Part shown: one piece after another, positions 1 to 64,000 of the stretch
Numbering within the stretch: position 1 is the stretch's first letter
Layout: every line of letters begins with the position of its first letter
IMG/VR virus record: IMGVR_UViG_3300025117_000049
Coordinates: 1 to 64,000 of that record
Source of the DNA: a virus
Direction: 5' to 3' (one strand)
Length of the DNA stretch: 64,000 bases
Notes under the pieces: generated by a model
Databases searched by the model: none
Told to the model about the DNA's origin: nothing
What the model saw: the letters and a program-made list of their open reading frames with translations, nothing else
Translations under genes and position numbers: made by a program

Positions 1-1817
1 AACGAGAAGGCCCCAGCGGTATTCCCTTGGGCAATCTCGTTGTAGACCTCCCGGTCATCTAAGGGTATCTGGTCGAATTCGATGGTCTGGCCATGGAGTT
101 CTTTGACCAGTCGGGCTGCCTCGTTCAGAAATGACAGGTTGGATATTCCGAGCACATCCAGCTTCATCAGCCCCATGTACTCGGCGTCGTCCTTGTCCCA
201 GTTGGCTGAGATCACTCCGTTGTAGACCCGAAGGCTGCAATGATCACCCAGCCGGAGGTCCTTGGCGTTGATGCAGATTCCGCCCGCATGCTTGCCATAG
301 CCTTTTGTTTGTCCCTCCAGGTTGATGGCATGCCTGACCACATCCGGATATTTCCTTTGCAGATGTGCCAGTGGTGGGCTGTCCTTCAGGCTGTCCTCAA
401 TGGTATGACCGGCCCGATCATGTCCGTCAGGCACATCATTGATTCCCTCAGCCGCCGGGTTGACTTCCTTGAGTGGTACGTCGAACACCCGGGACACATC
501 CCGGATGGCTCCCTTGCCCTTCATGGTCATAAATGTGGATAGGTTGACTGTGCCGTGTTCCCCGTAGCAGTCCCTCAGGTGCTGGATGACCTCTTCCCTG
601 CGGGCTGACTCAAAATCCATGTCGATGTCCGGATAGTCCACCCGCTCAGGACTGATAAAGCGAGCGAAGATCAATCCATATTTCAGCGGGTCCACATCGG
701 TTATTCCCATAAGATAGCAGACCAATGAACCACCTGATGATCCTCTGCCAGGTCCCACTGCTATGCCCTGGGATTTGCACCATCCTATTAATTCATGTAC
801 TATCAGGAAGTATCGCTGGAAATTCATCTGGCAAATGAGTCCGAATTCTTCATTGACTCGGTCTTCGTATTCTTTGGCCTTTTCCGGCAATACATAGAAA
901 TCACCCAGCCGCCTTTCCCAGCCATCAGAAATGATTTCCCACATCAGGTCGGTCTCATCCCGGTCCTCATAGCCGTGGACTTTGGGCAGCTCCACCTGCA
1001 TGCGCTCCACGGTGTAGCCGTTACATAGCCCGGCCACCTCCATGGTCTGTGCCATAGCCTTCCGCCAGATTGGTTCAGCCAATACCGCTTGGACCTGGAA
1101 TGCCTGGGCCATCTCGTCGGCCGATCTCAAATGGAGATTAGGCCAGTCTCTCATTGACCAGCGGTCCTTATCATTCCATTTGGCGTTGCGCTTCATGGCC
1201 AGCAGCACATCTTGGGTCTCGCCCATGCCCTTGCGGGAATAGTGGCAGTCGTTTGTAGCTACCAAGGGAATGTTGTATTTTTGAGACAGCTCCAGACAGC
1301 GAAGGTTGTGTTTCTTTTGGAGCGGATGGGCATGGGGCATGATCTCAAGGAAGGTCGGGGCCATGTTCCTGAGTAGGCTAAGCAGCTTCTCCCCACCCTC
1401 CATATTGATGAACGAACCGATGCAGGCAGTGAGAAATACCAGGCCCTCGGTATGCCTGAGCAGCAGGTCTGGGTCTATCCTGGGTCGGCGGTGGAACCCT
1501 TCAAGGTTGGCCATGGAGATCATGTGCATCAGGTTAGTCAGACCTTCTCGGGATTGTACCAGGACAATCAAGTGGTGGCGCTCATCATTCTTGACCTTCA
1601 TGTCACCGCACATGTACAGCTCACAGCCCAGGATCGGGGTGATGCCGTGTTTCTTGCAGGCCTTCTGGTGCTTGAGAATTCCGTCGACGTTTCCGTGGTC
1701 GGTTATGGCACAGGCGGGTTGGCCGATGCGGACCGCCTCCTTGGCATAGTCCTCAGAGGTGCCGACGCCGTCGAGTTGACTGCTTGATGTATGGAGATGG
1801 AGGTGACAGAACGACAA
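1..1817 (-). CDS. dnaE: DNA polymerase III alpha subunit (runs off the window's left edge)
   Basis: Not in the ORF track. Read manually from a TTG at 1817: SFCHLHLHTSSSQLDG (PHP motif), later GPGRGSSGGSLVCYLMGITDVDP...FISPERVDYPDIDMDF (DnaE catalytic motifs). Confidence 0.95.
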   Translation of the reverse strand, partial: MSFCHLHLHTSSSQLDGVGTSEDYAKEAVRIGQPACAITDHGNVDGILKHQKACKKHGITPILGCELYMCGDMKVKNDERHHLIVLVQSREGLTNLMHMISMANLEGFHRRPRIDPDLLLRHTEGLVFLTACIGSFINMEGGEKLLSLLRNMAPTFLEIMPHAHPLQKKHNLRCLELSQKYNIPLVATNDCHYSRKGMGETQDVLLAMKRNAKWNDKDRWSMRDWPNLHLRSADEMAQAFQVQAVLAEPIWRKAMAQTMEVAGLCNGYTVERMQVELPKVHGYEDRDETDLMWEIISDGWERRLGDFYVLPEKAKEYEDRVNEEFGLICQMNFQRYFLIVHELIGWCKSQGIAVGPGRGSSGGSLVCYLMGITDVDPLKYGLIFARFISPERVDYPDIDMDFESARREEVIQHLRDCYGEHGTVNLSTFMTMKGKGAIRDVSRVFDVPLKEVNPAAEGINDVPDGHDRAGHTIEDSLKDSPPLAHLQRKYPDVVRHAINLEGQTKGYGKHAGGICINAKDLRLGDHCSLRVYNGVISANWDKDDAEYMGLMKLDVLGISNLSFLNEAARLVKELHGQTIEFDQIPLDDREVYNEIAQGNTAGAFS

Positions 1818-1818
1818 T

Positions 1819-2868
1819 TTATTTTACCGTTGATATGGTGCTGGTCACATGACGGAACCCCGGGGCGGTGAAGGCCAGCAGGTTGCCTGCCATCCGGAAC
1901 CTGCGGGTGGTCCCCATGATGTCCAGCAGGTACTTGGGGCTGATACTGATGGCCGCCCCATCGGGCCAGCCCCGCTCCACCGCCGGCACACGGTCGGTGA
2001 CGCTCCCGGAGCTGCGCTCACCCATGACCACGATATCCTGGTCATCCTTCCTTATGGTGACGTACTCCATGCCCCCATCCAGGGCCGAGGCCATGACTGC
2101 CGCCCGCTCCAGGGCAGGCTTCAATGCCTCAGGCAGTTCCCATTCATCCCCGGATTCCTCAGGGAACAGGTTTATCACCCCGTCCACCGGGAAGCTGCCC
2201 CCCAGGAGCCTGCTGGAGAACACCGCCCCGTTGCTGTCCATGAAGTGCACCCATGACGGGGTGGCCGCCCAGGACTCCAGGCCGTCCATGGAGGCGATTT
2301 GGGCCGCTGCCTTGGCTGGGATCACGAACTGGGCAAAATCTCCTTCAGCCATGGGGCATTCCAGTTCAGCCCAGGAGCACCTGAAGTTGTCCGTGGACAG
2401 CATGCGGTCGACCATGATGCATACGCCGGCCCAGACCCCATGGGCCGGGTTCCTTGATGCCCCGGGGGCCGTAAGAGCCAGCGCCTTGGTGAAGTTGGGC
2501 GGCAATGGCTGCCATTCCAGGCCTTCCAGATCCAGTGCTCGGATCAACCCCACGGTGTTGGCCTCTACCAGGGCCATGGACAGGGTGGTCCTACCGTCCG
2601 ATAACTCCAGCTTGTTGTTGGGGGTGACTTTGGTTTCCACATCTAGGCCGGCCATCCGTTCCAGGACCCGGATCATGTCCTGTGCCCTGATAGCGGCGTT
2701 GATGCCATCTGGAATGGGAGCAGGGTGGGTCACGCTCACATGGTCGTTGTACGTCTGGGCCAGCCCTGGGGACAGCACCACAGTGTCCGCCCCCTGGACT
2801 ATAGCCCCGCCCCGGTCCAGCCCGGGCATGACTGCCTTTAATGAAGCCAATAGCTCAAGCCTGTTCAT
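1819..2868 (-). CDS. dnaN: DNA polymerase III beta-clamp-like protein
   Basis: 349 aa with STDNFR and FSSRLLGGSFP resembling beta-clamp motifs; directly upstream of dnaE. Confidence 0.8.
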   Translation of the reverse strand: MNRLELLASLKAVMPGLDRGGAIVQGADTVVLSPGLAQTYNDHVSVTHPAPIPDGINAAIRAQDMIRVLERMAGLDVETKVTPNNKLELSDGRTTLSMALVEANTVGLIRALDLEGLEWQPLPPNFTKALALTAPGASRNPAHGVWAGVCIMVDRMLSTDNFRCSWAELECPMAEGDFAQFVIPAKAAAQIASMDGLESWAATPSWVHFMDSNGAVFSSRLLGGSFPVDGVINLFPEESGDEWELPEALKPALERAAVMASALDGGMEYVTIRKDDQDIVVMGERSSGSVTDRVPAVERGWPDGAAISISPKYLLDIMGTTRRFRMAGNLLAFTAPGFRHVTSTISTVK

Positions 2869-2869
2869 A

Positions 2870-3652
2870 TTATCTCCTTATCCAAGATCTGACCTCTCGA
2901 ACAGATAATGGATTCAATTTATCCTTAAAGAATTTCAATTTTGGATTGTCCAAGACCCCGCCATCATTGATTAGCTTGCCCTGGTTTATTATAGCTGGAT
3001 CAGTATAGAACAGCAGGCGCAGGTGTTCATTGATGTAATCAGGTTCAGATTCTGCCAGGCATATCCGGTAGTTGGTTCTGCACCAATTGTCATCCCAGGC
3101 ATTCAACCCAAGTAGACCCCCATCTTTGCCTAACAAAATGCGCCTGCAGTGGCCTGACAACGCATAGGCCACTATAATTTCTGGCTCCTGAAGGTCCCTA
3201 TCCCCAATCCAATTTCTGACCAGGGCCTTTATATCTTCCTCATGTTCAGGCCCGGGCTCAATATACTGAAGTGGGCCAATCCTGTTTGGAAGTTTACGGC
3301 TGTTCTTCCTGAAGACCACCCACTTATTGCCTGCCATATTTAGGAAGGCCCTGGGGTCATAGGTGTACTCCAGATCAAGAAATTTAGGGCGATACAAATT
3401 TTCTGAATAGCCAGTGGAATAATCCTGAAAGTCTGCCCAATACTTTTCAAACATGATTGGGCAGGTGACCATGCCCCAGTATATGTGGATTGGAGGAAAC
3501 ATGACTATTTTTGCACCAGGGTCCCATATGTATATCCAATTTCCGTCCTGGCGTTCTTCTAGCCCTGCTCGCTGGAAATATTCCACAGAGCACCAGAAGT
3601 TTGGGATGACCTTGCCTCTTTGAAGCAATTGTAGGTATCTACTCTTTTTCAT
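2870..3652 (-). CDS. DUF2156/MprF-C-like (GNAT-fold) transferase
   Basis: EYTYDPRAFLNMAGNKWVVFRKN and LINDGGVLDNPKLKFFKDKLNP resemble the DUF2156 motifs YxY...LxGxKxxxKRN and IN..DLG..GLR..K..Y.P. Confidence 0.6.
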   Translation of the reverse strand: MKKSRYLQLLQRGKVIPNFWCSVEYFQRAGLEERQDGNWIYIWDPGAKIVMFPPIHIYWGMVTCPIMFEKYWADFQDYSTGYSENLYRPKFLDLEYTYDPRAFLNMAGNKWVVFRKNSRKLPNRIGPLQYIEPGPEHEEDIKALVRNWIGDRDLQEPEIIVAYALSGHCRRILLGKDGGLLGLNAWDDNWCRTNYRICLAESEPDYINEHLRLLFYTDPAIINQGKLINDGGVLDNPKLKFFKDKLNPLSVREVRSWIRR

Positions 3653-3797
3653 TTTCAGGCTTGAACCCCAACCCTTGTGGTTTTTGATCCACAGGCTGTT
3701 TGGGAGACTGTTTGCCCGCTTTAGAGGGCTTGCCTGCGAGAAGGCGGTCTATTAGGGCACGACTGACTCCCCCGGTCTTCCGACTTTTCCCCCCCAC
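3639..3797 (-). CDS. small basic protein (52 aa)
   Basis: GAGGAGG RBS then GTG; MGGKSRKTGGVSRALIDRLLAGK...QGLGFKPENEKE; fills the gap between neighbours. Confidence 0.6.
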   Translation of the reverse strand: MGGKSRKTGGVSRALIDRLLAGKPSKAGKQSPKQPVDQKPQGLGFKPENEKE

Positions 3798-4491
3798 TTT
3801 TCACCTCCTCAATTATTCCGATTTCGTCGTATAAACATAATGCAATGATTCCTTCCATGTTGCCAGCCTTCAAAGTTAGGAACCCAGGCCGATCAGGCAC
3901 ACCAAATTCAATCAGGTCCTGGAAAGAATATAAGGCCATGAAATCATTGGTTCTGATGCCCACTGGACCAAATGGTTTGGATATATGATCCTGCTTGACA
4001 AGCCCCAAGCCAGACTGGTTCCTGGTAAGGGTTATGGTGGTGCCAGAGAAAATGTCCCGCTGGATGATTTCAAGGCTGCCGTTATTGGACTTGAATTCAA
4101 GGTGTGACAACCCCTCTTCCAATAGTGCCAGTGAGCTTTTGTGGACTGTAAAAGTAGAGTGGGTGGGCCCAACCAACCCGGCCCAGATTTTTTCAACATC
4201 TTGAAAAGTCCGCTCCGGAGTCTTGCAACATTTGGAACGGGTGAATTCATTGCCAGATTTAGTGAATATTACATATCCATCTTTTTCATGGAGTTTGCCA
4301 GGTTCATAATCATTGGCCTTAAAGCTCAGCGGGTGCTGAAAAGGGTTTTGATGCTTAAGCAGGGAAAACCGGAGCATCACTGTGTTTTCACCATTGAGGA
4401 TAAACACAGTTCGATCCTGGCAATAGATGGTGTTTTTGAGCCGCCCACTTTGGTCCAGGGCTACAGCATGAGAAAAAATTCGCTCAGTCAT
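3721..4491 (-). CDS. hypothetical protein, possibly PCNA/gp45-like clamp fold
   Basis: 256 aa, coupled to the radical SAM gene; beta-rich pattern only weakly suggestive of the fold. Confidence 0.55.
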   Translation of the reverse strand: MTERIFSHAVALDQSGRLKNTIYCQDRTVFILNGENTVMLRFSLLKHQNPFQHPLSFKANDYEPGKLHEKDGYVIFTKSGNEFTRSKCCKTPERTFQDVEKIWAGLVGPTHSTFTVHKSSLALLEEGLSHLEFKSNNGSLEIIQRDIFSGTTITLTRNQSGLGLVKQDHISKPFGPVGIRTNDFMALYSFQDLIEFGVPDRPGFLTLKAGNMEGIIALCLYDEIGIIEEVKSGGEKSEDRGSQSCPNRPPSRRQAL

Positions 4492-5891
4492 TAAATAACT
4501 CCTTTCAATATTTCTTCCCGGAAGTCTGGGAGGTTTTTGTCATATTTCCATCTGCGGCCGTGTTGGTCTATTCCTGCCGGTTCTATATGCGGAGCCCAGC
4601 TTGGGTGATAGGCATTGTTGCCCATGAGGTTCCAAAGCTCCTGGACCTCTATTTCCAGCTTGTTGCTCAGGAACCCACCACTATTGATCACATATGAGTG
4701 GTAGTCTTTCCATGATGTTGGAAGCAGGCCCCGGTCCATTATGAATCTAACCATGGGGACTATGCTGCCCATGTTCCACCGGCCCTTGAACCAATCCCCG
4801 ACATTACAACAAATCAGATCATCATTGGTGGGGACGTTACCCATGTCAAAAGTAGAACATTTCAGGCCCTCTGCCCGGAACAAATCCATGAACTTGCCAA
4901 GCAGGAGTGACCCGAGCCATTGACAGTCGCTCATCAAAGTGAACATGCGGGTGAAGTCATATCCCTGGCGGATAAAGGCCTGTCTGATGGTAGGGTTTTT
5001 GGCACTGTAGCTATATGTGTCAAAGGTGACATGGTTTATTCCAGCATCTTTTATGGCTTGGATATATTCTTCTGTTTTGGCCTGGTCATCATTTATGAAT
5101 ACCATGAAGGGTTCTATCCTGGCCACAACTCGGACTCCAGCCGAGGTCAGCTGTTTTGCTGCCCAGATGCGCCGGCTAAAAGGCGGTGCCCCAGGCTCCA
5201 GGTTTTTGTTGGTTTCATCATCTGAGGTGATCATGGTAATATGAACAGCTGCTTTGGCAAGGTTGTCTGAAAGCGGCCTGATATAATCTTCTCTGCCAAT
5301 CAGGTCTGATTTGGTGTTGATCATCACCGGATAGGCATTATCCCGAAGGTATTTCAACATGGATAGGCTGATGCCCTTTTTGGCCTCAATGGGCAGGAAA
5401 TCTTCAAACCTGATCCCGAAGCGCATTGGGATTTCCAAGCTGATGGCCTTGATTTTTTCATCTGCATTTTCTGACACTTGTTGGTCACGGTGCTTGAAGA
5501 GCTTGTCCAACTCTGCTTTGTAAAAATCTGGGTTGCAGTGTCTTAATCCGATGGACCGTGGGTTGTCAAAAAAACTGGTATAGAGTGAGGAGCGGAATGC
5601 ATCTGCGTAGCAGTAACGACAACCATAGCCACATAGGAGGCCGTCCCATACATCCAGGTTAAGCGGCATTGGGCATGCCTGGGCACGTAGGCTCACTTCA
5701 AGAAAACTGGAAACCTCTTCCGTATTGAGCAGGCGCTCCTGTTTCTCCCACTCTTGAGTCATAAGATTGAATTGATGGTAATTTTTTTTGCGCCCCTTTT
5801 CTTTTATTGACCCCTTGGAGTGGTCTGAAAGCAATTGGAGTTGCCTGGGGACCAGTTTTGAGACTACTGTTCTTAATTCCCAATAATTCAT
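4491..5891 (-). CDS. radical SAM protein, spore-photoproduct-lyase-like family
   Basis: CGYGCRYC (CxxxCxxC), INTKSD, LEPGAPP...GVRVVARIEP. Confidence 0.85.
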   Translation of the reverse strand: MNYWELRTVVSKLVPRQLQLLSDHSKGSIKEKGRKKNYHQFNLMTQEWEKQERLLNTEEVSSFLEVSLRAQACPMPLNLDVWDGLLCGYGCRYCYADAFRSSLYTSFFDNPRSIGLRHCNPDFYKAELDKLFKHRDQQVSENADEKIKAISLEIPMRFGIRFEDFLPIEAKKGISLSMLKYLRDNAYPVMINTKSDLIGREDYIRPLSDNLAKAAVHITMITSDDETNKNLEPGAPPFSRRIWAAKQLTSAGVRVVARIEPFMVFINDDQAKTEEYIQAIKDAGINHVTFDTYSYSAKNPTIRQAFIRQGYDFTRMFTLMSDCQWLGSLLLGKFMDLFRAEGLKCSTFDMGNVPTNDDLICCNVGDWFKGRWNMGSIVPMVRFIMDRGLLPTSWKDYHSYVINSGGFLSNKLEIEVQELWNLMGNNAYHPSWAPHIEPAGIDQHGRRWKYDKNLPDFREEILKGVI

Positions 5892-5970
5892 TATTGTATC
5901 TCACTCCCGATGTTCCAGAATAAAATCGGCTTGGCTATTTTATTATAGCCATCTAATAGGTATCTGATGA

Positions 5971-7164
5971 CTACCATAATAAACCGACTTTTTTGATTTT
6001 TGAGTTATCTTTTTTCCCATATATATGATACCCGTTTTTATCCTTATCTAAAATCATTACTCCAGGGGAATCTACCAAGCTATAGTATTGCCTGCCTTTA
6101 TTCCAAATTTTTTTCATTCTGTCATATGCTTTTGGTTCTTTAAAATCTATTGCTTCCATATCATTCCAAGATATAGAACCTTTTTGATCTATTATTTTAC
6201 ATGCCTTCATAAATGTAAATGAATATGGGGTAAATAAATCATCAACTCCACAACAGCTTTCACATGAAGAGTCAAATGGGAAATTGATAAAGTCCGGGGT
6301 TGATACTCTGATCCCACTACTTTTCATGATTGTAAAAAATCTTTTCCCAACATTGATCCAATTATCATCTAAGTTATTTTTCAACAGTTTAATATAATCA
6401 AAACCCCTCTTCTCAAATTCTTCCTTAGCCAACCTTGGCATTGTTGAACGGTAATTATAGAAACTGACGTGTTTGGCTTGGCTTTTAATACAATTATCTC
6501 GATATCCTTCAAATATTTCATCAGTTGAATTAATTCCGATTAGAATAGGTTCCCATCTAACTGCAGTCCATATACCAGCCTCATTCAATTCCTTGACCAA
6601 TAACCATCTCATGGATGGCGGCGGCGCCCCCGGCTCTAATTTATAATTCAGTGTGTCAGATCCACCCATAATGGAAACTATCACCGCAGCTTTCATTTGT
6701 TTGATTAAATCAAGATATCTCTTAAGGCCAACATAATGTGATTTGGTTTGGAAAATAACAGGCACTTTATATTCAATAAATAAGCGAAGGACTTTCTCAA
6801 CCACCTTGTGATCATGATCCTCTATGCAAAATGTCTCAGCCTTGCTGCCCATATTGAATGGCAAACCATGCCTGAGGCATTTTATTGACCAGTCTTGATA
6901 GTCTTTGTCTGACCCAAATGCTTTATCAAATACTTTTTTATAATCATCGGGATCACAGGACCTTACTAGTTCACGATGCCATCCAGTGTAATATTTGTTG
7001 AACAGTTCATGATCCATTTCCCGACAAAAACACCACCAGCATCCCATGGAACACCCAGAGAAAATATCCCCACCGAAGGCTTGTGGGCAAACCAAACTAT
7101 CACCTCTCCAACCAATGATTGAGCCGAATTTTAGTTTAGATATGTCTTTTTTCATTTTCTCCAT
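5971..7164 (-). CDS. radical SAM protein, spore-photoproduct-lyase-like family (second paralogue)
   Basis: CSMGCWWC, FQTKS, LEPGAPP...AVRWEP, late CC pair. Confidence 0.85.
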   Translation of the reverse strand: MEKMKKDISKLKFGSIIGWRGDSLVCPQAFGGDIFSGCSMGCWWCFCREMDHELFNKYYTGWHRELVRSCDPDDYKKVFDKAFGSDKDYQDWSIKCLRHGLPFNMGSKAETFCIEDHDHKVVEKVLRLFIEYKVPVIFQTKSHYVGLKRYLDLIKQMKAAVIVSIMGGSDTLNYKLEPGAPPPSMRWLLVKELNEAGIWTAVRWEPILIGINSTDEIFEGYRDNCIKSQAKHVSFYNYRSTMPRLAKEEFEKRGFDYIKLLKNNLDDNWINVGKRFFTIMKSSGIRVSTPDFINFPFDSSCESCCGVDDLFTPYSFTFMKACKIIDQKGSISWNDMEAIDFKEPKAYDRMKKIWNKGRQYYSLVDSPGVMILDKDKNGYHIYGKKDNSKIKKVGLLW

Positions 7165-7967
7165 CCTAACGGCCTTTCGTAATGGTATGGTGGAGCTGTG
7201 AGTGTTGGATATGGAATCCCAAGGGTTTCTTTAATCCATCTTAAATAGGGCACTTCTTGTGGATTGATTCCGATAAAATTAGCCGCCTGGCAATCCATTC
7301 CCCACATATCCTCTGATGTGATAATGATATTTGATTGTACTGGTAACCCGTAGTGTTCAGAATATTCTGAGCCAACTATTCCATCCATTATACAAAAACT
7401 TACCTTGTCCTTCATAATAAAATATAGGTCATGTAGCCTCTTATGTAAAATCTCAATACTGCCTCTTGGATGCATATTTCCTTTTTGAGCAATTATCCCC
7501 ATCATGTTTTTAATGGCTCCAGTAACCAATGCCATTTTATGAACCTTTAACTTTGGGAGATTTATGATGGCATCACAACTCAAGACAACATCAGATATTT
7601 TTACTCCAAATAGGCTTTTGTATTGATGATTTGCTCGGACTAAAGTGAATTCATGAAACCGCTTGCCTTCCTGTAAACCTATTAATTCCACTCCATATTT
7701 TTTGGGCAGGACGTCATATTTGGATAGGTATATAGTTGCTTGCCATTGATCTTTAAACCCACAATCTCCAATAATAATGGAGGCTCCTTGATCTAATAGA
7801 ACTTGGATAACTGCTTCAATTAGGGAAATGTCTGTTGATGAGGCACGCTCCCACTTAGTCTTGGGCATTACCAAGTTTGGCTTTAAAAAAACTTTCCGTC
7901 CATGAAATCCTCCCGGAAGCTGCTCTTCAATGAGCTTCCGGGAGATTTGGTTGGTGTGGATTATCAT
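7152..7967 (-). CDS. DUF362 domain protein
   Basis: KVFLKPNL, INLPKLKVH, TGAIKNMMG, IMDG and GINPQEVPYL motifs. Confidence 0.85.
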   Translation of the reverse strand: MIIHTNQISRKLIEEQLPGGFHGRKVFLKPNLVMPKTKWERASSTDISLIEAVIQVLLDQGASIIIGDCGFKDQWQATIYLSKYDVLPKKYGVELIGLQEGKRFHEFTLVRANHQYKSLFGVKISDVVLSCDAIINLPKLKVHKMALVTGAIKNMMGIIAQKGNMHPRGSIEILHKRLHDLYFIMKDKVSFCIMDGIVGSEYSEHYGLPVQSNIIITSEDMWGMDCQAANFIGINPQEVPYLRWIKETLGIPYPTLTAPPYHYERPLGWRK

Positions 7968-8738
7968 TTATTTCAGTTGGAATTGGCCATCAGCCTGGAA
8001 TGACAGCAAATCCAGGCCGTTGAAGAATTTCAACCCCATGGACACCAGTGTCGCAGATTCTTTGGCATTATCCTTGCCGCCCTTCTGAACATAAAGGGTG
8101 TTGGCTGCCATAGCCAGGGACTCCTTGGTAAAGGCGCCACCTGATTTCAGGCATTCACAAACAGAATCAATCCGGCTGTATTTCTCTCCAGCCGGGGCTT
8201 TGGGCTCTTTGGGCTTGGCCGATGCAGATTTCTTTTTGGGCCCTGCTTCGGCCATGATCGTCTGGCACTCCTCGGCCCGCTTGCAGGGCTTGGCGCAGGC
8301 CTCATCGGTGGCATCATAGCCCTTGCCGAACTCCGGGCATTCCTTGGGTGGGACAATGGTTTCTTCGCCGATGACTTCGGTTTCGGCCTTCTCTGCCGGC
8401 CCCGCCTCAGCCCCGTCTTGGACCACCGCTTCCTTGGGATCGGGCTGCCCGGTAGCTTCTGCTGCTGCGGCCTCGGGGGATTGTGGCTCAACTGCCGACA
8501 GGGCCTCGTAGGTGGCCAGGGTCTCGGGCTTCAGGTTGCCGGCCCGCTCATCCACCCAAATCTGTTCTTCGGGGTTCTCCGGGTTGGGGCCGATGCAGCC
8601 GCCGATGGTGTTGACGATGAAATCAATGAGCACCTGCCGGCCAGCTACGTGGTTCTGTTTGATGTCCAGGACGGTGGCGATGTCTTTGACTGCCTTCTGG
8701 AGGTCTGGGTGTTTCACTTCTTCAATGGTCATGGTCAT
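7968..8738 (-). CDS. hypothetical protein with small Cys cluster and possible C-terminal winged helix
   Basis: Acidic linker, then CPEFGKGYDATDEACAKPCKRAEEC; AGGAG RBS and a promoter-like site upstream. Confidence 0.7.
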   Translation of the reverse strand: MTMTIEEVKHPDLQKAVKDIATVLDIKQNHVAGRQVLIDFIVNTIGGCIGPNPENPEEQIWVDERAGNLKPETLATYEALSAVEPQSPEAAAAEATGQPDPKEAVVQDGAEAGPAEKAETEVIGEETIVPPKECPEFGKGYDATDEACAKPCKRAEECQTIMAEAGPKKKSASAKPKEPKAPAGEKYSRIDSVCECLKSGGAFTKESLAMAANTLYVQKGGKDNAKESATLVSMGLKFFNGLDLLSFQADGQFQLK

Positions 8739-8785
8739 TCTCCTTGGTTAGGTTTTGGTTCTTATTTTTTTTGGATTGATTATCC

Positions 8786-8861
8786 TGATGTATTATTATA
8801 GCCGATTGTGATGAATTCATTAGGGATTTTTTGCAATTATTTTGGTTCATGGTCGTTTTTT
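8786..8861 (-). promoter_or_regulatory. promoter-containing repeat, copy 1
   Basis: Minus strand AAAATAATTGCA...GAATTC...GGCTATAATA; near copy at 9185-9260. Confidence 0.6.
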
Positions 8862-9185
8862 CAAAAAATTATCATGCCTTTCCTTGCATTTCATACAGCG
8901 GCCTATTAAGTCTTGCAGGGATTTGTCGCTGTCCACTTGCCCAAGCTCTACGTGGTAAAAATCAGCTGGGAATGGGCTTTGGTGATTGTACCCCCTCTCG
9001 GTCATTTCCTGGGCCAATTGGTCATGGCGGGCAGCCAGATTGTGGACTTCAACCAACCCACGGTTAAGATAGCCCTGGATTGACTTGCCCTTGGCAATGG
9101 TGCCAAGAAACATATGACTTTCTACATGCTCGCCGAGCAGGTGCTGTCGGCAAAGGATTTTTGGGTTGACCATCCAGAGTCTCAT
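8847..9185 (-). CDS. denV: pyrimidine dimer DNA glycosylase (T4 endonuclease V family)
   Basis: MRLWMVNPKILCRQHLLGEHVESH and EMTERGYNH motifs. Confidence 0.8.
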   Translation of the reverse strand: MRLWMVNPKILCRQHLLGEHVESHMFLGTIAKGKSIQGYLNRGLVEVHNLAARHDQLAQEMTERGYNHQSPFPADFYHVELGQVDSDKSLQDLIGRCMKCKERHDNFLKKRP

Positions 9186-9260
9186 GATGTTATATTATAG
9201 CCTATTTTAAGGAATTCTTTATGGGAAATATGCAATTATTTTTCGTATAGTCATTTTTTA
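9185..9260 (-). promoter_or_regulatory. promoter-containing repeat, copy 2
   Basis: Imperfect direct repeat of 8786-8861 containing GGCTATAATA. Confidence 0.6.
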
Positions 9261-10217
9261 TTAAAACAATAGCCCCTCTTGTTTTGCAACAATTTTTAAT
9301 GCGCAGGGAATATTCTTTTTCGCCTGATTATAATAAGATGGCTTCAATTCGATCCCCACCCCTTTGCGCCCTTGCTTTATGGCGCAGTAAACCTCAGATC
9401 CAACGCCCATGAATGGGGTCAAGACCACTTCCCCAGGATTGCTCCACAGGGTTAGACAGCGATCAATCACATCAAGTTGTAAAGGGTGAACGTGTTTTTC
9501 ATCTTGATCATCCTTGGCTTCCTTAAAAGGTAAAACATTGCTAATTCTAACGTCATCCCAGAAGGCGGAGGCATACTGACGCCATATCCAATGCGAGTAT
9601 CTATTCTCTATTTGGTTCCCATTCCACCCCTTGTATTTAAGAAGCTCTACCGGTATCTGCCGCTCACCAGCATATTCCATTAGCCCGTGCGGGTGGGCGA
9701 TCGGAATGGGATTGGCGCCTTTCTTGCGGAAAACCAAAAGATAATCGGCGCTGGCCACGCTACACCGGCTGGAATCGTCTACGATTGACTTGTGGGCCAG
9801 ATTCTTGGCCATTGTGCGGTTACGGACCCCAAGAGGTTCTTTCCAAACATGATAGCGGGCAATATACTCAAACCCAATTTGGCTGTGTAACCGAATTATG
9901 TCCCCCGGAAAGTCCTTTAGATAATCTGTTCCTGAGTTGCCGGAAGGGACGTCTGCACAATGAACTGCAGTCATACGCCCTGGCACAGTTAACCTAAAAA
10001 TCTCCTGTACTACATATGAGTAGTGCTCGAAGAATTGTTCATAATTTTTACAATTAGAAAGGTCCCTTTCAGAACTTGAGTAATGATATAATCCCCCAAA
10101 TGGAGGGCTGTATATTGATAAATGAACACTGTTCTTCTTTAGCCCTGGCATTACCTCCATGCAATCGCCTAAATAAATAGCATAATTATCTGTAATTTCC
10201 TGTTCTATTATAGCCAT
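9261..10217 (-). CDS. DNA methyltransferase (N4-C/N6-A, beta class)
   Basis: GDC, SPPF catalytic motif, VVLTPFMGVGS SAM motif. Confidence 0.9.
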   Translation of the reverse strand: MAIIEQEITDNYAIYLGDCMEVMPGLKKNSVHLSIYSPPFGGLYHYSSSERDLSNCKNYEQFFEHYSYVVQEIFRLTVPGRMTAVHCADVPSGNSGTDYLKDFPGDIIRLHSQIGFEYIARYHVWKEPLGVRNRTMAKNLAHKSIVDDSSRCSVASADYLLVFRKKGANPIPIAHPHGLMEYAGERQIPVELLKYKGWNGNQIENRYSHWIWRQYASAFWDDVRISNVLPFKEAKDDQDEKHVHPLQLDVIDRCLTLWSNPGEVVLTPFMGVGSEVYCAIKQGRKGVGIELKPSYYNQAKKNIPCALKIVAKQEGLLF

Positions 10218-11578
10218 TTTGGAGCCTCCATTTTAACCTTATATTCTTGTTGATCTATCTTTATAGAATTATTCATAAACTTAATTAGTTCAGCAAACAT
10301 ATCATCAGCAGCCTTTGCCTTCCTTTGTAAGTTTTCTAAAACCGACATGCTACCGCCAGTTGTAATTATATCCACTGTAACCGGCCTTGTTTGGCCAAAT
10401 CTCCAGCAGCGCCTGACCGATTGATAATATTGCTCAAAGGAATGGGAGGGAAAGAAAGTCATATGATTGCAATGCTGCCAATTCAAACCAAATCCGGCAA
10501 TCTTGCTTTTGGTAATCAAGACCTTTATTTTCCCCTCTGAAAATTCCATTAACTTTTCTTCCTTCCTTGTATCAGAATCCTTACCAGAAACCTGAACCGC
10601 ATTGGGGATTATTTTTTCTAACAAATCGCCTTCTGCATTAAGTGAACACCAAACTACAGAGATATCTTTTCCCCCTACTATCTCGGCTACTTTCTCGCAG
10701 CGCTCTTTGATGGTGAGTCTTAACTCGTCTCTTTGTTCATGAAGCCCTATCGCGGGCCTGACAAGTAATTCTCCTAGCAATGGTTTGGTATTATCTATCA
10801 ATATCTGATTTTCAATCAATGGGGGCAAAATAAATTTTTGGTCATCAAATCCTAAGTCAGACGGCTTGCGAAGCGCCCTGGCCCAGGATGCTACCCATCT
10901 CCAAAAAGGAACCTGGGCATGTTTTTTAAATCTCCATTTCATTACCTCCCCGCGAAACCTATTTATGGCTGACGTGTTATTATCATTCTTGAAAAATCTG
11001 TTGAGCATATCCATATAACCAAGTTCGCCAATCGCCTCAGAACTTGTACCTAGTTCGATATAATCATTAGGCGCTGCCGTAGCTGTACAAAGCAACCGAT
11101 AAGGGCGCTTGCGCATAAAATCTGTGATCAGCTTTTTCCTAGTTCCCTCAAAATTTTTAAGGATAGAACTTTCATCAGCAACCATACCAATGAAATCTTC
11201 CGAATTAAAAAGGTGTAGCCGTTCATAATTAGTTACAGTGATTTTCCCCTTGGGTTGGCCATCATCAGACCTAATACATTCAATGCCAAATTTCCTTCCT
11301 TCCTTAATGGTCTGATATGATACTGCTAACGGAGTAGCAATAATTACCCGCTTATTGGTTTTTTCAACTATACTCTCGGCCCAGGCTAATTGTATAGGGG
11401 TTTTTCCAAGACCGCAGTCGGCAAAAATAGCACCTTTCCCTTTTCTTAATGACCAATCTAAAAGAGATTTTTGGAAATCATAAAGAAAGTCTGGAATATT
11501 TATTGGATTAAATCCATTAAAAGTTCCTAACTGCCTCTTTTTATCCAAAAAATCATCATAATTTTTTAACCCTTCCAT
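10208..11578 (-). CDS. SF2/SNF2-like helicase
   Basis: DCGLGKT, DESS, TATAAPN, GFGLNWQ, QSVRRCWRFGQ. Confidence 0.9.
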   Translation of the reverse strand: MEGLKNYDDFLDKKRQLGTFNGFNPINIPDFLYDFQKSLLDWSLRKGKGAIFADCGLGKTPIQLAWAESIVEKTNKRVIIATPLAVSYQTIKEGRKFGIECIRSDDGQPKGKITVTNYERLHLFNSEDFIGMVADESSILKNFEGTRKKLITDFMRKRPYRLLCTATAAPNDYIELGTSSEAIGELGYMDMLNRFFKNDNNTSAINRFRGEVMKWRFKKHAQVPFWRWVASWARALRKPSDLGFDDQKFILPPLIENQILIDNTKPLLGELLVRPAIGLHEQRDELRLTIKERCEKVAEIVGGKDISVVWCSLNAEGDLLEKIIPNAVQVSGKDSDTRKEEKLMEFSEGKIKVLITKSKIAGFGLNWQHCNHMTFFPSHSFEQYYQSVRRCWRFGQTRPVTVDIITTGGSMSVLENLQRKAKAADDMFAELIKFMNNSIKIDQQEYKVKMEAPKWL

Positions 11579-11733
11579 TATTTTACCTCGTGACATTCGT
11601 AAAAGTCGCCTTTTCTAGGGTCAACATTAAATGTATTCTCTGATTTGGCAACAGCCGCCTTAGCCTTTTCTTCAGAATCCAGAACCCCTACAACCTCACC
11701 AGAACGATCAAAAACTATCCATACTTGATTCAT
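11578..11733 (-). CDS. small hypothetical protein
   Basis: AAGGAG RBS, MNQVWIVFD...; translationally coupled. Confidence 0.6.
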   Translation of the reverse strand: MNQVWIVFDRSGEVVGVLDSEEKAKAAVAKSENTFNVDPRKGDFYECHEVK

Positions 11734-11737
11734 TTTT

Positions 11738-12025
11738 CTACTCCTTAATCGGGTACTTGACCCCATTCTTGGCTATCTTTTCGATTATGGCATGCTCCAG
11801 GTCAATCCCGGAGACGTCCGCCAGGGATAATAGGAAAATGGCTATGTCCGCCATTTCCTCCCGGACCTTGTCCATGTCTGGCGCTCCCCAGCGGGCCTCG
11901 TGGCACAGCTCTCCTGCCTCCGATGCTATGGCCATGATCAGGTTGTTGACCGTATGCCACTTGGCCCAATCCCGGTCATCCCGGAACTTGGCCACCATCT
12001 CCTGAATTGCCTTGATGTCAGCCAT
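11738..12025 (-). CDS. MazG-like nucleotide pyrophosphatase (dCTP pyrophosphatase-like)
   Basis: FRDDRDW, EAGEL, EEMADI, KNGVKYP. Confidence 0.85.
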   Translation of the reverse strand: MADIKAIQEMVAKFRDDRDWAKWHTVNNLIMAIASEAGELCHEARWGAPDMDKVREEMADIAIFLLSLADVSGIDLEHAIIEKIAKNGVKYPIKE

Positions 12026-12031
12026 GTTCTA

Positions 12032-13552
12032 TTATAGCCCTTCCCTGATGAACTCAGAATCCACCACGGCCTGTCCCAACTCCAGGCATTGCAGGACCAT
12101 GGCCTTAGAGCTGCGCCGGTCATCCCGTTGGACGCTGGTGCCCACCCTCATCCTGAGCATACGTTCCTCATTTTCAGACTTGTCCAAAATTAGCATGCCG
12201 TCCACATCTCCCAGGATTTGCACCGACTCCCCAATGTCACTACCCTTCTTGGACTTGCGCTCGATGGCCGTCTTGCTCCCGGCCTGGAAGGGCATGACCA
12301 GCAGGGAATGATACTGCTGGGCCAGGGCTACGTTGTCCTGCCGGTTCTTGACTATGGCCATGCGGTCCTCGCCCCGGAAGCTCTGGAGGTCGGGACTGTC
12401 CACGACAATCACATGGGGCACGAATCCTTCCAGGTGTGCCCAGACCTCCAGGGTGGACCTGACCTCGGCCACCCCGGCGGACCGCATGGGCCAGTATTGG
12501 AACTTGAAGCGGGCACCCCGGAGCTGTCTGTCGGTTGCCTGTGCCCGCTTCCACGCTGCCCTCCATGCCGGTGGGCTTTTCTCAATCGGCACAGCCCATG
12601 TCTCCATCTGCCAATGATCTTGTTTCCTACAAGCAGCACAGGCCCGGTATCCCTGCGGCGCACGGGAGAAATGAGGCTGCTGGCCCTGGCCATCCAGTAG
12701 GGCCACCCGGTTGGTACGGTCGACCCTGGAGCAGTTGTTTTCCTGGTTCAGCCGACAGTCCCATACTGGCCACCATATCGGGCCAGACGGGGGTTTGAGT
12801 GGCACCCCAGCAATACCTTGGACGAACCGGCGAGTTTCCTTCCTGCGATTCATTTCAAAGGAGAATCGAGCCACGTTGAGGCCGGCATAGAGGGCCATGA
12901 GTTGAATGTACTGCACCATGTAGGACTTGCCGCCCTTGTAGTTGCCCACCAGACCCCAGGCATCTTCCCGGACGAACGGCCCAAGAAGGCGGCCCAGGGC
13001 ACCCGGCAGGGTGAACAGCTCGTCGTCGCCTTCGAATGCATCCCTTATGGCCCCCATGTCCTTGAGCGGCTCGCACCCAAGGGAAATTCCTTGACCAGGC
13101 CCGGTCCAGCGGGCCACAGCCTCCTCAGCGCCCAGCAGGTTGCCACTTGCAAGATGTCCATCTAAATCTTCTTTCAATAAGACTAAAGACCGTTCCTTGA
13201 AGAATATTATCGCTCGATCAAGAAGATATTCAGGATTTCCAACCTGTTCGTATTGTTCGTATTGTTCGCTTATAGATTCCAGAGTTTTTGCAATAAGCTC
13301 AGATTGATCAGAATCAAGTCCGTTCCGGCGATGGGCATCATAAATATCCCGTATATGTTGCTTTGGCGCCTGATCATAGATAGCTAAATAGTCTAAGCAC
13401 CATTTAGCACATGTTGCCATAAATGGAGTTGTAAAATATCTTGGTTTATAAATAACAGAAAGGCGGCGAAGAATCTTGTCATCTGTTATCATTCCAATAA
13501 GAACCGCTCTTTCTATGGAGAGATCAATGGTTTCTCTTTGCCAATTAACCAT
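12032..13552 (-). CDS. replicative DnaB-like helicase with Cys-rich insert
   Basis: Walker A GNYKGGKS, FSFEM, Walker B VIVVDSPD. Confidence 0.8.
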   Translation of the reverse strand: MVNWQRETIDLSIERAVLIGMITDDKILRRLSVIYKPRYFTTPFMATCAKWCLDYLAIYDQAPKQHIRDIYDAHRRNGLDSDQSELIAKTLESISEQYEQYEQVGNPEYLLDRAIIFFKERSLVLLKEDLDGHLASGNLLGAEEAVARWTGPGQGISLGCEPLKDMGAIRDAFEGDDELFTLPGALGRLLGPFVREDAWGLVGNYKGGKSYMVQYIQLMALYAGLNVARFSFEMNRRKETRRFVQGIAGVPLKPPSGPIWWPVWDCRLNQENNCSRVDRTNRVALLDGQGQQPHFSRAPQGYRACAACRKQDHWQMETWAVPIEKSPPAWRAAWKRAQATDRQLRGARFKFQYWPMRSAGVAEVRSTLEVWAHLEGFVPHVIVVDSPDLQSFRGEDRMAIVKNRQDNVALAQQYHSLLVMPFQAGSKTAIERKSKKGSDIGESVQILGDVDGMLILDKSENEERMLRMRVGTSVQRDDRRSSKAMVLQCLELGQAVVDSEFIREGL

Positions 13553-14345
13553 TGTTCACTCTTTCTTTTTTAATTTGTGCCCAATGCTTTTTTAAGGCCA
13601 CAGATAATTTTTGTCTTGTTTCTGGGGAATAAACTTTATTCTGCTGTGCTTGTCTAATTCTTTCTTTTGCCTCTTCGGTATGTCCACCTTTTTCTTTCCA
13701 TGCTTTTCTTGCTAAATTTAGTGTATTTTGTGAAGGCATTTGGCCTTTCTTTGCTTTTTTCATTTTTTCTATTGATTCTGGTTTATGTTTTCTCCCTTTA
13801 AAAGCCTGATTTCCTTTGTTTGCTCTGCCTATTTTTTCTTTTGTTTCTGGATGGCATTTCTTACCATAATTCCAACTATTTTCCCCTTTATGTTTTTCAC
13901 TCATTTTTTGTTTAGATTCTTCTGTATGAAACATACCCTTATGAATATTACTTAAATGCCTTTTACTTTCTTCTGACATTATTAATCCGCTACCACCTTC
14001 TCCACCATCAGTAAGGTTTGATAAACACCCAGTCTGTTTATTTATTCTTCCATACTGCTCAATAGCCGCTATTTCTAAGGCAAAAGAATCATCTTCAGAG
14101 AGACTAGATAAAATGATATCTTCCTCGAAATCTAATCCGTTTTTCCAAAGCTTATGAATAATTTTAACCTTAATTGATTTTCTTCCAGGCTTAATTAGTA
14201 ATTTTTCTGCTTCTTTACGATGATCAAATCTGCGACCATTTCCTGTCTTCCCCTTCCCTACATAAAATGGCTGCCATTTAGATTCGTCCATTGGATCGAC
14301 CTTATCTGGCCTACGCAGATAATAGAGATAGAAATTGTTAGCCAT
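13545..14345 (-). mobile_element. free-standing GIY-YIG-like homing endonuclease with NUMOD3-like repeats
   Basis: FYLYYLRRPDK...PFYVGKG, NLTDGGEG, HTEESKQKMS repeats; AT-rich. Confidence 0.85.
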
Positions 14346-14354
14346 TAACAATTC

Positions 14355-14492
14355 TCAAAAAATTGCCACGGACATATACCGTGGGCGGTAGGCCATGGCC
14401 AGTCGGCGCAGCACCCGGTCGCTGACTATGAGGCCGGTGACGATACGGCGCTCGACGCTAGTATCTATGGATTCTCGCTGCCAGGTCGTCAT
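14355..14492 (-). pseudogene. stranded 5' stub of the helicase gene (45 aa)
   Basis: MTTWQRESIDTSVERRIVTGLIVSDRVLRRLAMAYRPRY aligns with the helicase N-terminus MVNWQRETIDLSIERAVLIGMITDDKILRRLSVIYKPRY. Confidence 0.85.
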
Positions 14493-14746
14493 TGGATATT
14501 TTTCACAAACCTACAAGATTTAAGGCTAAAATATCCAATTTCATGAAATGGGCCGATTATCCAGGGTCTTTTACTATCTTGCTTAATTTCAGATAATTTA
14601 AAAGACCTTCCAGAGTAAAATTTATATTGTAGGTAAATATGATCTTCTTCAAAATCTATGCAGTATTGACCCTTGCCAATTCTATTTATAGTCCAAATTC
14701 GCCAACTAAATTGCTCGGCAACTTTTCTTAATTCGGCTTCAGTCAC
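14489..14746 (-). CDS. hypothetical protein (AT-rich)
   Basis: GGAGG RBS, GTG overlapping the deaminase stop. Confidence 0.55.
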   Translation of the reverse strand: MTEAELRKVAEQFSWRIWTINRIGKGQYCIDFEEDHIYLQYKFYSGRSFKLSEIKQDSKRPWIIGPFHEIGYFSLKSCRFVKNIQ

Positions 14747-15378
14747 GCTGTCCTCCTCAACCTGCGCCTGCTGGTGAATGGTTTCAATATTTCCTGAGCC
14801 AATTCTGTTGCCTGGCAACTCACCTCCAACTGCTCCATGGGCAGCAGTTCCCGGAGCCAGTCACTATCCGGATCATCATAATCAAGCTCAAAAAATACCC
14901 GGACAACCCCAGCCATCACCAGGATTTTTGTACAGGTTGCGCACGGGCGGGTGGTGCAGTAGAGAACAGAACCGGAGGTGGCCACTCCCAATCGGGCGGC
15001 CTGGGCCACGGCATTGGCCTCAGCATGGGATGACACGCAGGCCCGATCCTTCCTGGCATCCGGAATATTGGAAGCCCGGCGACGGCAATAGAGGATTTGG
15101 CCTGTGCCATGGCAGGCTGGGCAGGTTATTATTCTTTCTTCTATAGTTGGTGTAGATATTCGAATAGCCGAACATTTTCTAGTACCATTACAAGCAAGGC
15201 ATATAGATGGTTCTTGATTGCTGCAATGCTCCTGCCCCGGCAGTGCCCCATTATACCCGGTTGCAATAATGCGGTTGTCCCGCACCAGGACCGCTCCTTG
15301 TGGCCTGGAGTTGCAGGTGGAGCGCACTGCAGCCAGCTTGGCCTGCAAAAGATGATATTCATTCCAACTGGGGCGCAT
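14743..15378 (-). CDS. dCMP deaminase with inserted DnaJ-type zinc finger
   Basis: RSTC, ATGYNG, HAEANA, PCATC. Confidence 0.9.
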   Translation of the reverse strand: MRPSWNEYHLLQAKLAAVRSTCNSRPQGAVLVRDNRIIATGYNGALPGQEHCSNQEPSICLACNGTRKCSAIRISTPTIEERIITCPACHGTGQILYCRRRASNIPDARKDRACVSSHAEANAVAQAARLGVATSGSVLYCTTRPCATCTKILVMAGVVRVFFELDYDDPDSDWLRELLPMEQLEVSCQATELAQEILKPFTSRRRLRRTA

Positions 15379-15394
15379 CAGGAGCCTTCCTTTC

Positions 15395-15616
15395 TTACCG
15401 GATTTTTTCTGCTTGTTCCAGCTAATATAGCCTGATCAATGTCATCGACCATAGCCAATAGGCAGTTTTTACAAATCTTTCGCAAATGAGCGCCAATGGC
15501 TAAACTAATGCATTTGACCGAAATGACCTTAACTGTTATAAGTTTCCCGCACCAGTCACATTGACAGTCATCGTGCTAAATTTCTGGCCATCCCATTTAT
15601 TAAGCAGGACCGGCAT
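15395..15616 (-). pseudogene. possible disrupted small zinc-ribbon gene
   Basis: The frame with CDWC...ICKNC lacks a clean start (in-frame TAG, or a 1-nt shift from MPVLLNKW). Confidence 0.3.
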
Positions 15617-15619
15617 GAT

Positions 15620-16396
15620 CTACATCCCCAGCCAGGCTTTAGCGGCCGACCACTCAATGTCATTTATGTGAACATCTTTCGAGAATGCCACGGTCGGCCC
15701 TGGGAAGACCTCCCTGCCGGCGGCCTCTGATATCAGTTGGCAATGAGCTTCCTTGAGCATCTGGAAGCCTGCCATCTCAAGCGGCATGGCGCCAAACCAA
15801 TTCCAGCAGCGGAAGTGAATGTAGTAGTGAAGGTAGTTTTTATCGATTGTCCCTTTACTTTCACAGTATGGGCAATATTGAGCATTCTTTTTAGCTGAAA
15901 ATCCAATACAGATCGGGCATATTTCAAATTTCTTAATTATCCTGGTGTCAATGGACCGCAGGCATGGAATGGATTTGCCATTGACACACTTTAACATATC
16001 GTCGAACACCTGACCCACGGACATTATGGCCTTCTGGGTGTAGAAGCCGCCCTCAGCATACCGCCTGACTGTGTAGTCGATGCCGGACATCAACCATTGG
16101 GCATAGGTGTAGTGTTCGTTGGGTGAAGGTGGCTCGTTGGTGTAGAGATATGTGAGCAGATACTGTTCGGCATCGGCCTCGGAGCAGGTGGAGATGCAGC
16201 CGGGTTTGGACAGCGGCACCAGCGGGCGTTCCTCCGGGTGGGTGATGGTCACGGACATCCAATCCAGGGCCTTGCGGAGCATACCGGCCCGGGTGGAATC
16301 GTCTTTGCGGTATTCCCGACCCCTGGTCATGATCTCCCGCATGACGCCCAGCCATGCCTGCTCCAGGTTACGGACGGTGAGGTTAGCAGTAATCAT
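15620..16396 (-). CDS. thymidylate-synthase-fold enzyme (archaeal/deltaproteobacterial type), variant active site
   Basis: YTYAQWL, PCLRSIDTRI, FRCWNWFGAMPLEMAG, SKDVHI. Confidence 0.8.
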   Translation of the reverse strand: MITANLTVRNLEQAWLGVMREIMTRGREYRKDDSTRAGMLRKALDWMSVTITHPEERPLVPLSKPGCISTCSEADAEQYLLTYLYTNEPPSPNEHYTYAQWLMSGIDYTVRRYAEGGFYTQKAIMSVGQVFDDMLKCVNGKSIPCLRSIDTRIIKKFEICPICIGFSAKKNAQYCPYCESKGTIDKNYLHYYIHFRCWNWFGAMPLEMAGFQMLKEAHCQLISEAAGREVFPGPTVAFSKDVHINDIEWSAAKAWLGM

Positions 16397-16402
16397 TTAT
16401 TT

Positions 16403-16543
16403 TTACCGCCTCCAATGTTGTAGACTTATGATAAAAACTGCAAAAATCATTAATCCAGCGGTCGCTAAGCCCATGTAGATAGCAGAGGTTGAATCTGGGA
16501 TATTGTCGATCCAATCACACAACCGAAGAAATTCACTATACAT
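16403..16543 (-). CDS. small membrane protein
   Basis: AGGAGG RBS; single hydrophobic segment. Confidence 0.55.
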   Translation of the reverse strand: MYSEFLRLCDWIDNIPDSTSAIYMGLATAGLMIFAVFIISLQHWRR

Positions 16544-16615
16544 CAATAAGACCTCCTGATCCGTGGCTCCAGGCATTTCAGTTGTGGGCACCAGCATCCG
16601 TACCGGAGGATCACT

Positions 16616-17464
16616 TTATTCATATGCTATCCTTATTTTAGGTTTATAAAACCGACCTTTCGAATCTCTTTGTTTATTTTTTACTAATATTTTAGCATTA
16701 TCACTTCTAACCTTTCTTTCTTCATCACTATATTCCCTGCCATATTGATGGTTTTTCTCTCCTATTTGCGCGTCACTTATCTTCTTGCGAGTTTCTATAG
16801 AGCGTTTCTTTCCTTTATTTGACTTGCTGTTTTTATCTCTTGTTTCTTGCGACGGAGCAGGTCTATTTAGACCGACTATTCTCATTTTTTCAATAGATTC
16901 TGGTTTATGTTTTTTGCCTTTTCTATGTGATGGTCTCCCTTTTAACGCATTACTGATATTTATTAATGTTTCCGGAGAATGCGGTATGCCTTTGTTCCAA
17001 GGACAGTTTCCTAATAAAGAATTGCTTATTCGTTCTCTAACTTCAGGTGTCCTTACTTTACCTTTATTTCCCTTACTAATATTCTTTTTATGTTCGTCTG
17101 TGCAAATATAACCAGATATTCCTTCGCCGCCATTAGTGAGGTTAGTTAAACAGCCAGTATTATTATCTCTCCTTCCATAAGCATTTATAGCGTCCTGTTC
17201 TATTTCAAATGCTTCTTGTTCGGTAAGGTCTTTAAAGGCTATATCTTCTTCAAAATCTAACCCTAACCTCCAAAGTTTATGAATGATCCCAATTCTTAAT
17301 GGTTTTCTGCCAGGCTTTCCTGACAATAAAGTAGCTAATCGCCGATGCTCCTTAAATCTTTCATTATGGCCCTTTCCAATATAGAATGGCTGACTTTTCT
17401 CTGGCTCGAATTGATCGGGCTTATCCGGCCTTCTCAAAAAATATACATAAAAATTATTAGCCAT
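16616..17464 (-). mobile_element. free-standing GIY-YIG-like homing endonuclease with NUMOD3-like repeats
   Basis: FYVYFLRRPDK...PFYIGKG, NLTNGGEG, PWNKG; paralogue of 13545-14345. Confidence 0.85.
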
Positions 17465-17576
17465 TGTTTACGATTCTGGCCTTGGCGAAGTCAGACTCGG
17501 GATTGTCCCGAGCCAGTTTGGCGGCCAGGTCCAAGACCTCCTGCGGGGCATCCAGGTATTCTTGGTCAGCGCTCAC
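17457..17576 (-). pseudogene. 5' fragment of a small gene interrupted by the endonuclease
   Basis: GTG with GGAGG RBS; GC-rich until an abrupt AT shift; probable continuation at 16543-16623. Confidence 0.45.
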
Positions 17577-17830
17577 TCGATTATCCTCCCGCTGATCCCA
17601 CGCACATCCACGTCGGTGTAGACCTTGGCGGAGCCGATCACATATTGCTTCAGCTGATCTTCCATGCAAGTGATTTCCACGTAACCAGGTTCGATAGAGC
17701 GCACCAGCAGTCCGGTTTCCTGGGTGAACTCGTGAACTAGCGGCACGATCTTGGCAGCCAATTCAGTCTTTTTGAGCAGGATCATCTGATCCAGCGTGGC
17801 CAGTTTTTCAACCAGCTTTTGTTCCGGCAT
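17573..17830 (-). CDS. hypothetical protein
   Basis: GGAGG RBS, coupled ORF. Confidence 0.65.
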   Translation of the reverse strand: MPEQKLVEKLATLDQMILLKKTELAAKIVPLVHEFTQETGLLVRSIEPGYVEITCMEDQLKQYVIGSAKVYTDVDVRGISGRIIE

Positions 17831-18095
17831 GGTTAACCTCCAGTCTCACAAAATATATCATCTGGGCAACCCAGATGCAGTTGGCAGTCACTATTGATAG
17901 GCCGCCATAAAAAGATAACCATTGATTCAGATTTGGATAATAAAACAAATTCCACAATCCCCAGACAGCGAAGAATCCTGTGGTCAGAAAACTGACGCCT
18001 CGTACCATTCTTTGTTTATGAAGCAGGACGATACTCCGCCAGATGAACAAAGAGCCTGCAAACTCAAATATGCCATTGATGAGGTCTGGAGTCAT
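17808..18095 (-). CDS. PQ-loop/SemiSWEET-like 3-TM membrane protein
   Basis: Three hydrophobic helices with K-x-x-x-x-GVS after helix 1. Confidence 0.55.
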   Translation of the reverse strand: MTPDLINGIFEFAGSLFIWRSIVLLHKQRMVRGVSFLTTGFFAVWGLWNLFYYPNLNQWLSFYGGLSIVTANCIWVAQMIYFVRLEVNHAGTKAG

Positions 18096-18595
18096 TTATC
18101 TTTCATTTCGTCTAAATATAATTGGTGTCCACCAAAATGATTGTTGCCGCCGCTTGCCAGGTCATCCCGGAGATTCTTGGCAATGATCACCCGCCATTGG
18201 TGCGGATGTGATACCTGAAATTTCTCTAACCGGTAGTTGAGCCAGAGCCACCAGAGCGGAGCCACCAGCCAACTGGCCTTGTCTGCGTACCAGAGGTCAG
18301 AGCGAACCCATCCTTGTTCTGAAGATTCTGGGGTATGACCAGCCACGAACGCAGAACCTTTATCACCAAAAAGTTTCTTAGCGATGACGGCCCCGAGCAT
18401 CCAGTGACCATATTTAGCATTATTGTTAGATAGATACTGACGGCCAGCAACGCCCCAGTCATGGACAACGATGCAGATGATCTGCCATGGCTTCGGCCAA
18501 TGGCCGAACCACCAACGCCAGGCCTTGATAACCATGAGCGGGTGCATAATGAATGAGTGGCAGCCAATCAGCAGTGAGCGGGTTCCTTCAGTCAC
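18092..18595 (-). CDS. hypothetical protein (HD-like His/Asp motifs)
   Basis: GCHSFIMHP, VHDWG, GHW, ADK. Confidence 0.6.
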   Translation of the reverse strand: MTEGTRSLLIGCHSFIMHPLMVIKAWRWWFGHWPKPWQIICIVVHDWGVAGRQYLSNNNAKYGHWMLGAVIAKKLFGDKGSAFVAGHTPESSEQGWVRSDLWYADKASWLVAPLWWLWLNYRLEKFQVSHPHQWRVIIAKNLRDDLASGGNNHFGGHQLYLDEMKDK

Positions 18596-18797
18596 AATCC
18601 CATCTCCACATCCCTATCTCCCTGGCCAACTCATCATCGTTGTTAGCCAGCTGCCGCTTGTGTATAGGCCGGTCCATGGCCTCATCCATGATGTTCTCGG
18701 CCCCAGCCCGCTCCCGTTCCTTCTTGTACTGCTTGGGAAAGAAATGTGCCCGCATCTCCCCAAATGACCTGAACACTTTTTGTTCACCACTGGGCAT
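18588..18797 (-). CDS. small hypothetical protein
   Basis: AGGAGG RBS, MPSGEQKVF. Confidence 0.5.
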   Translation of the reverse strand: MPSGEQKVFRSFGEMRAHFFPKQYKKERERAGAENIMDEAMDRPIHKRQLANNDDELAREIGMWRWDCD

Positions 18798-20835
18798 GGC
18801 TTCCCTCCTGCTTTTTATTATAGGCCGGCGGGCGGCAACCGGTCCTGGCATCCCGGAACCCGGACTCGGCCAGGAAGGACTTAACGGGCTCGCCATCCGA
18901 CCTGAACCATCCAGGATAGATATTAACATCCTGATTCTCAAAGTGTTCCGCCAGGCTGTTGAAGAACTTGGGCCAGTCACCATAGAACAGATCACCTTCA
19001 TATCCAACTGGTCGCCTGACCCTGAATTCCTCCAGGTATTTCTTCTTAAGCGCCCGGACAGTCCAGGCCAGCCGACCTTCCTGATCCTTAGCCAGATTGA
19101 TCGGCATCAGCCCCAGCGCCCGTTCATACTGGTTTTTGTATTCGTTAAGGTCTGGAGGAAATTCCTCTCGGGGCCGCTGAGGCGGGGCGAACCATAGGTG
19201 AACCAACCAAGAGTAGTTGTTGTTAGTCCGCATAGCCCAAGCTAACTCGACCTTCTCTCCCTTGCCTTTAAACTCGGCCGATTGCATATTGTTCAGCCGA
19301 GTGTAAAGCTCGTGGCGCTCAGACTCGGAAAATTTGATGGAAAGAAAATTCCTTGTGATGTATTCCTTTGAAAGCGGGTAATTGAGCTGGCCCGGTTTCT
19401 TCCCGACCATAACCGATAAGATAGCTTTTATCTCATCAGGCCTCAATCCATTTACAGGGCTAATGGCCAATGCTCGGATCATCCCCAGGGCGTTATCGTA
19501 TATCCAGGTTCCAGGCTTAGAGATGTTGATAAAAGGACATTCTTTTTTAATCCAATCGATGTCGGCCAGATATCTGGCGTCATAGCGACCATCATTTGTC
19601 GGCTTGAATTGTCTGATTTTGCGCTTGGGTTTGAATTCACGATGGGCAGACCTGGAAGCTGTGCCTACAGTCTTTATTTTGTTCTGCCGGTATGCTTCCC
19701 ATCTGGCGTGTTCCTCGGGGGTATCATCATAGGGGACTTTGGCCATATTATTGTTTTCCTTTAAGGAGGGGTTTTGTTCACTCTCTTTATAGGGGAGGTT
19801 TTGATTATTTTGGTTTTGTAAAGAGGGGGTATTTTGAAAAACTCCTTGGCCACGAACAGAATGTTCGCTTGATTGACTTAGTTTATTATAAAGTAATAAA
19901 CTAAAGTCAATATCTATACCTAATATATACCTATATTTAGTTTTATTAAGGGTTGGAAATAGTTTTATTAAGGGTTCGGGCAATGCATTGATGAATTTGA
20001 CCAGCTCTTTTCCTTCTAATTTAACCAGAGCCCCCTTATGTTTGATAAGGTCTAGATGATGGGTCTTGATGCTGATTTTAGATACTCCTAACCTTCTTGC
20101 CATGGTTTCTGTTTTCATTTTTTGGAAGGCCAGGCGGGCGGCAAGCACGATTTTCTGGGGGGTAGTGAGGTTGAGCAGGAATATAGTCGGATTCACAAAT
20201 AACTGCCCTTTTTTGTTTTGTTGGCAGCTTCTGCATATTGCTATGGCGGTTTTGTCTACTTGAATAGCCCTATTGCTACCTTGCCTGTTTGATATGGAAA
20301 TAAGTTTATCGGCCTCTAATTGATTGAGAATCCTGATGGGAGTATTTGGCTGGGCTTTATCTTTGGCCTTTTTACCCCTTACAGGTCTTGGACCGCGCTT
20401 AGCTTCTATTTCACGGTCACTCAGCCTTGATATACCTTGCTGGTCAGATGTCCAGGCCAGGATAGTCAGTAATACCCGAGCCTCTATGGTTGGACCGAAT
20501 CTCTTCTTGTTACAGAGGATAGCCCATGGGATCGTTATGAATGTGTCTTTTTGGAATTGCCTTGAGCTTGATTGTTGGTCGTACAGCCCTCTGTTTTGCG
20601 GCATCCACCTGTAGTCTTTTTTTGCGCCTGGAGATTCGATGAGGTCGTTTCTGGGCTTGATCTTGAAGGCAGGCGGGGTGGCGGCTTCAGCTTGGAACTG
20701 TAAGGAAACATCTCTCCTTGTATGCCCCGCTTGATTTGGTTCTGGCTCATTCCCACATAGAACGGATCGGCCTTCAGCCTTTTCTTCAATTCCTTGATCT
20801 TGGACTTGGGAATCCATGGCAATAGTCCTGTCCAT
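18784..20835 (-). CDS. putative replication/DNA-binding protein with tandem winged-HTH regions (start uncertain)
   Basis: FITIPWAIL...ARVLLTIL...LSDREI and METMARRLGVSK-like HTH patterns. Confidence 0.55.
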   Translation of the reverse strand: MDRTIAMDSQVQDQGIEEKAEGRSVLCGNEPEPNQAGHTRRDVSLQFQAEAATPPAFKIKPRNDLIESPGAKKDYRWMPQNRGLYDQQSSSRQFQKDTFITIPWAILCNKKRFGPTIEARVLLTILAWTSDQQGISRLSDREIEAKRGPRPVRGKKAKDKAQPNTPIRILNQLEADKLISISNRQGSNRAIQVDKTAIAICRSCQQNKKGQLFVNPTIFLLNLTTPQKIVLAARLAFQKMKTETMARRLGVSKISIKTHHLDLIKHKGALVKLEGKELVKFINALPEPLIKLFPTLNKTKYRYILGIDIDFSLLLYNKLSQSSEHSVRGQGVFQNTPSLQNQNNQNLPYKESEQNPSLKENNNMAKVPYDDTPEEHARWEAYRQNKIKTVGTASRSAHREFKPKRKIRQFKPTNDGRYDARYLADIDWIKKECPFINISKPGTWIYDNALGMIRALAISPVNGLRPDEIKAILSVMVGKKPGQLNYPLSKEYITRNFLSIKFSESERHELYTRLNNMQSAEFKGKGEKVELAWAMRTNNNYSWLVHLWFAPPQRPREEFPPDLNEYKNQYERALGLMPINLAKDQEGRLAWTVRALKKKYLEEFRVRRPVGYEGDLFYGDWPKFFNSLAEHFENQDVNIYPGWFRSDGEPVKSFLAESGFRDARTGCRPPAYNKKQEGSHAQW

Positions 20836-21125
20836 GAAACAGTCTCCTCGTCAACATAGCCAAGCCTGATTAGCCGGTTATATGAGCTGTCAATATGTTG
20901 TTTGATGAAAGGGGTATCTGGGAGTTCGAATTGCTTCAGAACATATTGCATATCAAATGGGAGCTCTTCTTGATCATAGGGGTCGTGCTTGATGAATAAA
21001 GTCAATAACCCCTTGTCAATATAGGAGAGGCCACAGTTTGCTTCTGGGAGTTCACGCAGCCAAAAAGGAGTGGTGAGATGGTTTTTAAAGTCAAGGTTGA
21101 TTGGAAATTGCAGGATTTTTGCCAT
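20535..21125 (-). CDS. putative winged-HTH protein
   Basis: PFWLREL...LSYIDKGLL...YNRLIRLGYV; ATG at 21125 after GGATGG. Confidence 0.55.
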   Translation of the reverse strand: MAKILQFPINLDFKNHLTTPFWLRELPEANCGLSYIDKGLLTLFIKHDPYDQEELPFDMQYVLKQFELPDTPFIKQHIDSSYNRLIRLGYVDEETVSWTGLLPWIPKSKIKELKKRLKADPFYVGMSQNQIKRGIQGEMFPYSSKLKPPPRLPSRSSPETTSSNLQAQKKTTGGCRKTEGCTTNNQAQGNSKKTHS

Positions 21126-21133
21126 TGGTAATA

Positions 21134-21240
21134 TCCATCCAACCACCTTTGCTTTCCATCCTCCTCGGCGAAGAGGTTGTTGAAGGGGGCTTCGCCACCC
21201 CCTTCAACGATGGATGGACTTAGCGAAACTTCGGTGGGTT
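21134..21240 (-). promoter_or_regulatory. structured 5' leader (multi-hairpin, alternative anti-SD pairing)
   Basis: 11-bp stem 21179-21208, small hairpin 21163-21176, and TCCATCCA able to pair with two GGATGGA sites. Confidence 0.55.
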
Positions 21241-21246
21241 ATTATT

Positions 21247-21276
21247 ATTATAAATATTTCGGCCCCAAACCCCTAA
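21247..21276 (-). promoter_or_regulatory. phage-specific promoter motif TTAGGGGTTT-N10-TATTTATAAT
   Basis: One of four copies with identical spacing. Confidence 0.7.
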
Positions 21277-21292
21277 TTTATTTTTTAGGGGT

Positions 21293-21841
21293 TCACTTGT
21301 AATATTTGATAGTGGTCATATACCCACCTCCACCGGTCGGAATGGAATTTACAATGGTCTTGCCCGGCCGATAGCCATAACCCCGGTATCCATAATACGG
21401 CCTGGAGGCAGCCGCCCCGGCAATGGCCCCGGCCCCAGCCACTCCGACTGCAAGGGTTCCAATGGGCATCATCCTCTCGGACATCTCAGACTGGACTTTG
21501 ATGTCGTATAATATGCCTTTGCTGTCGAACCATAGGTCTACGACCCTGATAACTGATGTCTGGCGGCCGGCCGCTATGTCAACAATGGGAATAAAGGCGG
21601 CGGCATTGACGCTGGTCTCGGCTCCCATATATCGCCAGGCCTCGCAGGTGATGTCGCCATTGGCCAGGAGTTGGGGCATTTCGCTTTCCTTGGGTTCTCC
21701 GAGCAAGGCCCTGGCCGCATCCTTGGTGGTCACCCCGATCTGGAGCGAGCTCATAAAATTGGAGTTCATGATGGTCTTGTTGCCAGTGGTAGAGCAGCCC
21801 ATCATCATTAAGGCAATCACAATCAAAATTACAGTCTTCAT
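21293..21841 (-). CDS. lipoprotein, SmpA/OmlA (BamE)-like
   Basis: Lipobox MMGC; LQIGVTTKDAARALLGEP, WRY, LWFDSKGIL. Confidence 0.75.
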   Translation of the reverse strand: MKTVILIVIALMMMGCSTTGNKTIMNSNFMSSLQIGVTTKDAARALLGEPKESEMPQLLANGDITCEAWRYMGAETSVNAAAFIPIVDIAAGRQTSVIRVVDLWFDSKGILYDIKVQSEMSERMMPIGTLAVGVAGAGAIAGAAASRPYYGYRGYGYRPGKTIVNSIPTGGGGYMTTIKYYK

Positions 21842-21865
21842 TTTTTCTTGCCTCCTTAGTTTTGG

Positions 21866-21941
21866 TGGTGCGGGTGGTGGGACTCGAACCCACGGCTTCG
21901 TGCTCCCAGGGCACGCACTCTACCAACTGAGCTACACCCAC
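21866..21941 (-). tRNA. tRNA-Pro(UGG), atypical
   Basis: 76-nt cloverleaf: GTGGGTG/CACCCGC acceptor, GCTC-AGTTGGTA-GAGT D arm, CGTGC-CCTGGGA-GCACG anticodon arm, TTCGAGT T loop, encoded CCA. Confidence 0.9.
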
Positions 21942-21949
21942 GGGTTAAC

Positions 21950-22183
21950 TCATCCCCTCATTATGGGTTGGCCCCGGCCCTTGAGGAACTCCCTGAGCAG
22001 GGTGGGGCTGATACGGAACTCACCTCCGACCTTGACCCCCAGCGGGTAGCCGTCCACCTCATACCGTTTGCCCCAAGTGACTAGAGTAGTGTCTTGGCAA
22101 CGACACTTTTCCCGCAGGTCCGGGTGTTCGGCCATCAGGTCCGTCAGGCTGATATAATCTTCCGGTTGGTTATTGTTGGTCAT
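21950..22183 (-). CDS. excisionase/MerR-like HTH protein
   Basis: YISLTDL...TLVTW...KVGGEFRI...LREFL. Confidence 0.65.
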   Translation of the reverse strand: MTNNNQPEDYISLTDLMAEHPDLREKCRCQDTTLVTWGKRYEVDGYPLGVKVGGEFRISPTLLREFLKGRGQPIMRG

Positions 22184-22404
22184 AGCTCTGCCTCCAAACA
22201 TGCTGGGCACCGTTGAAGCCAACTATCGGTTTGATCTAAGTCTGTCAGCGAACCAGGATCTTTTCGGCCTGGGTTTTTTGTTGGAAATAACATACATACT
22301 GGAATTGTCCCCATCCTTCGCGAGCCCAAGAACTGACAAAACTTTCCTGGTTCGCTGGCACAAGTAGTTTCTCCGCAATTAATATTGATTTTTAAGGTTT
22401 TCAT
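22180..22404 (-). CDS. small Cys-rich hypothetical protein
   Basis: Coupled ORF with six Cys. Confidence 0.6.
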   Translation of the reverse strand: MKTLKININCGETTCASEPGKFCQFLGSRRMGTIPVCMLFPTKNPGRKDPGSLTDLDQTDSWLQRCPACLEAEL

Positions 22405-22405
22405 C

Positions 22406-23314
22406 CTACCCTCCTAATAACTCCTGTTTTAATTTTTGCGCCTCATCTTGCTCCATGTCCCCTGGGTCGCCTCCGTCCAGCAGGATGTTCTCTGCCTGTA
22501 CTCCCATGCCGGATAGCGCTCGACAGAGCTTCCTGGCCAATGCCTGGGCCTGGGCCTCGCCATCATAGACGAAGAACACCTGGGAATACTCGGCTAACAG
22601 CCGCACCTGGGCAAGCCTGACCTTGGTTCCGAAGGTGGCGCAGCAGCCGTCTCCCAGGCGCCAGACGTCGGTTATCCCCTCAACCACCATGATGCTCCGG
22701 CCCCGGCAGTTGTCCAGGTTGTATAGAATGCTCTTGTGTTGTATTTCTTCCTTGTCTGGCCCGGCGGAAATGTACCTGAGCTCGGCCCGGTCCGTTATGT
22801 CCCGGGCCTGCCATGATACCATTCGCCCCCGGTGGAATATCGGTATGACGATCCGGTGGGGCAGATGGCCAGCTGGTCCGGTCCCCAACAGGTTGTACCG
22901 GCGCTCCAGTTCATCTGGGTCGAACCTGCGCCTCCTGAGGTATTCCTTGTGATTGTTTCCCAATTTATGAGTTCCCAGCGGAAGTTGCAGCTTGCCGGGC
23001 TCCCTGGGCTTGGCCATCTGGATGGGCAGTCTGACGTCGGTCGTGTATTGCCGAACCCGCTTACATGCATCCAGATAGCCGATGCCCTCGATGGCCTGGA
23101 TCACGGATTCCAAGCTGTGGTTACCACATTTCCAACAAGTATATTTTGCCCCTGACCAACCTGGCGGGGCGAACTGACCGTGATTTGTGTTGTCTCCGCA
23201 GGCAAGTGGGCAGCGGATGTTTATCCAGCCTAGCGGCGAGCTTCGAACATTCTTACCGCTGGTCCACATCTGGATGAACAGGTCGTTCAGGTATTGGCGG
23301 GCGTCGAAGTGCAT
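22406..23314 (-). CDS. DNA primase (Zn finger + TOPRIM)
   Basis: CPLAC...CWKC; VVEGITD, FGT, YDGE, GDPGD. Confidence 0.9.
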   Translation of the reverse strand: MHFDARQYLNDLFIQMWTSGKNVRSSPLGWINIRCPLACGDNTNHGQFAPPGWSGAKYTCWKCGNHSLESVIQAIEGIGYLDACKRVRQYTTDVRLPIQMAKPREPGKLQLPLGTHKLGNNHKEYLRRRRFDPDELERRYNLLGTGPAGHLPHRIVIPIFHRGRMVSWQARDITDRAELRYISAGPDKEEIQHKSILYNLDNCRGRSIMVVEGITDVWRLGDGCCATFGTKVRLAQVRLLAEYSQVFFVYDGEAQAQALARKLCRALSGMGVQAENILLDGGDPGDMEQDEAQKLKQELLGG

Positions 23315-23316
23315 AG

Positions 23317-23634
23317 TTAAATGTCTACCCCACCAATCTCCTTTAACTTGACCTCGGCCAATTCCTGTGCCTGGCCGGCCCGGTCTAGCTGGTAGTTGAG
23401 CATGGATATCTGCCTGCGCTTGCGGGCGATGAAATTAACCAAGGCCTCCTTTCTGGTGGGATAGGCGAATCGCTTGCGGGCCGTCTTGCTGACCCAGCGC
23501 TTTTTGGGGTTATTAAACGGATAGGCTTGAAATATCCACCACCCGCAGGGGGTTTCCTTGATGAGGGAGAAGGTTGATTCCCTTAACGCCGGCCCATCTT
23601 CATATTCAATCTGGTCGTAGCGGTAGAAAATCAT
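23317..23634 (-). CDS. hypothetical phage protein
   Basis: KETPCGWWI...KRWVSK...RKRFAYPT motif. Confidence 0.7.
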   Translation of the reverse strand: MIFYRYDQIEYEDGPALRESTFSLIKETPCGWWIFQAYPFNNPKKRWVSKTARKRFAYPTRKEALVNFIARKRRQISMLNYQLDRAGQAQELAEVKLKEIGGVDI

Positions 23635-23636
23635 GG

Positions 23637-23951
23637 TTAATACCCCTTGCCATGTTTTAGTGGGCACCAGCTTGGAATGGAATATCCGTCGTTTGGCAAT
23701 ACCCGGTTTTCCCAGTTGGCTCCACTCTTTTTGAATATCTCCTTTCCTTCTTTATGTTCGTGTGGGTTTTGGCTGTTGATTTTTTGAAAATCCTGCTTGG
23801 TTAAATAGTGCAGGCCTTTTACCCTGGTGACCATGTCGATGGCATCTGGATGCCCGCAGATCATCTTGGCTCCTCCCGGGGTGAAGGCCCCGGAATGGTC
23901 GATGTGCCGGCATTCATGGCAATTGCCTATGGTCTTGATCCATTTACTCAT
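23637..23951 (-). CDS. hypothetical Cys-containing protein
   Basis: CHECRH...IPSWCPL. Confidence 0.65.
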   Translation of the reverse strand: MSKWIKTIGNCHECRHIDHSGAFTPGGAKMICGHPDAIDMVTRVKGLHYLTKQDFQKINSQNPHEHKEGKEIFKKSGANWENRVLPNDGYSIPSWCPLKHGKGY

Positions 23952-24615
23952 AAGCCACCCGATTCCGAACCACCACCGGCGTCAACCCCCGCTTGGCCAG
24001 CCGCTCCAGGTCCTCTTCGGTTTCATCTCCCTTGACCACATACTCGATGGCGCCGGGGCGGAAGACTGAGAAGATGGCTGGGAGCCAATCTGATTCATTG
24101 GTTTCAAGATTTCCACCAATAGCGTAGCCTTTCCGATGGGCCAGCAGTACCCAGGTCTTACCCGGTTCGAACCCCTTGGGCACGGCGCTGATACGGCGAC
24201 TGATGCCCATGGTGTTGGCCTCCTGTAGAAAATCATCCGGGGTTTTGTAGAACTTTTCCCCGATCCAGAGTAGGCCGGCCATGCCGATAATTTGTGGTGC
24301 TGCCAATGGGCATTTTGGGATAAACCCGAAATTTTTATAAAAATCTTCCGGGTTTTTGAGTGAATAAAAAGGCATACCAGGCAGCGTCCCCATTTCTTTA
24401 CAGAGGGGCTCTTTTTCGAACAATTGCCCTGCATCGACCCAGGTCCAGCTCCGGGCCGGCTTAATCCCGGCCCTGCAGCACGGGCATACAGTCAATGGAA
24501 ACGGCAATTTGCAACAGGACTGCCCCGTGGGTGGCCCAACCAGGTAGATGCCGCCCGGTTTGCGATAACCACAGCCACGCTTGCCTTCAACCCGTTTTTG
24601 AATTTCAATAGCCAT
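23944..24615 (-). CDS. hypothetical phage protein
   Basis: RGCGYRKPGGIYL, LLWIGEKFY...EANTMGISRR. Confidence 0.7.
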   Translation of the reverse strand: MAIEIQKRVEGKRGCGYRKPGGIYLVGPPTGQSCCKLPFPLTVCPCCRAGIKPARSWTWVDAGQLFEKEPLCKEMGTLPGMPFYSLKNPEDFYKNFGFIPKCPLAAPQIIGMAGLLWIGEKFYKTPDDFLQEANTMGISRRISAVPKGFEPGKTWVLLAHRKGYAIGGNLETNESDWLPAIFSVFRPGAIEYVVKGDETEEDLERLAKRGLTPVVVRNRVAYE

Positions 24616-24759
24616 CAATAAGCCCTCCACGCCAGATAAGTCAACAGTGACATCAGACCCAGGATGATGGCCCCGTAAAAGAAACCGCTCATCCAGGGAA
24701 TGTGCCAGGGAATCTTAACTTTTTTGGCCGGGGCCTGACATGGCCAGCCTTGCCAATCA

Positions 24760-25017
24760 TCATTCGGATTGCTCATTGGGCTTCTCCTTTTCCATCAGGT
24801 GGATATACAGACCCTTGCCGTCAGACTGTAATGCTTTAAGTGCTTGGACGTAATTAGCAAGCACTAGATAGGCCGTGGACCGTTCACCGTAAGGCCCGTA
24901 GGCCATGGTTTTGGTTTCATCCCAGAAGTACCATCCTGGCCCAGACCAACCCCAAAGGTCGCCATCCGGGCCAGGCTCATCGATGTATTGTAGGCCATCA
25001 ACGGTCTCTTTTCTCAT
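24760..25017 (-). CDS. hypothetical protein
   Basis: GWYFWDET...GPY; coupled to the helicase. Confidence 0.6.
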   Translation of the reverse strand: MRKETVDGLQYIDEPGPDGDLWGWSGPGWYFWDETKTMAYGPYGERSTAYLVLANYVQALKALQSDGKGLYIHLMEKEKPNEQSE

Positions 25018-27203
25018 TTTCCTTTCCTTGACTTTAACTTCCTGAACAACTCGCCCAGGAGGGTTTCTTCCTTGGCCTTCTTGCCGTCCAACACCTGCCC
25101 CAGCACGTCGGCCTTAGCATCCAGCATGGTGGCGATGTCCTCATCGATGGTATCTTCAGCCACCAGGTAATAAACATTGACGGTATTTTCCTGGCCGATG
25201 CGGTGGGCTCTGTCTTCGGCCTGGCAAACTGCCCCCGGCGTCCAAGGCAATTCCATAAAGGCTACATGGGAGGCGGCGGTGAGCGTAATTCCGACTCCAG
25301 CCGCAGCTACGTTTCCCACGAATACCTGAACCGAATCGTCATTCTGAAAGCGGTCCACAGCCGACTGTCGCTGTTCCTGACTCTCTTTACCGGTCAGCCT
25401 CACTGCCTGCGATCCGAATTCCTTCATCAGCTGATCCACAACCCAATGATGGACGGCGAAGACAATAATCTTCTCGCCTTGTTCAACCACATCCTTGATC
25501 CAGCTGATGGCGGCCTTGATCTTGCCGCGGGCGGCCAACTGCTTTAATTTGCCAATAGCTACCAGGACCTCGGCTCCGGCTGCCCGGTCTGCCTTGTCTT
25601 TGCCGATCCTCTTGGCCGCCTGGTCAATTTCTTCCTCAGTGGCAAGCAGTTGCTCTTCGGTCAGCCTGTCCCTGGCCACGTCGGTCTCGTGCCGTTCCAG
25701 CCATCCCAGGAAGTCATCCACTGCCCTGTTGTATTCTGGCCGGTTCTCCAATTCCAGCGGCACTACCGACCTGATCTTGGCCGGAAGGTCCTTGAGGACA
25801 TCTTTTTTCAACCTACGGATCATGATGCCAGTTTCGGGGTTCGTCAGGATATGATGCAATTCCTGGGTATTGCTGGCCCCGGTGTATTCGGTGGCAAAGC
25901 CATTGAACTTGGGGGCACAGTATTTGCTGGCGTACTTGTACCAGCTGGGGAACACCGTGGGATTGACCAGGTTGATGGCATTGTAGAACTCGATGGGCCG
26001 GTTGATGATTGGTGTCCCGCTCATGGCAATTACATGGGGAACATCCTTGGCCAGGTCTTTGACTGCCTGGGTCCGCTGGGCCTTTTGGTTCTTGATGTAA
26101 TGAGACTCATCAAGAACCACCACTTGCGGATTGATGGCCTTAATGGTTTTGACCCAATCTTTTAGGATGTCATAGTTGATGATGATTATGGAGCCCCAAA
26201 GTTTTTGCCCATTGCCATTTGGCCGCCCGCTGACCACCTGCACCAACTCCTCTTCGGATAGCCACTTACAGGCCTCACGCTGCCAATTGATCTTCAAGCT
26301 GGCAGGCACGACCACAATGGCAGGGCGGGCTTCTGGATGCATTCTCAGCCATGATAAGGCTTGGATGGTTTTGCCCAGGCCCATTTCATCTCCGATTAAG
26401 GCGCGGCCTCGGCGAGATTCAAGGAACTTTAATCCATCTGCTTGGAACCTGAATAGCTTTAATTCTGGAGGCAAGCTGATTTCTCCTACCTCCTTGGGCC
26501 GGAACTGATCCAGGTAAGCGACCAGCTCAGCAGCCACATCAAACCCCCACTTGTCCAGCATGGTCATAAGTTGTTGGCTGGGAGGGGCAGTCCAGAAGAA
26601 CTTGTCGGGATTCCAACGTCGCCCCGGGCACTCCTTTACTTCGGTTAGGATGGTCTGAAAGTCCACATCCCACCGGTCCCAGTGTAGGATGGCAGTCTGG
26701 CCATTCAATTCTGCCTTGCGGGGCTTGATGGCCAAGGGCTTCGGTGCCTCCGGCAATTGAGGCAGGCTATTGATCCGCTCCAGATCACCCACGTAGATGC
26801 GGGCGTCGGGCAGGGTGGTTATGGCGGCATCCAGGTTGGTCTTGCAGGCAGGCACTGACCATTGCCGGCTGCCGGAGTAGTCGAAATTCCATCCTGCAAT
26901 GGCCTTGATCTGGCGGCGCACTGAGCCATCCTCATCGAATTTGAATTGGAGTATCAGCCGGTCTCCCTTGGTGGTTAGGCTGATGATGCTGGGGCCGTCG
27001 TCCTTGGTGGCGGCCACGAGGGCCGAGTCCATGGCCAGGTTGAGGCGGGCCAATTCCTTCTGGCAGATCATCAGCTTCTCGGCACAGATAGGGCCGATGC
27101 CCGAAGCATAACTGTCCGGCTCCGTCAGCTCCCGGCCGCAACGCTTGCAGTGAATGACCGGTCGCCTGTCCATGGTTTCAATGGTGGCTTTGTCGGCGTT
27201 CAT
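25014..27203 (-). CDS. SNF2-family (SMARCAL1/HARP-like) helicase with N-terminal zinc finger
   Basis: DEMGLGKT, DESH, SGTP, QAEDRAHRIGQ; N-terminal CKRCGRELT...GIGPIC; two W-rich HARP-like repeats. Confidence 0.9.
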   Translation of the reverse strand: MNADKATIETMDRRPVIHCKRCGRELTEPDSYASGIGPICAEKLMICQKELARLNLAMDSALVAATKDDGPSIISLTTKGDRLILQFKFDEDGSVRRQIKAIAGWNFDYSGSRQWSVPACKTNLDAAITTLPDARIYVGDLERINSLPQLPEAPKPLAIKPRKAELNGQTAILHWDRWDVDFQTILTEVKECPGRRWNPDKFFWTAPPSQQLMTMLDKWGFDVAAELVAYLDQFRPKEVGEISLPPELKLFRFQADGLKFLESRRGRALIGDEMGLGKTIQALSWLRMHPEARPAIVVVPASLKINWQREACKWLSEEELVQVVSGRPNGNGQKLWGSIIIINYDILKDWVKTIKAINPQVVVLDESHYIKNQKAQRTQAVKDLAKDVPHVIAMSGTPIINRPIEFYNAINLVNPTVFPSWYKYASKYCAPKFNGFATEYTGASNTQELHHILTNPETGIMIRRLKKDVLKDLPAKIRSVVPLELENRPEYNRAVDDFLGWLERHETDVARDRLTEEQLLATEEEIDQAAKRIGKDKADRAAGAEVLVAIGKLKQLAARGKIKAAISWIKDVVEQGEKIIVFAVHHWVVDQLMKEFGSQAVRLTGKESQEQRQSAVDRFQNDDSVQVFVGNVAAAGVGITLTAASHVAFMELPWTPGAVCQAEDRAHRIGQENTVNVYYLVAEDTIDEDIATMLDAKADVLGQVLDGKKAKEETLLGELFRKLKSRKGK

Positions 27204-27223
27204 CTTTTAACTCCTATGGCTTA

Positions 27224-27397
27224 TTATAGGTTATTTTGACGATATTCATTCAGCAGTTCTTCTAGTGCTTCTCCGGCTCCATTTCTGCCAGTTTCATAGC
27301 CACTGCCGTATTCTCCACCGCCAGCAGAAGCCCAACATTCTTCTTGTAATCTGGCGGCAAGTTCTCTGAGCCTTTGAAGAAATTCTTGTTCTGTCAT
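27224..27397 (-). CDS. small hypothetical protein (57 aa)
   Basis: AAGGAG RBS, MTEQEFLQRL. Confidence 0.5.
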   Translation of the reverse strand: MTEQEFLQRLRELAARLQEECWASAGGGEYGSGYETGRNGAGEALEELLNEYRQNNL

Positions 27398-27408
27398 CTT
27401 TTTCTCCT

Positions 27409-27930
27409 TTACAGCTCCGCCAACATCGCCTTGACCTCGGCAAATGCCCGGTCAATCCTGCTGTGTGCCCATCCCAGGCTCCGCAGGTACTGTCTGACCG
27501 ATCCCTGGCTGGGCCTGACCCACCTGATGGTCCAGTCGATTAACTCCCAGGGAATGTTCAGCACCAGCCAAACCACCTCCAGAGCCTCCTGGGACAGTCC
27601 GGCCACCCCAGACCTGAACTTGGCCTCCTCATATGGTCCCGGCCCCGGATCGGGTGCTTCCAGCGCCTCCGGCTCGTCCAGGGACACAACCTCCTCACAA
27701 TAGTTCCGGCAGCCCTGTATCCGGCCCATAAAGTCCCGGCATTGCCAGGCCAGATGGGTGCTGAACTTGCCCTTGGTCTGGTCCCAGGACTTGACTGCAT
27801 TGGTGAAGGCCAGCGAACCGGCCGACACCAGCTCCTCGAAGTCTAGCAGCGGGTTGTACCGCACCCGCTTCCAGGCCTCGGACCGTATCAGATCAACATA
27901 GTCCTTGTATTGCGGAGCCTCTTTCATCAA
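27409..27930 (-). CDS. sigma-70-family-like factor
   Basis: Region-2-like DFEELVSAGSLAF...WDQTKGKFSTH. Confidence 0.65.
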   Translation of the reverse strand: MMKEAPQYKDYVDLIRSEAWKRVRYNPLLDFEELVSAGSLAFTNAVKSWDQTKGKFSTHLAWQCRDFMGRIQGCRNYCEEVVSLDEPEALEAPDPGPGPYEEAKFRSGVAGLSQEALEVVWLVLNIPWELIDWTIRWVRPSQGSVRQYLRSLGWAHSRIDRAFAEVKAMLAEL

Positions 27931-27955
27931 GTTTTCTCCTTATTTAGTTTTGTAG

Positions 27956-28012
27956 TTGACCAATCATGGCAACCGCCAGGGCCTTACCCCTGGGGCTGCC
28001 AAAATGGGTCAA
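27956..28012 (-). other. long intergenic hairpin (possible RNA processing site)
   Basis: Nested TTGACC/GGTCAA, TGGCA/TGCCA and CCAGGG/CCCTGG stems. Confidence 0.5.
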
Positions 28013-28252
28013 TTAGTAATGATAGATGACTCGGTTCTCGTCCACGATGACCTTGAGCCCGAACTGCTCGGCTAAGGGCCTCATTGCCCGCCGAATGGAT
28101 GCGGTCCACTTGACGTAGCTCTTCATGGCCGTCCGGGGATTGATGATCAGTTGACCCGGGCGCTTTTCAAGCCGGGCTCCGAGATTGTCGGCCATGGCCT
28201 TGAACTGCCGCTTAACATGCCGCTTGCTGAATCTCTGCGCATTTTCTGACAT
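28013..28252 (-). CDS. hypothetical protein
   Basis: AAGGAG RBS. Confidence 0.6.
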   Translation of the reverse strand: MSENAQRFSKRHVKRQFKAMADNLGARLEKRPGQLIINPRTAMKSYVKWTASIRRAMRPLAEQFGLKVIVDENRVIYHY

Positions 28253-28283
28253 GATGTTGTTCTCCTTAATGCGGGATTGTGAT

Positions 28284-28427
28284 TTAACGAAAAAGTTTTC
28301 CCAATAGGCGACCCGTGACCTTGCCTGCCACCCGCCGCCCGATCCTTTTGACAATGGCGTTTGGCCCATGCTGTATGGCATTGATGTCGCCCATGAGCCT
28401 TGCCAGCCAGTATAAGAATGATCTCAT
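28284..28427 (-). CDS. small basic protein
   Basis: MRSFLYWLARLMGDINAI...KRIGRRVAGK with RBS. Confidence 0.6.
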   Translation of the reverse strand: MRSFLYWLARLMGDINAIQHGPNAIVKRIGRRVAGKVTGRLLGKLFR

Positions 28428-28438
28428 TCCACCTCTCC

Positions 28439-28633
28439 CTATTCGTAGGCGATTCTGATGGGCTTGACCTTCACTGGTCGCTCGGTCCATTGGCACCCTT
28501 GGCATTCCGGATCGGTCTTGCCCCAGCATGCGGCTGGTGGCAAAATGACCTTTTCGTTTTTCATTGGGCACCGGTGGGTATAAACTGGCGGTGGATTTTT
28601 TTCACCTTGGCCTTTTTTAAATGTCTTGCTCAT
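28439..28633 (-). CDS. small Cys-containing protein
   Basis: AAGGAG RBS; ends IRIAYE. Confidence 0.55.
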   Translation of the reverse strand: MSKTFKKGQGEKNPPPVYTHRCPMKNEKVILPPAACWGKTDPECQGCQWTERPVKVKPIRIAYE

Positions 28634-28812
28634 GGCCTGACTCCTTTAGTGGGGCAGATACGGACATGGGCATCCTTGAGGGTCTGTGCCGGCAGCAGAT
28701 AGTGGAGGATTGGGTTGGTGCAGCGGCCGTGGTCTGGCCAGTAGTTGGCGCATTGTCCGGGCTTGATGGGGTCTGGGTGAAAGCCGTTCTTTTCCTTGTA
28801 ATGGTCGATCAT
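28630..28812 (-). CDS. small hypothetical protein
   Basis: AAGGAG RBS. Confidence 0.55.
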   Translation of the reverse strand: MIDHYKEKNGFHPDPIKPGQCANYWPDHGRCTNPILHYLLPAQTLKDAHVRICPTKGVRP

Positions 28813-28824
28813 GTGGGTTCTCCT

Positions 28825-29352
28825 TTACGACTTATTGATTTCATCCAACAGCAGATTCCCGACCCGGTCAAGCTCTTGCTTGGTATGGGCCACCCCGGAG
28901 TTCAGATCCAGGTACCACTGCAATACTTCAGCCCGGGTAGGCAGGTTAGCTACATGGAAATTGAAGTGTAGGCCATAAACGAATCTCTTGTCTTCGTATT
29001 CGGAAAAAAGATGACCATATGCAGGAATTTCATTGTGAAGGAAGGCCAGTACAGCGGTGATACGCTGCAGGCCGTCAACCAATTCCATGGGACCGCGATA
29101 ATCGTTCATCCAGCCGGGGCAATTGAAGAATATGTCCAGGCCAGACTCACCGCCGCGGATAATGAATTCCACATAGGCAATCTGCTGTTCCTTGGTCCAT
29201 ACATGTCCACGCTGAAAATCAGGGTTAAGATCGAATTTAGTGCCGCTGCTTTTCTCAGAATAACTTTTAAGCTGTTCCTCCAGGTAATCCCAGGAGACGT
29301 GAACATTGTAATGGGTCTTGCTCATTTGCTTGATGTCTTTGAATCTTGCCAT
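28825..29352 (-). CDS. DUF262 (ParB-like) domain protein
   Basis: PDFQRGHVWT and VDGLQR motifs; AAGGAG RBS before the ATG at 29352. Confidence 0.85.
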   Translation of the reverse strand: MARFKDIKQMSKTHYNVHVSWDYLEEQLKSYSEKSSGTKFDLNPDFQRGHVWTKEQQIAYVEFIIRGGESGLDIFFNCPGWMNDYRGPMELVDGLQRITAVLAFLHNEIPAYGHLFSEYEDKRFVYGLHFNFHVANLPTRAEVLQWYLDLNSGVAHTKQELDRVGNLLLDEINKS

Positions 29353-29385
29353 AGCCAGCTCCTTTATGGTTTGGATTTTTGGCTT

Positions 29386-29459
29386 CCTGCAACCATGGCT
29401 GCCTATCAGAGCAGCCAGAGGGTTTCGGCCGTAACCCATCCGGCTCTCATTCAGGCAGG
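29386..29459 (-). ncRNA. hammerhead ribozyme (type I, variant core)
   Basis: CCUGC-CUGAAUGA-G(A)GCCG/CGGCC-GAAA-CC..GG-UU-GCAGG. Confidence 0.65.
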
Positions 29460-29798
29460 GATTTCGCTCATGATGGTATTAGCCACTTTTTGCGCTTCAT
29501 CATATCTGAAAAACTGGCGATTGCAGTAGATTTTATCAGTCATGTCTTGAAGGATAGGCGGATTAAGCTGGTAATCAGATTTGCTGTCTTGAATCCTATC
29601 CAGGAACAGCTGATCAGAGTTGCGGTGCTTTCCGAATACCCAAGTCTTTTTGCCAACGGACAGGCAAATGCCCCGCTCTCGGCCATTGTAGAATGGAGAC
29701 CAATGGACCGGACGGCCAGTAGAGAAATGGATTAGTTTGGCAATGGCAAATGCTTGAGGGTGAATGCCAAATGTCTTATCTAATTTATGTTTTTTCAT
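29451..29798 (-). CDS. hypothetical phage protein
   Basis: FYNGRERG...FGKHRNSD; the stop codon lies in the ribozyme core. Confidence 0.7.
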   Translation of the reverse strand: MKKHKLDKTFGIHPQAFAIAKLIHFSTGRPVHWSPFYNGRERGICLSVGKKTWVFGKHRNSDQLFLDRIQDSKSDYQLNPPILQDMTDKIYCNRQFFRYDEAQKVANTIMSEIPA

Positions 29799-29810
29799 AA
29801 TCCTCTCCCT

Positions 29811-30167
29811 TTAATGGATGGCCTTATCCAGGCAGTTGATATTCTGTTCGGTTTCGGCCCGCTCCAATACCTGATTGCACTTGTCGACCGTGGCCTGGAG
29901 CCGGGCTTCCCACATTTCCATGTTCCGGTAGATCGTATCGGTGATGCTGATTGAATTTGATGCTGTCCTCCCACTTCTGACAGCCCCGGCCTTGCCTACG
30001 AAATAGTAGTTGGGGTTGTTCCCGGTCGGAATGAACTGGCGGTATCGGGACTTGGAGGGAATTTCTTGCATTTTGCGAGCCTCCACCAAATAACGAACCA
30101 CCCTATCGGTTAGGGTCTTGGGCTGCCCCTTCTTGGGGCCGGCCTTGAATACCTGGTATTTGTTCAT
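29811..30167 (-). CDS. hypothetical phage protein
   Basis: YYFVGKAGAVRSGR. Confidence 0.65.
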   Translation of the reverse strand: MNKYQVFKAGPKKGQPKTLTDRVVRYLVEARKMQEIPSKSRYRQFIPTGNNPNYYFVGKAGAVRSGRTASNSISITDTIYRNMEMWEARLQATVDKCNQVLERAETEQNINCLDKAIH

Positions 30168-30427
30168 GATTGTTCTCCCCTACCATGGGTATGATTCTTA
30201 CTCTGTTCTGATACCCAGGATTCAAGATGGTCCTTGACAAATTCAAGAACTACTTCGCCAAGCTCGCTCGGAGCCTTGCCAAATACACAATCTGGACAGC
30301 GGCGAGAATTCTCGCAGCGGCGAGTGGCTGGCTGAAAACCTCCGAATCTAGATCCGGTGACCCAACCAGTCCCTCCGCAAACTTCACATTCCTTTTCAAG
30401 AAGGCTCTTGAGTTGTTCGGGCTTCAT
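30164..30427 (-). CDS. small zinc-finger protein
   Basis: CEVCGGTG...CPDC. Confidence 0.65.
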   Translation of the reverse strand: MKPEQLKSLLEKECEVCGGTGWVTGSRFGGFQPATRRCENSRRCPDCVFGKAPSELGEVVLEFVKDHLESWVSEQSKNHTHGRGEQS

Positions 30428-30455
30428 TTTCCTGCTCCTTTGATATTGGATTTTT

Positions 30456-30506
30456 CCTGCGACGGAGCCTGTAATGGCTCCGTTCCGCCCCTTTGCGTCA
30501 GGCAGG
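30456..30506 (-). ncRNA. hammerhead-like RNA (degenerate or minimal stem II)
   Basis: CCUGC-CUGACGC-AAAGGGGC-GGAA-CGGAGCC/GGCUCCG-UC-GCAGG. Confidence 0.45.
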
Positions 30507-30531
30507 TCACCTTGCGGTGGTGGGCTGGGTT

Positions 30532-31221
30532 TTAAAGAATGGCCTTGGCCAACTCGACCACATTGACTTTCTTATCCAGGATTTCCTGCATGGTTGCCTT
30601 GATTTCGGCCTTGGTGCTGAACCAATGACCGACTCTGCCGATTATGCTGAATGACCCTCTAGCATTATCAGCCCAGGCTTCAATCATCCTGGCAGCCATC
30701 AGATTGGAAGTTTAGGAAGTACTACTGGGTATGCTCGATGCCAGGCCGATGGCTTGCTTGGTCATATGCTTTTCCATTTCTGACCAGAACCCTGGGTCAT
30801 CCCAATTCTCCGGCTGGTTAAGCCAACCACGGACAGTCTGGAGGACTTTTGCCTTAGCGGCATCTTTGAAGGCCCCCTCGCCCCAGGAAAGATAATGTTC
30901 GGGACTTTCTTTGACCTTGTCGGCCCATTCGGCAATCCAGTCCATCAGCGACTTGATTTCCTCGTCGATGATATCCAGGGGCATACGTTCTGCCAGGTAG
31001 ATCAAGGTCTGATTGCGGTTGTATTCGGCCTCTTTTTCTAGGAGGCTTTCGGCGATTGCCATGGCACCGGAGTTTTGCTGCTTGTAGGCTTTCACAAATG
31101 GCCTGGCATTTTCTTCGTTTGACAAGGGAACATAGCCGACTTTCTCGGCTAACTTACTGATCTTGTCGGCGGCCTCTTTCTGCGTCTTGCTTTCGGAAAT
31201 GATTTTTTCGATGCTATTCAT
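30532..31221 (-). pseudogene. hypothetical protein with in-frame TAA at 30712-30714
   Basis: The frame continues 59 codons past the stop: SSTS*TSNLMAARMIEAWAD...AKAIL. Confidence 0.55.
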
Positions 31222-31253
31222 CTTCCAGCTCCTTTAAAGGTTTATTTTTGGCT

Positions 31254-31308
31254 CCTGCTAACCCGGTTTCCCGGGCTTTCATCGGTGCCACCCGAATCAT
31301 CAGGCAGG
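31254..31308 (-). ncRNA. hammerhead ribozyme (type I, canonical core)
   Basis: CCUGC-CUGAUGA-UUCGG(GUGGCA)CCGAU-GAAA-GCCCGG(GAAA)CCGGGU-UA-GCAGG; loop-II UGGC can pair with the downstream GCCA. Confidence 0.85.
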
Positions 31309-31545
31309 GGTTAATTCGATGCTAAATCTTGAAAGGTATTCAACAGAAGGATTCTTGCCCCAACATTTTTGGCAGAGATTCTCTTTCTTAACAGGCCCGC
31401 GATAAAGATTGAAATGATTGATTCTCCAGGAGGAATCATTGCAGGCAGCAGAATGGTTTCCAAAACAGCGATGGACTTTACCTCCGAAAGGGGTTAGTCC
31501 GGCAAAATCATGAAGAAAGCAATATTCACCTTGTGGAGTAGCCAT
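31300..31545 (-). CDS. small Cys-containing protein
   Basis: GGAGG RBS; ends PA-stop inside the ribozyme. Confidence 0.6.
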   Translation of the reverse strand: MATPQGEYCFLHDFAGLTPFGGKVHRCFGNHSAACNDSSWRINHFNLYRGPVKKENLCQKCWGKNPSVEYLSRFSIELTPA

Positions 31546-31549
31546 CTTT

Positions 31550-31822
31550 CTACCTCCCGACCAGCTTGGCCATTTCGTTTTTGACCCGGTCTATCTCTGC
31601 TTGGGCTTTACCCAGCTCTCGATCCAAGAACATCATCTTTTCTGCCCTGGGCAGCATGTCCTCGATGACCGTCATGCCGAAGTCCAAATACAACTTGGCA
31701 ATCTGGCCCTTGCCGCCCACGTCCTTGATGGCAGGATGGAAGTTGTAGACTGTTTGGATAATGTTGTGCTCCTTATCAGATACTTCTTTTCCAACCAGCT
31801 CGTTAAATTCTTGAGGCGTCAT
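31550..31822 (-). CDS. hypothetical phage protein
   Basis: IQTVYNFHPAI...GKGQIAKLY...DMLPRA. Confidence 0.7.
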   Translation of the reverse strand: MTPQEFNELVGKEVSDKEHNIIQTVYNFHPAIKDVGGKGQIAKLYLDFGMTVIEDMLPRAEKMMFLDRELGKAQAEIDRVKNEMAKLVGR

Positions 31823-31833
31823 GACCAGCTCCT

Positions 31834-32106
31834 TTATTGATTTTCTTCGATGATTTTGCTGTTCTGGATAATGGCAAAATACAATGAAGGGCCAAGTTCG
31901 CCATCATCAAAAAGCTCATAGACTACGACTTTGGCTTTCCTTTTCATTGATTTTGCCGCTATGATTGCAGTGTTAATCGCTTCGGCCAAGGCAAAAGACC
32001 TTTCCAGTAAAAGATATTCAGATGTATATGTTTCAGTTGGATAATCTTCACCGTTTTCATAAATCCTTAATTCTGTCAAGAATCTCATAACCAACTCCTT
32101 TATCAT
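31834..32106 (-). CDS. hypothetical protein (first gene of the early operon)
   Basis: AAGGAG RBS suggests a start near 32088. Confidence 0.55.
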   Translation of the reverse strand: MIKELVMRFLTELRIYENGEDYPTETYTSEYLLLERSFALAEAINTAIIAAKSMKRKAKVVVYELFDDGELGPSLYFAIIQNSKIIEENQ

Positions 32107-32107
32107 T

Positions 32108-32172
32108 TATTTTGGTCTTCCCGGGAACCGATAATCATCTAAGGTTATCGGTTCCATTACAAGATCAAAATA
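32108..32172 (-). other. long interrupted hairpin (RNase III-like)
   Basis: TATTTTGGTCTT/AAGATCAAAATA outer stem and GGAACCGATAA/TTATCGGTTCC inner stem. Confidence 0.55.
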
Positions 32173-32494
32173 TGATTTTTTCCCTGCTGGCCAAACCCGG
32201 CCCCGGCACTTATTTTCATCTCTTTTGAATTGTTAATCAGCTTAGTTTTCGGTCTCTCTCCTACCCCGTTGTTGGTGTTGAACCCTTATCGGGGGTGACC
32301 TCCCGGTTGCGCTTACTACCCGGTGCGTCAATTTAAGCCTTTAGGTGGCCTGAACCCTGTCTTCCCGTTTCAGGAGTTCATGGGGTGGTCCGTGTTGTGG
32401 GTTTGCCCCTCGGCCTCTCCAACCGCCCCGCCAGGTTCGTCCCGGCTTTTCATTTGGTCTTGCTTGGTTCCTCCTTAACCTTTTATTACCTATA

Positions 32495-32522
32495 ATTATA
32501 AGCCTTTTTATTAAGAAGTCAA
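32495..32522 (-). promoter_or_regulatory. sigma70-type early promoter
   Basis: TTGACT-N16-TATAAT with an AT-rich upstream element, at the head of the minus-strand early operon. Confidence 0.75.
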
Positions 32523-32646
32523 GCGTTTTAATTATTTATTTTCAATTATTTTTTGGTTAGGCAAAATCACTAACCTATTATAATCATTGGATAAACAGGA
32601 ATTGCCTAAAAATCAGGTAAAAATAATTTTGGTCCAGGGCTATTTT

Positions 32647-33141
32647 TTATCGTTTTCTGCACCCAAAACCAGCTCTATGCATCAGATCGGCACGGACTTC
32701 CTCAGATGGTCCCCATCCCCCACATTTCCGGCACCGCCTCCATCCAACATGCCCACAAGCCCTTAATACCCGTTGCCGCTTTTTAATCAATTCCATGTGC
32801 GGCCGGTCCTGACAGACAACAAGATTCCCATGATCAAGGTTGGTCCGGTTCCCATCCAGGAAGAACACAGACCACCTGGGCGGTTCCAGCAGACAATACC
32901 CCAGGGCCATTTCGGCCACGGCCATCTCAGATGGTATGTAAACGGTGCCAGCCCGGACGGCCCATGGATGACCTGGAGCATAGGTGCGGCCCCTGTTAGA
33001 ACCAGGCTCACCAGCTGTTACACCACCTTTCCAATGGTTGGCCTCGGCCCTGGTCTTTCCCCGCCAGTAATGTCCCCGCCGCCAGTGCGACCCGGTCCTG
33101 ACTGCCTCACCACAGCCGCATTCACAGGTTTTGATGATCAT
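32647..33141 (-). CDS. degenerate HNH endonuclease-like protein
   Basis: CECGCG, NHWKGG, PGHP, VFFLDGNRTN...NL (His residues replaced). Confidence 0.6.
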   Translation of the reverse strand: MIIKTCECGCGEAVRTGSHWRRGHYWRGKTRAEANHWKGGVTAGEPGSNRGRTYAPGHPWAVRAGTVYIPSEMAVAEMALGYCLLEPPRWSVFFLDGNRTNLDHGNLVVCQDRPHMELIKKRQRVLRACGHVGWRRCRKCGGWGPSEEVRADLMHRAGFGCRKR

Positions 33142-33606
33142 TCATTGTCCCTTATGGATTAACCGCAGGGCCTCGTCGTCAGAGATATCCTCTACGGCTT
33201 CATAGAATCTCTGGGCTGCTCCGTGACCACAAGGCAAAGTCATGACCGGATTAGCCAGAGAAAAAGGCACAAAATCATAGTAGGCCACTCGCCCACATAT
33301 ACGGCATTTTACCCATTGTCTTTTAAAACCTGATAATACTGGTGGGAATCCCATATCTGATATTTCTGAGATTTCTACCCTATCTCCAGCCGGCCCCTCC
33401 AGGGCGTTCTGCTCATTGGCAAACCCGCACCGGTCACAGCCATCTCCTGGAAGCAGATACCGCCAATCCTCCTTGCAGGCACACTTTAGCAACCGGAAAT
33501 AATGTAAATGACAGTAGAGCCTGCCGTTGGCGATGTCCATGCCCGGCTCGTCACATCCGGCTGCCGAGCATGGCCCTAATGCATCAGCCCATCTTTTCTT
33601 GCTCAT
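33142..33606 (-). CDS. Cys-rich hypothetical protein
   Basis: GGAGG RBS, several CxxC. Confidence 0.55.
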   Translation of the reverse strand: MSKKRWADALGPCSAAGCDEPGMDIANGRLYCHLHYFRLLKCACKEDWRYLLPGDGCDRCGFANEQNALEGPAGDRVEISEISDMGFPPVLSGFKRQWVKCRICGRVAYYDFVPFSLANPVMTLPCGHGAAQRFYEAVEDISDDEALRLIHKGQ

Positions 33607-33710
33607 AGAACTCCCTCCTTATGCCCTTATTATAGCCCATTCTGCATCATATCTAAAATAATTAATTATTTATTTTGGCCCAGAATTTGTATTCTGGCCA
33701 AAAATTAATA

Positions 33711-33740
33711 TTAGGGGTTTAGTCAGAATTAATTTATAAT
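33711..33740 (+). promoter_or_regulatory. phage-specific promoter motif
   Basis: TTAGGGGTTT-N10-AATTTATAAT upstream of terS. Confidence 0.7.
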
Positions 33741-33788
33741 AAATTTCAACCAGAATTAATTATTGATGAACTATAATGGAACAGACCC

Positions 33789-34667
33789 ATGAGCAAGATA
33801 CCCTATATGGAAGAACCAAAGAAACGTGGCCGCAAGCCCGGCAGCAAGAACAAACCAGGCCATAATGCGGGCAGACCCAGAAACGGTAACGGCAACGGAA
33901 GATCATATGGGGCGGTGGCGCCTAAGCAAAGTAACTCCTTGTCCAGGCAGAAATTACCCCCTACAACCGATTCTAAGCCTGTGTACGCCAATGATATGCC
34001 TAAGCCTGGCCCTATCCCAGGTAACCCCTTATCCCATCCTGTCCGGGTGGCATACGACACCCCTATGCCTCCGCAGCCTCCAGGCCAAGCCCCTCCCCCA
34101 CAAGCCCCTGCTGGAGGCAATGGCAGTGGTAACGGTAATGTCCGCAAGCCCAGGATATGTGACAATCCGTTACCCAACCTGCCAGCCAAGGCGCTGCCGG
34201 CACCACCAGCTGGCTATAAGGTGATGGAGGCAGTAGCCCAGGCCGGATTGAATCCAGATTTGATCACTCCCGAGGAATTGCTCCAGGAGATAAAATACTT
34301 GTCCCTTAGTGACATAGCCGACTGGCCTGATTGTCCTGAATCATTCAAGGCCGCCCCGGTTGGGTTTCGCAGATCCATATCATCCCTGCAAGTGACCAAG
34401 ACTGTGCATACATCCAAGGACGGGGCTATCACCGAAACTGAACAAACCAAATTCACCTTGTGGAGCAAGCCCACTGCCCATGACCAGCTTATGAAATGGC
34501 ACGGCCTCTATGCCAAAGACAAGACCCCGATCAACGCCCAGTTCAATCAATACAACCAGATGAACATTAGTGGCTGGGACCTGTCGAAACTGGGTGAGGA
34601 CGAGATAGAGTTATTGCTGGACTTGAAGCGTCGGGCCGTCCTTGACCTGGAGGCACAGGCCAGTTAA
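33789..34667 (+). CDS. terS: terminase small subunit with Pro-rich/AT-hook N-extension
   Basis: EELLQEIKYLSLSDI...ISSLQV...KFTLWSK..A..QLMKWHGLY pattern; first late gene. Confidence 0.7.
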   Translation: MSKIPYMEEPKKRGRKPGSKNKPGHNAGRPRNGNGNGRSYGAVAPKQSNSLSRQKLPPTTDSKPVYANDMPKPGPIPGNPLSHPVRVAYDTPMPPQPPGQAPPPQAPAGGNGSGNGNVRKPRICDNPLPNLPAKALPAPPAGYKVMEAVAQAGLNPDLITPEELLQEIKYLSLSDIADWPDCPESFKAAPVGFRRSISSLQVTKTVHTSKDGAITETEQTKFTLWSKPTAHDQLMKWHGLYAKDKTPINAQFNQYNQMNISGWDLSKLGEDEIELLLDLKRRAVLDLEAQAS

Positions 34668-34711
34668 GGCCAGGCGGCCTATAATAAAGCATAGGTGGAA
34701 GGAGATAAACC

Positions 34712-34951
34712 ATGAAAAACGAATGGGTCATTTGTCCTAATTGTAAAGAACCTATAGTCCTTGAAGATAAAAGCCATTTTATATCTCAGGCATCTATGGT
34801 GAAGTTGGAAGAAAGTGGCATTGCGGAAAAAGTTTATTACAAAGAAACCCCAGAACTTTTTTCTTATTCCGTAGCTGGAATAATTCACGTCTGGAATGGC
34901 CGCAACTGGCGCAAGACCACTCAAAAATTTGATCCAGAAAGATATATTTGA
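34712..34951 (+). CDS. hypothetical protein
   Basis: AAGGAG RBS; CPNC. Confidence 0.55.
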   Translation: MKNEWVICPNCKEPIVLEDKSHFISQASMVKLEESGIAEKVYYKETPELFSYSVAGIIHVWNGRNWRKTTQKFDPERYI

Positions 34952-34966
34952 TGAAAAGGGAACAAT

Positions 34967-35281
34967 ATGAAAATTGGTGTTTGTTATAGAGGGGAGGTCG
35001 GCGGTTTTATCACTGCCGAAGATTACGATGAAGCCATCAATAATCTTATGGAAGCTAAGAAGCAACTTAAACCGGATGGAAACTCCTGTCTGATTTGTGG
35101 TGCTAGTTGCCATCAAGCATGGGAGTGCCATCATAACCCCCTGGTGATGGCACGCAGGACTGCAAAGGAATTGGCAACCTACAGGTGTTTCTATTGTGGT
35201 CAATCCTTTACCGACCTTAATGATGCAAAAGAGCATTTTGGCTCACGAGGCGAAAGAGAACGTCCGGCTTGTGAAGGTTAA
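34967..35281 (+). CDS. Cys/His-rich hypothetical protein
   Basis: CLIC...HHNPL...CFYC...HFG. Confidence 0.6.
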   Translation: MKIGVCYRGEVGGFITAEDYDEAINNLMEAKKQLKPDGNSCLICGASCHQAWECHHNPLVMARRTAKELATYRCFYCGQSFTDLNDAKEHFGSRGERERPACEG

Positions 35282-35534
35282 TCGACTCCCGGCACCTCCA
35301 CCAATTTTCAGGAGACCAAATCATGTCTTTATTTTACTGGATTATTGCTGGCGCAGGATTTTTGGTGGGATTTATTGTCTACTGTCTTTGTATTATATCT
35401 AGCCGTTGTTCTAGGCAAGAGGAAGCCCTGGAGCAGCGGTTGTTGGATAATGGACTGTGAAACGGAGGAACAATGAATAATCGTGATATTAACTCAGGGT
35501 TGGCGCCCCCGGCTGCCTACTGCTGAAAGCCGTT

Positions 35535-36020
35535 TTGCTTTGCGCCTTATTCACTGCTTCAATTTTAGTTCCAGTCCCGGCCAGCCAACCCACCCCTGCA
35601 GTCAGCTACATTGGCCCGCACTCAGGGGTGAAGCGCCCGGACTGGATCACCTTTACTGCCGCTATGGCAAAGCATTATCAGGTCAGGCCAGAGTTTGCTC
35701 TGGGAGTGGCCTTCGCCGAATCGAGCAAGGGTCGGGCTGATTTCAGGTTTGGCCGCGTGGGCAGATACTGGCTCCCCTGGGGAATTCACAACTATGTGGT
35801 CAAGGAGCGTGGGTGGCCAGTCTGGGATATCTACGTACAGACCGAGGTGGCCATTCGGGCGCTGTCTGATCATATGGCCAGGGCCAAGCGCAGGCACCCT
35901 GGAATATCTACTAGCAGGGCTGAGGAATTGGCCTTGCGCAAATACAATGCTTCATTCAATTCTGGCTATCTCAGGCGGGTCCGAGAGGGCGAACGCAGGT
36001 TTAGGAGTATGGTGAAATGA
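35535..36020 (+). CDS. lytic transglycosylase (SLT-like), putative endolysin
   Basis: ALGVAFAESS, ALRKYN; hydrophobic N-terminus; start uncertain. Confidence 0.6.
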   Translation: MLCALFTASILVPVPASQPTPAVSYIGPHSGVKRPDWITFTAAMAKHYQVRPEFALGVAFAESSKGRADFRFGRVGRYWLPWGIHNYVVKERGWPVWDIYVQTEVAIRALSDHMARAKRRHPGISTSRAEELALRKYNASFNSGYLRRVREGERRFRSMVK

Positions 36021-36235
36021 AGGTTATTTTTGATAATCTCCGTGAATTTAACTTGGCCAGGGACAGTTTTCTGTCTCAGGAACTGTTTATGGCTAAAATA
36101 ACGAGGCTGGATTTTTCCAGGGATTTTGACCATCCTAATGAATTTAATGCAACCGGGGAAATGACTCCAGCTGATCAGAGGGCTGCAGAACAAATTATTA
36201 AGGATGATGCTTCTCCCATAGGTTCTGATTGGTAA
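36017..36235 (+). CDS. hypothetical protein
   Basis: Coupled ORF. Confidence 0.5.
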   Translation: MKVIFDNLREFNLARDSFLSQELFMAKITRLDFSRDFDHPNEFNATGEMTPADQRAAEQIIKDDASPIGSDW

Positions 36236-36856
36236 ATGAGCCAAGATCATCCTTATATTCCAGCGACCAGGCCGGCCAGCAAGGAAGAGGCGGTCATGCT
36301 CTATGGCCCGTTTGTCGGTCACTGGGCCAACCATTATATGGCCAATTCCCCAGACGGTCTGCGTAACCTTGATGATCTGGTCCAAGATGGATGGTTGGGA
36401 GTCTTGGCCGCCTGGGATGACTATGATCCGGCTAGGGGCATGACATTCCGCACCTACGCTACATATAAGATTCGCTGGGCCATATTCAATGGCGCTAGGG
36501 AAATGGATAGAAATACAGCCCGTCTGTATGCGCAGAAGGTTCGGGGTACCGACAAGCCGGAGTATTATGCCCTGTTCAATCCTGTCAGACTGGATGACCC
36601 GCGATATGATGCTATGCAGGTTGCAGAGGAAGGCTCCAGTGCCCATGAGCAGACGGCCGCAGACGAATCATTCAGGGTCATGCTCTCCTTCATTCGCAAG
36701 CCCAGGATCAGGTGGGTCCTGGACCAGTATTACCGGGCCTGCCGTACCCTGAATGACATTGGGATTGACCTTGGGGTGTCCAGGGAGCGGGCGCGGCAGT
36801 TGTTGGTCCAGGGCCATGATGCGATCAGGACAAAACTGGAAAGGCAAAGAAAATGA
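36236..36856 (+). CDS. RNA polymerase sigma factor (sigma-70 family)
   Basis: DDLVQDGWLG...YDPARGMTFRTYA; TLNDIGIDLGVSRERARQL. Confidence 0.9.
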   Translation: MSQDHPYIPATRPASKEEAVMLYGPFVGHWANHYMANSPDGLRNLDDLVQDGWLGVLAAWDDYDPARGMTFRTYATYKIRWAIFNGAREMDRNTARLYAQKVRGTDKPEYYALFNPVRLDDPRYDAMQVAEEGSSAHEQTAADESFRVMLSFIRKPRIRWVLDQYYRACRTLNDIGIDLGVSRERARQLLVQGHDAIRTKLERQRK

Positions 36857-36963
36857 TTTTTTATGTTTATTGCCTTCGTAGGCCAGATAAGGCAGACCTA
36901 TTTGATCCAGCTAAAAACCAACCTTTTTACATAGGTAAGGAATCTATCAGGATAGCCTATTAA
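36853..36963 (+). pseudogene. internally deleted relic of the GIY-YIG-like endonuclease family (36 aa)
   Basis: MIFYVYCLRRPDKADLFDPAKNQPFYIGKESIRIAY. Confidence 0.8.
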
Positions 36964-36976
36964 AAAAAGGAAACAA

Positions 36977-37780
36977 ATGTTATTGATTGATATGAATAAT
37001 CTATGCATGCGAGAGGCATTCGCCAAGGCCGGCCTGACCCACCACGGCCGACCCAGCGGAGTCATATATGGGTCACTCCAACAGCTCCGATTGCTTATGG
37101 GCCGTTTCCCGGGCGAGATCATATGCTGCTGGGATGCCCCTCGCAAATCCCTGCGCCGGAGACAATTCTGGGCTGGATACAAGGCTAATCGTGAAGGCAA
37201 GGAACCATCAGAGGCTGCTGAGGACGCATATCCCCAGATGGTTATGCTGAGGCAAGAACTGCTACCCCGCTTGGGCCTGCCCAACCAATTCCTGCAGGAT
37301 GGCTATGAAGCGGATGATTTAATAGCCTATATGGCCAGAGAATCGTTTTATTGGGTTGACGGGCACAGGTTCGTCATTGCCTCTTCGGACAACGACCTGT
37401 ACCAACTACTGGGCCCACGGATTTCCGTCTATGATTTGGGGAAAAAAGCCAACTACAGTTGGCAGAATCTGAAAGAAAACCATGGGGTATTGCCGGGCCA
37501 ATGGGCGGAGGTCAAAGCCATTGCCGGAGATTCCTCTGATGGGATTGATGGCGTGCCTGGAGTTGGGATCAAGACGGCGGTGAAATATCTTCATGGGCAG
37601 GCAGGAGCCAAGGCAGTGGCCAAGGTCCAGGCCGCTACCGACATTATAGTCCGCAACCGCAAATTGATAATCCTGCCTTGGCCTGGTTGCGATCCTGGTC
37701 CGGTTCAGACCTCTCAATTTGATGAGCGGGAGTTCATGCGGATCTGTGCCGAGTGGGGGATCAGGAGTTTAGATAGATAA
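36977..37780 (+). CDS. 5'-3' exonuclease / flap endonuclease
   Basis: LLID, YKANR, EADD, SSDNDL, GDSSDGIDGVPGVGIKTA. Confidence 0.92.
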   Translation: MLLIDMNNLCMREAFAKAGLTHHGRPSGVIYGSLQQLRLLMGRFPGEIICCWDAPRKSLRRRQFWAGYKANREGKEPSEAAEDAYPQMVMLRQELLPRLGLPNQFLQDGYEADDLIAYMARESFYWVDGHRFVIASSDNDLYQLLGPRISVYDLGKKANYSWQNLKENHGVLPGQWAEVKAIAGDSSDGIDGVPGVGIKTAVKYLHGQAGAKAVAKVQAATDIIVRNRKLIILPWPGCDPGPVQTSQFDEREFMRICAEWGIRSLDR

Positions 37781-37781
37781 G

Positions 37782-39299
37782 ATGTCCTCTGCCCAACCCC
37801 AACCAACACCCCAGCTCCCCAGTGAAGGTGAATTACTTCGGGAGTTGTGCAATCGCAGCTTCCATCGCTTCCTCCGGGAGTTCTGGTCTACAATCTGCCA
37901 TGACCAATTCCAGGACAACTGGCATATCCAATATCTCTGCAAAGAACTCCAACAGGTGGCCGAGCGGGTGGCCAACAGGGAACCAAACCCGTTTGATCTG
38001 ATCATTAATGTCCCGCCTGGCACTACCAAGAGTATTGTCTGCTCGGTAATGTTCCCGGTCTGGTGCTGGACCAAGTGGCCATGGATGCGTTTCTTGACCT
38101 TCAGCTACAACCAGCAGGTGGCCATCAAGTCTGCCGACGGTTCCAAAAAGATCATTGAGTCAAGACTATTTCAGTCAGTCTACCCGGATATCCGCCTGCG
38201 CAAGGGCAAGGAGGGTGTGACTGACTATGAGATCAGCATCCTTGGTCAATATGGCTGGGACCCGGCCGGTGGCGGTAGGTTCAGTTCATCCGTGGGTGGT
38301 TCAGGCACGGCCTTTCATGGGGACATCCTGATACCGGACGATCCCCTGAACGCAGAACAATCGTTTAGCTCACAGGAGTTGATGACTACCAACAGGTGGG
38401 TGGACCAGACGTTGCCCACACGCAAGACGAACAAGGCTGTATCAGCCACTATATGGATTCAGCAGCGGCTTCATGAGATCGACCCGTCTGGCCATTTACT
38501 ATCCAAAAAGAAATTGAAGATCAAACATATCTGCCTGCCGGCCGACATCTCTGATCCATTATATGCCAACCTGGTTAGCCCTCCCGAACTGAAGCAATAT
38601 TACAAGGACGGCCTGCTGGACCCAGTGCGTCTGGATCGCCAGACCATTCAGGACCTGGAGGAACGCCTGGGCCAATACGGAGCAGCCGCCCAGCTTGGCC
38701 AGAATCCCTCTCCGCCGGAAGGGGGTATGTTCAAAGTCGACCGCTTTGTGATGGTTGATCGTATGCCGCCCGATGTTAGCGTGATCAAGACCGTCCGCTA
38801 CTGGGATAAGGCAGGAACTGATCCAACCAAAGAGAAAAACCAGGAGCCCGCCTACACCGTGGGGGTCAAGATGTCTTTGATCGCCAATGGAAAGTACCTG
38901 GTGTCGGATGTGGTTCGTGGCCGCTGGTCGGCTGAGGATCGAGAGGACATGATCCTGGCCACGGCCCAGGCAGACGGCAAGGACGTGGAGGTATGGACTG
39001 AGCAGGAGCCCGGTTCTGGAGGAAAGGAATCAGCTGAATTTACTGTGCGCAACCTGGCTGGGTTCTCCATCAGGGCGGAGCGGCCTGTGGGTAACAAGGT
39101 GGCCCGGGCTGATACGTTCTCTGTCCAGGTGAATCGCTACAATGTCATGCTGCTTAAAGGAGAGTGGAATCAGGAGTTCAAGGGCGAATATGGGTTCTTC
39201 CCCAATAGCAAGTTCAAGGATCAGGTGGATGCTGGGGCTGGGGCGTTTGGTAAGCTGGCGGTGCGCAAGCAGGTTCGGCTGTTGAGTCGGAGTAGATGA
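37782..39299 (+). CDS. terL: terminase large subunit
   Basis: INVPPGTTKS, LIPDDP, QRLHEIDPSG, RYWDKA, DQVDA. Confidence 0.95.
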   Translation: MSSAQPQPTPQLPSEGELLRELCNRSFHRFLREFWSTICHDQFQDNWHIQYLCKELQQVAERVANREPNPFDLIINVPPGTTKSIVCSVMFPVWCWTKWPWMRFLTFSYNQQVAIKSADGSKKIIESRLFQSVYPDIRLRKGKEGVTDYEISILGQYGWDPAGGGRFSSSVGGSGTAFHGDILIPDDPLNAEQSFSSQELMTTNRWVDQTLPTRKTNKAVSATIWIQQRLHEIDPSGHLLSKKKLKIKHICLPADISDPLYANLVSPPELKQYYKDGLLDPVRLDRQTIQDLEERLGQYGAAAQLGQNPSPPEGGMFKVDRFVMVDRMPPDVSVIKTVRYWDKAGTDPTKEKNQEPAYTVGVKMSLIANGKYLVSDVVRGRWSAEDREDMILATAQADGKDVEVWTEQEPGSGGKESAEFTVRNLAGFSIRAERPVGNKVARADTFSVQVNRYNVMLLKGEWNQEFKGEYGFFPNSKFKDQVDAGAGAFGKLAVRKQVRLLSRSR

Positions 39300-39317
39300 C
39301 ATGAAGCGAGGAAAATT

Positions 39318-39542
39318 ATGACCATGTATCATGAACCCATATTGGGTAAACCGGGACCGGTAGAAAAACCCATTTGCGTAGTTTGTAGCGGTGTTTTACA
39401 ACCAAAGATGAAAACAGTTTTTAATCATTTCATGGGGCCTCCCATTATTGGACCAGGCAGTCGAGAGCAATATGATACTATCCAAGATGGGTGGACTTGT
39501 CAAAAATGTGGACTTCATTATGATTTTCCTCCTCAGAAATAG
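39318..39542 (+). CDS. small zinc-ribbon protein
   Basis: CVVC...CQKC. Confidence 0.55.
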   Translation: MTMYHEPILGKPGPVEKPICVVCSGVLQPKMKTVFNHFMGPPIIGPGSREQYDTIQDGWTCQKCGLHYDFPPQK

Positions 39543-39566
39543 AAGTTAAGACGAACGATGATTTTG

Positions 39567-39602
39567 GGCCGGGGCCATCAACAACCCCGGCCAATTTTTT
39601 TA
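39567..39602 (+). terminator. intrinsic terminator
   Basis: GGCCGGGG-N10-CCCCGGCC followed by a T run. Confidence 0.75.
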
Positions 39603-39603
39603 T

Positions 39604-39633
39604 TTAGGGGTTTTGGCCCGGAATATTTATAAT
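39604..39633 (+). promoter_or_regulatory. phage-specific promoter motif
   Basis: TTAGGGGTTT-N10-TATTTATAAT. Confidence 0.75.
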
Positions 39634-39687
39634 TAATTCAACAAGAGGGCCGAGCCCAATGAACCCCCCGGATGAACCCTGACTAAG

Positions 39688-40335
39688 ATGGAAGATAAAC
39701 GATCAGGACTGCATATTTATCGCAGCGGATATGCAGAATATTCTAATCCTTGCCACAACCCTGCTGGGCCTGGCGGTGGACAGTTCTGTGGGGGTGGGAG
39801 TGAGGGCAGGAGAAATTCAAATTCATCTGAATGGAAGCCATCTATGACTAAGGCCGAGGCTGAGAAATTTATTGAGGGGAGCAAATATACAGACAATGTT
39901 TATCATATGACTCTTTCGAAAGATACGGCCAAATCTATTGCTAAAAACGGGTTTGATCTTGAACGGGTTGTGTATGGACGCATGTGGGGTGATGGTGTTT
40001 ATGCTGCATTAGATGTCAAGAGCGCCAATCTTTATAGACATTCGGGCCGTGTTTCTTTAACAATGAAAATTAAAGTAGAAAATCCATATGTGGTTAAAAA
40101 TGAAAAAGAATTAAACCATTTGATTTATAAATCAGACATAGCAAAAAGAGCTTCACAATTAGAAGGCCCTGGAGTTGGGGCAGGAGCTGCTCTTGCCTTG
40201 GCAATGAAAGAAAAAGGGCACGACTCTTTTATTATTGATATGAGAGGTGGTCCTCGTTATGGAGGCCTTGAACAACGGGGCGGAAATCAGATTGTAGTTT
40301 TTGATCCTAAAAAAGTGGTGGTGATTAAAAAATGA
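39688..40335 (+). CDS. NPCH-tagged ADP-ribosyltransferase-like protein (H-Y clade)
   Basis: VYHMT...IAKNGF...WGDGVYAA...QIVVFDP after SNPCHNPAGPGGGQFC. Confidence 0.7.
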   Translation: MEDKRSGLHIYRSGYAEYSNPCHNPAGPGGGQFCGGGSEGRRNSNSSEWKPSMTKAEAEKFIEGSKYTDNVYHMTLSKDTAKSIAKNGFDLERVVYGRMWGDGVYAALDVKSANLYRHSGRVSLTMKIKVENPYVVKNEKELNHLIYKSDIAKRASQLEGPGVGAGAALALAMKEKGHDSFIIDMRGGPRYGGLEQRGGNQIVVFDPKKVVVIKK

Positions 40336-40535
40336 GCCAGCAAAAAGGCTGTCCAACTTGTACTCATGTCGAAGGAATAACAGGAAAATGCAAAGCCTTT
40401 CCTAATGGCATTCCTGTGGTATTCACTTCTGGCCAATTCCTTCATGACAAGGTAGTTGAAGGACAGGTCGGTGATTTTGTTTATCAAAAAGCCCCTCAAC
40501 AAACCTATCAAGTATATCGGGTTCCTCAGGAGTAG
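40332..40535 (+). CDS. small Cys protein, candidate partner/immunity
   Basis: CPTCTH...CKAFPNGIP...GQFLH; coupled to the ART gene. Confidence 0.65.
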   Translation: MSQQKGCPTCTHVEGITGKCKAFPNGIPVVFTSGQFLHDKVVEGQVGDFVYQKAPQQTYQVYRVPQE

Positions 40536-40538
40536 TAT

Positions 40539-40685
40539 ATGGCTGCCAACCCCACCCCATTGAAGAAACCGACCGCCCATGGCGCCCAGGTGTCCAACAT
40601 TTTGGAACTCATGGCCAACTCCGCCATCCTGACCCGTGCCCAGCTCGCCTCCAACCTGGGGCTTGCTTTCGGCGGGAAAATTTGA
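40539..40685 (+). pseudogene. stranded 5' stub of the portal gene (48 aa)
   Basis: HGAQVSNILELMANSAILTRAQLASNLG vs portal YGAKVNNIFELAAYSAILGRAQLASVLG; AGGAG RBS. Confidence 0.85.
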
Positions 40686-40688
40686 CCC

Positions 40689-41618
40689 ATGGCTAAGAGA
40701 ATTGCCTATGATACTCCTGCTCCAAAGCCTCAGTGTCAAGATTCCTTGAGAACAGATTTCTATCTCTATTTCTTGAGGCGGCCCGATAAAATCGATCCTC
40801 TTGATCTGTCCAAGGGTCAGCCATTCTATGTCGGCAAGGGCTGTAATGGGAGAGTTGGAGGGCATAGAGTCGAAGCGAGAAGCTTATTGCATAAACCTGG
40901 TAGAAAATCACATAAAATTAATATCATTCATAAACTATGGAAACAAGGTTTAGATTTTCAGGAAGATATTATTCTTAACTGCTTATCAGATGATGATGCT
41001 ATTGCTTTAGAAATTGCTGCTATCGAACAATATGGTCGTAAAGACAATGGCACAGGTATATTGGCCAACCTGACTGATGGTGGAGAGGGAGTATCTGGGC
41101 GGTTAGGTTTAATTATGACTTCTGAAGCAAAAGAGAGAATGAGAGTAGCAAAATTAGGCAAAAAATTACCTCCATTTTCAGAAGGACACAAAGAGAAAAT
41201 AAGACAAGCCAATTTAAGGGAAAATCTTTCTCCGGAAACTCTTGAAAAGAGAAGCAAGGCCCATTTAGGAAAAAAACTTACGCCAGAACATGTAGAAAAA
41301 ATGAGACAAACTCTAAAGGGGCGTAAACGTTCTCCAGAAGCAGTTGAAAAAACAAGGCAAGCAAATTTAGGAAGACCTTGCTCTCCTGAGAAAAAAGAGA
41401 AGCTAAGACAAGCCAACCTCGGAAAAAAACATAGTCCAGAAAGAATCGAAAGAAATAGACAAATCCAGCTTATAGTGCAAAATACCCCAGAGGCAATAGA
41501 AAGAAATAGACAAGCTCATTTAGGAAAGAGACACACTCCTGAAACAAAAGAGAAGTTAAGACAGATTCAATTGTTACGCCGCCAGCGAGAAAGGGAGGCC
41601 AGGAATGGCAGTCAATAA
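40689..41618 (+). mobile_element. free-standing GIY-YIG-like homing endonuclease with NUMOD3-like repeats
   Basis: FYLYFLRRPDK...PFYVGKG, NLTDGGEG, many S/TPE..EK.RQA.LG repeats. Confidence 0.85.
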
Positions 41619-43812
41619 AAAGAAAGAATATGGAGCTAAGGTGAATAATATTTTTGAATTAGCTGCTTATTCGGCTATTCTTGGAAGAGCACAGTTAGCT
41701 TCTGTTTTGGGACAATCTTTTGAAGGGTCACGCGATATTTACCAAGCACTGGGATACGATACTCAGATTTCATGGCAACAATATGTGGGTCAATATGCTA
41801 GACAAGGTTTTGCTAAAGCTGTTATCGATCGCCCTGTTGCTTCTACATGGGGTCGAGGCTTTCAGTTAGTCGAGGCTGGCGATGATGAAGAGACACAATT
41901 AGAAAAGGCCTGGAAAGACCTGGAAAAACGCTTGGGCATGATCTCTATGTTTTCCCGTTTAGATCGTCTTGCAGGATTGGGCACTTATGGCATATTATTG
42001 TTAGGTTTGTCTGATGTGTCTACTCCACAGGACTTCCGCAAGCCAACAACGGGCCGAAGCCTTCAGCTCAAGTATGTTAAACCATTCTCGGGCATGGCTA
42101 ACGAAGGGGATGCCCAAATACAGACTTGGGTTACAGATCCATCTAATGAGCGCTACGGTCGTCCGGAACTATACAGCGTTACCCTTCGCAATCTATCCAC
42201 TGGCGATTCTCAGATATTGTCTATTCATTACAGCCGAGTGATTCATGTAGCCGATGGATTAGGCAGCTCTGAGATCGAAGGTACGCCGCGTCTTGAATCA
42301 ATTTTTAACAATCTCAAAAACCTAGAGAAGATCACTGGCGGTTCGGCAGAGATGTACTGGCGTGGTGCCCGTCCCGGCTATGGTCTGGAGGCTGACAAGG
42401 ACTTCCAGATCACCGATGCGATCCTGGAGGATTTGCAAGGCCAGCTTGATGAATTCGAGCATAACCTGCGGCGTGTCCTGGCCCTACAGGGCATGAAAGT
42501 CAATCCCATGGCCCAGCAGGTGGCGGACCCGGCCTCAGCCGTGGACGTGCAGATCCAGGAGATATCGGCCACCACGGGCATTCCCAAGCGCATCCTGACC
42601 GGCAGTGAGCGTGGCGAGCTGGCCTCCAGCCAGGACCGGGAGAACCAAGCGGACTATATCGAGGACCGCCAGCTGAACTTTGCCGAGCTCAGGATCATCA
42701 GGGCCACGGTGGACAGGTTCATCGAGTTGGGCATCCTGCCCCCGGCTTCCACCGAAGAGGGGTATTCCATCCAGTGGCCAGACACCCGGGAGCCCAGCGA
42801 TAAGGACCGGGCTGATGTGGGCAAGGTCCGGGCCGATGCCATCAAGAGCTATGCTTCGGCGCCCACCGCAGAGGCAGTCATGCCTATCCAGTCGTTCCTC
42901 AGGTTGTGCCTTGGGCTCACAGAGGATGAGATTGTTCTGGTTGAAGAGGAAAAGGCGGCTGTCCAGGCAGAGGAGGAAGCTGAGCAGGCTCAGATGACAG
43001 ACGAAGAGCGAGCCGCCCAGGAAGCTGAGGAGGCTGCTGCTGAAGCTGAGACTAAAAGACAGCAAAGAGAAGAAGTACCTGTAAACCCTAATCAGCCTGT
43101 GGTTCAATCCAATCCATGTCATAATCCAGCTGGTTCTGCGGGAGGTCAATTCTGTACAACTCCTGGCGGTGGTAGCAACAAGGAGCTTTCTGGCAAAGAA
43201 AAAGAATCATTAGTAGCATATCAGCGGACAAATTACCCTGAAGTGAATGGACATCTACGTGGAACCATGAATCTTCATCGCGATGATAAGGCTATAATCA
43301 ATGATTATATTAAGAATCTTGATAGTATCTTTAAAAAAGCAAATGAAGTTGAAGTGAATGTTTTTCGTGGTACTGATGCCGAGTTTACAAGAGGTATTTT
43401 TGAGAAGACAGGGATCCTAAAGGAATTGAAAGGAGCAAAAGTTGAAGGCATCACGAATAGTGATAAGCCGCCTGCGGGGTTTTCCACCTGGGATAAATAT
43501 TTCAATGCAAGATTGAGCGGCACGACCTTCCAGGACAAAGGATTCACTTCTACATCGAGTAAGGAAAAAGTGACCAAGGGATTTGTAAGCCGTCGCTATG
43601 AAGATCCCAGAAACGGGGTGTCTTCTATTTGCAACATCCGGGGAACAGCCAAGGCCATTGATATGAATAAGACCACCGGAGACAAGGTGTTCCGTGATCA
43701 GCACGAGATGCTTCTGAATCGGGGCAATACCTATCGTATAGACAGTGTTAAGGTAGTCCGGGATAACTCGATAAACAAAAGCTATCTGAAGTTTAATGTC
43801 TCTATAATCTGA
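41605..43812 (+). CDS. portal protein (DUF1073-like) fused to a C-terminal VIP2-type ADP-ribosyltransferase
   Basis: YGRPELY, IHYSRVIH, GIPKRILTG...GELAS; C-terminal VFRG...GFTSTS...QHEMLLNRG. Confidence 0.85.
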   Translation: MAVNKKKEYGAKVNNIFELAAYSAILGRAQLASVLGQSFEGSRDIYQALGYDTQISWQQYVGQYARQGFAKAVIDRPVASTWGRGFQLVEAGDDEETQLEKAWKDLEKRLGMISMFSRLDRLAGLGTYGILLLGLSDVSTPQDFRKPTTGRSLQLKYVKPFSGMANEGDAQIQTWVTDPSNERYGRPELYSVTLRNLSTGDSQILSIHYSRVIHVADGLGSSEIEGTPRLESIFNNLKNLEKITGGSAEMYWRGARPGYGLEADKDFQITDAILEDLQGQLDEFEHNLRRVLALQGMKVNPMAQQVADPASAVDVQIQEISATTGIPKRILTGSERGELASSQDRENQADYIEDRQLNFAELRIIRATVDRFIELGILPPASTEEGYSIQWPDTREPSDKDRADVGKVRADAIKSYASAPTAEAVMPIQSFLRLCLGLTEDEIVLVEEEKAAVQAEEEAEQAQMTDEERAAQEAEEAAAEAETKRQQREEVPVNPNQPVVQSNPCHNPAGSAGGQFCTTPGGGSNKELSGKEKESLVAYQRTNYPEVNGHLRGTMNLHRDDKAIINDYIKNLDSIFKKANEVEVNVFRGTDAEFTRGIFEKTGILKELKGAKVEGITNSDKPPAGFSTWDKYFNARLSGTTFQDKGFTSTSSKEKVTKGFVSRRYEDPRNGVSSICNIRGTAKAIDMNKTTGDKVFRDQHEMLLNRGNTYRIDSVKVVRDNSINKSYLKFNVSII

Positions 43813-43820
43813 GGTCATAA

Positions 43821-43952
43821 ATGCCTAATTCTAACCAAAAAGATAAGTTTAGCTGGAAAGGCGGTGATGCGGAGATTATCTCTGTGCCTAAAGAATTGAC
43901 TGAAGAAGAATATGATAAAAAAGCAGCTAAGGAAAAAGAAAAACCGGAATGA
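43821..43952 (+). CDS. small protein (43 aa) after the portal-ART, candidate immunity
   Basis: GAGG RBS; MPNSNQKDKFSWKGGDAEIISVP. Confidence 0.55.
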   Translation: MPNSNQKDKFSWKGGDAEIISVPKELTEEEYDKKAAKEKEKPE

Positions 43953-44128
43953 CCGCCACCGTCCTCCCCATCAAACCCAACTCCCACACCCATGAACGCC
44001 TGCGCCGCCAACGCCAGGAGGCCAGGGATCGCATTATCGCTAAGATTGGCATGCGCATGGAGGATTCTCCGCTGTTTGAAGAGGAACTGCGCATGATGGC
44101 CTATGAAGAGAGCTTGAAATCCAGATGA
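43949..44128 (+). CDS. small hypothetical protein (59 aa)
   Basis: ATGA-coupled to both neighbours. Confidence 0.45.
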   Translation: MTATVLPIKPNSHTHERLRRQRQEARDRIIAKIGMRMEDSPLFEEELRMMAYEESLKSR

Positions 44129-46695
44129 AAACCCTGCCTTTCAAATCGCTCCAGTCCACTACCTACAAATCCCTTGGGATGCGGCCGGCCAAGAAATTGA
44201 CTGTGTTATCCAACCCCTGCCATGATGAGCAAGGGAGGTTTTGTAATACGACAAGTCAGAGCGGCGAAAGCACTGTTTCAAAATCAGAAAAAGAACTTAT
44301 GTCAAAACTTAAAAGAGCAAAGGATCATGGGAAGAAAGATAAGATATTTTATGATGCAAATTTAAGCAAGGAAGATAGTGATCGCCTGGTTATGGCTATG
44401 ATTACTACGGTTCCTAAAGGTCAGTATAAACTACATAGTAGAGAATATGGCGTAAATATTCGTGATGTCATTTATGACATGTATGGAAATATGCCATCTA
44501 ATATTCTATCTGAATCAGTGTTATTAGGGGCAAGCATAAGATACCCCAAGAAAGTTCGGGCTACATTTACTCATGACATGGATAAACTCACTGTCTTATC
44601 AGAAAATGTTCTATCTGCCCACACCCAGCCAAAGCCCAAACCCGGCTCCAAGCCCCGCCTCGTCAAAATCAACGGCCTGCTGGCCCACCAGGCATCATCC
44701 AGGATTGACCCCACCAGGACCACAGGCCTCAGGAACCGTTGGGCTGCCGAGATGGGCCGCCGGTTTACTGCCCTGAGACGGCTGATATGGAAGACCATCG
44801 TTGATGACGATTGCTTCGGGATCGGTCCTGCCTATGAGATGTATCGGCCGGCTGCGTATAGCAACCCTTGCCATGATGAACAAGGGAGGTTTTGTTCGAC
44901 TGGTGGAGGGAGCGACCAAGCTGGTGGTATCATGAAGATGTTCCATGGTACTTCATCTGATTACATTGATTCAATTAAAGAACATGGATTAATTCCAGGC
45001 AAGACCCAAGGAGGAGATTCTTGGGCTGCTAAACAGGGATGGAATGATTGTATCTCTGAAATAGGAAGTCAGAAAGTCTCTGTTTACATGACCAATAAAT
45101 TAAGGATAGCAGATCAATATGCTAGGTATGCCGCTGAAATGTCTGGTGGGGTTCCAGTAATATTAGAGGTCGTAGTCCCAAAGTCGTTTATTGGAAAGCT
45201 GTCAAAAGACGAAAAAGATTCTGATGCGATTAAATTCAATGGAAAAATTAAGCCTGATTGGATAACCAGAATTATTAGTCAAAGTGAAGTTAGCCCTCCT
45301 CTTGAAGGTCCATCTATAGTAATCCGCAAAAAGAGTAGAATGATATCATTAAGCCAAGACCAATCGAAGGTTTTTTATATTGCCACCATTGTAGATAACC
45401 AACCTGTCTCCACCACCCACACCCTATCCACCCCAATAATCCACATTAAATTCGACTTCCCTCGTCTGGAGGACAAGATTCCAGCCTTCATGCAATGGCT
45501 CCAGCAACAGCAAGACGAGGGCATACTGGAGCTGGTCACCCTGCCCCGCATGGGCCAATCCCTGGGCGAACCGTGGACGAATATGTTTGTTAAGGATAGC
45601 TACGAGCGCGGGGTCATCCGTGCCCGTGAGCAATTGATGTCCGCCGGTTATGGCACCCCTGGTCTAGGGGCTGGGGAGTTGCCGTTGCTGGGCTTACCAG
45701 GTATGACCTCCGGAGTGCTTGCAAACCCCTTCCACGTCGATCGTCTCGCCTCAGTGTACCTTCGGGCCTACGATGGCCTTAAAGGGATTTCAAATGCAAT
45801 GTCTATGCAGATATCGCATGTGCTGGCCCAGGGCCTTGCTGACGGGGACAATCCTATCACTCTGGCCAAGAAGATGAACTACGTCATCTCAGGCATGGGC
45901 AAGGATATGGGTATCACCGATTCGTTGGGCAGGTTCATCCCAGCCGAGCGCCGGGCCAAGATGCTGGCTAGGACGGAGGTGATAAGAAGTCATGCACAAG
46001 CCCAATTGCAGGAATTTAAGGTATGGGGTGTAGCCGGAGTCGATGTGGTTGCTGAATGGGTAACGGCCGGCTTCAATGTCTGTCCTCAATGTCAGGATAA
46101 ATCCCGGCAAGGACCATACACGATTGAGCAAGCATGGAACCTGATACCTTTCCATCCCCATTGCCGATGTTGTTGGGTCGCAAAACCTAGGAATGAACTT
46201 TATGTCCATTCCAACCCCTGCCATGATGAGCGGGGCCGGTTTTGTTCGACTGGTGGCGGAAGCGGAGGGGCAACCGTCAGGACATTCTTAACTCCCGAAA
46301 CTGCAGAAGAATTCCTAAATAGTGATGCTCGTGATGTAGGCATATTTAATTTGTATTCTGATCGTTGGCTGCGTAGCTCAGACGGCGAGGCCAAGGAATA
46401 TGCCTATGAGGTGGCCAGGAACAGCGTGATGTTGCAGAGGGCACTTCAGGTTGAACACTTCAAATCCCAAGACCTTCCGGAGCAGGTTGATTTATATCGT
46501 GTAGGGCCTGCCCATGGAGGACAAGGGTCAGTGGTTTCTTTTTGGCCCAGTAAGAGTGCCGCTGAATCATATCAAGAAGGATTTAGGATCGAATCGATTC
46601 ATAAATATCAAGCACCATTGGATAGCGTGGTTCCAAGCAGGAGTGGTGCTGGAGAATTATGGGCCAATGTTAATGAGATAAGACAGGTTGATTAA
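44125..46695 (+). CDS. MuF (minor head) protein with three inserted cargo domains
   Basis: DPTRT, RAKMLARTE, VCPQC, PFHPHCRC core; three SNPCHDE(Q/R)GRFC motifs. Confidence 0.88.
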   Translation: MKTLPFKSLQSTTYKSLGMRPAKKLTVLSNPCHDEQGRFCNTTSQSGESTVSKSEKELMSKLKRAKDHGKKDKIFYDANLSKEDSDRLVMAMITTVPKGQYKLHSREYGVNIRDVIYDMYGNMPSNILSESVLLGASIRYPKKVRATFTHDMDKLTVLSENVLSAHTQPKPKPGSKPRLVKINGLLAHQASSRIDPTRTTGLRNRWAAEMGRRFTALRRLIWKTIVDDDCFGIGPAYEMYRPAAYSNPCHDEQGRFCSTGGGSDQAGGIMKMFHGTSSDYIDSIKEHGLIPGKTQGGDSWAAKQGWNDCISEIGSQKVSVYMTNKLRIADQYARYAAEMSGGVPVILEVVVPKSFIGKLSKDEKDSDAIKFNGKIKPDWITRIISQSEVSPPLEGPSIVIRKKSRMISLSQDQSKVFYIATIVDNQPVSTTHTLSTPIIHIKFDFPRLEDKIPAFMQWLQQQQDEGILELVTLPRMGQSLGEPWTNMFVKDSYERGVIRAREQLMSAGYGTPGLGAGELPLLGLPGMTSGVLANPFHVDRLASVYLRAYDGLKGISNAMSMQISHVLAQGLADGDNPITLAKKMNYVISGMGKDMGITDSLGRFIPAERRAKMLARTEVIRSHAQAQLQEFKVWGVAGVDVVAEWVTAGFNVCPQCQDKSRQGPYTIEQAWNLIPFHPHCRCCWVAKPRNELYVHSNPCHDERGRFCSTGGGSGGATVRTFLTPETAEEFLNSDARDVGIFNLYSDRWLRSSDGEAKEYAYEVARNSVMLQRALQVEHFKSQDLPEQVDLYRVGPAHGGQGSVVSFWPSKSAAESYQEGFRIESIHKYQAPLDSVVPSRSGAGELWANVNEIRQVD

Positions 46696-46720
46696 CAACC
46701 ACCCTCCCAAAAAATAAATA

Positions 46721-46750
46721 TTAGGGGTTTTGGGCCAGAATATTTATATT
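46721..46750 (+). promoter_or_regulatory. phage-specific promoter motif
   Basis: TTAGGGGTTT-N10-TATTTATATT. Confidence 0.7.
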
Positions 46751-46759
46751 TAATTCAAC

Positions 46760-46978
46760 ATGGTAATTAGCAATCACAAGGACATGAAATTGACACCAGA
46801 AACCTGCAAGCACCAGGACCTGCTCTGTACGGAATGTCCAGACAAACTTTCGTGCGAGCCTTTGGCCCTGGAATTGCAGTCGCCGGTCTTTGGTGGCCGG
46901 GTTGATCCCAGGCCCCGCCCACTCCCGGCCTTCCTGAAAGGCGCCTCTAAATCCGTAAGGGCCTCATATGGCTATTGA
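46760..46978 (+). CDS. small Cys-containing protein
   Basis: First ORF after the promoter motif. Confidence 0.45.
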   Translation: MVISNHKDMKLTPETCKHQDLLCTECPDKLSCEPLALELQSPVFGGRVDPRPRPLPAFLKGASKSVRASYGY

Positions 46979-47180
46979 CCTGACATGCAAGTGCACATAC
47001 GGCGATCAAGGCAGGATTGAAAGCCTGACGGTCGATTTCGGCCAACAGATGGCCATGGCTGAGGCCCAGGAGCTGGCGGACCTGCTGGAAATGACGGCGG
47101 TCGGCTGGGCTAATTGCAAGGGGTGTGTGAATGATCAATGTGACAAGCATTCCGGTGGAGCTGCTCCATCTGTCCATTGA
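46968..47180 (+). CDS. small hypothetical protein
   Basis: Coupled ORF. Confidence 0.45.
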   Translation: MAIDLTCKCTYGDQGRIESLTVDFGQQMAMAEAQELADLLEMTAVGWANCKGCVNDQCDKHSGGAAPSVH

Positions 47181-47484
47181 CGTGATGCATGGCGGAATCC
47201 TTTACCGGAAGGAATTTTCCTACGGTGAGGATCTGATGGTGTATACCAGGACCTCGGCCATGACCCCTGAGACCGAGGAGGATGGCTGGAGCACCAAAGG
47301 CTGGTATCGGCTCTCCGGTCAGGACGGCAACCCGGTCATGATTAGCGATCCTGGGTTCCTGGTGCAGCTTGCTAATGCGGCTGCAAGGAAAGGCTGGCAG
47401 GTTGAATGGAACCCGGCTTTCAAGCCAGTTAAGGATTTGCCCCAGGGATTTTGTTTTCACAAGAACGCCATGGAGAATTTTTAA
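47131..47484 (+). CDS. hypothetical protein
   Basis: ORF preceding the protease. Confidence 0.55.
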   Translation: MINVTSIPVELLHLSIDVMHGGILYRKEFSYGEDLMVYTRTSAMTPETEEDGWSTKGWYRLSGQDGNPVMISDPGFLVQLANAAARKGWQVEWNPAFKPVKDLPQGFCFHKNAMENF

Positions 47485-47486
47485 TC

Positions 47487-50400
47487 ATGCCATTCAAAAT
47501 AGAGGATGTGGAGCGCCACAATCGGGGATTATCAGATGCCAAGAAGGCCCAATGGGTGGCAGTGGCCAATTCTGTATTGAAGAAATGCATAGATGATGGT
47601 GGGGATGATGCTTCCTGTGCCCCCAAGGCCATACGGCAGGCCAACGGAGTGGTGGCTGTCCACGAAGATGTGCAGGTAGATTACAACCCATGTCATAATC
47701 CTTCTGGACCTGGTGGTGGGCAGTTTTGTGGGGGGAATGTTGAGTCATCTTATCCAAAAACTGTAGATGAAATAAAATCTACTCAATACGGAAAAGGGTT
47801 TTTTATTGCTCCTGATGGAGATTTGATAGACATATCTTCAGAATTTGGAGGAGGGACTAATGATCATGTTGGCACAATTGGAATGGATAAATATGCAAAA
47901 AAATTAGGATTGCCTCAAGAAGATATTTCTAAAATGGAAAAGATTGTTGATAAATTAAATAAAATGGGAGATACTTTTAGTTCAAAATTTGAAAAATTAT
48001 CAGATAAGCAAAATGAAATGGCTACAAATATGATGTTAAAGGCTTTTGAAAAAGGGGCTTTGAGAGTACGCCTTTTTAAGGGGGTTGTTGCAATAGAAGG
48101 ACATAATATTGCTTTATCTAAAATTCAAAATCTTTTGGGAGACAACAAAATTCCATCAGATAGAAAGGCATTATATATGATAGAAGGAGCTGCAGGTCGG
48201 GGTGCCTGGGGAGTACAAACTAATTTGTCTAATTTATTATTGTCTAATAGATGGAATGAAATAACAACTAATATGGCTGTCCATCTGAATGCTAATGCCA
48301 ACTACACTATCCGCAAGGAATTTCTTCAAGGGAAAGAGCACATCATTGTCCCAATAATTATGATGCGAGAAGGCGTCCACAGTGGCTCTCACGGCCCTAT
48401 TCTGCATCTGGCTGAGGAATTGGGCAAGTTTCCTGGTGCTTGGGATGGTATCCCGGTGTCTATCCAACATCCCCAAGAAGATGGAATGCATGTATCGGCC
48501 AACCAGCCGCACATCCTGGATGAGTTCGTAGTCGGCCGGGTATTCAACACCATGATGGACGGTCAGAAGCTCAAGGCCGAAGCTTGGCTGGACCCAGTGG
48601 TACTCAAGAACATCTCTCCAGAGGCCATGGAATACATCATGGAAGGCAAGCCCTTGGAGGTCAGCGTCGGGGTTTTCACTGATGAGGATATTCGTGCCGG
48701 GGATTATGAGGGCAAACATTATGAGGCCGTGGCCAGAAACCACCGCCCAGATCACCTTGCTTTGCTTCCTGGTGCGGTCGGGGCCTGCTCATGGTCGGAT
48801 GGATGCGGTGTGCGGACTCATCAGGAGGGGTTAGACACCAATACAAGGCATGAACCCACTTATAATTCATGGAGAAATATGATTCAGCGTTGTACTAATC
48901 CAAATTCTCCAGATTATAAATATTATGGCAAAAAAGGGGTCAAGGTTGTTCAGCGATGGCTTGATTCCTTTGATAATTTTTTGGAAGATATGGGCCAGCG
49001 CCCTGAAGGGAAGACAATTAATAGGAAAAACAGAAAGGGCGATTATTCTAAACAGAATTGTGAATGGGCGACTTCAAAAAAGCAAAATAATAGGGAAAAC
49101 CATTCGTATGGAGAGCCAAGTATGCAAACTAATGCCATTAAATTTGAGGCCATCGAATCCATCCCCTGGACCAAGTCCACCTTGGCGGATTTCGGCAAGG
49201 GCAGCAACTGGTCCACCATGGACACTGCCGACAAATCGGACATTGCCAATCATTTCCTCATTGGTGATGATGCGGCTGCCAACTTTGGTGAGCTGATGTT
49301 CCCGGTGGTCAATCCCAAGTCCGGCAAGCTGAATGAACAGGCCCTGCGGGCGGTCATCGGCGGGCGGGGAGCCCAAGCCAACATCACATCAGCCCAGAGG
49401 ATCAGTGCCCGCCGCCAAGCATACCGGCTGCTCAACAGCGAATTTGATGCCAAGCTGGATGTTCCGTCGACCCTGGCCGCCGACATTGCTGTCCATGAAG
49501 ACGGTGGCCTCAAGGAGCTGGCCCGCCTGGGATTCTCCATCAATGAAATAGGGGCTCAAAATCAGCAGGATATTGAAGATACATGGGGCTCAAACACATA
49601 TAAGAGAGAAGCGGTACTTTCTGCTGCTCTGGGCGCGTTAAATGTAAGCCAAAAAAGTCTAGATCTTGGAGCAAAGAGGGCAACCGAAAGGGTATATAAT
49701 GCAACAAGATTAGCAAGAACCTCCCAAGATCACAGACAGGCTTCCATGGCACATAAAGATGCTGGCCAGGCTCATAGAAAAAGTGGCGGAGGAGCTAAAG
49801 AGGCCATTCCATTTCATAGAACCGCAGAGAGATTGCATGGAGAGCTGGCAAGGAGTATGGGAATGACGGGCTTCTCCATCAATGAAATCGGCTACAGTGA
49901 ATTGAGAAACATCATCCAGGCCAAGCTGGACCGCATGGATGATGACGCCAAGGCCCATTACCTGGAAGACATCTACGATGGCTACATCATCTATCGGGTC
50001 GAACCCAGGGGTCAAGATAGACCTGTATCTCTAGAGACAAAGAATCTTTTCAAGCGAAACTACACGGCAGCCGATGACGGCACCGTCGAGTTCACCGGTG
50101 AATCCATGCCGGTCATAAAGCGGGTCAGTTATGACCCTGCATCACAGCGAGGAGGTATGAATAACATGGCAGATAAACCCTGCTGCGAAGCAAAGGTTCA
50201 GATGCTGATCGAGTCCGGTGCCTATGCCGAGACTGACCGCGACCGGCTTCTGACCATGGAGGAGGCTGACATCGATGTATTGGCTGCCGGTGTTACAGCG
50301 AAAGCCGCCCTGCAGACCAAGATCGACGAAATGGCCGCCGAGATGAAGGCCATGAAGGACAAGTTGGCCACCATGCAGTCTAACGCCGACACTCAGACTA

Positions 50401-50729
50401 CCCGGGACAAGGCCATCGAGGTCCTGAAGGAAGACCTGGGCGACAAGGACAAGTTCCTGGCCCTGGCCCCAAAGGAAATTCGCTCCACCCTGGAGCACGG
50501 CCTGCGCCTCCACCAGGAAGAGCGGAGCCGGCAGATCACCCATATCATGGCCAACACTAATGAGGGCGTCTACACCAAGGGGCGTCTGGAGGCCATGGAC
50601 GATCAGGATCTGTCCTTCCTGGCCCAGGCCATCAAAGCCCCAGTTGACTATTCCGGCCAGGCCCCGACCCCGCAGGTCAACCGCGGCAGTCACGAGGCCC
50701 AAGCAGTCTATCCCCCGGGCGTGGAATAA
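47487..50729 (+). CDS. prohead protease (DUF2213-like)/scaffold polyprotein with a ChaB-like N-terminus and inserts
   Basis: WDGIPVSIQHP, EVSVG, DHLALLP..GACS..DGCG; coiled-coil C-terminus; directly upstream of the capsid genes. Confidence 0.85.
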   Translation: MPFKIEDVERHNRGLSDAKKAQWVAVANSVLKKCIDDGGDDASCAPKAIRQANGVVAVHEDVQVDYNPCHNPSGPGGGQFCGGNVESSYPKTVDEIKSTQYGKGFFIAPDGDLIDISSEFGGGTNDHVGTIGMDKYAKKLGLPQEDISKMEKIVDKLNKMGDTFSSKFEKLSDKQNEMATNMMLKAFEKGALRVRLFKGVVAIEGHNIALSKIQNLLGDNKIPSDRKALYMIEGAAGRGAWGVQTNLSNLLLSNRWNEITTNMAVHLNANANYTIRKEFLQGKEHIIVPIIMMREGVHSGSHGPILHLAEELGKFPGAWDGIPVSIQHPQEDGMHVSANQPHILDEFVVGRVFNTMMDGQKLKAEAWLDPVVLKNISPEAMEYIMEGKPLEVSVGVFTDEDIRAGDYEGKHYEAVARNHRPDHLALLPGAVGACSWSDGCGVRTHQEGLDTNTRHEPTYNSWRNMIQRCTNPNSPDYKYYGKKGVKVVQRWLDSFDNFLEDMGQRPEGKTINRKNRKGDYSKQNCEWATSKKQNNRENHSYGEPSMQTNAIKFEAIESIPWTKSTLADFGKGSNWSTMDTADKSDIANHFLIGDDAAANFGELMFPVVNPKSGKLNEQALRAVIGGRGAQANITSAQRISARRQAYRLLNSEFDAKLDVPSTLAADIAVHEDGGLKELARLGFSINEIGAQNQQDIEDTWGSNTYKREAVLSAALGALNVSQKSLDLGAKRATERVYNATRLARTSQDHRQASMAHKDAGQAHRKSGGGAKEAIPFHRTAERLHGELARSMGMTGFSINEIGYSELRNIIQAKLDRMDDDAKAHYLEDIYDGYIIYRVEPRGQDRPVSLETKNLFKRNYTAADDGTVEFTGESMPVIKRVSYDPASQRGGMNNMADKPCCEAKVQMLIESGAYAETDRDRLLTMEEADIDVLAAGVTAKAALQTKIDEMAAEMKAMKDKLATMQSNADTQTTRDKAIEVLKEDLGDKDKFLALAPKEIRSTLEHGLRLHQEERSRQITHIMANTNEGVYTKGRLEAMDDQDLSFLAQAIKAPVDYSGQAPTPQVNRGSHEAQAVYPPGVE
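49530..49892 (+). repeat. direct repeat GFSINEIG (17-nt identical core TTCTCCATCAATGAAAT) flanking an insert
   Basis: Copies at 49530-49553 and 49869-49892. Confidence 0.85.
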
Positions 50730-50756
50730 AGCCGGGGATTAAAGGAGGAAATACTT

Positions 50757-51221
50757 ATGGCTTACAACACCATTCTGTTGAAGGGCGAGAATGCCAACTT
50801 CGAGGAGATTGCTGCCAATGCGGCTATCACCCCGGGCATGCTCGTCGAGGAAATGACCACCGGCCTGCTCCGGGCGCATGCCATCCGCAATGGTAATGCG
50901 GCCGCCATGTTCGCTATGGAGAGCGAGTACGAAGGTAAGGGGGTCGATGACAACTACGCCGCCGGAGAAGAGGTCCGGGTCTGGCACCCCAAGAAAGGGG
51001 ATCAGGTCAACGCCCTGCTGGCCGACGGTGAGTCCGTGGCTATCGGCGATATGCTGGGCTCCAACGGCGATGGCTACCTGAAGGAAATCAAAGGTGGTGA
51101 CTCTGCTACTGAGGACCTGCCGGCATCCATCGTGGCCAAAGCCAAAGAGGCCGTGGACCGTAGCACTAGCTCCGGCGGCGACACCAACACCACCGGCCGC
51201 ATCGTGGTCGAGATTATCTAA
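50757..51221 (+). CDS. capsid decoration/cement protein
   Basis: ITPGMLVE...YAAGE...GDMLGSNGDGYL; lies between the protease and the MCP. Confidence 0.75.
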   Translation: MAYNTILLKGENANFEEIAANAAITPGMLVEEMTTGLLRAHAIRNGNAAAMFAMESEYEGKGVDDNYAAGEEVRVWHPKKGDQVNALLADGESVAIGDMLGSNGDGYLKEIKGGDSATEDLPASIVAKAKEAVDRSTSSGGDTNTTGRIVVEII

Positions 51222-51251
51222 GGCCACCAAGTGAAAGGAGGAACATAAGAT

Positions 51252-52358
51252 ATGCAAGCAAATGTCGACTATTTTGGCAAGGGCATGGTCCAAGGTCCGC
51301 TGGCGAGCTACATCGCCGAGCAGGGTCGGATCAACCCGGCCTTCATGCGCCCCATCCTGGGTGAGGATGGCCATACCTATTTCACGGTCTATAAGGGCGG
51401 TGACCCCAAGAAAAAAGAGAGCTTCCATGTATATCGGCGTGACGAACTCCAGCACCTGGGCATCCAGGTCTACGGCACCCTGCGCCGGGACGAATGGAAG
51501 TACCTTGACCAGGCTGTCCAGCAGGCAGCCCATGTGCGCCTCGGCGGCATCCAGGACCTGATCGACAACAACCTGGTCTACAATCTCACCAATGCCATGG
51601 GCACCACCGTCCTGGAATACCACTCCATCGGTGAGGCCATGGAAGCTGAAGTGAGTATGGATCCGGCAGTGCGCAGCCGCAAGGACCGGCTCAACTACCA
51701 GACCCATTACCTGCCCATCCCGGTGATCCACAGCGACTTCGACATCAGCTCCCGTTCCCTGGAATCGAGTCGGCGCCTGGGCAATCCCCTGGATGTCGAC
51801 GCCGTGACCGAGGCCACCCGGGTGGTGAACGAGAAGCTGGAGCACATGCTGTTCAATGTCGACCAGACCCCGTTCCAGTTTGGCGGCGGCTACATCTACT
51901 CCTATCTGGATCACCCAAATCGGAACCAGTTCCCACTGGGGACGGCATGGTCCGCAGACACCGGCGCCAACATCCTGGCCGATGTCCTGGCCATGATCCA
52001 GATGTCCATTGACGCCCGCCACTACGGCCCGTGGATGCTTTACATTCCCACTGCCTACCAGACGGTCATGGGCGAGGACTACACCGCCGGCTATCCCAAG
52101 TCCATCCGCCAGCGCATTCTGGAGGTCGAGGGCATCAAGGGGATCAAGGTCATCGACACCCTGCCGGCTAACAACGTAGTCCTGGTGGAGATGCAGACGT
52201 CAACCGTACGCCTGGTCCAGGGCATGGCGACTCAGGTGGTCCAGTGGCAGGTCGGTTCCAGCCTGAGCCCGACGGAATACAAGGTGCTTCGCATTGCGGT
52301 TCCTCAAGTGCGGGTAGATCAGTCCGGCCGTAGCGGCATCGTCCACGGCTCCGTGTAA
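51252..52358 (+). CDS. major capsid protein (HK97 fold, encapsulin/linocin-like)
   Basis: TLRRDEWKYLD, LPIPVIHSDF, strong RBS and highly biased codons. Confidence 0.88.
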   Translation: MQANVDYFGKGMVQGPLASYIAEQGRINPAFMRPILGEDGHTYFTVYKGGDPKKKESFHVYRRDELQHLGIQVYGTLRRDEWKYLDQAVQQAAHVRLGGIQDLIDNNLVYNLTNAMGTTVLEYHSIGEAMEAEVSMDPAVRSRKDRLNYQTHYLPIPVIHSDFDISSRSLESSRRLGNPLDVDAVTEATRVVNEKLEHMLFNVDQTPFQFGGGYIYSYLDHPNRNQFPLGTAWSADTGANILADVLAMIQMSIDARHYGPWMLYIPTAYQTVMGEDYTAGYPKSIRQRILEVEGIKGIKVIDTLPANNVVLVEMQTSTVRLVQGMATQVVQWQVGSSLSPTEYKVLRIAVPQVRVDQSGRSGIVHGSV

Positions 52359-52414
52359 TTCCAGACGAAAGGCTAATCATGCCCCGTCTGACTTAAATAT
52401 CGAGGTAATCCGAT

Positions 52415-52750
52415 ATGGCTAACCAAGCAAGAGAAGGCGAGATCAGGTGGAGGAAGATTTCTGGCACCCTGACTCTCAAGGACAAGACAGTCATCAAACC
52501 TGGCCAGACATTCATGGCCAGGCCTGAGGACATTCCTAAGGTCTTCCGAGATACTGTTGTGCCAGTCAACCCAGAGGACCTGCTGGGTTCGGAAACATCT
52601 ATGTCTCCGGTTGAGCTCGAGCCGCCCAGCTACACCATCAAGTCTTGCACCCCTGGACGGTATAACGTCCTGGATGGCCAGGGTAAGGCGGTCAACGAGA
52701 AGCCCATGTCCCAGGACGACGCCAAGCGACTGGTGGAGAACCTGGGCTGA
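52415..52750 (+). CDS. hypothetical head-associated protein
   Basis: Follows the MCP; GRYNVLD...NEKP. Confidence 0.65.
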   Translation: MANQAREGEIRWRKISGTLTLKDKTVIKPGQTFMARPEDIPKVFRDTVVPVNPEDLLGSETSMSPVELEPPSYTIKSCTPGRYNVLDGQGKAVNEKPMSQDDAKRLVENLG

Positions 52751-53427
52751 TGTCCTGGGCCGCCCCCAGGATGTGGGATGGCGGCCGTTGCTTCATCATC
52801 GGCGGCGGCCCGTCCATGCCTAGGCAGTTCAGCATCCCGGATGAGATTGTTGCTGGAGTCCGATCCGGTGAGGTTGGTCCCGATGCCTATTCCCCGTTCA
52901 TGGAGCCCATCCATGGGGAGCATGTCATTGGAGTGAACAATGCTTACCAGATCGGCACCTGGATCGATGTCTGCCTGTTTGGGGACTGTAGCTGGTATCT
53001 GGTATACAGGGAACAACTGGCCAAATGGCCGAATCTTAAGGTCGGTTGCTGCCATGGCAGTCCTGACTACCTGGACCCGGATGGAATCAAGTACCTGCCG
53101 AGGGATAAGGCCAAGAAGGTGGGCATTGGAATCAATCCGGGTAAGCTGTCCTGGGGATACAATTCCGGGACGGCAGCCATCAATCTGGCTGCCCATTTCG
53201 GGGTTCGCCAGATCATCCTCCTTGGATTCGATATGTCCCATCCTGATGCCCAGACAACTCACTGGCATAAGGGACATGGCCATCCCAGGAAATCTTACAA
53301 GCGATTTCTCAGGGGATTCCCGGCTATCGCAGCTGATGCCGCTGCCCTGGGAATCGAAATATTGAATGCAAGTCATAATAGTTCCATTGCCCAATTTCGC
53401 AAGGTGTTGCTGGAGGAATTGCTATGA
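52750..53427 (+). CDS. Maf/DUF115 (GT29-like) glycosyltransferase-like protein
   Basis: FIIGGGPS, VIGVN, NSGTAAINLA...IILLGFD. Confidence 0.7.
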   Translation: MSWAAPRMWDGGRCFIIGGGPSMPRQFSIPDEIVAGVRSGEVGPDAYSPFMEPIHGEHVIGVNNAYQIGTWIDVCLFGDCSWYLVYREQLAKWPNLKVGCCHGSPDYLDPDGIKYLPRDKAKKVGIGINPGKLSWGYNSGTAAINLAAHFGVRQIILLGFDMSHPDAQTTHWHKGHGHPRKSYKRFLRGFPAIAADAAALGIEILNASHNSSIAQFRKVLLEELL

Positions 53428-54320
53428 AAAAACTGTGGTTATCCATATTGATCGTGGCCCTGCTATTTTCCCAGGTAGATGCCACGGTTGTCCTGCTGAA
53501 CAAGGTCGGGGTCTCGCAGAACCATTATTCCGGCCTCTCCACCGATGTCATGCCGACCCCAGGTGCCGCCGGCTATGGCTCTACCTTCTATGTTGAGGAC
53601 ATTGGGGTCAGGTATGTCTATGGTTCATCGGGATGGGTGATTGACAAGACCTCAATTACCGGATCAATTATAGCAGCCATTGGGTCGTCCCTTCCGGCTG
53701 GCACCAATAATATCGGAGATGTGGACATTGCTACATTGCCAGGTACCGTCCAGGCTGACATTGCTACTCTCAAGGCAGATACTGCCCTCATCAAGTCCGA
53801 CATTGCTACCATTAAGGCGGGGATTCCGCTTACCGCTGGCGAGACCCATGTTGGGGAGATCGGAGGCAATACTGCTCTCATTGCCATTACCCCCACGGTC
53901 ACCGCCGGCGCCTATCATGCCAACGATGTAGTGGGCGGCATCCAGACCCTCACCAGTGCTTTGAGGGTGTCAGGCGGAACGGCTATCCTCCAAAACGTCA
54001 CCGTCCGGGACTTGGCGGCACAAAACGCTGTCCTCCAAATCTTCTTTTTCAATGCAAACCCAGGAACCGGCACCTACACCGATAACGCCGCCCTCGACCT
54101 GGACGACACCGACTCCGGGCTATTTATCGGGAAAGTTACCATTAACGCTGCCGACTACATTTCCCTGGCCGACAACTCAGTGGCCACTATTACGAACTGC
54201 GGCCTGGCATTGAAAGCCACGACCGGGACCTCTCTGTATGCGATTATCAGAACAACCGGTACCCCGACATATGCCAGCACCAGCGACTTGAAGATCACCT
54301 TTGGTCTGCTGAGGGATTAA
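53424..54320 (+). CDS. signal-peptide-bearing T/A/G-rich protein
   Basis: MKKLWLSILIVALLFSQVDA; LPAGTNNIGDVD, short coiled coil, beta-sandwich-like C-terminus. Confidence 0.7.
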   Translation: MKKLWLSILIVALLFSQVDATVVLLNKVGVSQNHYSGLSTDVMPTPGAAGYGSTFYVEDIGVRYVYGSSGWVIDKTSITGSIIAAIGSSLPAGTNNIGDVDIATLPGTVQADIATLKADTALIKSDIATIKAGIPLTAGETHVGEIGGNTALIAITPTVTAGAYHANDVVGGIQTLTSALRVSGGTAILQNVTVRDLAAQNAVLQIFFFNANPGTGTYTDNAALDLDDTDSGLFIGKVTINAADYISLADNSVATITNCGLALKATTGTSLYAIIRTTGTPTYASTSDLKITFGLLRD

Positions 54321-54324
54321 TCAC

Positions 54325-56268
54325 ATGAAACGCCTTTGTCTGCTACCACTTCTGCTGATTTGTTTCGTCCTGGTCGCCGCCCCGGTCCACCAGGGCACGA
54401 GGTATTATCCTGTCCTGGGCGGGATGGAGAGGATACAATGGCTATTACAGAATGAAATGAACTCTATCACCGGGGAGGTAGGCACCTGGCTTGAACGGGA
54501 CGTGGAAAGCAAGATCGCTTTCACCTCCGGCTGGGCCGAGTTCACCCCCCAAGCCACGGCGGCTTATGCGGAACAGGATATTGTATGCAGCACCATAATT
54601 ACCAGGGCAGCAGGCGTGGGTATCCTGGGAAAATTCCGCTGTACTACGGATGGATCTTTCTATCCTCTGGCCCTTGTGACTTCAACAACCCCCACATGGG
54701 GCGCAACTCACGTTGAGGCAGCTTTTCACCGGGCGGCGACGGCTCTCTCCTTGACGGCTACTTACAACGCCACGGCTGGGCCGATTATCGCTACGTTTGT
54801 GGCGGACGGGACAGAATATAAATTAGCCCTGATTGCCGACGGCACAGCCGGATATAAGTACCTCATCAAAGGCGGGGCGTTCGCTAACTGGACTTTGCTT
54901 TTCCGGTCTGCAACCGGCAACACGGCCAGCCTCTACGCAGCTATGGCAGGGTATGACGCCGCTTTTGGAGCCGACTTTTGCCGGGGGCCTTTGTCAGCTA
55001 TCCCATTAAATAACCCTCTCCTATTAGACACCTTTAGCGGCACATTCGGCACTCCTGACACTTACGGCAATCCCTGGCTCCACGCCGGAACCTGGGCCAC
55101 GGCTGGGGGAGTGGCGAGCAATACGCCAGTGGCGGGAGCGGAGCTATGTACGTCCCTTGTAAATGGCACTTCATATCCGTTTGAAACTTTTACTGCTGTA
55201 GGTAGAGATATAACAAGCGCAATTAACACAACTGGATTTGGGACTGGTTTATCCCCGACATTTGCTACTATAGTGGGCCAATGGTTTAAGATTTCATTGG
55301 ATTCTATTATCATTAATAGTGGAGCATCCCCTTGGCTTGTATTGGCTAATGGTGAAGCTGGTTCTGCGCAGATTGCTATTACTTCACCAGCTACTCAGCA
55401 ATTGAAAACTGGTAAAATATTAACTGCTCATGCTTCTGCATCGTTGCAAATGTCTGTTGGCAACGGAATTGCTACTGATTTTGCGGCTGCTGGATTATCT
55501 TGCAAACCCCTCCCCATCTCTACTCTCATCGCCTCTCAATTTCTTGTCACAACCGACGTGCTGGCCGAGGCGGTGCTCACGGCCTACACTCTGGGGACTC
55601 AGGCGGGGATTGTGCAGTCGGATCGGCCCTTTGCCTTCCCTGCTAATGCGAATGCTGCGAGTGGTCAGAATGTCATCGTATTGAAGAACCTGACCAATGC
55701 CATTCCCGACTCCGACTCCATAACCATCAAGCACCCCATAACCCCGACCACCTACACCATCGCCAGCGTGTCGGCCTTGGTGGGCGGGGTGCAGACGCTG
55801 ACGCTGGATAGCAATCTCGTGGAAGCGGTGAGCGCCGATGACATGGTGGGCGTGAACTGGGCGAGTTGGAACGGAACGCTGACCTACTTTGACGGTGGCG
55901 GGAACATCAAACTCGACGAGATAAAAGCTGGGGTTTATACCAATCGGGGCAGTACGGCCAAGGCGTTCTCTGCCAATGCCCGCTTTATCGTGCGGAAGAT
56001 CGGCAGTGAGTATCGAATCTTCTACGGAGAATCCCTCATCGGAACAGCAATCACGACCGTTGACGCTGCGGCCATGGTGGGTACTTATTGGGGAATGTTC
56101 TCCACTGATGCGAGCAATACCTTTAACAGCATCAGGGCTGACGATACTGGTAACGTGACGAACTCGAACAGCATCTTGGACAAAGACTCCCAAGACACTA
56201 GCAGCTTAATGCTGCCCAAGGAATACTGTCCAGATACTTACTGGCGGGAGGAGGTGGGGAATGGTTAA
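54325..56268 (+). CDS. signal-peptide-bearing beta-rich protein
   Basis: MKRLCLLPLLLICFVLVAA; mosaic GC content. Confidence 0.7.
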   Translation: MKRLCLLPLLLICFVLVAAPVHQGTRYYPVLGGMERIQWLLQNEMNSITGEVGTWLERDVESKIAFTSGWAEFTPQATAAYAEQDIVCSTIITRAAGVGILGKFRCTTDGSFYPLALVTSTTPTWGATHVEAAFHRAATALSLTATYNATAGPIIATFVADGTEYKLALIADGTAGYKYLIKGGAFANWTLLFRSATGNTASLYAAMAGYDAAFGADFCRGPLSAIPLNNPLLLDTFSGTFGTPDTYGNPWLHAGTWATAGGVASNTPVAGAELCTSLVNGTSYPFETFTAVGRDITSAINTTGFGTGLSPTFATIVGQWFKISLDSIIINSGASPWLVLANGEAGSAQIAITSPATQQLKTGKILTAHASASLQMSVGNGIATDFAAAGLSCKPLPISTLIASQFLVTTDVLAEAVLTAYTLGTQAGIVQSDRPFAFPANANAASGQNVIVLKNLTNAIPDSDSITIKHPITPTTYTIASVSALVGGVQTLTLDSNLVEAVSADDMVGVNWASWNGTLTYFDGGGNIKLDEIKAGVYTNRGSTAKAFSANARFIVRKIGSEYRIFYGESLIGTAITTVDAAAMVGTYWGMFSTDASNTFNSIRADDTGNVTNSNSILDKDSQDTSSLMLPKEYCPDTYWREEVGNG

Positions 56269-56503
56269 GAATATTATCATCGCAGTTTTGTTGGTTGCAT
56301 TGGCAGTTTTTCAGTATTTATATTTAAACAAGACCATGGAATTGAGTAATGCCAAACACCAGTATTTAATATGTCGATCTGTGATATGGGAAGTTGATGC
56401 AGTTATGAGGCAACATGGTACAGCAATGTCAAAGTATCCCACAACAGACGAAAAGATACGGAATCGCTATCAGAGGCTTTTGAAGGAGCAGGAAAATGAT
56501 TAA
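56261..56503 (+). CDS. small membrane-anchored protein
   Basis: N-terminal TM helix. Confidence 0.55.
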   Translation: MVKNIIIAVLLVALAVFQYLYLNKTMELSNAKHQYLICRSVIWEVDAVMRQHGTAMSKYPTTDEKIRNRYQRLLKEQEND

Positions 56504-57050
56504 ACTTTTACTTTCAGTCAGCTTGGTTACATTGCTGGTGCCCTCGGTGTTTGCTGCCCAAGTCACAGCAAACTTTATCGTTCCGTTTGATCCTGTCACT
56601 CGCCAAACTGCTCTCCCCCTCGACAAAGACGGTCAGCCGGTGAAGGCTGATCGCTGGCACTTGGCGAAAGAGAAAGGCAATCTGGTGATGGTACAGGTTC
56701 GGGCGGATGAGAAGATTATTGCGGGTATGAAAGCCGACAGTGCCTCTGCAACCCCGACCTACCGATTTGTCGAGGTCAAGACCTACGACCCCTTGGCCGT
56801 GAAAGAAATCCAGGCAAACCCGGAGGCCACTAAAACTTTCCTGACCAAAGCCGTTCCCCTGGCGGACCTGCTCAAACAAGACTGGAGTACCCCGGAGAAG
56901 GGTGTAGAGGCTGTGGTGAAGTGCTTTGGAGGGAAGATGGCCGAGTATCAGAGCGGTGGCATTGGGACAGCAGTAGTTGAGAAAGAACCCTTACCTATAG
57001 AGCCAATAAAAGAACCTTTACCGATAAAGGACCCTGTGGTGGCTAAATGA
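56496..57050 (+). CDS. signal-peptide-bearing hypothetical protein
   Basis: MIKLLLSVSLVTLLVPSVFAA; C-terminal KEPLPI duplication. Confidence 0.65.
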   Translation: MIKLLLSVSLVTLLVPSVFAAQVTANFIVPFDPVTRQTALPLDKDGQPVKADRWHLAKEKGNLVMVQVRADEKIIAGMKADSASATPTYRFVEVKTYDPLAVKEIQANPEATKTFLTKAVPLADLLKQDWSTPEKGVEAVVKCFGGKMAEYQSGGIGTAVVEKEPLPIEPIKEPLPIKDPVVAK

Positions 57051-58072
57051 GATTCAAGGCAGCAATTCTTACAGAGCTTAACAAACCCCTGGTGATAGAT
57101 GAACTTGATATTCCGGTCCTGGATGTAGGACAGGTACTGGTCAAGGTTCATGCCAGCGGTATCTGCGGTGCCCAGATCGGGGAGATATCGGGGGCCAAAG
57201 GGCTGGATAAGTGGCTCCCCCACCTGCTCGGACACGAGGGCGGAGCCGAGGTCTTAGAGACAGGCCTAGGTGTGACCCAGGTCAAGCCCGGGGATCATGT
57301 GGTAATGCACTGGCGCAAGGGCCAGGGGATAGAGGCCAAACCGCCACGGTACAAATGGGGGTGGATGCCACCTAATGGATCCGTTGGAGGCGGCTGGGTC
57401 ACCACATTCAACGAGATGGCCGTGGTTTCCGAGAATCGCCTGACCCCCATTCCTAAGGACATCTCCTTTGATGTGGCCGCCCTTATGGGTTGCGCAGTGA
57501 CCACTGCCCTGGGCATGGTCAACAATGAGGCTAAGATCATGATTGGAGAGTCGGTGGCGGTGGCTGGGGCTGGCGGGGTTGGCCTCAATGTCATCCAGGC
57601 GGCGTTTCTGGCCGGGGCTAATCCGATCCTGGCATACGACAGGGTCAGCGCTAAGGCAGATCAGGTCTTTTTCCTGGGTGGTGACTTTACCGATGATATC
57701 GAGACACTGAAACAAGCCGGGCCGTTTGATGTCTTTGTCGACACCACCGGGGATTGTAATATGATTTCCCTGGGTTATGACCTCATCAAGCCAGTGGTCG
57801 GCCGCCTGGTCCTTCTCGGCCAGCCCCACTACGAAGCCTGTCTATCCCTGCCCGGTTTTAGGCGCCATTACTGTGGCAAGACAATCCTGGACAGTCAGGG
57901 TGGCCTCACAGATCCCAATATGGATATTCCCCGTTACCTGGGGCTATGGAAAGCTGGGCGCCTGCCGGTCGAGCAGCTGATTACTTACAGGTTCTCGTTG
58001 GATCAGGTCAATAAAGCCCTTGACATGGTCAGGTCGGGCATTGCCGGCCGGGTCATCCTGGAAATGGAGTAA
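57047..58072 (+). CDS. zinc-dependent (MDR) dehydrogenase
   Basis: GICG, GHEG, GCAVTT, GAGGVG. Confidence 0.9.
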   Translation: MRFKAAILTELNKPLVIDELDIPVLDVGQVLVKVHASGICGAQIGEISGAKGLDKWLPHLLGHEGGAEVLETGLGVTQVKPGDHVVMHWRKGQGIEAKPPRYKWGWMPPNGSVGGGWVTTFNEMAVVSENRLTPIPKDISFDVAALMGCAVTTALGMVNNEAKIMIGESVAVAGAGGVGLNVIQAAFLAGANPILAYDRVSAKADQVFFLGGDFTDDIETLKQAGPFDVFVDTTGDCNMISLGYDLIKPVVGRLVLLGQPHYEACLSLPGFRRHYCGKTILDSQGGLTDPNMDIPRYLGLWKAGRLPVEQLITYRFSLDQVNKALDMVRSGIAGRVILEME

Positions 58073-58075
58073 TTT

Positions 58076-58324
58076 ATGACAGACAGAGAAAAATTGTATT
58101 TAAAGGAAGACTTGCAAAAGGTGTTTTGGTTCTTCTTAATGGGTTTATTGGGAGCTTTTCTTTTCGTTACTCCCTTTAAGACATTGCAACTTATAGGTGC
58201 TGGATTTTTATGTCTATCGCTTATAGTAATTACTGCTGGGCTTGACTCATATTTCTTCTGGAAATCTGTGTATGAAGAGAAAAACGAAGGTGGCATTTAT
58301 GGTGGCTTTGATTCCCTACTATAA
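58076..58324 (+). CDS. small 2-TM membrane protein
   Basis: Two hydrophobic segments; AT-rich. Confidence 0.5.
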   Translation: MTDREKLYLKEDLQKVFWFFLMGLLGAFLFVTPFKTLQLIGAGFLCLSLIVITAGLDSYFFWKSVYEEKNEGGIYGGFDSLL

Positions 58325-58336
58325 GGCATTAATCGC

Positions 58337-58996
58337 ATGAAAACAGTATTAATAACCGGGGCCAACCGGGGCCTGGGGCTAGAGCTAGCCCAAGCATTCT
58401 CTGACTCGGGCTACAAGCTGATCCTCCATTGTCGCAAGGATGGGGGATTCCTACGGCTCAGGTTCCCGACTGCCAAGGTGGTGACAGGCGACCTCCGCTC
58501 CCCTCTGGTGCTGGATGAGCTTGGGTCGCTCAGTGAGTGGGTTGACATCCTGGTGAACAATGCCGGGGTGCGGGTCGCAAACAAGATTGACAATATCTTG
58601 GATAGACAGATCAGGAAAATGTTGGATGTCAACCTTATGGCCCCGATAATCCTGACTAGGTTGCTCTGGCCGGCTCTGGCCTCCAGGAAGGGGATGATTG
58701 TTAATATTGGATCATTGGCTGGGCAGTCGGGCGGCCCTGGTGAGTCAATCTATGCGGCCACCAAGGCCGGGCTCGCAGCCTTTTCCGAAACTCTTCAATA
58801 TGATGCTACCACGGCCGGAGTCAGGGTGGTAAACATCAGCATAGGAGCCATGAAGACAGACATGACTTCAGATCGCAGGGATAGAGATAAGTTGATCGAT
58901 CCTGCCGAGGCGGCAAGATTCATCGTTGATGTTTGCAATCGGGAACACTCCACAATCAGGATTTCATCCTACGAGCTGAGACGGGGACTGTATTGA
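58337..58996 (+). CDS. short-chain dehydrogenase/reductase
   Basis: TGANRGLG, NNAG, YAATK. Confidence 0.92.
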   Translation: MKTVLITGANRGLGLELAQAFSDSGYKLILHCRKDGGFLRLRFPTAKVVTGDLRSPLVLDELGSLSEWVDILVNNAGVRVANKIDNILDRQIRKMLDVNLMAPIILTRLLWPALASRKGMIVNIGSLAGQSGGPGESIYAATKAGLAAFSETLQYDATTAGVRVVNISIGAMKTDMTSDRRDRDKLIDPAEAARFIVDVCNREHSTIRISSYELRRGLY

Positions 58997-59940
58997 ATAT
59001 CGGCGGCAATGTCATGGTCATCGGGGATGTCATGCTGGATGAATACATCTTGGGAGAGACATCCAGGATTTCCCCGGAGGCTCCTGTCCCCGTAGTCGAG
59101 GTGGCCTCCCGTGAGCGTACCCTGGGCGGTGCCGGAAATGTGGCTTTGAACCTTGTTTCTCTCGGCTGCAAGACCTGGCTGTTTGGAGCTAGGGGTTCTG
59201 ACCGCTCCGGGGACCGGCTTTGTGCCCTCCTTTCGAATAATGGCATTCTGGATCGGCTGGAGATCGACCCAGCCCTGCCTACGACCACCAAGACCAGGAT
59301 TATCGCCAATGGCCAGCAGCTACTCAGGTTTGACGAAGAGAAGCGGTTTAATGGGTGGCACGGCAATTATGACATTATGATCTCAGATGCAATCACCACT
59401 CTGGCTGCCCAGATGGTCGGGGCTGTGGTTCTGTCTGACTACAATAAAGGGGTATTGTCCAGGGACCTGACATCCAGGTTGATCGACACTTGCCGGGGTA
59501 TGGGCATCCCCATTCTGGTGGACCCCAAGCGGGGCGAATGGGATATCTATCATGGTGCCAGTCTGGTCAAGCCGAATCTGATGGAGCTATCCCAGGCCGC
59601 TGATATCCCGCTTCACAAGTTGGTTAATGGGGAGATTGAATCAGCCTCCAGGAGACTCATGAAGGAACATGACATTGGTGCGGTTCTGGTCACCATGGGT
59701 GCCAAGGGAATGCTCTTGATTGATGACCAGACCACCGAGGCCATAGAATCGAAAGCCCAGGAGGTATTTGATGTCTCTGGTGCCGGGGATACTGTAGTGG
59801 CTGTCATGGCCGCCTGCCTGTGCTCGGGTCATGGACTGTTGGAATCGGCCCGTATGGCCAATGCTGCGGCAGGGATTGTAGTGGGCAAGCGAGGCACTAG
59901 ACCGGTGGCCCTGGCGGAGTTGGAGGCGGCCCATGATTGA
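58993..59940 (+). CDS. HldE/RfaE-type sugar-phosphate kinase domain (PfkB family)
   Basis: GDVMLD, RISPEAPVPV, LSDYNKG, DVSGAGDT. Confidence 0.9.
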   Translation: MNIGGNVMVIGDVMLDEYILGETSRISPEAPVPVVEVASRERTLGGAGNVALNLVSLGCKTWLFGARGSDRSGDRLCALLSNNGILDRLEIDPALPTTTKTRIIANGQQLLRFDEEKRFNGWHGNYDIMISDAITTLAAQMVGAVVLSDYNKGVLSRDLTSRLIDTCRGMGIPILVDPKRGEWDIYHGASLVKPNLMELSQAADIPLHKLVNGEIESASRRLMKEHDIGAVLVTMGAKGMLLIDDQTTEAIESKAQEVFDVSGAGDTVVAVMAACLCSGHGLLESARMANAAAGIVVGKRGTRPVALAELEAAHD

Positions 59941-60700
59941 ACAATTCCTATCCGAAATCAAGGTCTATGATTTGCCTGTAACCAAAGGCAGGCTTGGCAA
60001 CGAGGCCGATGGCGGCTATGTGGTTGCAATGGAGCACCTGGCCCTGGCAGAGAACCTATACAGTTTCGGCATCGGCAATGATGTGGGATTTGAGCTGGAT
60101 TTTCTTCAGATGTTCCCAAGAGCTGGGGTTTTCCTGTTTGACCCGACCATTCAGGCTCCTCCGGTAGCCCATGAGCAATTCAGGTTTTTTCGCCAGGCTG
60201 TCGATTGCAATTCCAGGGATGGGGGCCTGCCGGAGAATGTTCCGTTTGATTCCATGCTCAAGATCGATGCTGAGTGGGCTGAGTGGGAAGCCCTGCTGGA
60301 AATGCCCCTCAACAGGTTACAGTTCAGTCAGATAATCATTGAATTCCATGTCCTTCATATGGAGCCTCGTTTCGGACTGTCGCCGTATTTCACCAACCTG
60401 TATCGGTCACTGACAGACAGACAGAATGAGCAGCTGTTCCGGTTATATAGTCATGTCATGGTCTGGCTGAATACCTGGTACAGATGCTTCCATATCCATG
60501 TCAATAACTCCTTACCCATGGTCAAGGTCAGTGGCCATACATTTCCGCCGTTGCTGGAAATGACCTTCCTGCGTAATGACCTGGCAGGGACCGATATCAA
60601 GCCAACGGCAGGGCCGTTCCCGGTTCCTGGACTGGATTTTCCCAATAAGAAAGATCGACCAGATGTAATTAACTGGTTTCCTCTAATCAAGGAGGGGTGA
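59933..60700 (+). CDS. FkbM-like methyltransferase
   Basis: RLGNEADGGY, YSFGI, LKIDAE, IEFH. Confidence 0.7.
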   Translation: MIEQFLSEIKVYDLPVTKGRLGNEADGGYVVAMEHLALAENLYSFGIGNDVGFELDFLQMFPRAGVFLFDPTIQAPPVAHEQFRFFRQAVDCNSRDGGLPENVPFDSMLKIDAEWAEWEALLEMPLNRLQFSQIIIEFHVLHMEPRFGLSPYFTNLYRSLTDRQNEQLFRLYSHVMVWLNTWYRCFHIHVNNSLPMVKVSGHTFPPLLEMTFLRNDLAGTDIKPTAGPFPVPGLDFPNKKDRPDVINWFPLIKEG

Positions 60701-61431
60701 TGCTTAACGAACGCTCAAAACAGATCAGGCGGGATACAATAGCTCTTTCTAAGGCCAATGGCGGCTACCACTATGGGGGCTGTTTCTCCTATGTGGAAAT
60801 CCTGATTGCCTTGTTCGACCATGTCATGGGTCCAGATGACCGTTTCATCTTGAGCAAGGGACACGCCTGCTGGCCGTTGTATGTGATCTTACGGGAACGG
60901 GGCCTCAACCCCAAGCTTGGGGGCCATCCGGAACGAGACCCAGCCAACGGCATCTGGGCCACCACCGGCTCTTTGGGCCATGGCCTGCCGACTGCCGTGG
61001 GCATGGCCCAGGCCAAGAAGATGAGAAATGAGTCGGGCCGCATCTTCGTGGTCATGGGCGATGGTGAGTGCCAGGCCGGAACCATCTGGGAGTCTATGCT
61101 GATTGCCGCTAGGTTCAAGCTGGATAATCTCGTGGTTATCGTGGACTGGAATGGGATCCAAGGGTCGGACTTCTGCGATAAGGTGCTCGATGCTGGGGGA
61201 GTCCGGGAGCTCGGGCTAGCTGCCATCACTGGTTGGGAAGGAGTCCAGGTTGATGGCCATGACCTGGTTGAGCTTACTGATATTCTGTTCCAGGGATATC
61301 CGAGACCGGCCATGGTCGTTGCCATTACCGTCAAGGGCAAAGGGGTTTCGTTCATGGAAGATGTCCCAAAGTGGCATGCATGTTGGCTGGCGCCCGCCCA
61401 AGAAAAACAAGCCCTTGAGGAGCTGGGATGA
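60697..61431 (+). CDS. transketolase N-terminal (TPP-binding) subunit
   Basis: FILSKGH, TGSLGHG, GDGE...N. Confidence 0.92.
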   Translation: MMLNERSKQIRRDTIALSKANGGYHYGGCFSYVEILIALFDHVMGPDDRFILSKGHACWPLYVILRERGLNPKLGGHPERDPANGIWATTGSLGHGLPTAVGMAQAKKMRNESGRIFVVMGDGECQAGTIWESMLIAARFKLDNLVVIVDWNGIQGSDFCDKVLDAGGVRELGLAAITGWEGVQVDGHDLVELTDILFQGYPRPAMVVAITVKGKGVSFMEDVPKWHACWLAPAQEKQALEELG

Positions 61432-62210
61432 ATCTTAATGATATCGTCTTCGTTCCTTCAGTCCAGCATACGGGGACCTGGTTCGCCATCAATTTCCTGC
61501 GGAACTTTATCCCTAGGAACCGGGAACTCCAGTTTGTTTTGGAGAAGGAGTTGGGACCGGGCGGGGCCGATATCAGGCACGAACATAAGTATGACAATCC
61601 CCTGGTGGAGTCGACAATCGTCCATACCCATTTTCCCATTGTCCGCAACCTGAATATGGATGTAAACTGGCCAGAAGGAGAATTTTTCAGACGCTGGTAT
61701 GCCAACCTGGGGACCTTACGTTCGCTCCCGCTCCAGACTATCCTTCTGTTCTGCAATTTCTTCAAGACTGTGATCCCGGTTAGGGACCCTATGGCAGCCA
61801 TATTGACCCGGGAGGCCAGACACCCCCAACTCAGGCACTTTTACATCGTTGACGGATTCGTGGCCATGGCCACCGAGTTCGCCAAGCATCCAAATGTCAA
61901 GTTTCTGCCGGTGGACGCTGCCATCACTGTAGAGCAGAAAGCGGCCTTGCTCCGGGATACCCTGACCCATGTTGGGATTGACCCGAACAGTCATCTGCCA
62001 TTGCTTCATTCCCTGGCCCATAAGTGGCTCCCAGAGAATGTTACCCCAGGGAACCGCTTCAAATGGATGTATGAACATGGCGATCTGGATGGGCTGCGGG
62101 TTCTTCTGGGCGCCAAGTGGGCAGAGGTAGAGTACTTAAAGAACATGTCGTCGGTCATTCTGCCGTTTATGGCCAGCCTGGGCTATACCAGGGCACAGTT
62201 GAGGTATTAA
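61428..62210 (+). CDS. sulfotransferase-fold (P-loop-like) protein
   Basis: SVQHTGT and VIPVRDP resemble the 5'PSB/3'PB motifs. Confidence 0.45.
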   Translation: MNLNDIVFVPSVQHTGTWFAINFLRNFIPRNRELQFVLEKELGPGGADIRHEHKYDNPLVESTIVHTHFPIVRNLNMDVNWPEGEFFRRWYANLGTLRSLPLQTILLFCNFFKTVIPVRDPMAAILTREARHPQLRHFYIVDGFVAMATEFAKHPNVKFLPVDAAITVEQKAALLRDTLTHVGIDPNSHLPLLHSLAHKWLPENVTPGNRFKWMYEHGDLDGLRVLLGAKWAEVEYLKNMSSVILPFMASLGYTRAQLRY

Positions 62211-62220
62211 GGAGCTAATC

Positions 62221-62703
62221 ATGCGCGTGCAATTTGGGAAAACTATCGTAAAACTTGCCAGCAAAGACGAACGGATCGTTTTGTTGTCCGGAGATGTCCT
62301 CCAGGAGATGGACGAATTTCAGGAGAAGTTTCCCGATCGCTTCTTCAACCTCGGCATCTGTGAGCAGAGTATCATCGGGGTGGCCGCCGGTCTGGCCATC
62401 GGGGGCATGAGGCCTGTGGTCTATTCGCTGACCCCTTTTGTCTTGGAGCGGCCATTCGAAGCCGTGAAGATAGACATCGACGAGCAGAACCTTCCGGTCA
62501 TGTTGATTGGGTTCAGTGACTATCCCACCCATGGTCCGACACACAGGCCCCTCAATGCCGAAGGTCTAGTGGCCCTGTTCAAGAACATTCATGGGTTCTT
62601 TCCCCGAAGCTCAATGGAGACAGAGAAGGCCATGCTCGACGCCTATCTGATGGGCGTCCCGGCCGCCATCTGCCTCAAGAAAGAAGGGTTGCCATTCATA
62701 TGA
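62221..62703 (+). CDS. transketolase pyrimidine-binding subunit (no C-terminal domain)
   Basis: FPDRFFNLGICEQ, HGPTH. Confidence 0.9.
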   Translation: MRVQFGKTIVKLASKDERIVLLSGDVLQEMDEFQEKFPDRFFNLGICEQSIIGVAAGLAIGGMRPVVYSLTPFVLERPFEAVKIDIDEQNLPVMLIGFSDYPTHGPTHRPLNAEGLVALFKNIHGFFPRSSMETEKAMLDAYLMGVPAAICLKKEGLPFI

Positions 62704-63362
62704 ACCGAGTCAAATATGCTGAAACATTGGGCCGATTGCTCTTGAACCCTCCGGAGGGATTTCAGGTGGTGGCCAATCACATAGACGATTCTGGAGTCCA
62801 TCCAGAATCTTTCGTTGATTATGAATGTGCCTTTGCTGCACAGGCCCTGAAACCCACCAAGTCTCGAATGGTTCTTGACGTGGGGTCATATCGGCACTTC
62901 GTCCTGGGGCTGACCTCGTGTTATGATGTGACCTCGGTCGATGTCCGCCTGAGGCAAGCCCTGGGACCGAACGAGGCAAGTGTAGCCTGTGATGCCAGCA
63001 GATTGCTATTGGCCCAGGGAAGATTCGATGCAGTGGTCAGCCTCTGTTCCCTGGAACACTTTGGCCTTGGCCGCTACGGTGATCCCCTGGACCTGGGGGC
63101 CGATGCCAAGGCATTTGCAGAATGGATTAGGGTGCTCAAGCCAGGTGGTCATCTTATATTCAGTACCACCATCGGGCATCCCTGCATCTGTTTCAATGCT
63201 CATCGGATTTACAGCCATGGGATGATCCAGGGATTCTGCTCTGGCATGGAACTGGTCAAGGAGCAGGTTTATAGTAAGGACCTGGGGATGGTACCGGTAG
63301 GACAAGAAGTTCAACGACTGGGTTGGTGGGATATCTATCTCGGACACTGGAGGAAACCCTAA
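62700..63362 (+). CDS. class I SAM methyltransferase (DUF268-like)
   Basis: VLDVGS, SLEHFGLGRYGDP, FNAHRIY. Confidence 0.8.
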   Translation: MNRVKYAETLGRLLLNPPEGFQVVANHIDDSGVHPESFVDYECAFAAQALKPTKSRMVLDVGSYRHFVLGLTSCYDVTSVDVRLRQALGPNEASVACDASRLLLAQGRFDAVVSLCSLEHFGLGRYGDPLDLGADAKAFAEWIRVLKPGGHLIFSTTIGHPCICFNAHRIYSHGMIQGFCSGMELVKEQVYSKDLGMVPVGQEVQRLGWWDIYLGHWRKP

Positions 63363-63364
63363 CC

Positions 63365-64000
63365 ATGGGGAATATCAATTGTGTATGCGGCTGTGATAAG
63401 GTCGAGGCAGTGGAGCAGGAGGCCTATCAGGTTAGCCAGGCAGGAGTCACCTCCAAGGTCGAGGGCGAGGCTACAGCCTTGGGAAGATGCACCGAGTGCG
63501 GAGTCATCCGCCAGCTGGAGATGCCGTTTGTCAATGAGGAAGAGTACCAGCAATATTATCGGACCCAGTATGCCCCGGTCGGGGGTGACTACAAGGCCAA
63601 GGATTACAAACACGACTTGAAGCTGGCTGCCAGTCGTTGCAAGGACTATGGGGTCAAGGCCGGACTCAGAATTCTTGATGTGGGCTCCGGGTCCGGGGCC
63701 TTTGTGGATGAGGCCAGAAGGATAGGTGCTGAGGCCTATGGCTGCGAGATCGGCAAGTATCATTATGCTGGCAAGGCCGATGACGAGTTTGTCTATCGGA
63801 AACGGTTCGAGGATGTTAACTTCCCCACCGATCATTTCGACATGGTGGTCTGTCATGATGTCCTGGAGCACGTTCTGGATCCAGCCAAGTTTGTTTCCGA
63901 ACTGCTCAGAGTGACCAAGCAGCATGGAGTCTGCTTCCTGGATTTTCCCAGGTATTTCCATGAAGCTGGTCGCCACCACTGGAAGCGGTTTGAGCATGTC
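63365..64000 (+). CDS. class I SAM methyltransferase (runs off the window's right edge)
   Basis: Read manually: MGNINCVCG...CTECG...RILDVGSGSG...HDVLEH. Confidence 0.85.
   Translation, partial: MGNINCVCGCDKVEAVEQEAYQVSQAGVTSKVEGEATALGRCTECGVIRQLEMPFVNEEEYQQYYRTQYAPVGGDYKAKDYKHDLKLAASRCKDYGVKAGLRILDVGSGSGAFVDEARRIGAEAYGCEIGKYHYAGKADDEFVYRKRFEDVNFPTDHFDMVVCHDVLEHVLDPAKFVSELLRVTKQHGVCFLDFPRYFHEAGRHHWKRFEHV

Follow-up and report, generated by a model that had tools for sequence, protein, structure and literature searches.

The DNA studied here derives from an uncultured groundwater phage (IMG/VR record IMGVR_UViG_3300025117_000049); the window analyzed comprises 64,000 nucleotides, and searches of the complete genome covered 96.8 kb. 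Inside the replication operon, directly upstream of genes for a sliding clamp and DnaE, positions 2870 to 7967 hold a tightly packed run of minus-strand genes encoding a DUF362 protein, two radical SAM paralogs with CxxxCxxC motifs, and proteins of 256, 52, and 260 amino acids. A preliminary description of the sequence had reported this arrangement, and we confirmed it, with every open reading frame in the position given below.

3..1817, minus strand: N-terminal part of DnaE (Pol III alpha), flanking gene; PHP, DNA_pol3_alpha, and finger domains
1819..2868, minus strand: beta-type sliding clamp, 349 aa, flanking gene; phrog_947 (E = 8e-22), PF02767 (E = 1e-4)
2870..3652, minus strand: p260, tandem-GNAT protein of predicted DUF2156/MprF-C fold, 260 aa; AlphaFold model, pLDDT 92
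3639..3797, minus strand: s52, small basic protein, 52 aa; perfect GAGGAGG Shine-Dalgarno sequence 6 nt before a GTG start
3721..4491, minus strand: p256, two-domain protein of predicted PCNA fold, 256 aa; AlphaFold model, pLDDT 85.5
4491..5891, minus strand: radical SAM protein R1, 466 aa, motif CGYGCRYC; PF04055 and partial PA0069/Rv2578c matches
5891..5959, minus strand: 22-codon relic of a PLP-enzyme gene of the M6 gp52 family (its 3' end), in the spacer from the R2a stop to the R1 start
5971..7164, minus strand: radical SAM protein R2a, 397 aa, motif CSMGCWWC; PF04055 and partial PA0069/Rv2578c matches
7152..7967, minus strand: DUF362 protein, 271 aa; PF04015 (E = 8e-36)
7968..8738, minus strand: p256b, 256 aa, flanking gene; no family match, function unknown
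8847-9185: Pyr_excise glycosylase (DenV-type), neighbor of the cassette

The dnaE gene runs off the start of the contig; the remainder, coding for the C-terminal part and a fused UDG-superfamily domain, is found at genome positions 94935-96635. At the other end of the run, p256b has an acidic and Pro-rich middle, a conserved C-terminal stretch of ~70 amino acids, and a GC3 of 0.69, like that of the replisome genes; its homologs occupy the equivalent position in at least 16 loci, and in many relatives they lie between DnaB and the cassette.

Seventy IMG/VR contigs share a common gene order: DnaB, rSAM-2, a variable slot, rSAM-1, a PCNA-like protein, a small peptide, a GNAT protein, the clamp, and DnaE. 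In the informative set of 50 related viral loci, each with 6 kb or more of sequence upstream of the GNAT gene, we found rSAM-1 in 49, rSAM-2 in 48, the PCNA-like gene in 46, and a clamp gene downstream of the GNAT gene in 44. Because these core genes recur across the informative loci, the arrangement is not a chance juxtaposition. The expectation that the gene families would be found together elsewhere was borne out for the core of the cassette, in some 70 viral contigs; DUF362 is present in merely 5 of the 50 loci. We found no cultured phage carrying the cassette and no paper describing it.

The two radical SAM proteins, R1 (rSAM-1) and R2a (the window's subtype of rSAM-2, or R2), are related to each other (hhalign, E = 1.3e-34), and R2a matches the common R2b subtype at E = 1.5e-32. 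Both give weak matches to PF04055, both are matched by phrog_13321, and in NCBIfam both match two COG1533-type models, PA0069 and Rv2578c, at 1e-9 to 1e-15 but with scores far under the curated cutoffs. M6 gp53 is a glycinyl-thymine isomerase, and to our knowledge no other radical SAM enzyme has been shown to install a DNA modification; against gp53, hhalign gave a probability of 90.8% for R2a (E = 1.2e-6), 87 to 89% for R1 (E = 2e-6 to 4e-6), and 97.8% for a mixed R2 profile, A4 (E = 8e-13). The authors of the work on gp53 matched that protein to spore photoproduct lyase (SPL), and our profile searches of PDB sequences found no match between R1 or R2 and the solved SPL sequences. Judged from these comparisons, the link to SPL appears indirect, running through the COG1533 type and M6 gp53, and the earlier label "SPL-like" can be retained at that level only. 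Of the core genes, R1 is the best conserved, with a mean identity of 52% across 41 aligned sequences and invariant cysteines at positions 73, 87, 91, 94, 119, 345, 361, and 362, and in the Atlas it falls in virus-only clusters. In some relatives, R1 is interrupted by a mini-intein at the third of the cluster cysteines; inteins favor conserved sites of DNA-metabolism proteins, and on that ground the placement would count for the hypermodification reading developed below. R2 is present even in relatives that have a gp47-type lyase, which implies that it need not be a gp53-like isomerase and weighs against that reading.

The slot between R2 and R1 is where the cassettes differ. Its occupant in most relatives is a PLP enzyme with homology to M6 gp52 (hhalign, 100%, E = 6e-65, 35% identity over 266 columns), which also matches M6-like and Bordetella phages in tblastn searches (~36% identity, 1e-40). 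Other relatives carry a flavoenzyme homologous over its full length to the flavin lyase PaMx11 gp47 (27% identity, E = 5e-30), together with an aldo-keto reductase, or else a methyltransferase-like protein. The window has neither a PLP nor an FAD enzyme, and its slot holds DUF362 together with its own R2 subtype. The DUF362 protein scores 124.3 bits against PF04015 (cutoff, 24) over profile positions 1-199 of 200, and its family shares a Pfam clan with the LarA N-terminal domain of 2-hydroxy-acid racemases (PMC11770544). Its gene end overlaps the R2a gene start by 13 nt, and wherever DUF362 occurs (the 5 of 50 loci) it is paired with one and the same rSAM-2 subtype. The pair is AT-rich, with a GC3 of 0.36 for DUF362 and 0.34 for R2a, compared with 0.6-0.78 in the flanking replisome genes.

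Between the two radical SAM genes, the spacer translated in frame 2 reads ..LLDGYNKIAKPILFWNIGSEIQ followed by two stops, matching the C terminus of the relatives' PLP enzyme; one of these (L009) ends in ..LDNYNKLDKPILFWNIGGGGK, and the family consensus end is PILFWNIG. The stop codon of this stretch overlaps the start codon (ATG) of R1, an arrangement shared with the stop of an intact upstream gene. Because this relic survives between the two radical SAM genes, the DUF362-R2a pair must have displaced a PLP gene, leaving a 22-codon scar. In agreement with the relic and with the low GC3 of the pair, the R1 tree places the window's protein as sister to that of a PLP-type cassette (support, 100/99). 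Slot type is scattered at random on that tree (24 changes, against a shuffled mean of 23.8); combinatorial swapping has been described for hypermodification clusters in published work, and the swapping seen here counts in favor of such a reading. DUF362 had been listed as a part of the module; its low GC3, the relic, its presence in so few loci, and the R1 tree mark it instead as a variable, swapped-in accessory that is no core part of the cassette. Two points follow the slot. DUF362, the window's own slot enzyme, has no known function, which counts against the hypermodification reading, and the strongest homology argument rests on the PLP and FAD enzymes, found in relatives and not in the window.

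For p260, the preliminary description had suggested a DUF2156-like protein with a GNAT fold, and the AlphaFold model, compared by Foldseek, bears this out as a tandem-GNAT DUF2156 fold. The top matches are 4v36, 9j8s, 2hqy, 4v35, and 5vrv (E = 2e-10 to 5e-8), with L-PGS 4v36 at 2e-10 and with MprF, A-PGS, 2hqy, and FemX among the structures matched, as well as the aa-tRNA-dependent peptide synthases Sbb17 and Sba18. Across the MprF-C/aminoacyl-PG synthases, FemX, and Sbb17, E values range from 2e-10 to 1e-4 and TM scores, by query, from 0.6 to 0.68. Sequence similarity is far weaker: p260 matches PF09924 at 1e-3 and 18.7 bits, under the gathering cutoff of 27.5, a weak match to PF09924 was found in 9 of 30 family members (best, 1.2e-4), and a PDB profile search returned 2hqy alone, at E = 0.39. 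Family members share the invariant motifs FRKNSRK..R and NDGGVLDNPxLKxFKDKLNP, and p260 occurs in viral contigs only, in a replisome context. On the strength of the model, p260 is a predicted aminoacyl-tRNA-dependent transferase; whether the donor is a tRNA or an acyl-CoA is a matter of inference.

The open reading frame at 3721-4491, previously called unknown, can now be assigned a PCNA fold from its model, by both Foldseek (E = 3e-9 against yeast and archaeal PCNA) and VIA-align (Z = 15.7, with 205 residues aligned at an rmsd of 4.2). The alignment spans the whole PCNA chain, model residues 1-222 onto PCNA 11-256, with two topologically identical domains; the 9-1-1 subunits score Z = 14.9 in VIA-align. 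The protein, p256, has a disordered C-terminal tail, its gene start overlaps the R1 stop (ATGA), it matches no Pfam or PHROG family, and its 32 homologs are all unnamed. Certain Cys, His, Asp, and Glu residues are invariant across the family, which is unusual for a passive clamp and counts against the hypermodification reading. That p256 might tether the cassette enzymes is inferred from the modeled fold, without ring or loading data. Between p256 and p260, s52 begins with an invariant N terminus, MGGKSRKxGGxSxxL, followed by a linker rich in Lys and, at the C terminus, a short hydrophobic motif (GLGF in the window; LGL, LFD, or LLD in relatives). It has no Pfam family and is conserved in the relatives, where it has ATG starts, and 295 cluster representatives were found at E <= 1e-3 among 1.84 billion proteins; the 150 of these 295 that were listed are nearly all 40-85 aa long, with the motif at or near residue 1.

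The window had been noted to lack a visible 5hmU kinase and a classic amino-acid:DNA transferase, and this absence extends to the whole 96.8-kb genome and to its relatives. In 21 cassette genomes (the window's genome and 20 relatives; 7 complete), searches found no 5-hmdU DNA kinase (PF18748, HMUDK_HMUD1), no amino acid:DNA transferase (PF18724, ADDT/aGPT-Pplase), and no Tet_JBP; phage M6, the positive control, gave matches for HMUDK at 1e-19 and for ADDT at 2e-48. The view that this gene set is unfamiliar is upheld, its front end being unlike those of known pathways. The Thymidylat_synt model found a match in just 1 of the 20 relatives, an incomplete genome. The window encodes a divergent TS-fold protein at 15620-16396 (Atlas TM, 0.80), which protein and Pfam searches did not find in 19 of the 20 relatives, including all 6 complete ones. 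Since the Pfam TS model missed the window's protein, the absence of divergent TS-like enzymes from the relatives is not proven.

Set beside the gene content, folds, homologies, co-occurrence, missing classical front end, and module swap that we observed, the reading we favor, with a probability of roughly 65%, is that the run encodes a DNA hypermodification module whose front end is new, relies on radical chemistry, and probably depends on aminoacyl-tRNA, although no chemistry has been shown. Most likely, the cassette decorates phage DNA bases with amino-acid-derived groups, for which there is no chemical or read-level evidence, and most likely it does so without the three enzymes that start every known pathway of the kind, dUMP hydroxymethylase, 5-hmdU kinase, and ADDT, with the proviso that a divergent TS-like enzyme is not excluded. 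Embedded in the phage replisome operon, it would act after replication, DNA being the inferred substrate, through a core of R1 and R2 of the M6 gp53 family, the PCNA-fold protein, a basic peptide of ~50 aa, and the MprF-C/FemX-type tandem GNAT. The GNAT would take an amino acid, glycine being the obvious candidate, from the inferred donor, a host aminoacyl-tRNA, and the radical SAM enzymes would activate a canonical DNA base and form or rearrange the amino-acid:base bond. The target base is likewise inferred; the thymine methyl group would be the most economical choice, as in SPL and gp53 chemistry. This GNAT and radical SAM route would stand in for the usual steps, in which dUMP hydroxymethylase, 5-hmdU kinase, and amino-acid:DNA transferase act in turn. 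Retention of the enzymes on newly made DNA may fall to the PCNA-like protein, perhaps with s52 as an adaptor, and the slot enzyme would set the final chemical group. On sequence comparison, the homologies to M6 gp52, M6 gp53, and PaMx11 gp47, each with a proven part in thymidine hypermodification, directly support hypermodification; the fold of p260 supports it by analogy, with Mom as the precedent (PMC13219725), and the PCNA fold of p256 and the position of the cassette between DnaB and clamp/DnaE also count for it.

The invariant N terminus of s52 would also fit a peptide substrate, and the cassette might instead carry out a RiPP-like or protein modification, with s52 as substrate or scaffold and a product that acts during infection. 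The FemX/MprF-like GNAT would add an amino acid from aa-tRNA to the N-terminal Gly or a Lys of s52, which the radical SAM, PLP, flavin, reductase, and methyltransferase enzymes would then tailor. FemX and L/F-transferases do aminoacylate peptides and proteins (PMC13219725), the enzyme classes of the cassette resemble a RiPP tailoring set, and s52 is a genuine gene that most cassettes contain, with its first 15 residues nearly invariant and with listed family members nearly all short and bearing the motif at or near the N terminus. We consider this explanation unlikely, however: the PLP and FAD enzymes are specifically homologous to proteins with demonstrated activity on glycinyl-thymine in DNA, the radical SAM proteins are of the COG1533/gp53 type, with no SPASM or RRE domain among the Pfam scan matches, and the PCNA-fold protein and the fixed helicase-polymerase gene position would be left unexplained.

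An xm5U-like (cmnm5U/nm5U-type) modification of host or phage RNA, rather than of DNA, is decidedly improbable. Published work emphasizes the parallel between glycinyl-thymine chemistry and the modification of U34 in tRNA by MnmEG and MnmC, as well as the homology of gp47 to MnmC1 (PMC8989533), but the closest homologs of the cassette enzymes are phage DNA-acting enzymes and not MnmC. Relatives of p260 bind tRNA, yet none of 43 loci has a tRNA gene alongside the cassette, and the cassette has a PCNA-fold protein and sits in a replisome operon.

The preliminary description had offered either hypermodification or repair, and while the homologies to M6 gp52/gp53 and PaMx11 gp47 support the former, the latter is not favored: that R1 and R2, of the COG1533 "DNA repair photolyase" type, are lyases reversing thymine photoproducts or other crosslinks, working with the neighboring Pyr_excise glycosylase on a dedicated clamp, would accommodate the UDG domain fused to DnaE and suits the PCNA fold equally well, but it is very improbable given that no DenV match was found in the cassette-centered loci of 70 relatives, that lesion reversal has no use for an aa-tRNA transferase fold or for PLP, flavin, reductase, and DUF362 proteins that swap, that solved SPL was not reached by profile searches, and that a groundwater metagenome implies little UV.

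Hypermodification thus remains the preferred reading, and among its nearest known counterparts is the thymidine hypermodification cluster of Pseudomonas phage M6, in which gp51 (ADDT), gp52 (a PLP enzyme shown experimentally to decarboxylate the amino-acid:thymine conjugate), gp53 (radical SAM isomerase), and gp54 (5-hmdU DNA kinase) yield 5-NedU (PMC8989533). The cassette resembles it in the gp53-family radical SAM proteins of the window and its relatives, in the gp52-family PLP enzyme beside them in most relatives and as a relic in the window, and in its clustering near nucleotide and replication genes. It differs in that no ADDT or 5-hmdU kinase was found in the cassette genomes, nor a TS homologue in most of them, and in having two radical SAM paralogs where M6 has one; its tandem GNAT, PCNA-fold protein, and micro-protein are not in the published cluster gp51-gp54 (PMC8989533). 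The PaMx11 pathway to 5-AcNmdU comprises gp46 (ADDT), gp47 (a flavin lyase acting on N-alpha-glycinylthymidine), gp48 (acetyltransferase), and gp49 (kinase), and a gp47 homolog in the slot of some relatives reflects the same idea of sculpting an amino-acid:base conjugate. In contrast to PaMx11, the window has no gp47 homolog, p260 is unrelated to gp48, and none of the accessory families of the cassette resembles gp46, gp48, gp49, or gp50. Sculpting enzymes of the M6/PaMx11 type are represented by radical SAM proteins in the window and its relatives and by PLP and FAD enzymes in the relatives only. Mom of phage Mu, a GNAT, modifies adenine at N6 in double-stranded DNA using Gly-tRNA, and p260 is likewise a phage-encoded member of the GNAT superfamily with relatives that use aminoacyl-tRNA and with DNA as its proposed acceptor (PMC13219725). 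Mom, however, acts alone as a single GNAT with an insertion, whereas p260, of the MprF-C/DUF2156 type, has two GNAT domains in tandem and is invariably accompanied by two radical SAM enzymes. With the MprF-C/FemX/Sbb17 transferases p260 shares the predicted fold, a basic helix motif, and a C-terminal FK..LNP-type motif; it differs in that it has no membrane domain, is shorter (260 aa), and has sequence similarity under the Pfam cutoff. Finally, R1 and R2 resemble SplB as COG1533-type radical SAM proteins with a CxxxCxxC motif, but their gene partners point to biosynthesis and away from repair.

The source record is 96.8 kb long and is rated complete by CheckV, and the window covers its first 64 kb; the phage replication module lies on the minus strand and the head module on the plus strand, and metagenomes of groundwater contain the same DNA, as do a few runs with a soil label. 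The tightly packed minus-strand run of the preliminary description (DUF362, two radical SAM proteins, an unknown protein, a small ORF and a 260-residue protein) was located in full, its genes overlapping or abutting one another:

7968-8738, minus strand: p256b, a flanking 256-residue protein, first in transcription order
7152-7967, minus strand: DUF362 protein (PF04015, E 8e-36)
5971-7164, minus strand: radical SAM protein R2a (CxxxCxxC)
4491-5891, minus strand: radical SAM protein R1 (CxxxCxxC)
3721-4491, minus strand: p256, a 256-residue protein with a PCNA fold
3639-3797, minus strand: s52, a 52-residue protein
2870-3652, minus strand: p260, a 260-residue protein
1819-2868, minus strand: clamp
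3-1817, minus strand: dnaE

The dnaE gene is split by the contig ends, with its N-terminal part at 3-1817 of the window and its C-terminal part at 94935-96635 of the genome (L008:14935-16635), which makes circular permutation of the genome probable; a UDG-superfamily domain (PF03167, 3e-19) is fused to the C-terminal part. A gene for a T4 endonuclease V-type pyrimidine dimer glycosylase (8847-9185, minus strand; PF03013, 3.5e-18) lies immediately upstream of the cassette, with no match among the relatives' cassette-centred loci. GC content varies in a strongly mosaic fashion along the genome, homing endonuclease genes that are AT-rich (phrog_314) lie at 13545-14351, 16616-17464 and 40689-41618, and an HNH endonuclease segment is inserted in a 1092-residue head-protease-like ORF (47451-50729). 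The portal protein (41605-43812, plus strand) has an ADP-ribosyltransferase-like C-terminal region (phrog_3895, phrog_802), and a 204-residue early-region protein (28825-29439, minus strand) has a GmrSD N-terminal (DUF262-type) domain (PF03235, 1.4e-9).

The family is large: a p260 profile retrieved 70 IMG/VR contigs, and the s52 micro-protein family comprises 295 cluster representatives. Gene order is constant (DnaB, sometimes p256b, R2, a variable slot, R1, the PCNA-like protein, s52, the GNAT protein, clamp, DnaE). In the 50 loci with enough upstream DNA, the co-occurrence named as a check in the preliminary description held, with R1 (49/50), R2 (48/50) and the PCNA-like gene (46/50) upstream of the GNAT gene, and the clamp followed downstream in 44. 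Among cultured phages, the cassette found no match by blastn and p260 none by tblastn, and R1 gave only three weak radical SAM matches by tblastn, on faecal contigs; the cassette itself was thus not found there. Against 185k species genomes the p260 profile hit only two short MAG contigs, PDB sequence searches with R1, R2, DUF362 and profiles A3 and A4 (the latter a mixed R2 profile) returned nothing significant, and we found no publication describing the cassette. Some loci (L012, L029, L072, L038 and L059) carry a third radical SAM paralog of 484-520 residues between the GNAT and clamp genes, often adjoined by a small protein of 113-157 residues and unknown family. Some R1 genes contain a mini-intein of ~140-150 residues exactly at the third Cys of CxxxCxxC (L073:7234-9102 and L017:6904-8700), with junctions reading ..CLY / CFPAGTKIL...VVHN / CYAN.., and R1 is split into two ORFs near this site in L036, L066, L077, L038 and L054.

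The position between R2 and R1 is occupied by different enzymes in different loci. In 21 of the 50 it holds a PALP-fold PLP enzyme, whose profile aligned with gp52 of Pseudomonas phage M6 (hhalign probability 100%, E 6e-65) and which matched M6-like, Yua-like and Bordetella phages at ~36% identity by tblastn. Elsewhere it is taken by a flavoenzyme that is a full-length homolog of PaMx11 gp47 (E 5e-30) and is flanked by an aldo-keto reductase (PF00248, 1e-41); further states are a methyltransferase-like protein and an empty slot. R1, R2a and R2b, the R2 subtype common in relatives, are clear paralogs (pairwise E 1e-16 to 1e-34); the R2 profile matched M6 gp53 (97.8%, E 8e-13), and, taken separately, R2b did so at 2.6e-10, R2a at 1.2e-6 and R1 at 2e-6. 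Both radical SAM proteins of the window, R1 and R2a, also matched COG1533-type models (PA0069, Rv2578c and a 'DNA repair photolyase' PHROG), though only in part. The M6 gene identities were verified with Pfam. In the known pathways, gp53 converts N-alpha- into C-alpha-glycinylthymidine within DNA by isomerisation, the resulting product is decarboxylated by gp52, and gp47 cleaves N-alpha-glycinylthymidine to give 5-aminomethyl-dU (PMC8989533); the same paper puts N-alpha-GlyT at 315 u and 5-NmdU at 257 u.

The classical front end is missing. To our knowledge, all characterised thymidine hypermodification pathways begin with 5-hmdU, a DNA kinase and an amino-acid:DNA transferase, and known pathways also need a dUMP hydroxymethylase to supply the 5-hmdU. 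The kinase (HMUDK, PF18748) and transferase (ADDT, PF18724) models, both of which matched in M6 as a positive control, had no match in any of the 21 cassette genomes searched, seven of them complete, which bears out the earlier impression that neither enzyme is visible in the window. No hidden kinase or ADDT was recognised among accessory families F1 to F6, which show no resemblance to PaMx11 gp46, gp48, gp49 or gp50. Neither PF00303 nor ThyX was detected in the window's genome, PF00303 occurs in only 1 of 20 relatives, and Tet_JBP was not found in a search that lacked a positive control. Pfam and PHROGs miss a divergent thymidylate-synthase-fold protein (15620-16396, minus strand; Atlas TM 0.80/0.94 to TS clusters), which adjoins a dCMP deaminase gene (14743-15378); we rejected it as an obligatory partner because it was not found in 19 of 20 relatives. 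There is no tRNA gene near the cassette in 43 loci, and the only one in the genome, for tRNA-Pro (UGG), lies far from it (21866-21941, minus strand).

Three genes of the run had no assigned family. The predicted fold of p260 (pLDDT 92) is a tandem GNAT whose top structural matches are lysyl- and alanyl-phosphatidylglycerol synthases, MprF, 2hqy (DUF2156), the aminoacyl-tRNA-dependent peptide synthases Sbb17 and Sba18, and FemX, consistent with the DUF2156-like assignment first made for it; sequence support is weak (18.7 bits to PF09924, matched by 9 of 30 relatives). The idea that p260 is a gp48-type acetyltransferase was rejected (hhalign probability 0.2%). The model of p256 (pLDDT 85) has a two-domain PCNA fold and aligns with the whole PCNA chain (VIA-align Z 15.7 over 205 residues). 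In alignment A2 of this family Lys87, Cys89, His130, Glu132, Cys219 and Asp222 are invariant and the motifs LSHxE, QRDIxSG, GPxGIRTxDF and CLYDE recur. Such features are unusual in a passive clamp and could point to a site for a metal or ligand. The s52 ORF is a genuine gene. A perfect Shine-Dalgarno sequence precedes it; the encoded protein has an invariant N-terminus (MGGKSRKxGGxSxxL), a basic linker and, at the C-terminus, a short hydrophobic motif reminiscent of clamp-binding peptides, and among the 150 family members listed nearly all are of 40-85 residues and carry the N-terminal motif at residue 1 or close to it. The sole long match (257 residues) is not a GNAT fusion, so no Rosetta-stone link was obtained, and complex prediction of s52 with the PCNA-like protein, the clamp and the GNAT protein (0.22 against a mark of 0.32) was counted neither for nor against an interaction.

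Judged from sequence, the version of the cassette in the window is a recent swap. GC3 is ~0.35 in DUF362 and R2a, ~0.52 in the core cassette and 0.6-0.78 in the replisome genes. Between R2a and R1 lies a 79-nt spacer that still encodes an in-frame peptide, LLDGYNKIAKPILFWNIGSEIQ, whose stop overlaps the R1 ATG and which corresponds to the C-terminus of the PLP enzyme (the counterpart in locus L009 ends LDNYNKLDKPILFWNIGGGGK). The R1 tree groups the window with L009, a PLP-type cassette, as its sister (support 100/99), and the slot types are distributed over the tree at random (24 changes; 23.8 on average after shuffling). Together these observations indicate that R2b and the PLP enzyme were displaced by DUF362 and R2a. 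The relic is absent from the five other DUF362-type loci. DUF362 and the N-terminal domain of LarA racemase belong to the same Pfam clan (PMC11770544).

Overall, the evidence fits best with a DNA hypermodification cassette that joins M6/PaMx11-type tailoring enzymes to a new front end; base hypermodification or repair by an unrecognised gene set had been suggested at the outset, and the hypermodification branch gains support from the homology of the relatives' slot enzymes and of the radical SAM proteins to gp52, gp47 and gp53. We infer, without direct demonstration, that p260 supplies an amino acid from a charged tRNA, for which Mom provides a precedent in tRNA-dependent DNA modification (PMC13219725). 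The two radical SAM enzymes would activate the base and either form the bond or rearrange it, and the PCNA-like protein, perhaps via s52, may retain the enzymes on DNA; both roles are likewise inferred. Alternatively, s52 could be the substrate of a peptide modification, or the cassette could modify RNA or repair lesions; each of these accounts for fewer facts than DNA hypermodification, and none is excluded. In its boldest form, the hypermodification reading proposes that DNA is decorated with amino acids by a hitherto unknown pathway, independent of both oxygen and 5-hydroxymethyl-pyrimidine: a radical SAM enzyme would directly activate a canonical base of double-stranded DNA, the amino acid would be delivered from a charged host tRNA by an MprF/FemX-type enzyme, the machine would follow the replisome on a PCNA-like ring of its own together with an adaptor peptide of 50 residues, and interchangeable tailoring enzymes would give rise to a wide variety of final bases in a large clade of uncultured phages. 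We give all of these elements jointly a probability of about one in three.

If this is true, tRNA-dependent DNA modification would gain a second example besides Mom, a modification machine would for the first time be known to have a dedicated clamp, and DNA bases could be functionalised anaerobically, with relevance to phage-defence biology, radical enzymology and new DNA chemistries. The published metagenome survey was built around 5-PmdU, the kinase product and central intermediate (PMC8989533), and would probably have missed kinase-lacking cassettes such as this one. Compared with the M6 and PaMx11 pathways, the back-end enzymes of the cassette are homologous, whereas in place of the known front end there are a second radical SAM protein, a protein with an aminoacyl-tRNA-transferase fold, one with a PCNA fold and a conserved micro-protein.

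Follow-up and report, generated by a model that had tools for sequence, protein, structure and literature searches.

A locus in the viral genome IMGVR_UViG_3300025117_000049 raises the question of how a homing endonuclease gene (HEG) can come to stand inside an essential phage gene that nonetheless remains complete. The window analysed here is the whole stretch of 64,000 nucleotides from positions 1 to 64,000 of that IMG/VR record. A first-pass annotation had proposed that on the minus strand a short remnant of the helicase gene is followed by an endonuclease gene and then by a complete helicase gene, and all of these elements are found in this order.

Organisation of the helicase locus

The remnant, or stub (14355..14492, minus strand), is a 45-codon ORF in which the native first 125 nt of the helicase gene survive, displaced from the rest of the gene. 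Helicase homology in this ORF is confined to 14368-14492, and the last four codons and the TGA are derived from the junction. The stub matches nt 2-125 of the helicase gene of a related locus (L001) at 86% nucleotide identity and the N-terminus of a related helicase (P0001) at 92.7% amino acid identity. The homology claimed between the stub and the helicase N-terminus of the window itself is also present, at 49-51% amino acid identity to residues 1-41 (tblastn E 2e-14), while at the DNA level the two are ~60% identical and differ chiefly at third codon positions. Mapping against L001 and a second related locus, L002, places a junction spacer of 22 nt (14346..14367, minus strand) between the end of the stub homology and the endonuclease ATG, and the stop codon of the stub lies inside this spacer. 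The spacer belongs to a hairpin that precedes a run of T (14366-14384) that is weak when compared with shuffled sequences (z -2.1). The region of the helicase locus has no excess of terminator-like sites over shuffle expectation, and no RNA structure is common to this junction and the two other stub/HEG junctions described below; of the three, only the one at the helicase beats shuffles.

The endonuclease gene, HEG1 (13545..14345, minus strand), encodes 266 aa from its ATG. Its ORF spans 13545-14351, and translation probably begins at the ATG at 14345, which gives MANNFY as in a paralogue. The HEG1 stop codon overlaps codons 2-3 of the helicase gene (ATGGTTAA), and stub, HEG and gene are linked in a chain by adjacent or overlapping stop and start codons. 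GC content at third codon positions (GC3) changes along the locus from 0.76 in the stub to 0.24 in the endonuclease gene and 0.27 in helicase nt 1-405, and then to 0.73 from nt 406 to the end. Immediately upstream of the stub there is an AT-rich ORF (14492-14748), in a slot where relatives have a DUF3850 ORF.

A chimeric helicase gene

The complete helicase gene (12032-13552, minus strand) encodes 506 aa and matches PHROG 19, DnaB-like replicative helicase (E 3e-17). It had been described as AT-rich over its first ~400 nt and as reverting to GC-rich codons near 13150. The jump in identity to endonuclease-free alleles places the switch at helicase nt ~406, that is, at ~13147 of the window. The gene is a chimera of a foreign 5’ part of 405 nt (codons 1-135, in frame; 13148..13552), delimited by GC3, the drop in identity and phylogeny, and a native GC-rich 3’ part (codons 136-506; 12032..13147), recognised by the same three kinds of evidence. 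Amino acid identity to P0001 is 47.8% over residues 1-116 and 95.9% over residues 117-506. In comparison with L001 the foreign 5’ part has ~55% nucleotide identity and the downstream part ~85%, positions 13204-12041 of the window corresponding to L001 helicase nt 343-1506 at 85.5%. The foreign start retains every residue that is invariant in the family. Separate phylogenies of the two halves, which had been suggested as a check, are discordant: the native 3’ part is sister to P0001 with 100/99 support, and the foreign start forms a long separate branch in the N-terminal tree.

The prediction for endonuclease-free relatives was that a stub-like 5’ end would run into the GC-rich 3’ part, and in both L001 and L002 the two are joined directly. 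The gene order at these loci is dCMP deaminase, DUF3850 ORF, helicase, without a HEG, and nt 126 to ~405 of the L001 helicase gene form a segment that has no native counterpart in the window. Neither a HEG nor a composition step was found at any of 15 related helicase loci (L001, L002 and 13 others). The helicase locus therefore shows presence/absence polymorphism with a co-converted flank, in that HEG-free helicase loci exist and a foreign tract of 405 nt adjoins the HEG. The databases searched yielded no second genome with HEG1, the AT-rich helicase start or the stub, a result that sampling may limit. The closest relative of the AT-rich start in any comparison has 57% identity and database search matches have at most 55%. 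No donor of this start was found in IMG/VR, in a 5.8-billion protein set searched with residues 1-118 or in a 1.84-billion representative set, and nothing in the GenBank phage collection matched the helicase.

The endonuclease and its family

Pfam, PHROG and fold comparisons identify HEG1 as a free-standing GIY-YIG homing endonuclease gene with NUMOD3 repeats. The Pfam matches are NUMOD3 (9e-22) and LEM-3_GIY-YIG (3.6e-6), and the PHROG match is homing endonuclease 314 (1.8e-18). The NUMOD3 repeats form a separate C-terminal DNA-binding module, which is also detected by Pfam in two paralogues from the same genome, HEG3 (E 1e-19) and HEG2 (E 5.5e-5), compared with 9e-22 in HEG1. A PDB sequence search with HEG1 gave no match. 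An AlphaFold model was built on an alignment of 18 sequences and has a pLDDT of 88-97 over residues 1-110. Foldseek matches to this model are weak (PD-T4-3, E 4e-3). VIA-align aligned residues 4-113 of the model with the I-TevI catalytic domain (1ln0_A; Z 9.8, rmsd 2.6, 89/92 residues) and further matched PD-T4-3 (Z 8.8), T4 EndoII (Z 7.2) and the UvrC N-terminal domain (Z 6.3), which settles the predicted fold as the GIY-YIG alpha/beta catalytic fold. Y6, Y8, F27-Y28-x-G30-K31-G32, R38, E91 and N110 are invariant in the 18 family members and H42 is nearly so. The spacing between the two Tyr motifs is ~20 residues in this family, longer than the 10-11 of classic GIY-YIG enzymes.

No close relatives of HEG1 were found in IMG/VR or in metagenome contigs. 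Members of the wider family frequently stand just before a conserved phage gene, and several of those in other phage contigs are directly upstream of a gene. The stop codons of HEG1, HEG2 and HEG3 overlap or directly follow an ATG, as do those of three relatives (L008, L011 and L016), in which the stop overlaps the ATG.

Further copies in the same genome

The layout had also been said to recur at the portal gene, and a stub, an endonuclease gene and a portal gene do occur there in the same arrangement. The portal stub (40539..40685, plus strand; homology to ~40676) preserves the native start of the portal gene, which has been displaced. The stub has 48 codons and a GC3 of 0.80, and it was recognised by its match to a related portal protein (P0038), to whose N-terminus 45/48 residues are identical; identity to the window’s own portal start is 63%. 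It is followed by HEG2 (40689..41618, plus strand), a paralogous GIY-YIG endonuclease gene of 309 aa as listed, identified by Pfam and by the 48-53% identity among the three copies. The first eight codons of HEG2, MAKRIAYD, look like a start codon followed by what remains of the C-terminus of an earlier HEG3-like copy. The RIAY C-terminal motif is also found in HEG3, in the relic at 36853 described below and in L008. The full portal gene (41605-43812) begins with a foreign AT-richer 5’ part of ~260 codons (41605..42385, plus strand), delimited by GC3 and by identity to P0038. The composition of this part falls into two tiers (nt 1-300 and nt 301-780), with GC3 values of 0.25, 0.47 and 0.45 compared with 0.72-0.80 downstream, and identity to P0038 climbs from 67-86% to 92-100% at about residue 280. 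The portal gene therefore shows the design of the helicase gene with ~780 nt replaced, in a comparison based on protein sequences and on the more distant locus L006.

A third paralogue, HEG3 (16616..17464, minus strand), lies in the middle of a gene for a phage metallopeptidase (PF18894), as identified by blastn to L001 and by Pfam on the L001 ORF. It is flanked by fragments of this gene at 17472-17606 and 16543-16614. By blastn, positions 17569-17472 of the window correspond to L001 546-643 and positions 16614-16504 to L001 881-991. HEG3 took the place of 237 nt of the metallopeptidase gene and brought no replacement copy. An insertion with a target deletion of ~237 nt is what would be expected from a break, resection and repair. 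There is also a relic of a fourth endonuclease copy (36853..36963, plus strand; tblastn 67% over 27 aa), which is internally deleted to 36 codons, consists of the N-terminal 28 residues and the C-terminal IRIAY and lies between a sigma-factor gene and a 5’-3’ exonuclease gene (Pfam).

When the whole 96.8-kb genome was scanned for ORFs of at least 120 aa that are preceded by a duplicate of their N-terminus, only two real cases emerged, and both abut endonuclease genes of the HEG1 family. One more apparent stub, at ~86.1 kb of the genome, proved to be a spurious low-complexity ORF. The left junctions of the three insertions are 3-22 nt from the HEG start and lie 125, 138 and 135 nt into target genes that are unrelated to one another. 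No target motif common to the three insertion points is evident.

The first-pass annotation regarded the layout as a strategy of this endonuclease family. The repeat at the portal agrees with this. The wider claim holds only in part, as 28 other family members examined in other phage contigs have no stub and the third copy came without a replacement. Because these 28 members lack a stub, the stub layout is not demonstrated as family-wide. Together with the third copy, they also suggest that the stub is a by-product of homing in the absence of upstream homology.

Origin of the arrangement

From comparisons that centre on one genome, we consider it probable that the helicase locus arose by intronless homing in which an AT-rich donor was copied, the gene start was co-converted and the upstream side was joined illegitimately; we infer both cleavage and resistance from sequence. 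Double-strand-break repair would have brought the HEG into this GC-rich phage, and an AT-rich relative, as yet unsampled, would have been its source. The enzyme would have cut the resident helicase gene somewhere in nt 126-405, and the downstream end would have been repaired off the donor helicase gene, with a crossover at nt ~405, just beyond a conserved KERSLxLLKEDL block. Copying would have continued through the donor gene start and then the HEG, and the upstream side would have been sealed illegitimately 125 nt into the resident helicase gene. Because donor and phage would differ in their upstream neighbours, there would have been no upstream homology for repair. In T4, one-sided homing with illegitimate joins at microhomology has been described (Parker et al. 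1999, as cited in PMC2988022). HEG1 is presumably active and aimed at the replaced segment. As ~45% of its bases differ from L001, the foreign start may be resistant to cleavage. By analogy with the 3’ fragment of the yeast WHO elements, the stub could later act as an upstream homology arm, and stub, HEG and new gene start might then spread jointly.

The regular depth of the junctions (125-138 nt) speaks against homing of this kind, since random illegitimate joining does not predict it. We tentatively raise a second possibility, which we regard as doubtful, that the stub is a working part of the homing unit and that stub, GIY-YIG gene and resistant start are mobile together. The stub would then supply the upstream homology arm and coupled translation feeding the endonuclease, and the mechanism itself would set the near-constant insertion depth. 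If this were true, the element would be a prokaryotic-virus counterpart of the WHO elements that acts on the 5’ end of a gene, and an arms race would be hinted at by the long branch and orphan status of the gene start.

Ordinary phage mosaicism could also place an AT-rich block, consisting of the HEG and the helicase 5’ end, in this genome by illegitimate or short-homology recombination during co-infection, with the HEG as a passenger that had no cutting role. The genome is a patchwork of segments of 30-40% and 55-65% GC. The AT-rich patches with no nearby HEG are numerous, one example being the ORF at 14492-14748, and they weigh against the homing explanation to the extent that mosaic recombination here also proceeds without HEGs. 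The slot occupied by that ORF, directly upstream of the stub, has been swapped as well, and the downstream crossover lies just beyond a conserved protein block, as at many mosaic joints. However, both N-terminal duplications in the genome adjoin a HEG of one family, a third HEG lies at an equal distance into another gene, and HEGs bordering exchanged tracts are a known signature of nuclease-driven exchange (PMC10448857), so that we consider a passenger role unlikely.

A further alternative is an assembly artefact, a chimeric contig built from reads of related AT-rich and GC-rich phages. Related phages can share a sample, since L001, L002, L006 and L013 all come from one metagenome (3300037424), and the position of the helicase crossover just past the conserved block would suit such an error. 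However, the stub/HEG junctions contain no common sequence able to mislead an assembler, a path switch would not yield a duplicated gene start, and the reading frames are all open through the junctions. With the design present at two loci, together with a clean third insertion and a decayed relic, an artefact is highly improbable.

Least credible of all is that the stub is a first exon or split-gene piece which RNA splicing, protein splicing or ribosomal bypass would unite with the helicase, the endonuclease gene occupying the sequence in between: phages do have short unannotated N-terminal exons beside HEGs, as in the ICP1 terminase gene (PMC10448857), but here the downstream ORF is already complete at its N-terminus, aligned from residue 1 with all invariant residues present, the stub repeats residues 1-41 instead of completing the protein, and the absence of an intron and an intein that had been claimed is upheld by the Rfam search (no family at gathering threshold in the window except tRNA, and no match even at E 1 in 12900-14700) and by the lack of an intein-sized insert, the protein matching its relatives in length (506 aa compared with 504 aa).

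Comparison with known mobile elements

Published precedents for gene-end replacement come from fungal mitochondrial genes and, in the WHO elements, from a yeast nuclear gene, in each case at the 3’ end. WHO elements are known from Torulaspora and Lachancea yeasts (Coughlan et al. 2020, PMC7282813; Osborne et al. 2026, bioRxiv 10.64898/2026.08.13.744650). Their discoverers set them beside introns and inteins as a third, rare category of homing element, and they have been called ‘considerably more rare’ than the other two. In both WHO and the phage locus a HEG lies beside an essential gene, one end of which has been swapped for an allelic variant without splicing, cleavage and resistance having been demonstrated for WHO and being presumed here. 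In both the displaced end survives beyond the HEG as a fragment (the stubs being 93% identical to P0001 and 94% to P0038), both have chimeric genes with discordant parts (here helicase and portal), and both have relics stacked by repeated invasion. WHO replaces the 3’ end, whereas the phage element replaces the 5’ end. The WHO enzyme is an intein-derived LAGLIDADG zinc-finger protein and HEG1 is a GIY-YIG/NUMOD3 enzyme, and hence not a member of the WHO family. WHO resides in a yeast nuclear chromosome, whereas HEG1 is in a phage genome with its pieces chained by translational coupling.

In the mitochondrial atp6 gene of Allomyces macrogynus, the insertion of an endonuclease ORF brought a foreign gene end and produced an in-frame hybrid (Paquin, Laforest and Lang 1994, as cited in PMC4019555), and similar C-terminal duplications are mentioned for other fungal mitochondrial genes, for example rps3 (Sethuraman et al. 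2009). The atp6 case affects the C-terminal end in an organelle genome, whereas the phage insertions replace the N-terminal end and lie in genes for replication and virion proteins. The Allomyces enzyme is reportedly of the GIY-YIG type, and the original gene end is said to survive as a remnant.

Among phages, the free-standing SegB, SegF, SegG and MobE of T4 are examples of intronless homing (PMC2330249, PMC2790892; reviewed in PMC2988022). Seg-type genes share with the present locus a free-standing GIY-YIG gene beside its target, co-conversion of a flank and presence/absence among relatives, and illegitimate joins where one flank lacks homology would be a further likeness to T4. In the T4 cases both flanks are homologous, there is no duplicated fragment and the HEG is intergenic, whereas here the insertions are 125-138 nt inside a gene and leave a stub. 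The MobA/gene 60 cassette of T4-like phages (Bonocora et al. 2011; Manning and Atkins 2022, bioRxiv 10.1101/2022.08.31.505936) removes 55-75 nt from its essential target gene and brings in a homologous replacement region with the former cut site, and insert-free relatives exist. With MobA, the topoisomerase comes to be encoded as two polypeptides and ribosomal bypass is required; here, in contrast, a single uninterrupted ORF of 506 codons needs no recoding, and a whole N-terminal domain has been swapped (135 and ~260 residues). We found no published description of a version acting on the 5’ end of a phage gene in the literature searched, which covers few subscription journals and was queried in other terms than these.

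Consequences for phage genes

Replacement of the gene start would be a route by which a HEG can live in essential phage genes such as helicase and portal without an intron, an intein or recoding. The result is chimeric essential proteins, the N-terminal domain of the helicase being only 48% identical to the native one, and such insertions thereby directly drive mosaicism and cause phage marker genes to give discordant trees. The helicase locus also offers a testable system consisting of one enzyme, a presumed susceptible allele (the L001 type) and a presumed resistant allele. Gene callers are misled by the arrangement, and both chimeric genes are recorded only as 5’-truncated products.

Structure of the helicase locus

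On the minus strand, a 45-codon ORF (14355-14492) that represents the displaced native 5' end of the helicase gene, here called the stub, is followed by the endonuclease gene HEG1 (13545-14351, an ORF of 266-268 codons) and then by a 506-codon helicase gene (12032-13552). From the sequence, the likely HEG1 start is the ATG at 14345, giving MANNFY as in a paralogue, 9 nt from the TGA of the stub, and the HEG1 TAA overlaps helicase codons 2-3 (ATGGTTAA). The helicase is a DnaB-like replicative helicase (PHROG 19, E 3e-17), and Pfam PF03796 is present in its more distant homologues. GC3 is 0.76 in the stub, 0.24 in HEG1, 0.27 in helicase nt 1-405 and 0.73 from nt 406 to the end. The stub is 51% identical to residues 1-41 of the window helicase, and the DNA differences are mostly at third codon positions.

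The endonuclease-free IMG/VR contigs L001 and L002 have a dCMP deaminase gene, a DUF3850 ORF and a helicase gene whose stub-like 5' end is joined to the GC-rich 3' part, as the first-pass annotation had predicted for such alleles. In a DNA comparison, the stub (14491-14368) corresponds to L001 helicase nt 2-125 with 86% identity, and 13204-12041 corresponds to nt 343-1506 with 85.5% identity; base-by-base alignment to L001 places the true identity jump at helicase nt ~406 (window ~13147). L001 helicase nt 126 to ~405 have no window counterpart and are replaced by a 22 nt spacer, HEG1 and a complete second version of helicase nt 1-405 that is only ~55% identical. Compared with the closest database relative, P0001, the helicase is 95.9% identical over residues 117-506 and 47.8% identical over residues 1-116, and the stub is 92.7% identical to the P0001 start. 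The two halves also disagree in phylogeny, as anticipated. Maximum-likelihood trees place P0001 as the sister of the C-terminal part (support 100/99, branch 0.033) and the N-terminal part by itself on a long branch (0.59) within the wider clade. Neither an endonuclease gene nor a composition step occurs at any of 15 related helicase loci. Every family-invariant residue is retained in the replaced N-terminus, which, judged by these residues, is therefore a working domain. In searches of very large protein sets, no relative of the AT-rich start exceeded 57% identity; either its donor is unsampled or the segment evolves fast together with the cassette.

An AT-rich ORF without a family match (14492-14748, minus; GC3 0.26) lies between the dCMP deaminase gene and the stub, in the slot that holds the DUF3850 ORF in L001 and L002. 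With HEG1 on the other side, the GC-rich stub is thus an island of 125 nt with an AT-rich segment on either side. A hairpin (14366-14384, minus; CCACGG...CCGTGG, then a T run) lies exactly on the stub/HEG1 junction and could damp HEG1 expression, and a second small hairpin spans the region just 5' of the HEG1 ATG (fold z -2.1). The hairpin is not common to the portal and HEG3 junctions, and as a class such hairpins are not above chance.

The proposal that the gene was invaded without an intron or intein is upheld. A search of the whole window against Rfam at gathering thresholds found nothing but one tRNA gene (21869-21941, minus; RF00005, 64.7 bits), 12900-14700 gave no match even at E 1, and the helicase has the length of its relatives. 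Its alignment to them begins at residue 1, so the stub is redundant. The lack of an Rfam intron match and the complete helicase ORF make it very unlikely that the stub is an exon.

The endonuclease family

HEG1 matches the Pfam families NUMOD3 (9e-22) and LEM-3_GIY-YIG (3.6e-6) and PHROG 314 'homing endonuclease' (1.8e-18). A structure model built from 18 family members is confident over residues 1-110, and its residues 4-113 overlay the catalytic domain of I-TevI (1ln0_A; Z 9.8, rmsd 2.6 Å, 89/92 residues). The next structural matches, PD-T4-3, T4 EndoII and the UvrC N-terminal domain, are all GIY-YIG folds. HEG1 is thus predicted to encode a GIY-YIG endonuclease that carries NUMOD3 repeats for DNA binding, and the catalytic-type residues are invariant throughout the family.

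In other phage contigs, several members of the family lie immediately 5' of a gene. In HEG1, HEG2, HEG3 and the contigs L008 (4692-4699), L011 (~4825-4834) and L016 (~4860-4867), the endonuclease stop codon either overlaps an ATG or comes right after one (ATGnnTAA or ATGnnTGA). This ATG starts a long downstream gene in HEG1, HEG2 and L008, and probably in L011 too. Where the stop overlaps the neighbour's ATG, recombination cannot part the endonuclease 3' end from the neighbour's first codons. A stub upstream of the endonuclease was found in none of the 28 family members tested in other phage contigs, which are uniformly AT-rich (about 40% GC).

Other copies in the genome

The recurrence of the helicase layout at the portal gene, which the first-pass annotation had described, is confirmed on the plus strand, with a stub (40539-40685), HEG2 (40689-41618; 48-53% identical to the other window copies) and a full portal gene (41605-43812; Pfam PF06381) in order. 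This stub equals the N-terminus of the related portal protein P0038 at 45/48 residues, whereas its identity to the start of the window portal is 63%. Against P0038, the window portal has 67-86% identity across its first ~280 residues and 92-100% thereafter, and its GC3 is 0.25 in nt 1-300, 0.47 and 0.45 in nt 301-780 and 0.72-0.80 in nt 781-1440. The HEG2 ORF begins MAKRIAYD (40689-40745 region, plus), which looks like a start joined to the C-terminal RIAY end of an older HEG3-like copy. This relic and the three GC3 tiers of the portal 5' part tentatively suggest two nested invasions. The TPAPKPQ stretch after MAKRIAYD bears a faint resemblance to the portal N-terminus.

The third paralogue, HEG3 (16616-17464, minus; within the gene region 16543-17606), has taken the place of 237 nt from the central part of a phage metallopeptidase gene (PF18894), with clean junctions on either side; L001 has this gene intact. 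No replacement gene segment arrived with HEG3, so the metallopeptidase gene is broken, and its HExxH-type region is inside the deleted part. A fourth copy is a 36-codon relic (36853-36963, plus), internally deleted to the N-terminal 28 residues and a C-terminal IRIAY; its neighbours are a sigma-70-like gene and a gene for a 5'-3' exonuclease. In a scan of the whole 96.8-kb contig, the helicase and portal genes were the only ones preceded by a duplicate of their N-terminus.

A probable route of invasion

The family members that lie immediately 5' of genes, without a stub and in AT-rich contigs, fit a donor organised as gene X, endonuclease and helicase. During a mixed infection, the enzyme would make its cut in that part of the resident helicase gene which the window lacks. 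Repair of the downstream end would use the donor helicase, with a crossover at nt ~405, just beyond the conserved KERSLxLLKEDL block, DNA synthesis would continue through the donor gene start and the endonuclease gene, and the upstream end would be joined illegitimately because there is no homology on that side. One-sided homing with microhomology joins and resection has been demonstrated in T4 (Parker et al. 1999, summarised in PMC2988022). The products of such a route are seen in the window sequence; that the enzyme cuts, where it cuts and that the new helicase start resists it we infer. The finished stub would offer 125-138 nt of upstream homology, so that ordinary two-sided homing could from then on spread the stub, the endonuclease and the new start; a second genome showing their spread as a unit was not found.

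The left junctions of the three insertions (14368, 40676 and 17472) lie 125, 138 and 135 nt into the unrelated helicase, portal and metallopeptidase genes and 3-22 nt from the endonuclease ATG, and each stub ORF ends beside or overlapping that ATG. This regular insertion depth is not predicted by random illegitimate joining.

Among known systems, the WHO element found in Torulaspora yeasts is closest in design. It homes into FBA1 and swaps the gene 3' end for a resistant allelic variant, the old 3' end persisting as a fragment used as a recombination site (PMC7282813). A 2026 preprint that makes no mention of phages (bioRxiv 10.64898/2026.08.13.744650) ranks WHO elements as a third and rarer class among homing elements. 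The case described here is the mirror image, with a 5' rather than a 3' end, a GIY-YIG enzyme and a phage host genome. Further precedents at the 3' end are the hybrid atp6 gene of Allomyces, described in PMC4019555, and comparable cases from fungal mitochondria. The phage MobA/gene 60 cassette removes 55-75 nt of its target and brings a short homologous replacement (bioRxiv 10.1101/2022.08.31.505936), but it splits the target gene and needs bypass, whereas the window helicase remains in one piece.

Other features of the chimeric genes

In the databases, the window helicase and portal are recorded as 5'-truncated proteins: the helicase entry (P0007, 295 aa) lacks the whole foreign start and the portal entry (P0036, 684 aa) part of it. 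Automatic gene calling apparently took an internal codon as the start of each chimeric gene. The AT-rich segment 43050-43812 (plus) encodes a C-terminal ADP-ribosyltransferase domain of the portal (Pfam PF03496, 6e-19), which the close relative in the contig L006 (500 aa) is without. The peptide motif NPCH(N/D)...G(Q/R)FC, with a Gly/Ser linker after it, recurs at 39742, 43108, 44209, 44860 and 46210, where it heads AT-rich domains in or next to head proteins, and it is also present in L006.

Follow-up and report, generated by a model that had tools for sequence, protein, structure and literature searches.

Three short elements on one strand of an uncultured phage genome resemble hammerhead ribozymes, and two of them carry the stop codon of the preceding gene within the presumed catalytic core, raising the question of whether all three cut the transcript that contains them and whether the embedded stop codons have a part in the cutting. 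The elements (HH1, HH2 and HH3) lie within 1.9 kb on the minus strand of a 64-kb window, the whole stretch of DNA analysed here, which comes from a 96.8-kb IMG/VR virus genome (a phage of ~97 kb). They have 2 and 3 genes between them and are housed in a co-directional array of small minus-strand genes running from ~33.6 kb down to ~22.4 kb (Table 1). A 540-nt gap upstream of the co-directional array contains a promoter-like site, possibly the start of the transcript bearing the three elements, and an 'early operon' label is plausible given this site and the gene order.

The shared parts named in the original prediction, a CCUGC/GCAGG stem I, CUGA, GAA, a stem III and a UH cleavage site, are present in all three elements, which also open with one common 9-mer (CCUGCCUGA) and close with GCAGGA. 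Exact matches to CCTGCCTGA number three in the 64-kb window (~0.5 expected), one per element and each on the minus strand, and blastn of the region against GenBank phages gave no match. The predicted cuts were also correctly placed just ahead of the next gene: the new 5' ends at 31258, 30460 and 29390 would lie 37, 33 and 38 nt from the next ATG, respectively, and AAAGGAG precedes each of the three downstream ATGs. Among the downstream products, the 87-aa Cys-rich protein has a weak anti-TRAP-like zinc-ribbon match under the Pfam cut-off.

Table 1. Positions in the 64-kb window of the three elements, the neighbouring genes and the associated sites
Feature	Position	Strand	Description
Promoter-like site TTGACT-16-TATAAT	32495..32522	-	11/12 consensus match only
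81-aa gene	31300..31545	-	Protein ends ...TPA; last codons CCU GCC UGA (Pro-Ala-stop) are stem I and core of HH1
HH1, predicted type I hammerhead	31254..31308	-	Consensus core, 5-bp stem I, GAAA-capped stem III; predicted cut 31259/31258
GCCA tail	31249..31252	-	Predicted pseudoknot partner of loop II UGGC (31290-31287); one base past stem I
169-aa gene	30712..31221	-	First after HH1 cut; 37-nt leader, SD AAAGGAG
HH2, hammerhead-derived three-way junction	30456..30506	-	Stem I, CUGA, 7-bp stem III and GUC kept
87-aa Cys-rich gene	30164..30427	-	After HH2; 33-nt leader
115-aa gene	29451..29798	-	Protein ends ...IPA; Pro-Ala-UGA inside HH3; phrog_6319, E 4.8e-6, residues 15-110
HH3, hammerhead variant	29386..29459	-	CUGA-A-UGA, bulged stem II, long stem III, U17; predicted cut 29391/29390
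175-aa GmrSD_N/DUF262 (ParB-like) gene	28825..29352	-	After HH3; 38-nt leader; PF03235, E 1.2e-9; phrog_1583

The elements were compared with the hammerhead consensus, in which three helices surround a junction with C3 U4 G5 A6 N7 G8 A9 on one side and G12 A13 A14 on the other, and an A15.1-U16.1 pair is followed by H17 (not G) at the cleavage site. HH1 can be divided into CCUGC / CUGAUGA / U-UCGG-GUGGCA-CCGA-U / GAA / A-GCCCGG-GAAA-CCGGGU-U / A / GCAGG, with CUGAUGA and GAA correctly placed between stems I, II and III, and with A15.1-U16.1 followed by A17 and then G1.1. Its one departure from the consensus is a U10.1-U11.1 mismatch at the base of stem II, falling on the most conserved pair of that stem. 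The same mismatch recurs in a hammerhead of another phage locus (L103) and in two copies of a related phage described below, and it has been reported as a natural active variant and the best tolerated mispair (Perreault et al. 2011, PMC3088659). Stem III has 7 bp beneath its GAAA cap. UGGC in loop II is complementary to the GCCA tail, forming a predicted pseudoknot of only 4 bp that would provide the tertiary contact between stem I and the stem II region; pseudoknot contacts are found in all three hammerhead types and are required for fast cleavage (Perreault 2011, PMC3088659). The hammerhead fold (-23.6 kcal/mol) comes within 0.4 of the minimum free energy (MFE) structure (-24.0 kcal/mol). 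Judged by these features, HH1 is very probably a ribozyme, and we would expect with considerable confidence that it cleaves itself efficiently.

Established hammerhead models, one of the checks proposed for these elements, failed to see any of the copies: Rfam gave no hammerhead match at gathering thresholds in the 64-kb window or at E<=10 in stretches of 2.3 kb and 91 nt, and RF00163 run on the genome gave none either. However, Rfam also missed 5/5 of the control hammerheads given to it from the phage class described below (L055, L047, L012, L106 and L111), canonical cores included, and its silence on the three elements therefore counts for little. Rfam Hammerhead_1 (RF00163, clan CL00010) covers the same ribozyme class and type I topology, but its models fail to detect these phage members, and annotation pipelines will under-report the class because Rfam 15 is blind to a populous group of phage type I pseudoknot hammerheads. 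A purpose-built model was more informative. A pattern scan of IMG/VR that combined the common stem I with a consensus core returned 111 loci, with good stems II and III in 27 distinct sequences; the scan also yielded many chance hits without stems. The covariance model R1, built from 19 hammerheads on other viral contigs, scored HH1 at 40.3 bits (E 2e-7), HH3 at 30.8 bits (E 3.5e-5) and HH2 at 28.3 bits (E 1.4e-4), scores that are partly circular because the training set was picked by a pattern taken from these elements, so that stem I and the core are invariant by construction; the contribution of the spacing and of stems II and III is independent. The next best match to R1 in the window reached 13.8 bits, and across the whole 96.8-kb genome the composite pattern and R1 pointed to these three sites only.

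The absence of an Rfam match and the abundance of stemless pattern hits would be compatible with chance look-alikes, plain repeats or terminators unrelated to hammerheads. Such an origin is barely credible given an exact 9-mer that occurs three times, always on one strand and at a gene junction, R1 E-values from 2e-7 to 1.4e-4, and every consensus core position present in HH1; no U-tract follows the elements, and the explanation is further contradicted by covariation between loop II and the tail and by compensatory changes between HH1 and its counterpart in a related phage, both set out below.

When R1 was run over 100 fetched loci, 54 hits were obtained, 43 of them distinct. Stem I covaries across this class, other versions being CCUAC/GUAGG, CCCGU/ACGGG, CCGUG/CACGG and CCCAA/UUGGG. 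In the alignment of the 43 distinct members 97.7% of cells are paired, compensatory changes occur in 15/17 pairs and the covariation score is 0.624 vs <=0.11 in slid controls, figures that are somewhat flattered by the fitting of the alignment to the model. Past a spacer of 1-2 A, the sequence downstream of stem I is complementary to loop II, and both sides covary (UUGACU/AGUCAA, UAGCU/AGCUA, CGACU/AGUCG, UAGUU/AACUA, CGCU/AGCG, GGUU/AACC and UGGC/GCCA). The best helix between loop II and tail averages 3.54, compared with 2.98 (sd 0.10) when partners are shuffled, and 0/2000 shuffles reach 3.54. Clusters are common, with five members in 2.2 kb at one locus (L054/L068), five in the related phage G001 and three each at two further loci (L098 and L036). 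By comparative sequence analysis, then, this is a widespread class of phage type I hammerheads with a 5-bp stem I and a pseudoknot between loop II and a 3-6-nt tail, and its near-invariant core together with covarying stems and pseudoknot indicates selection on the ribozyme fold itself. As in the pseudoknot-stabilised hammerheads already known (Perreault 2011; Zhan 2024), a base-paired loop II contact replaces the classical loop-loop contact. By contrast with the form whose crystal structure has been solved, in which loop II pairs with an extra helix I stem-loop (Zhan et al. 2024, PMC11300833), loop II here would pair with a single-stranded tail after an open stem I.

The original prediction had counted three hammerheads, and for HH1 this is supported by the full core, the 40.3-bit score, the pseudoknot and compensatory changes in stem III; for the other two copies it is not supported in that form. 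HH3 can be written as CCUGC / CUGA-A-UGA / G(A)GCCG...CGGCC / GAA / A-CC...GG-U / U / GCAGG, which breaks the exact CUGANGA spacing by one base too many after A6. GAA, A15.1-U16.1, U17 and stems I-III are all present, and the weakened pseudoknot (GGUU/AGCC) includes a G-U pair. With pseudoknot and tertiary energies left out, the hammerhead fold is disfavoured, at -25.8 kcal/mol vs -33.9 kcal/mol for an MFE structure that is 8 kcal/mol better and pairs stem I and the core to part of stem III. Scanning IMG/VR for the same stem I with this A6a-type core spacing gave 0/37 unique pattern hits with hammerhead stems, compared with 27 for the canonical spacing with the same stem I. A natural A6a insertion has been reported to have low activity (Perreault 2011, PMC3088659). 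HH3 is probably slow or inactive, and that it cuts at all seems rather doubtful.

HH2 has gone further from the consensus. Its MFE fold is a three-way junction (CCUGC / CUGA / CGC-AAAGGG-GCG / GAA / CGGAGCC-AUUACA-GGCUCCG / UC / GCAGG) in which CUGA is followed by the hairpin CGC-AAAGGG-GCG alone and then by GAAC, so that the C3-A9 and G12-A14 core is incomplete in either of two registers. In the first, N7-G8-A9 and A15.1 are absent; in that of R1, C stands at A9 and G at A13, stem II is deleted as a block and GGAAC replaces GAAAC. Without a GCCA tail there is no partner for a pseudoknot. These lesions, loss of positions 7-9 or of A9 and A13, exceed any variant reported active, and a scan of IMG/VR for HH2-like cores found one chance coding match only, repeated in five contigs. 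We read HH2 as a relic that is predicted to be inactive, with efficient self-cleavage very improbable on the basis of its core. Assignment to a different ribozyme class found no match by cmscan, and a role as a substrate cleaved in trans was rejected since the stem III strand of HH1 is unable to pair with the HH2 substrate strand. HH2 begins 25 nt past the stop of a 55-aa ORF. Its nine 5' bases and its 3' end (GUCGCAGGA) are perfectly retained, beyond the expectation for simple decay.

Two related phages were found by a search with a two-sequence alignment of a conserved 90-aa protein; searches with the single 169-aa or 118-aa protein found no relatives. The first, G001 (locus L030/L118), is a 97.4-kb phage that shows partial synteny with the window and 41-78% identity to its proteins, with five class members in the equivalent region. 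The HH1 module, which runs from AACCCCUGC to AGCCAAAAAU, is identical at 62/71 positions (87%) to the G001 copy HHa, and the differences include two compensatory changes in stem III, namely A-U to U-A at 15.1-16.1 and an adjacent G-U to U-A. The genes on either side of HH1 and HHa are unrelated between the two phages. HH3 is related in sequence to another G001 copy (HHe), and the G001 copies carry the core variants U15.1-A16.1, U4C and a G3/C8 swap. In the second relative, G002 (L119), the accessory block is missing in its entirety and no hammerhead occurs, indicating that the ribozymes move together with small accessory genes that form a variable set.

The near identity of the HH1 module across two phages with unrelated flanking genes, and the absence of the element-bearing block from the third, raise the possibility that catalysis is not the selected function and that the elements are conserved junction modules combining a compact 3'-end structure, a leader and a ribosome-binding site, which may further act as short homology patches for the exchange of gene cassettes between phages. 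That the core-defective copies retain stem I, stem III and the leader, and that core variants are frequent in both phages compared for the HH1 module, would fit this explanation. However, the nearly invariant core of the class and the covariation of its stems and pseudoknot argue against it, and cassette exchange can be judged from no more than two or three genomes. We therefore regard a selected function other than catalysis as unlikely, and a more specific version, in which ribozyme, pseudoknot tail and A-rich leader form portable junctions for swapping accessory-gene cassettes between related phages, as a speculative possibility of similarly low probability. Were it true, copies that have lost catalysis (HH2 and perhaps HH3) would be kept for the junction structure or the leader, not for the cut.

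The stop codons within the cores of HH1 and HH3 were found as predicted: the UGA of the core ends the upstream ORF in both copies, and both proteins end in Pro-Ala. Both genes are, by homology, real, the 81-aa gene because it has a 43%-identical homologue in G001 and the 115-aa gene because of its phrog_6319 match. The G001 homologue of the 81-aa protein ends ~2 residues shorter and has no ribozyme after it, indicating that the Pro-Ala-stop was supplied by the ribozyme and is not ancestral in the protein. In G001, HHa instead follows an in-frame UAA located two bases ahead of stem I, and the same module therefore ends the upstream gene differently in the two phages.

This variability extends to the class. 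Of the distinct members, 35/43 have an ORF (>=40 aa) that ends near the ribozyme on its upstream side, and in 27/43 the upstream stop lies within -6 to +12 nt of the first base of the ribozyme, mostly at -2, -1, 0 or +9. The core UGA serves as the stop in 8/43, and most of the others end 0-2 nt before stem I. On the downstream side, distances from cut to start cluster around 30-40 nt. The idea that the design requires the stop codon was rejected, the overlap being facultative in the class and HHa following a UAA. The overlap of stop and core is probably a by-product of a ribozyme packed flush against the preceding gene, and flush packing is the rule of the class.

We also considered whether all three copies are active and whether a mechanism links their cutting to translation ending at the embedded UGA, a coupling that had been proposed as a possibility. 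Two of the three copies do have a stop codon in the core, the class lies flush with stops far more often than expected for random placement, and some variant cores in prophage contexts are active (Perreault 2011, PMC3088659). Against this, HH2 lacks either G8 and A9 or A9 and A13 and has no pseudoknot, and HH3 has the A6a insertion, for which no pattern hit had stems, and a strongly competing fold. Moreover, the embedded stop is facultative, most class offsets falling at -2 to 0, and because the cut site of a type I hammerhead lies 3' of both the stop codon and the entire ribozyme, the upstream fragment keeps both regardless of whether translation has finished. Coupling to translation termination is unsupported by these results, and the full proposal of three active copies with coupled cutting is highly improbable. 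Taken together, the three elements are best read as copies of one phage hammerhead class, with HH1 intact, HH3 damaged, HH2 a relic and the stop overlap a by-product, a reading to which we assign a probability of roughly 0.72.

Under the preferred reading of one intact and two degraded copies, HH1 would fold once the 3' strand of stem I and the tail have been transcribed, and would cut the nascent polycistronic RNA after A31259. From known hammerhead chemistry, the upstream 81-aa message would then have the folded ribozyme and a 2',3'-cyclic phosphate at its 3' end, and the downstream message would start with a 5'-OH at GCAGGAGCCA and have a 37-nt A-rich leader with its ribosome-binding site. 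HH3 would be a damaged sister copy, cutting slowly if at all given its A6a insertion, weak pseudoknot and strong competing fold, and HH2 would have retained the three-way junction with the catalytic core gone. An effect of the HH1 cut on the stability or translation of the transcript is plausible.

Hammerhead clusters flanking single prophage genes have been described, and cutting long phage transcripts into gene-length mRNAs is the role proposed for them (Perreault et al. 2011, PMC3088659); processing of this phage transcript into such units would follow that published reading and is not new. In vitro cleavage has been shown for three tandem arrangements from prophage regions of bacteria, and for one of the three in E. 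coli as well (Perreault 2011, PMC3088659). The clusters in Agrobacterium tumefaciens (the ardA triple), Azorhizobium caulinodans and Clostridium scindens resemble the present one in having several copies per ~2 kb on one strand, varying small accessory genes between copies and a pseudoknot tertiary contact. They differ in that the published triples all cleaved, whereas here only one of the three cores matches the consensus. With such an arrangement on record since 2011, the present case is an ordinary new example, one more phage in a well-documented pattern with no concept changed.

Two features of the locus reach beyond this single genome. The flush placement of stops across the class is a measurable regularity, with compaction of the genome, protection of the 3' end and interplay with the ribosome as candidate causes. 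In addition, this phage and its relative G001 combine an intact copy with the variants A6a, U4C, G3/C8 swap, U15.1-A16.1 and U10.1-U11.1, providing a natural panel of core tolerance. Part of this panel parallels the natural core variants already catalogued (U10.1-U11.1, A6a insertion, U15.1-A16.1 and U3-A8 in Fig. 5 of Perreault 2011, PMC3088659): U10.1-U11.1 occurs in HH1, the insertion after A6 in HH3 and U15.1-A16.1 in G001 copies.

In a related 97.4-kb phage (G001), one hammerhead carries the C3-G8 core pair as G3-C8; its stems are intact and its pseudoknot comprises 5 bp (UGGCU/AGCCA). Covariation to U3-A8 at this pair is natural according to Perreault 2011 (PMC3088659), and no mention of a natural G3-C8 pair was found in the portions of that source consulted. 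Two further core variants occur in the same phage and, when the copies in the window and those in G001 are combined, 5 different departures from the consensus are seen.

The class to which these elements belong, phage type I hammerheads with a 5-bp stem I and a pseudoknotted loop II, falls outside public Rfam models. With Rfam 15 at E<=1, no hammerhead was called at the canonical type I pseudoknot hammerheads of five IMG/VR phage contig loci (L055, L047, L012, L106 and L111). In L054, five class members are clustered in an arrangement that is identical in L068, and stem I covaries among these copies (CCUAC/GUAGG, CCUAC/GUGGG and CCUGC/GCAGG).

Features of the class and its surroundings
Feature	Location	Strand	Detail
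G001 hammerhead with swapped core pair	L030:10616-10675 = L118:2126-2197	(-) in L030, (+) in L118	CCUAA GUGACCA GGCCGG...
G001 core variants (n=2 further)	L030:6266-6323 and L030:9851-9907	both (-)	U4C (CCGAUGA); U15.1-A16.1 replacing A-U
Class hammerheads (n=5)	L054:649-2892	(+)	within 2.2 kb
Small hairpin	window 30507-30531	(-)	CACC-ACCGCAA-GGUG; directly 5' of HH2
Cys-rich ORF, 164 aa	window 32647-33141	(-)	HNH_3 endonuclease match, weak, below cut-off
tRNA gene (n=1)	window 21869-21941	(-)	Rfam, 64.7 bits

Other ribozyme-like matches lie about 320 nt 3' of class hammerheads in two loci, both just below the Rfam cut-off: an HDV-F-prausnitzii-like match in L005 (1013-1085, +; 31.7 bits, cut-off 44) and a type II hammerhead match in L103 (12168-12228, +; 35.7 bits, cut-off 37).

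In the window, the small hairpin lies between the stop codon of a 55-aa ORF and stem I of HH2, the element read as a hammerhead relic without a catalytic core, and has a terminator-like score on the plus strand. The Cys-rich ORF is located just upstream of the promoter-like gap preceding the minus-strand small-gene array, and the tRNA gene lies at the distal end of that array, which also carries the hammerheads.
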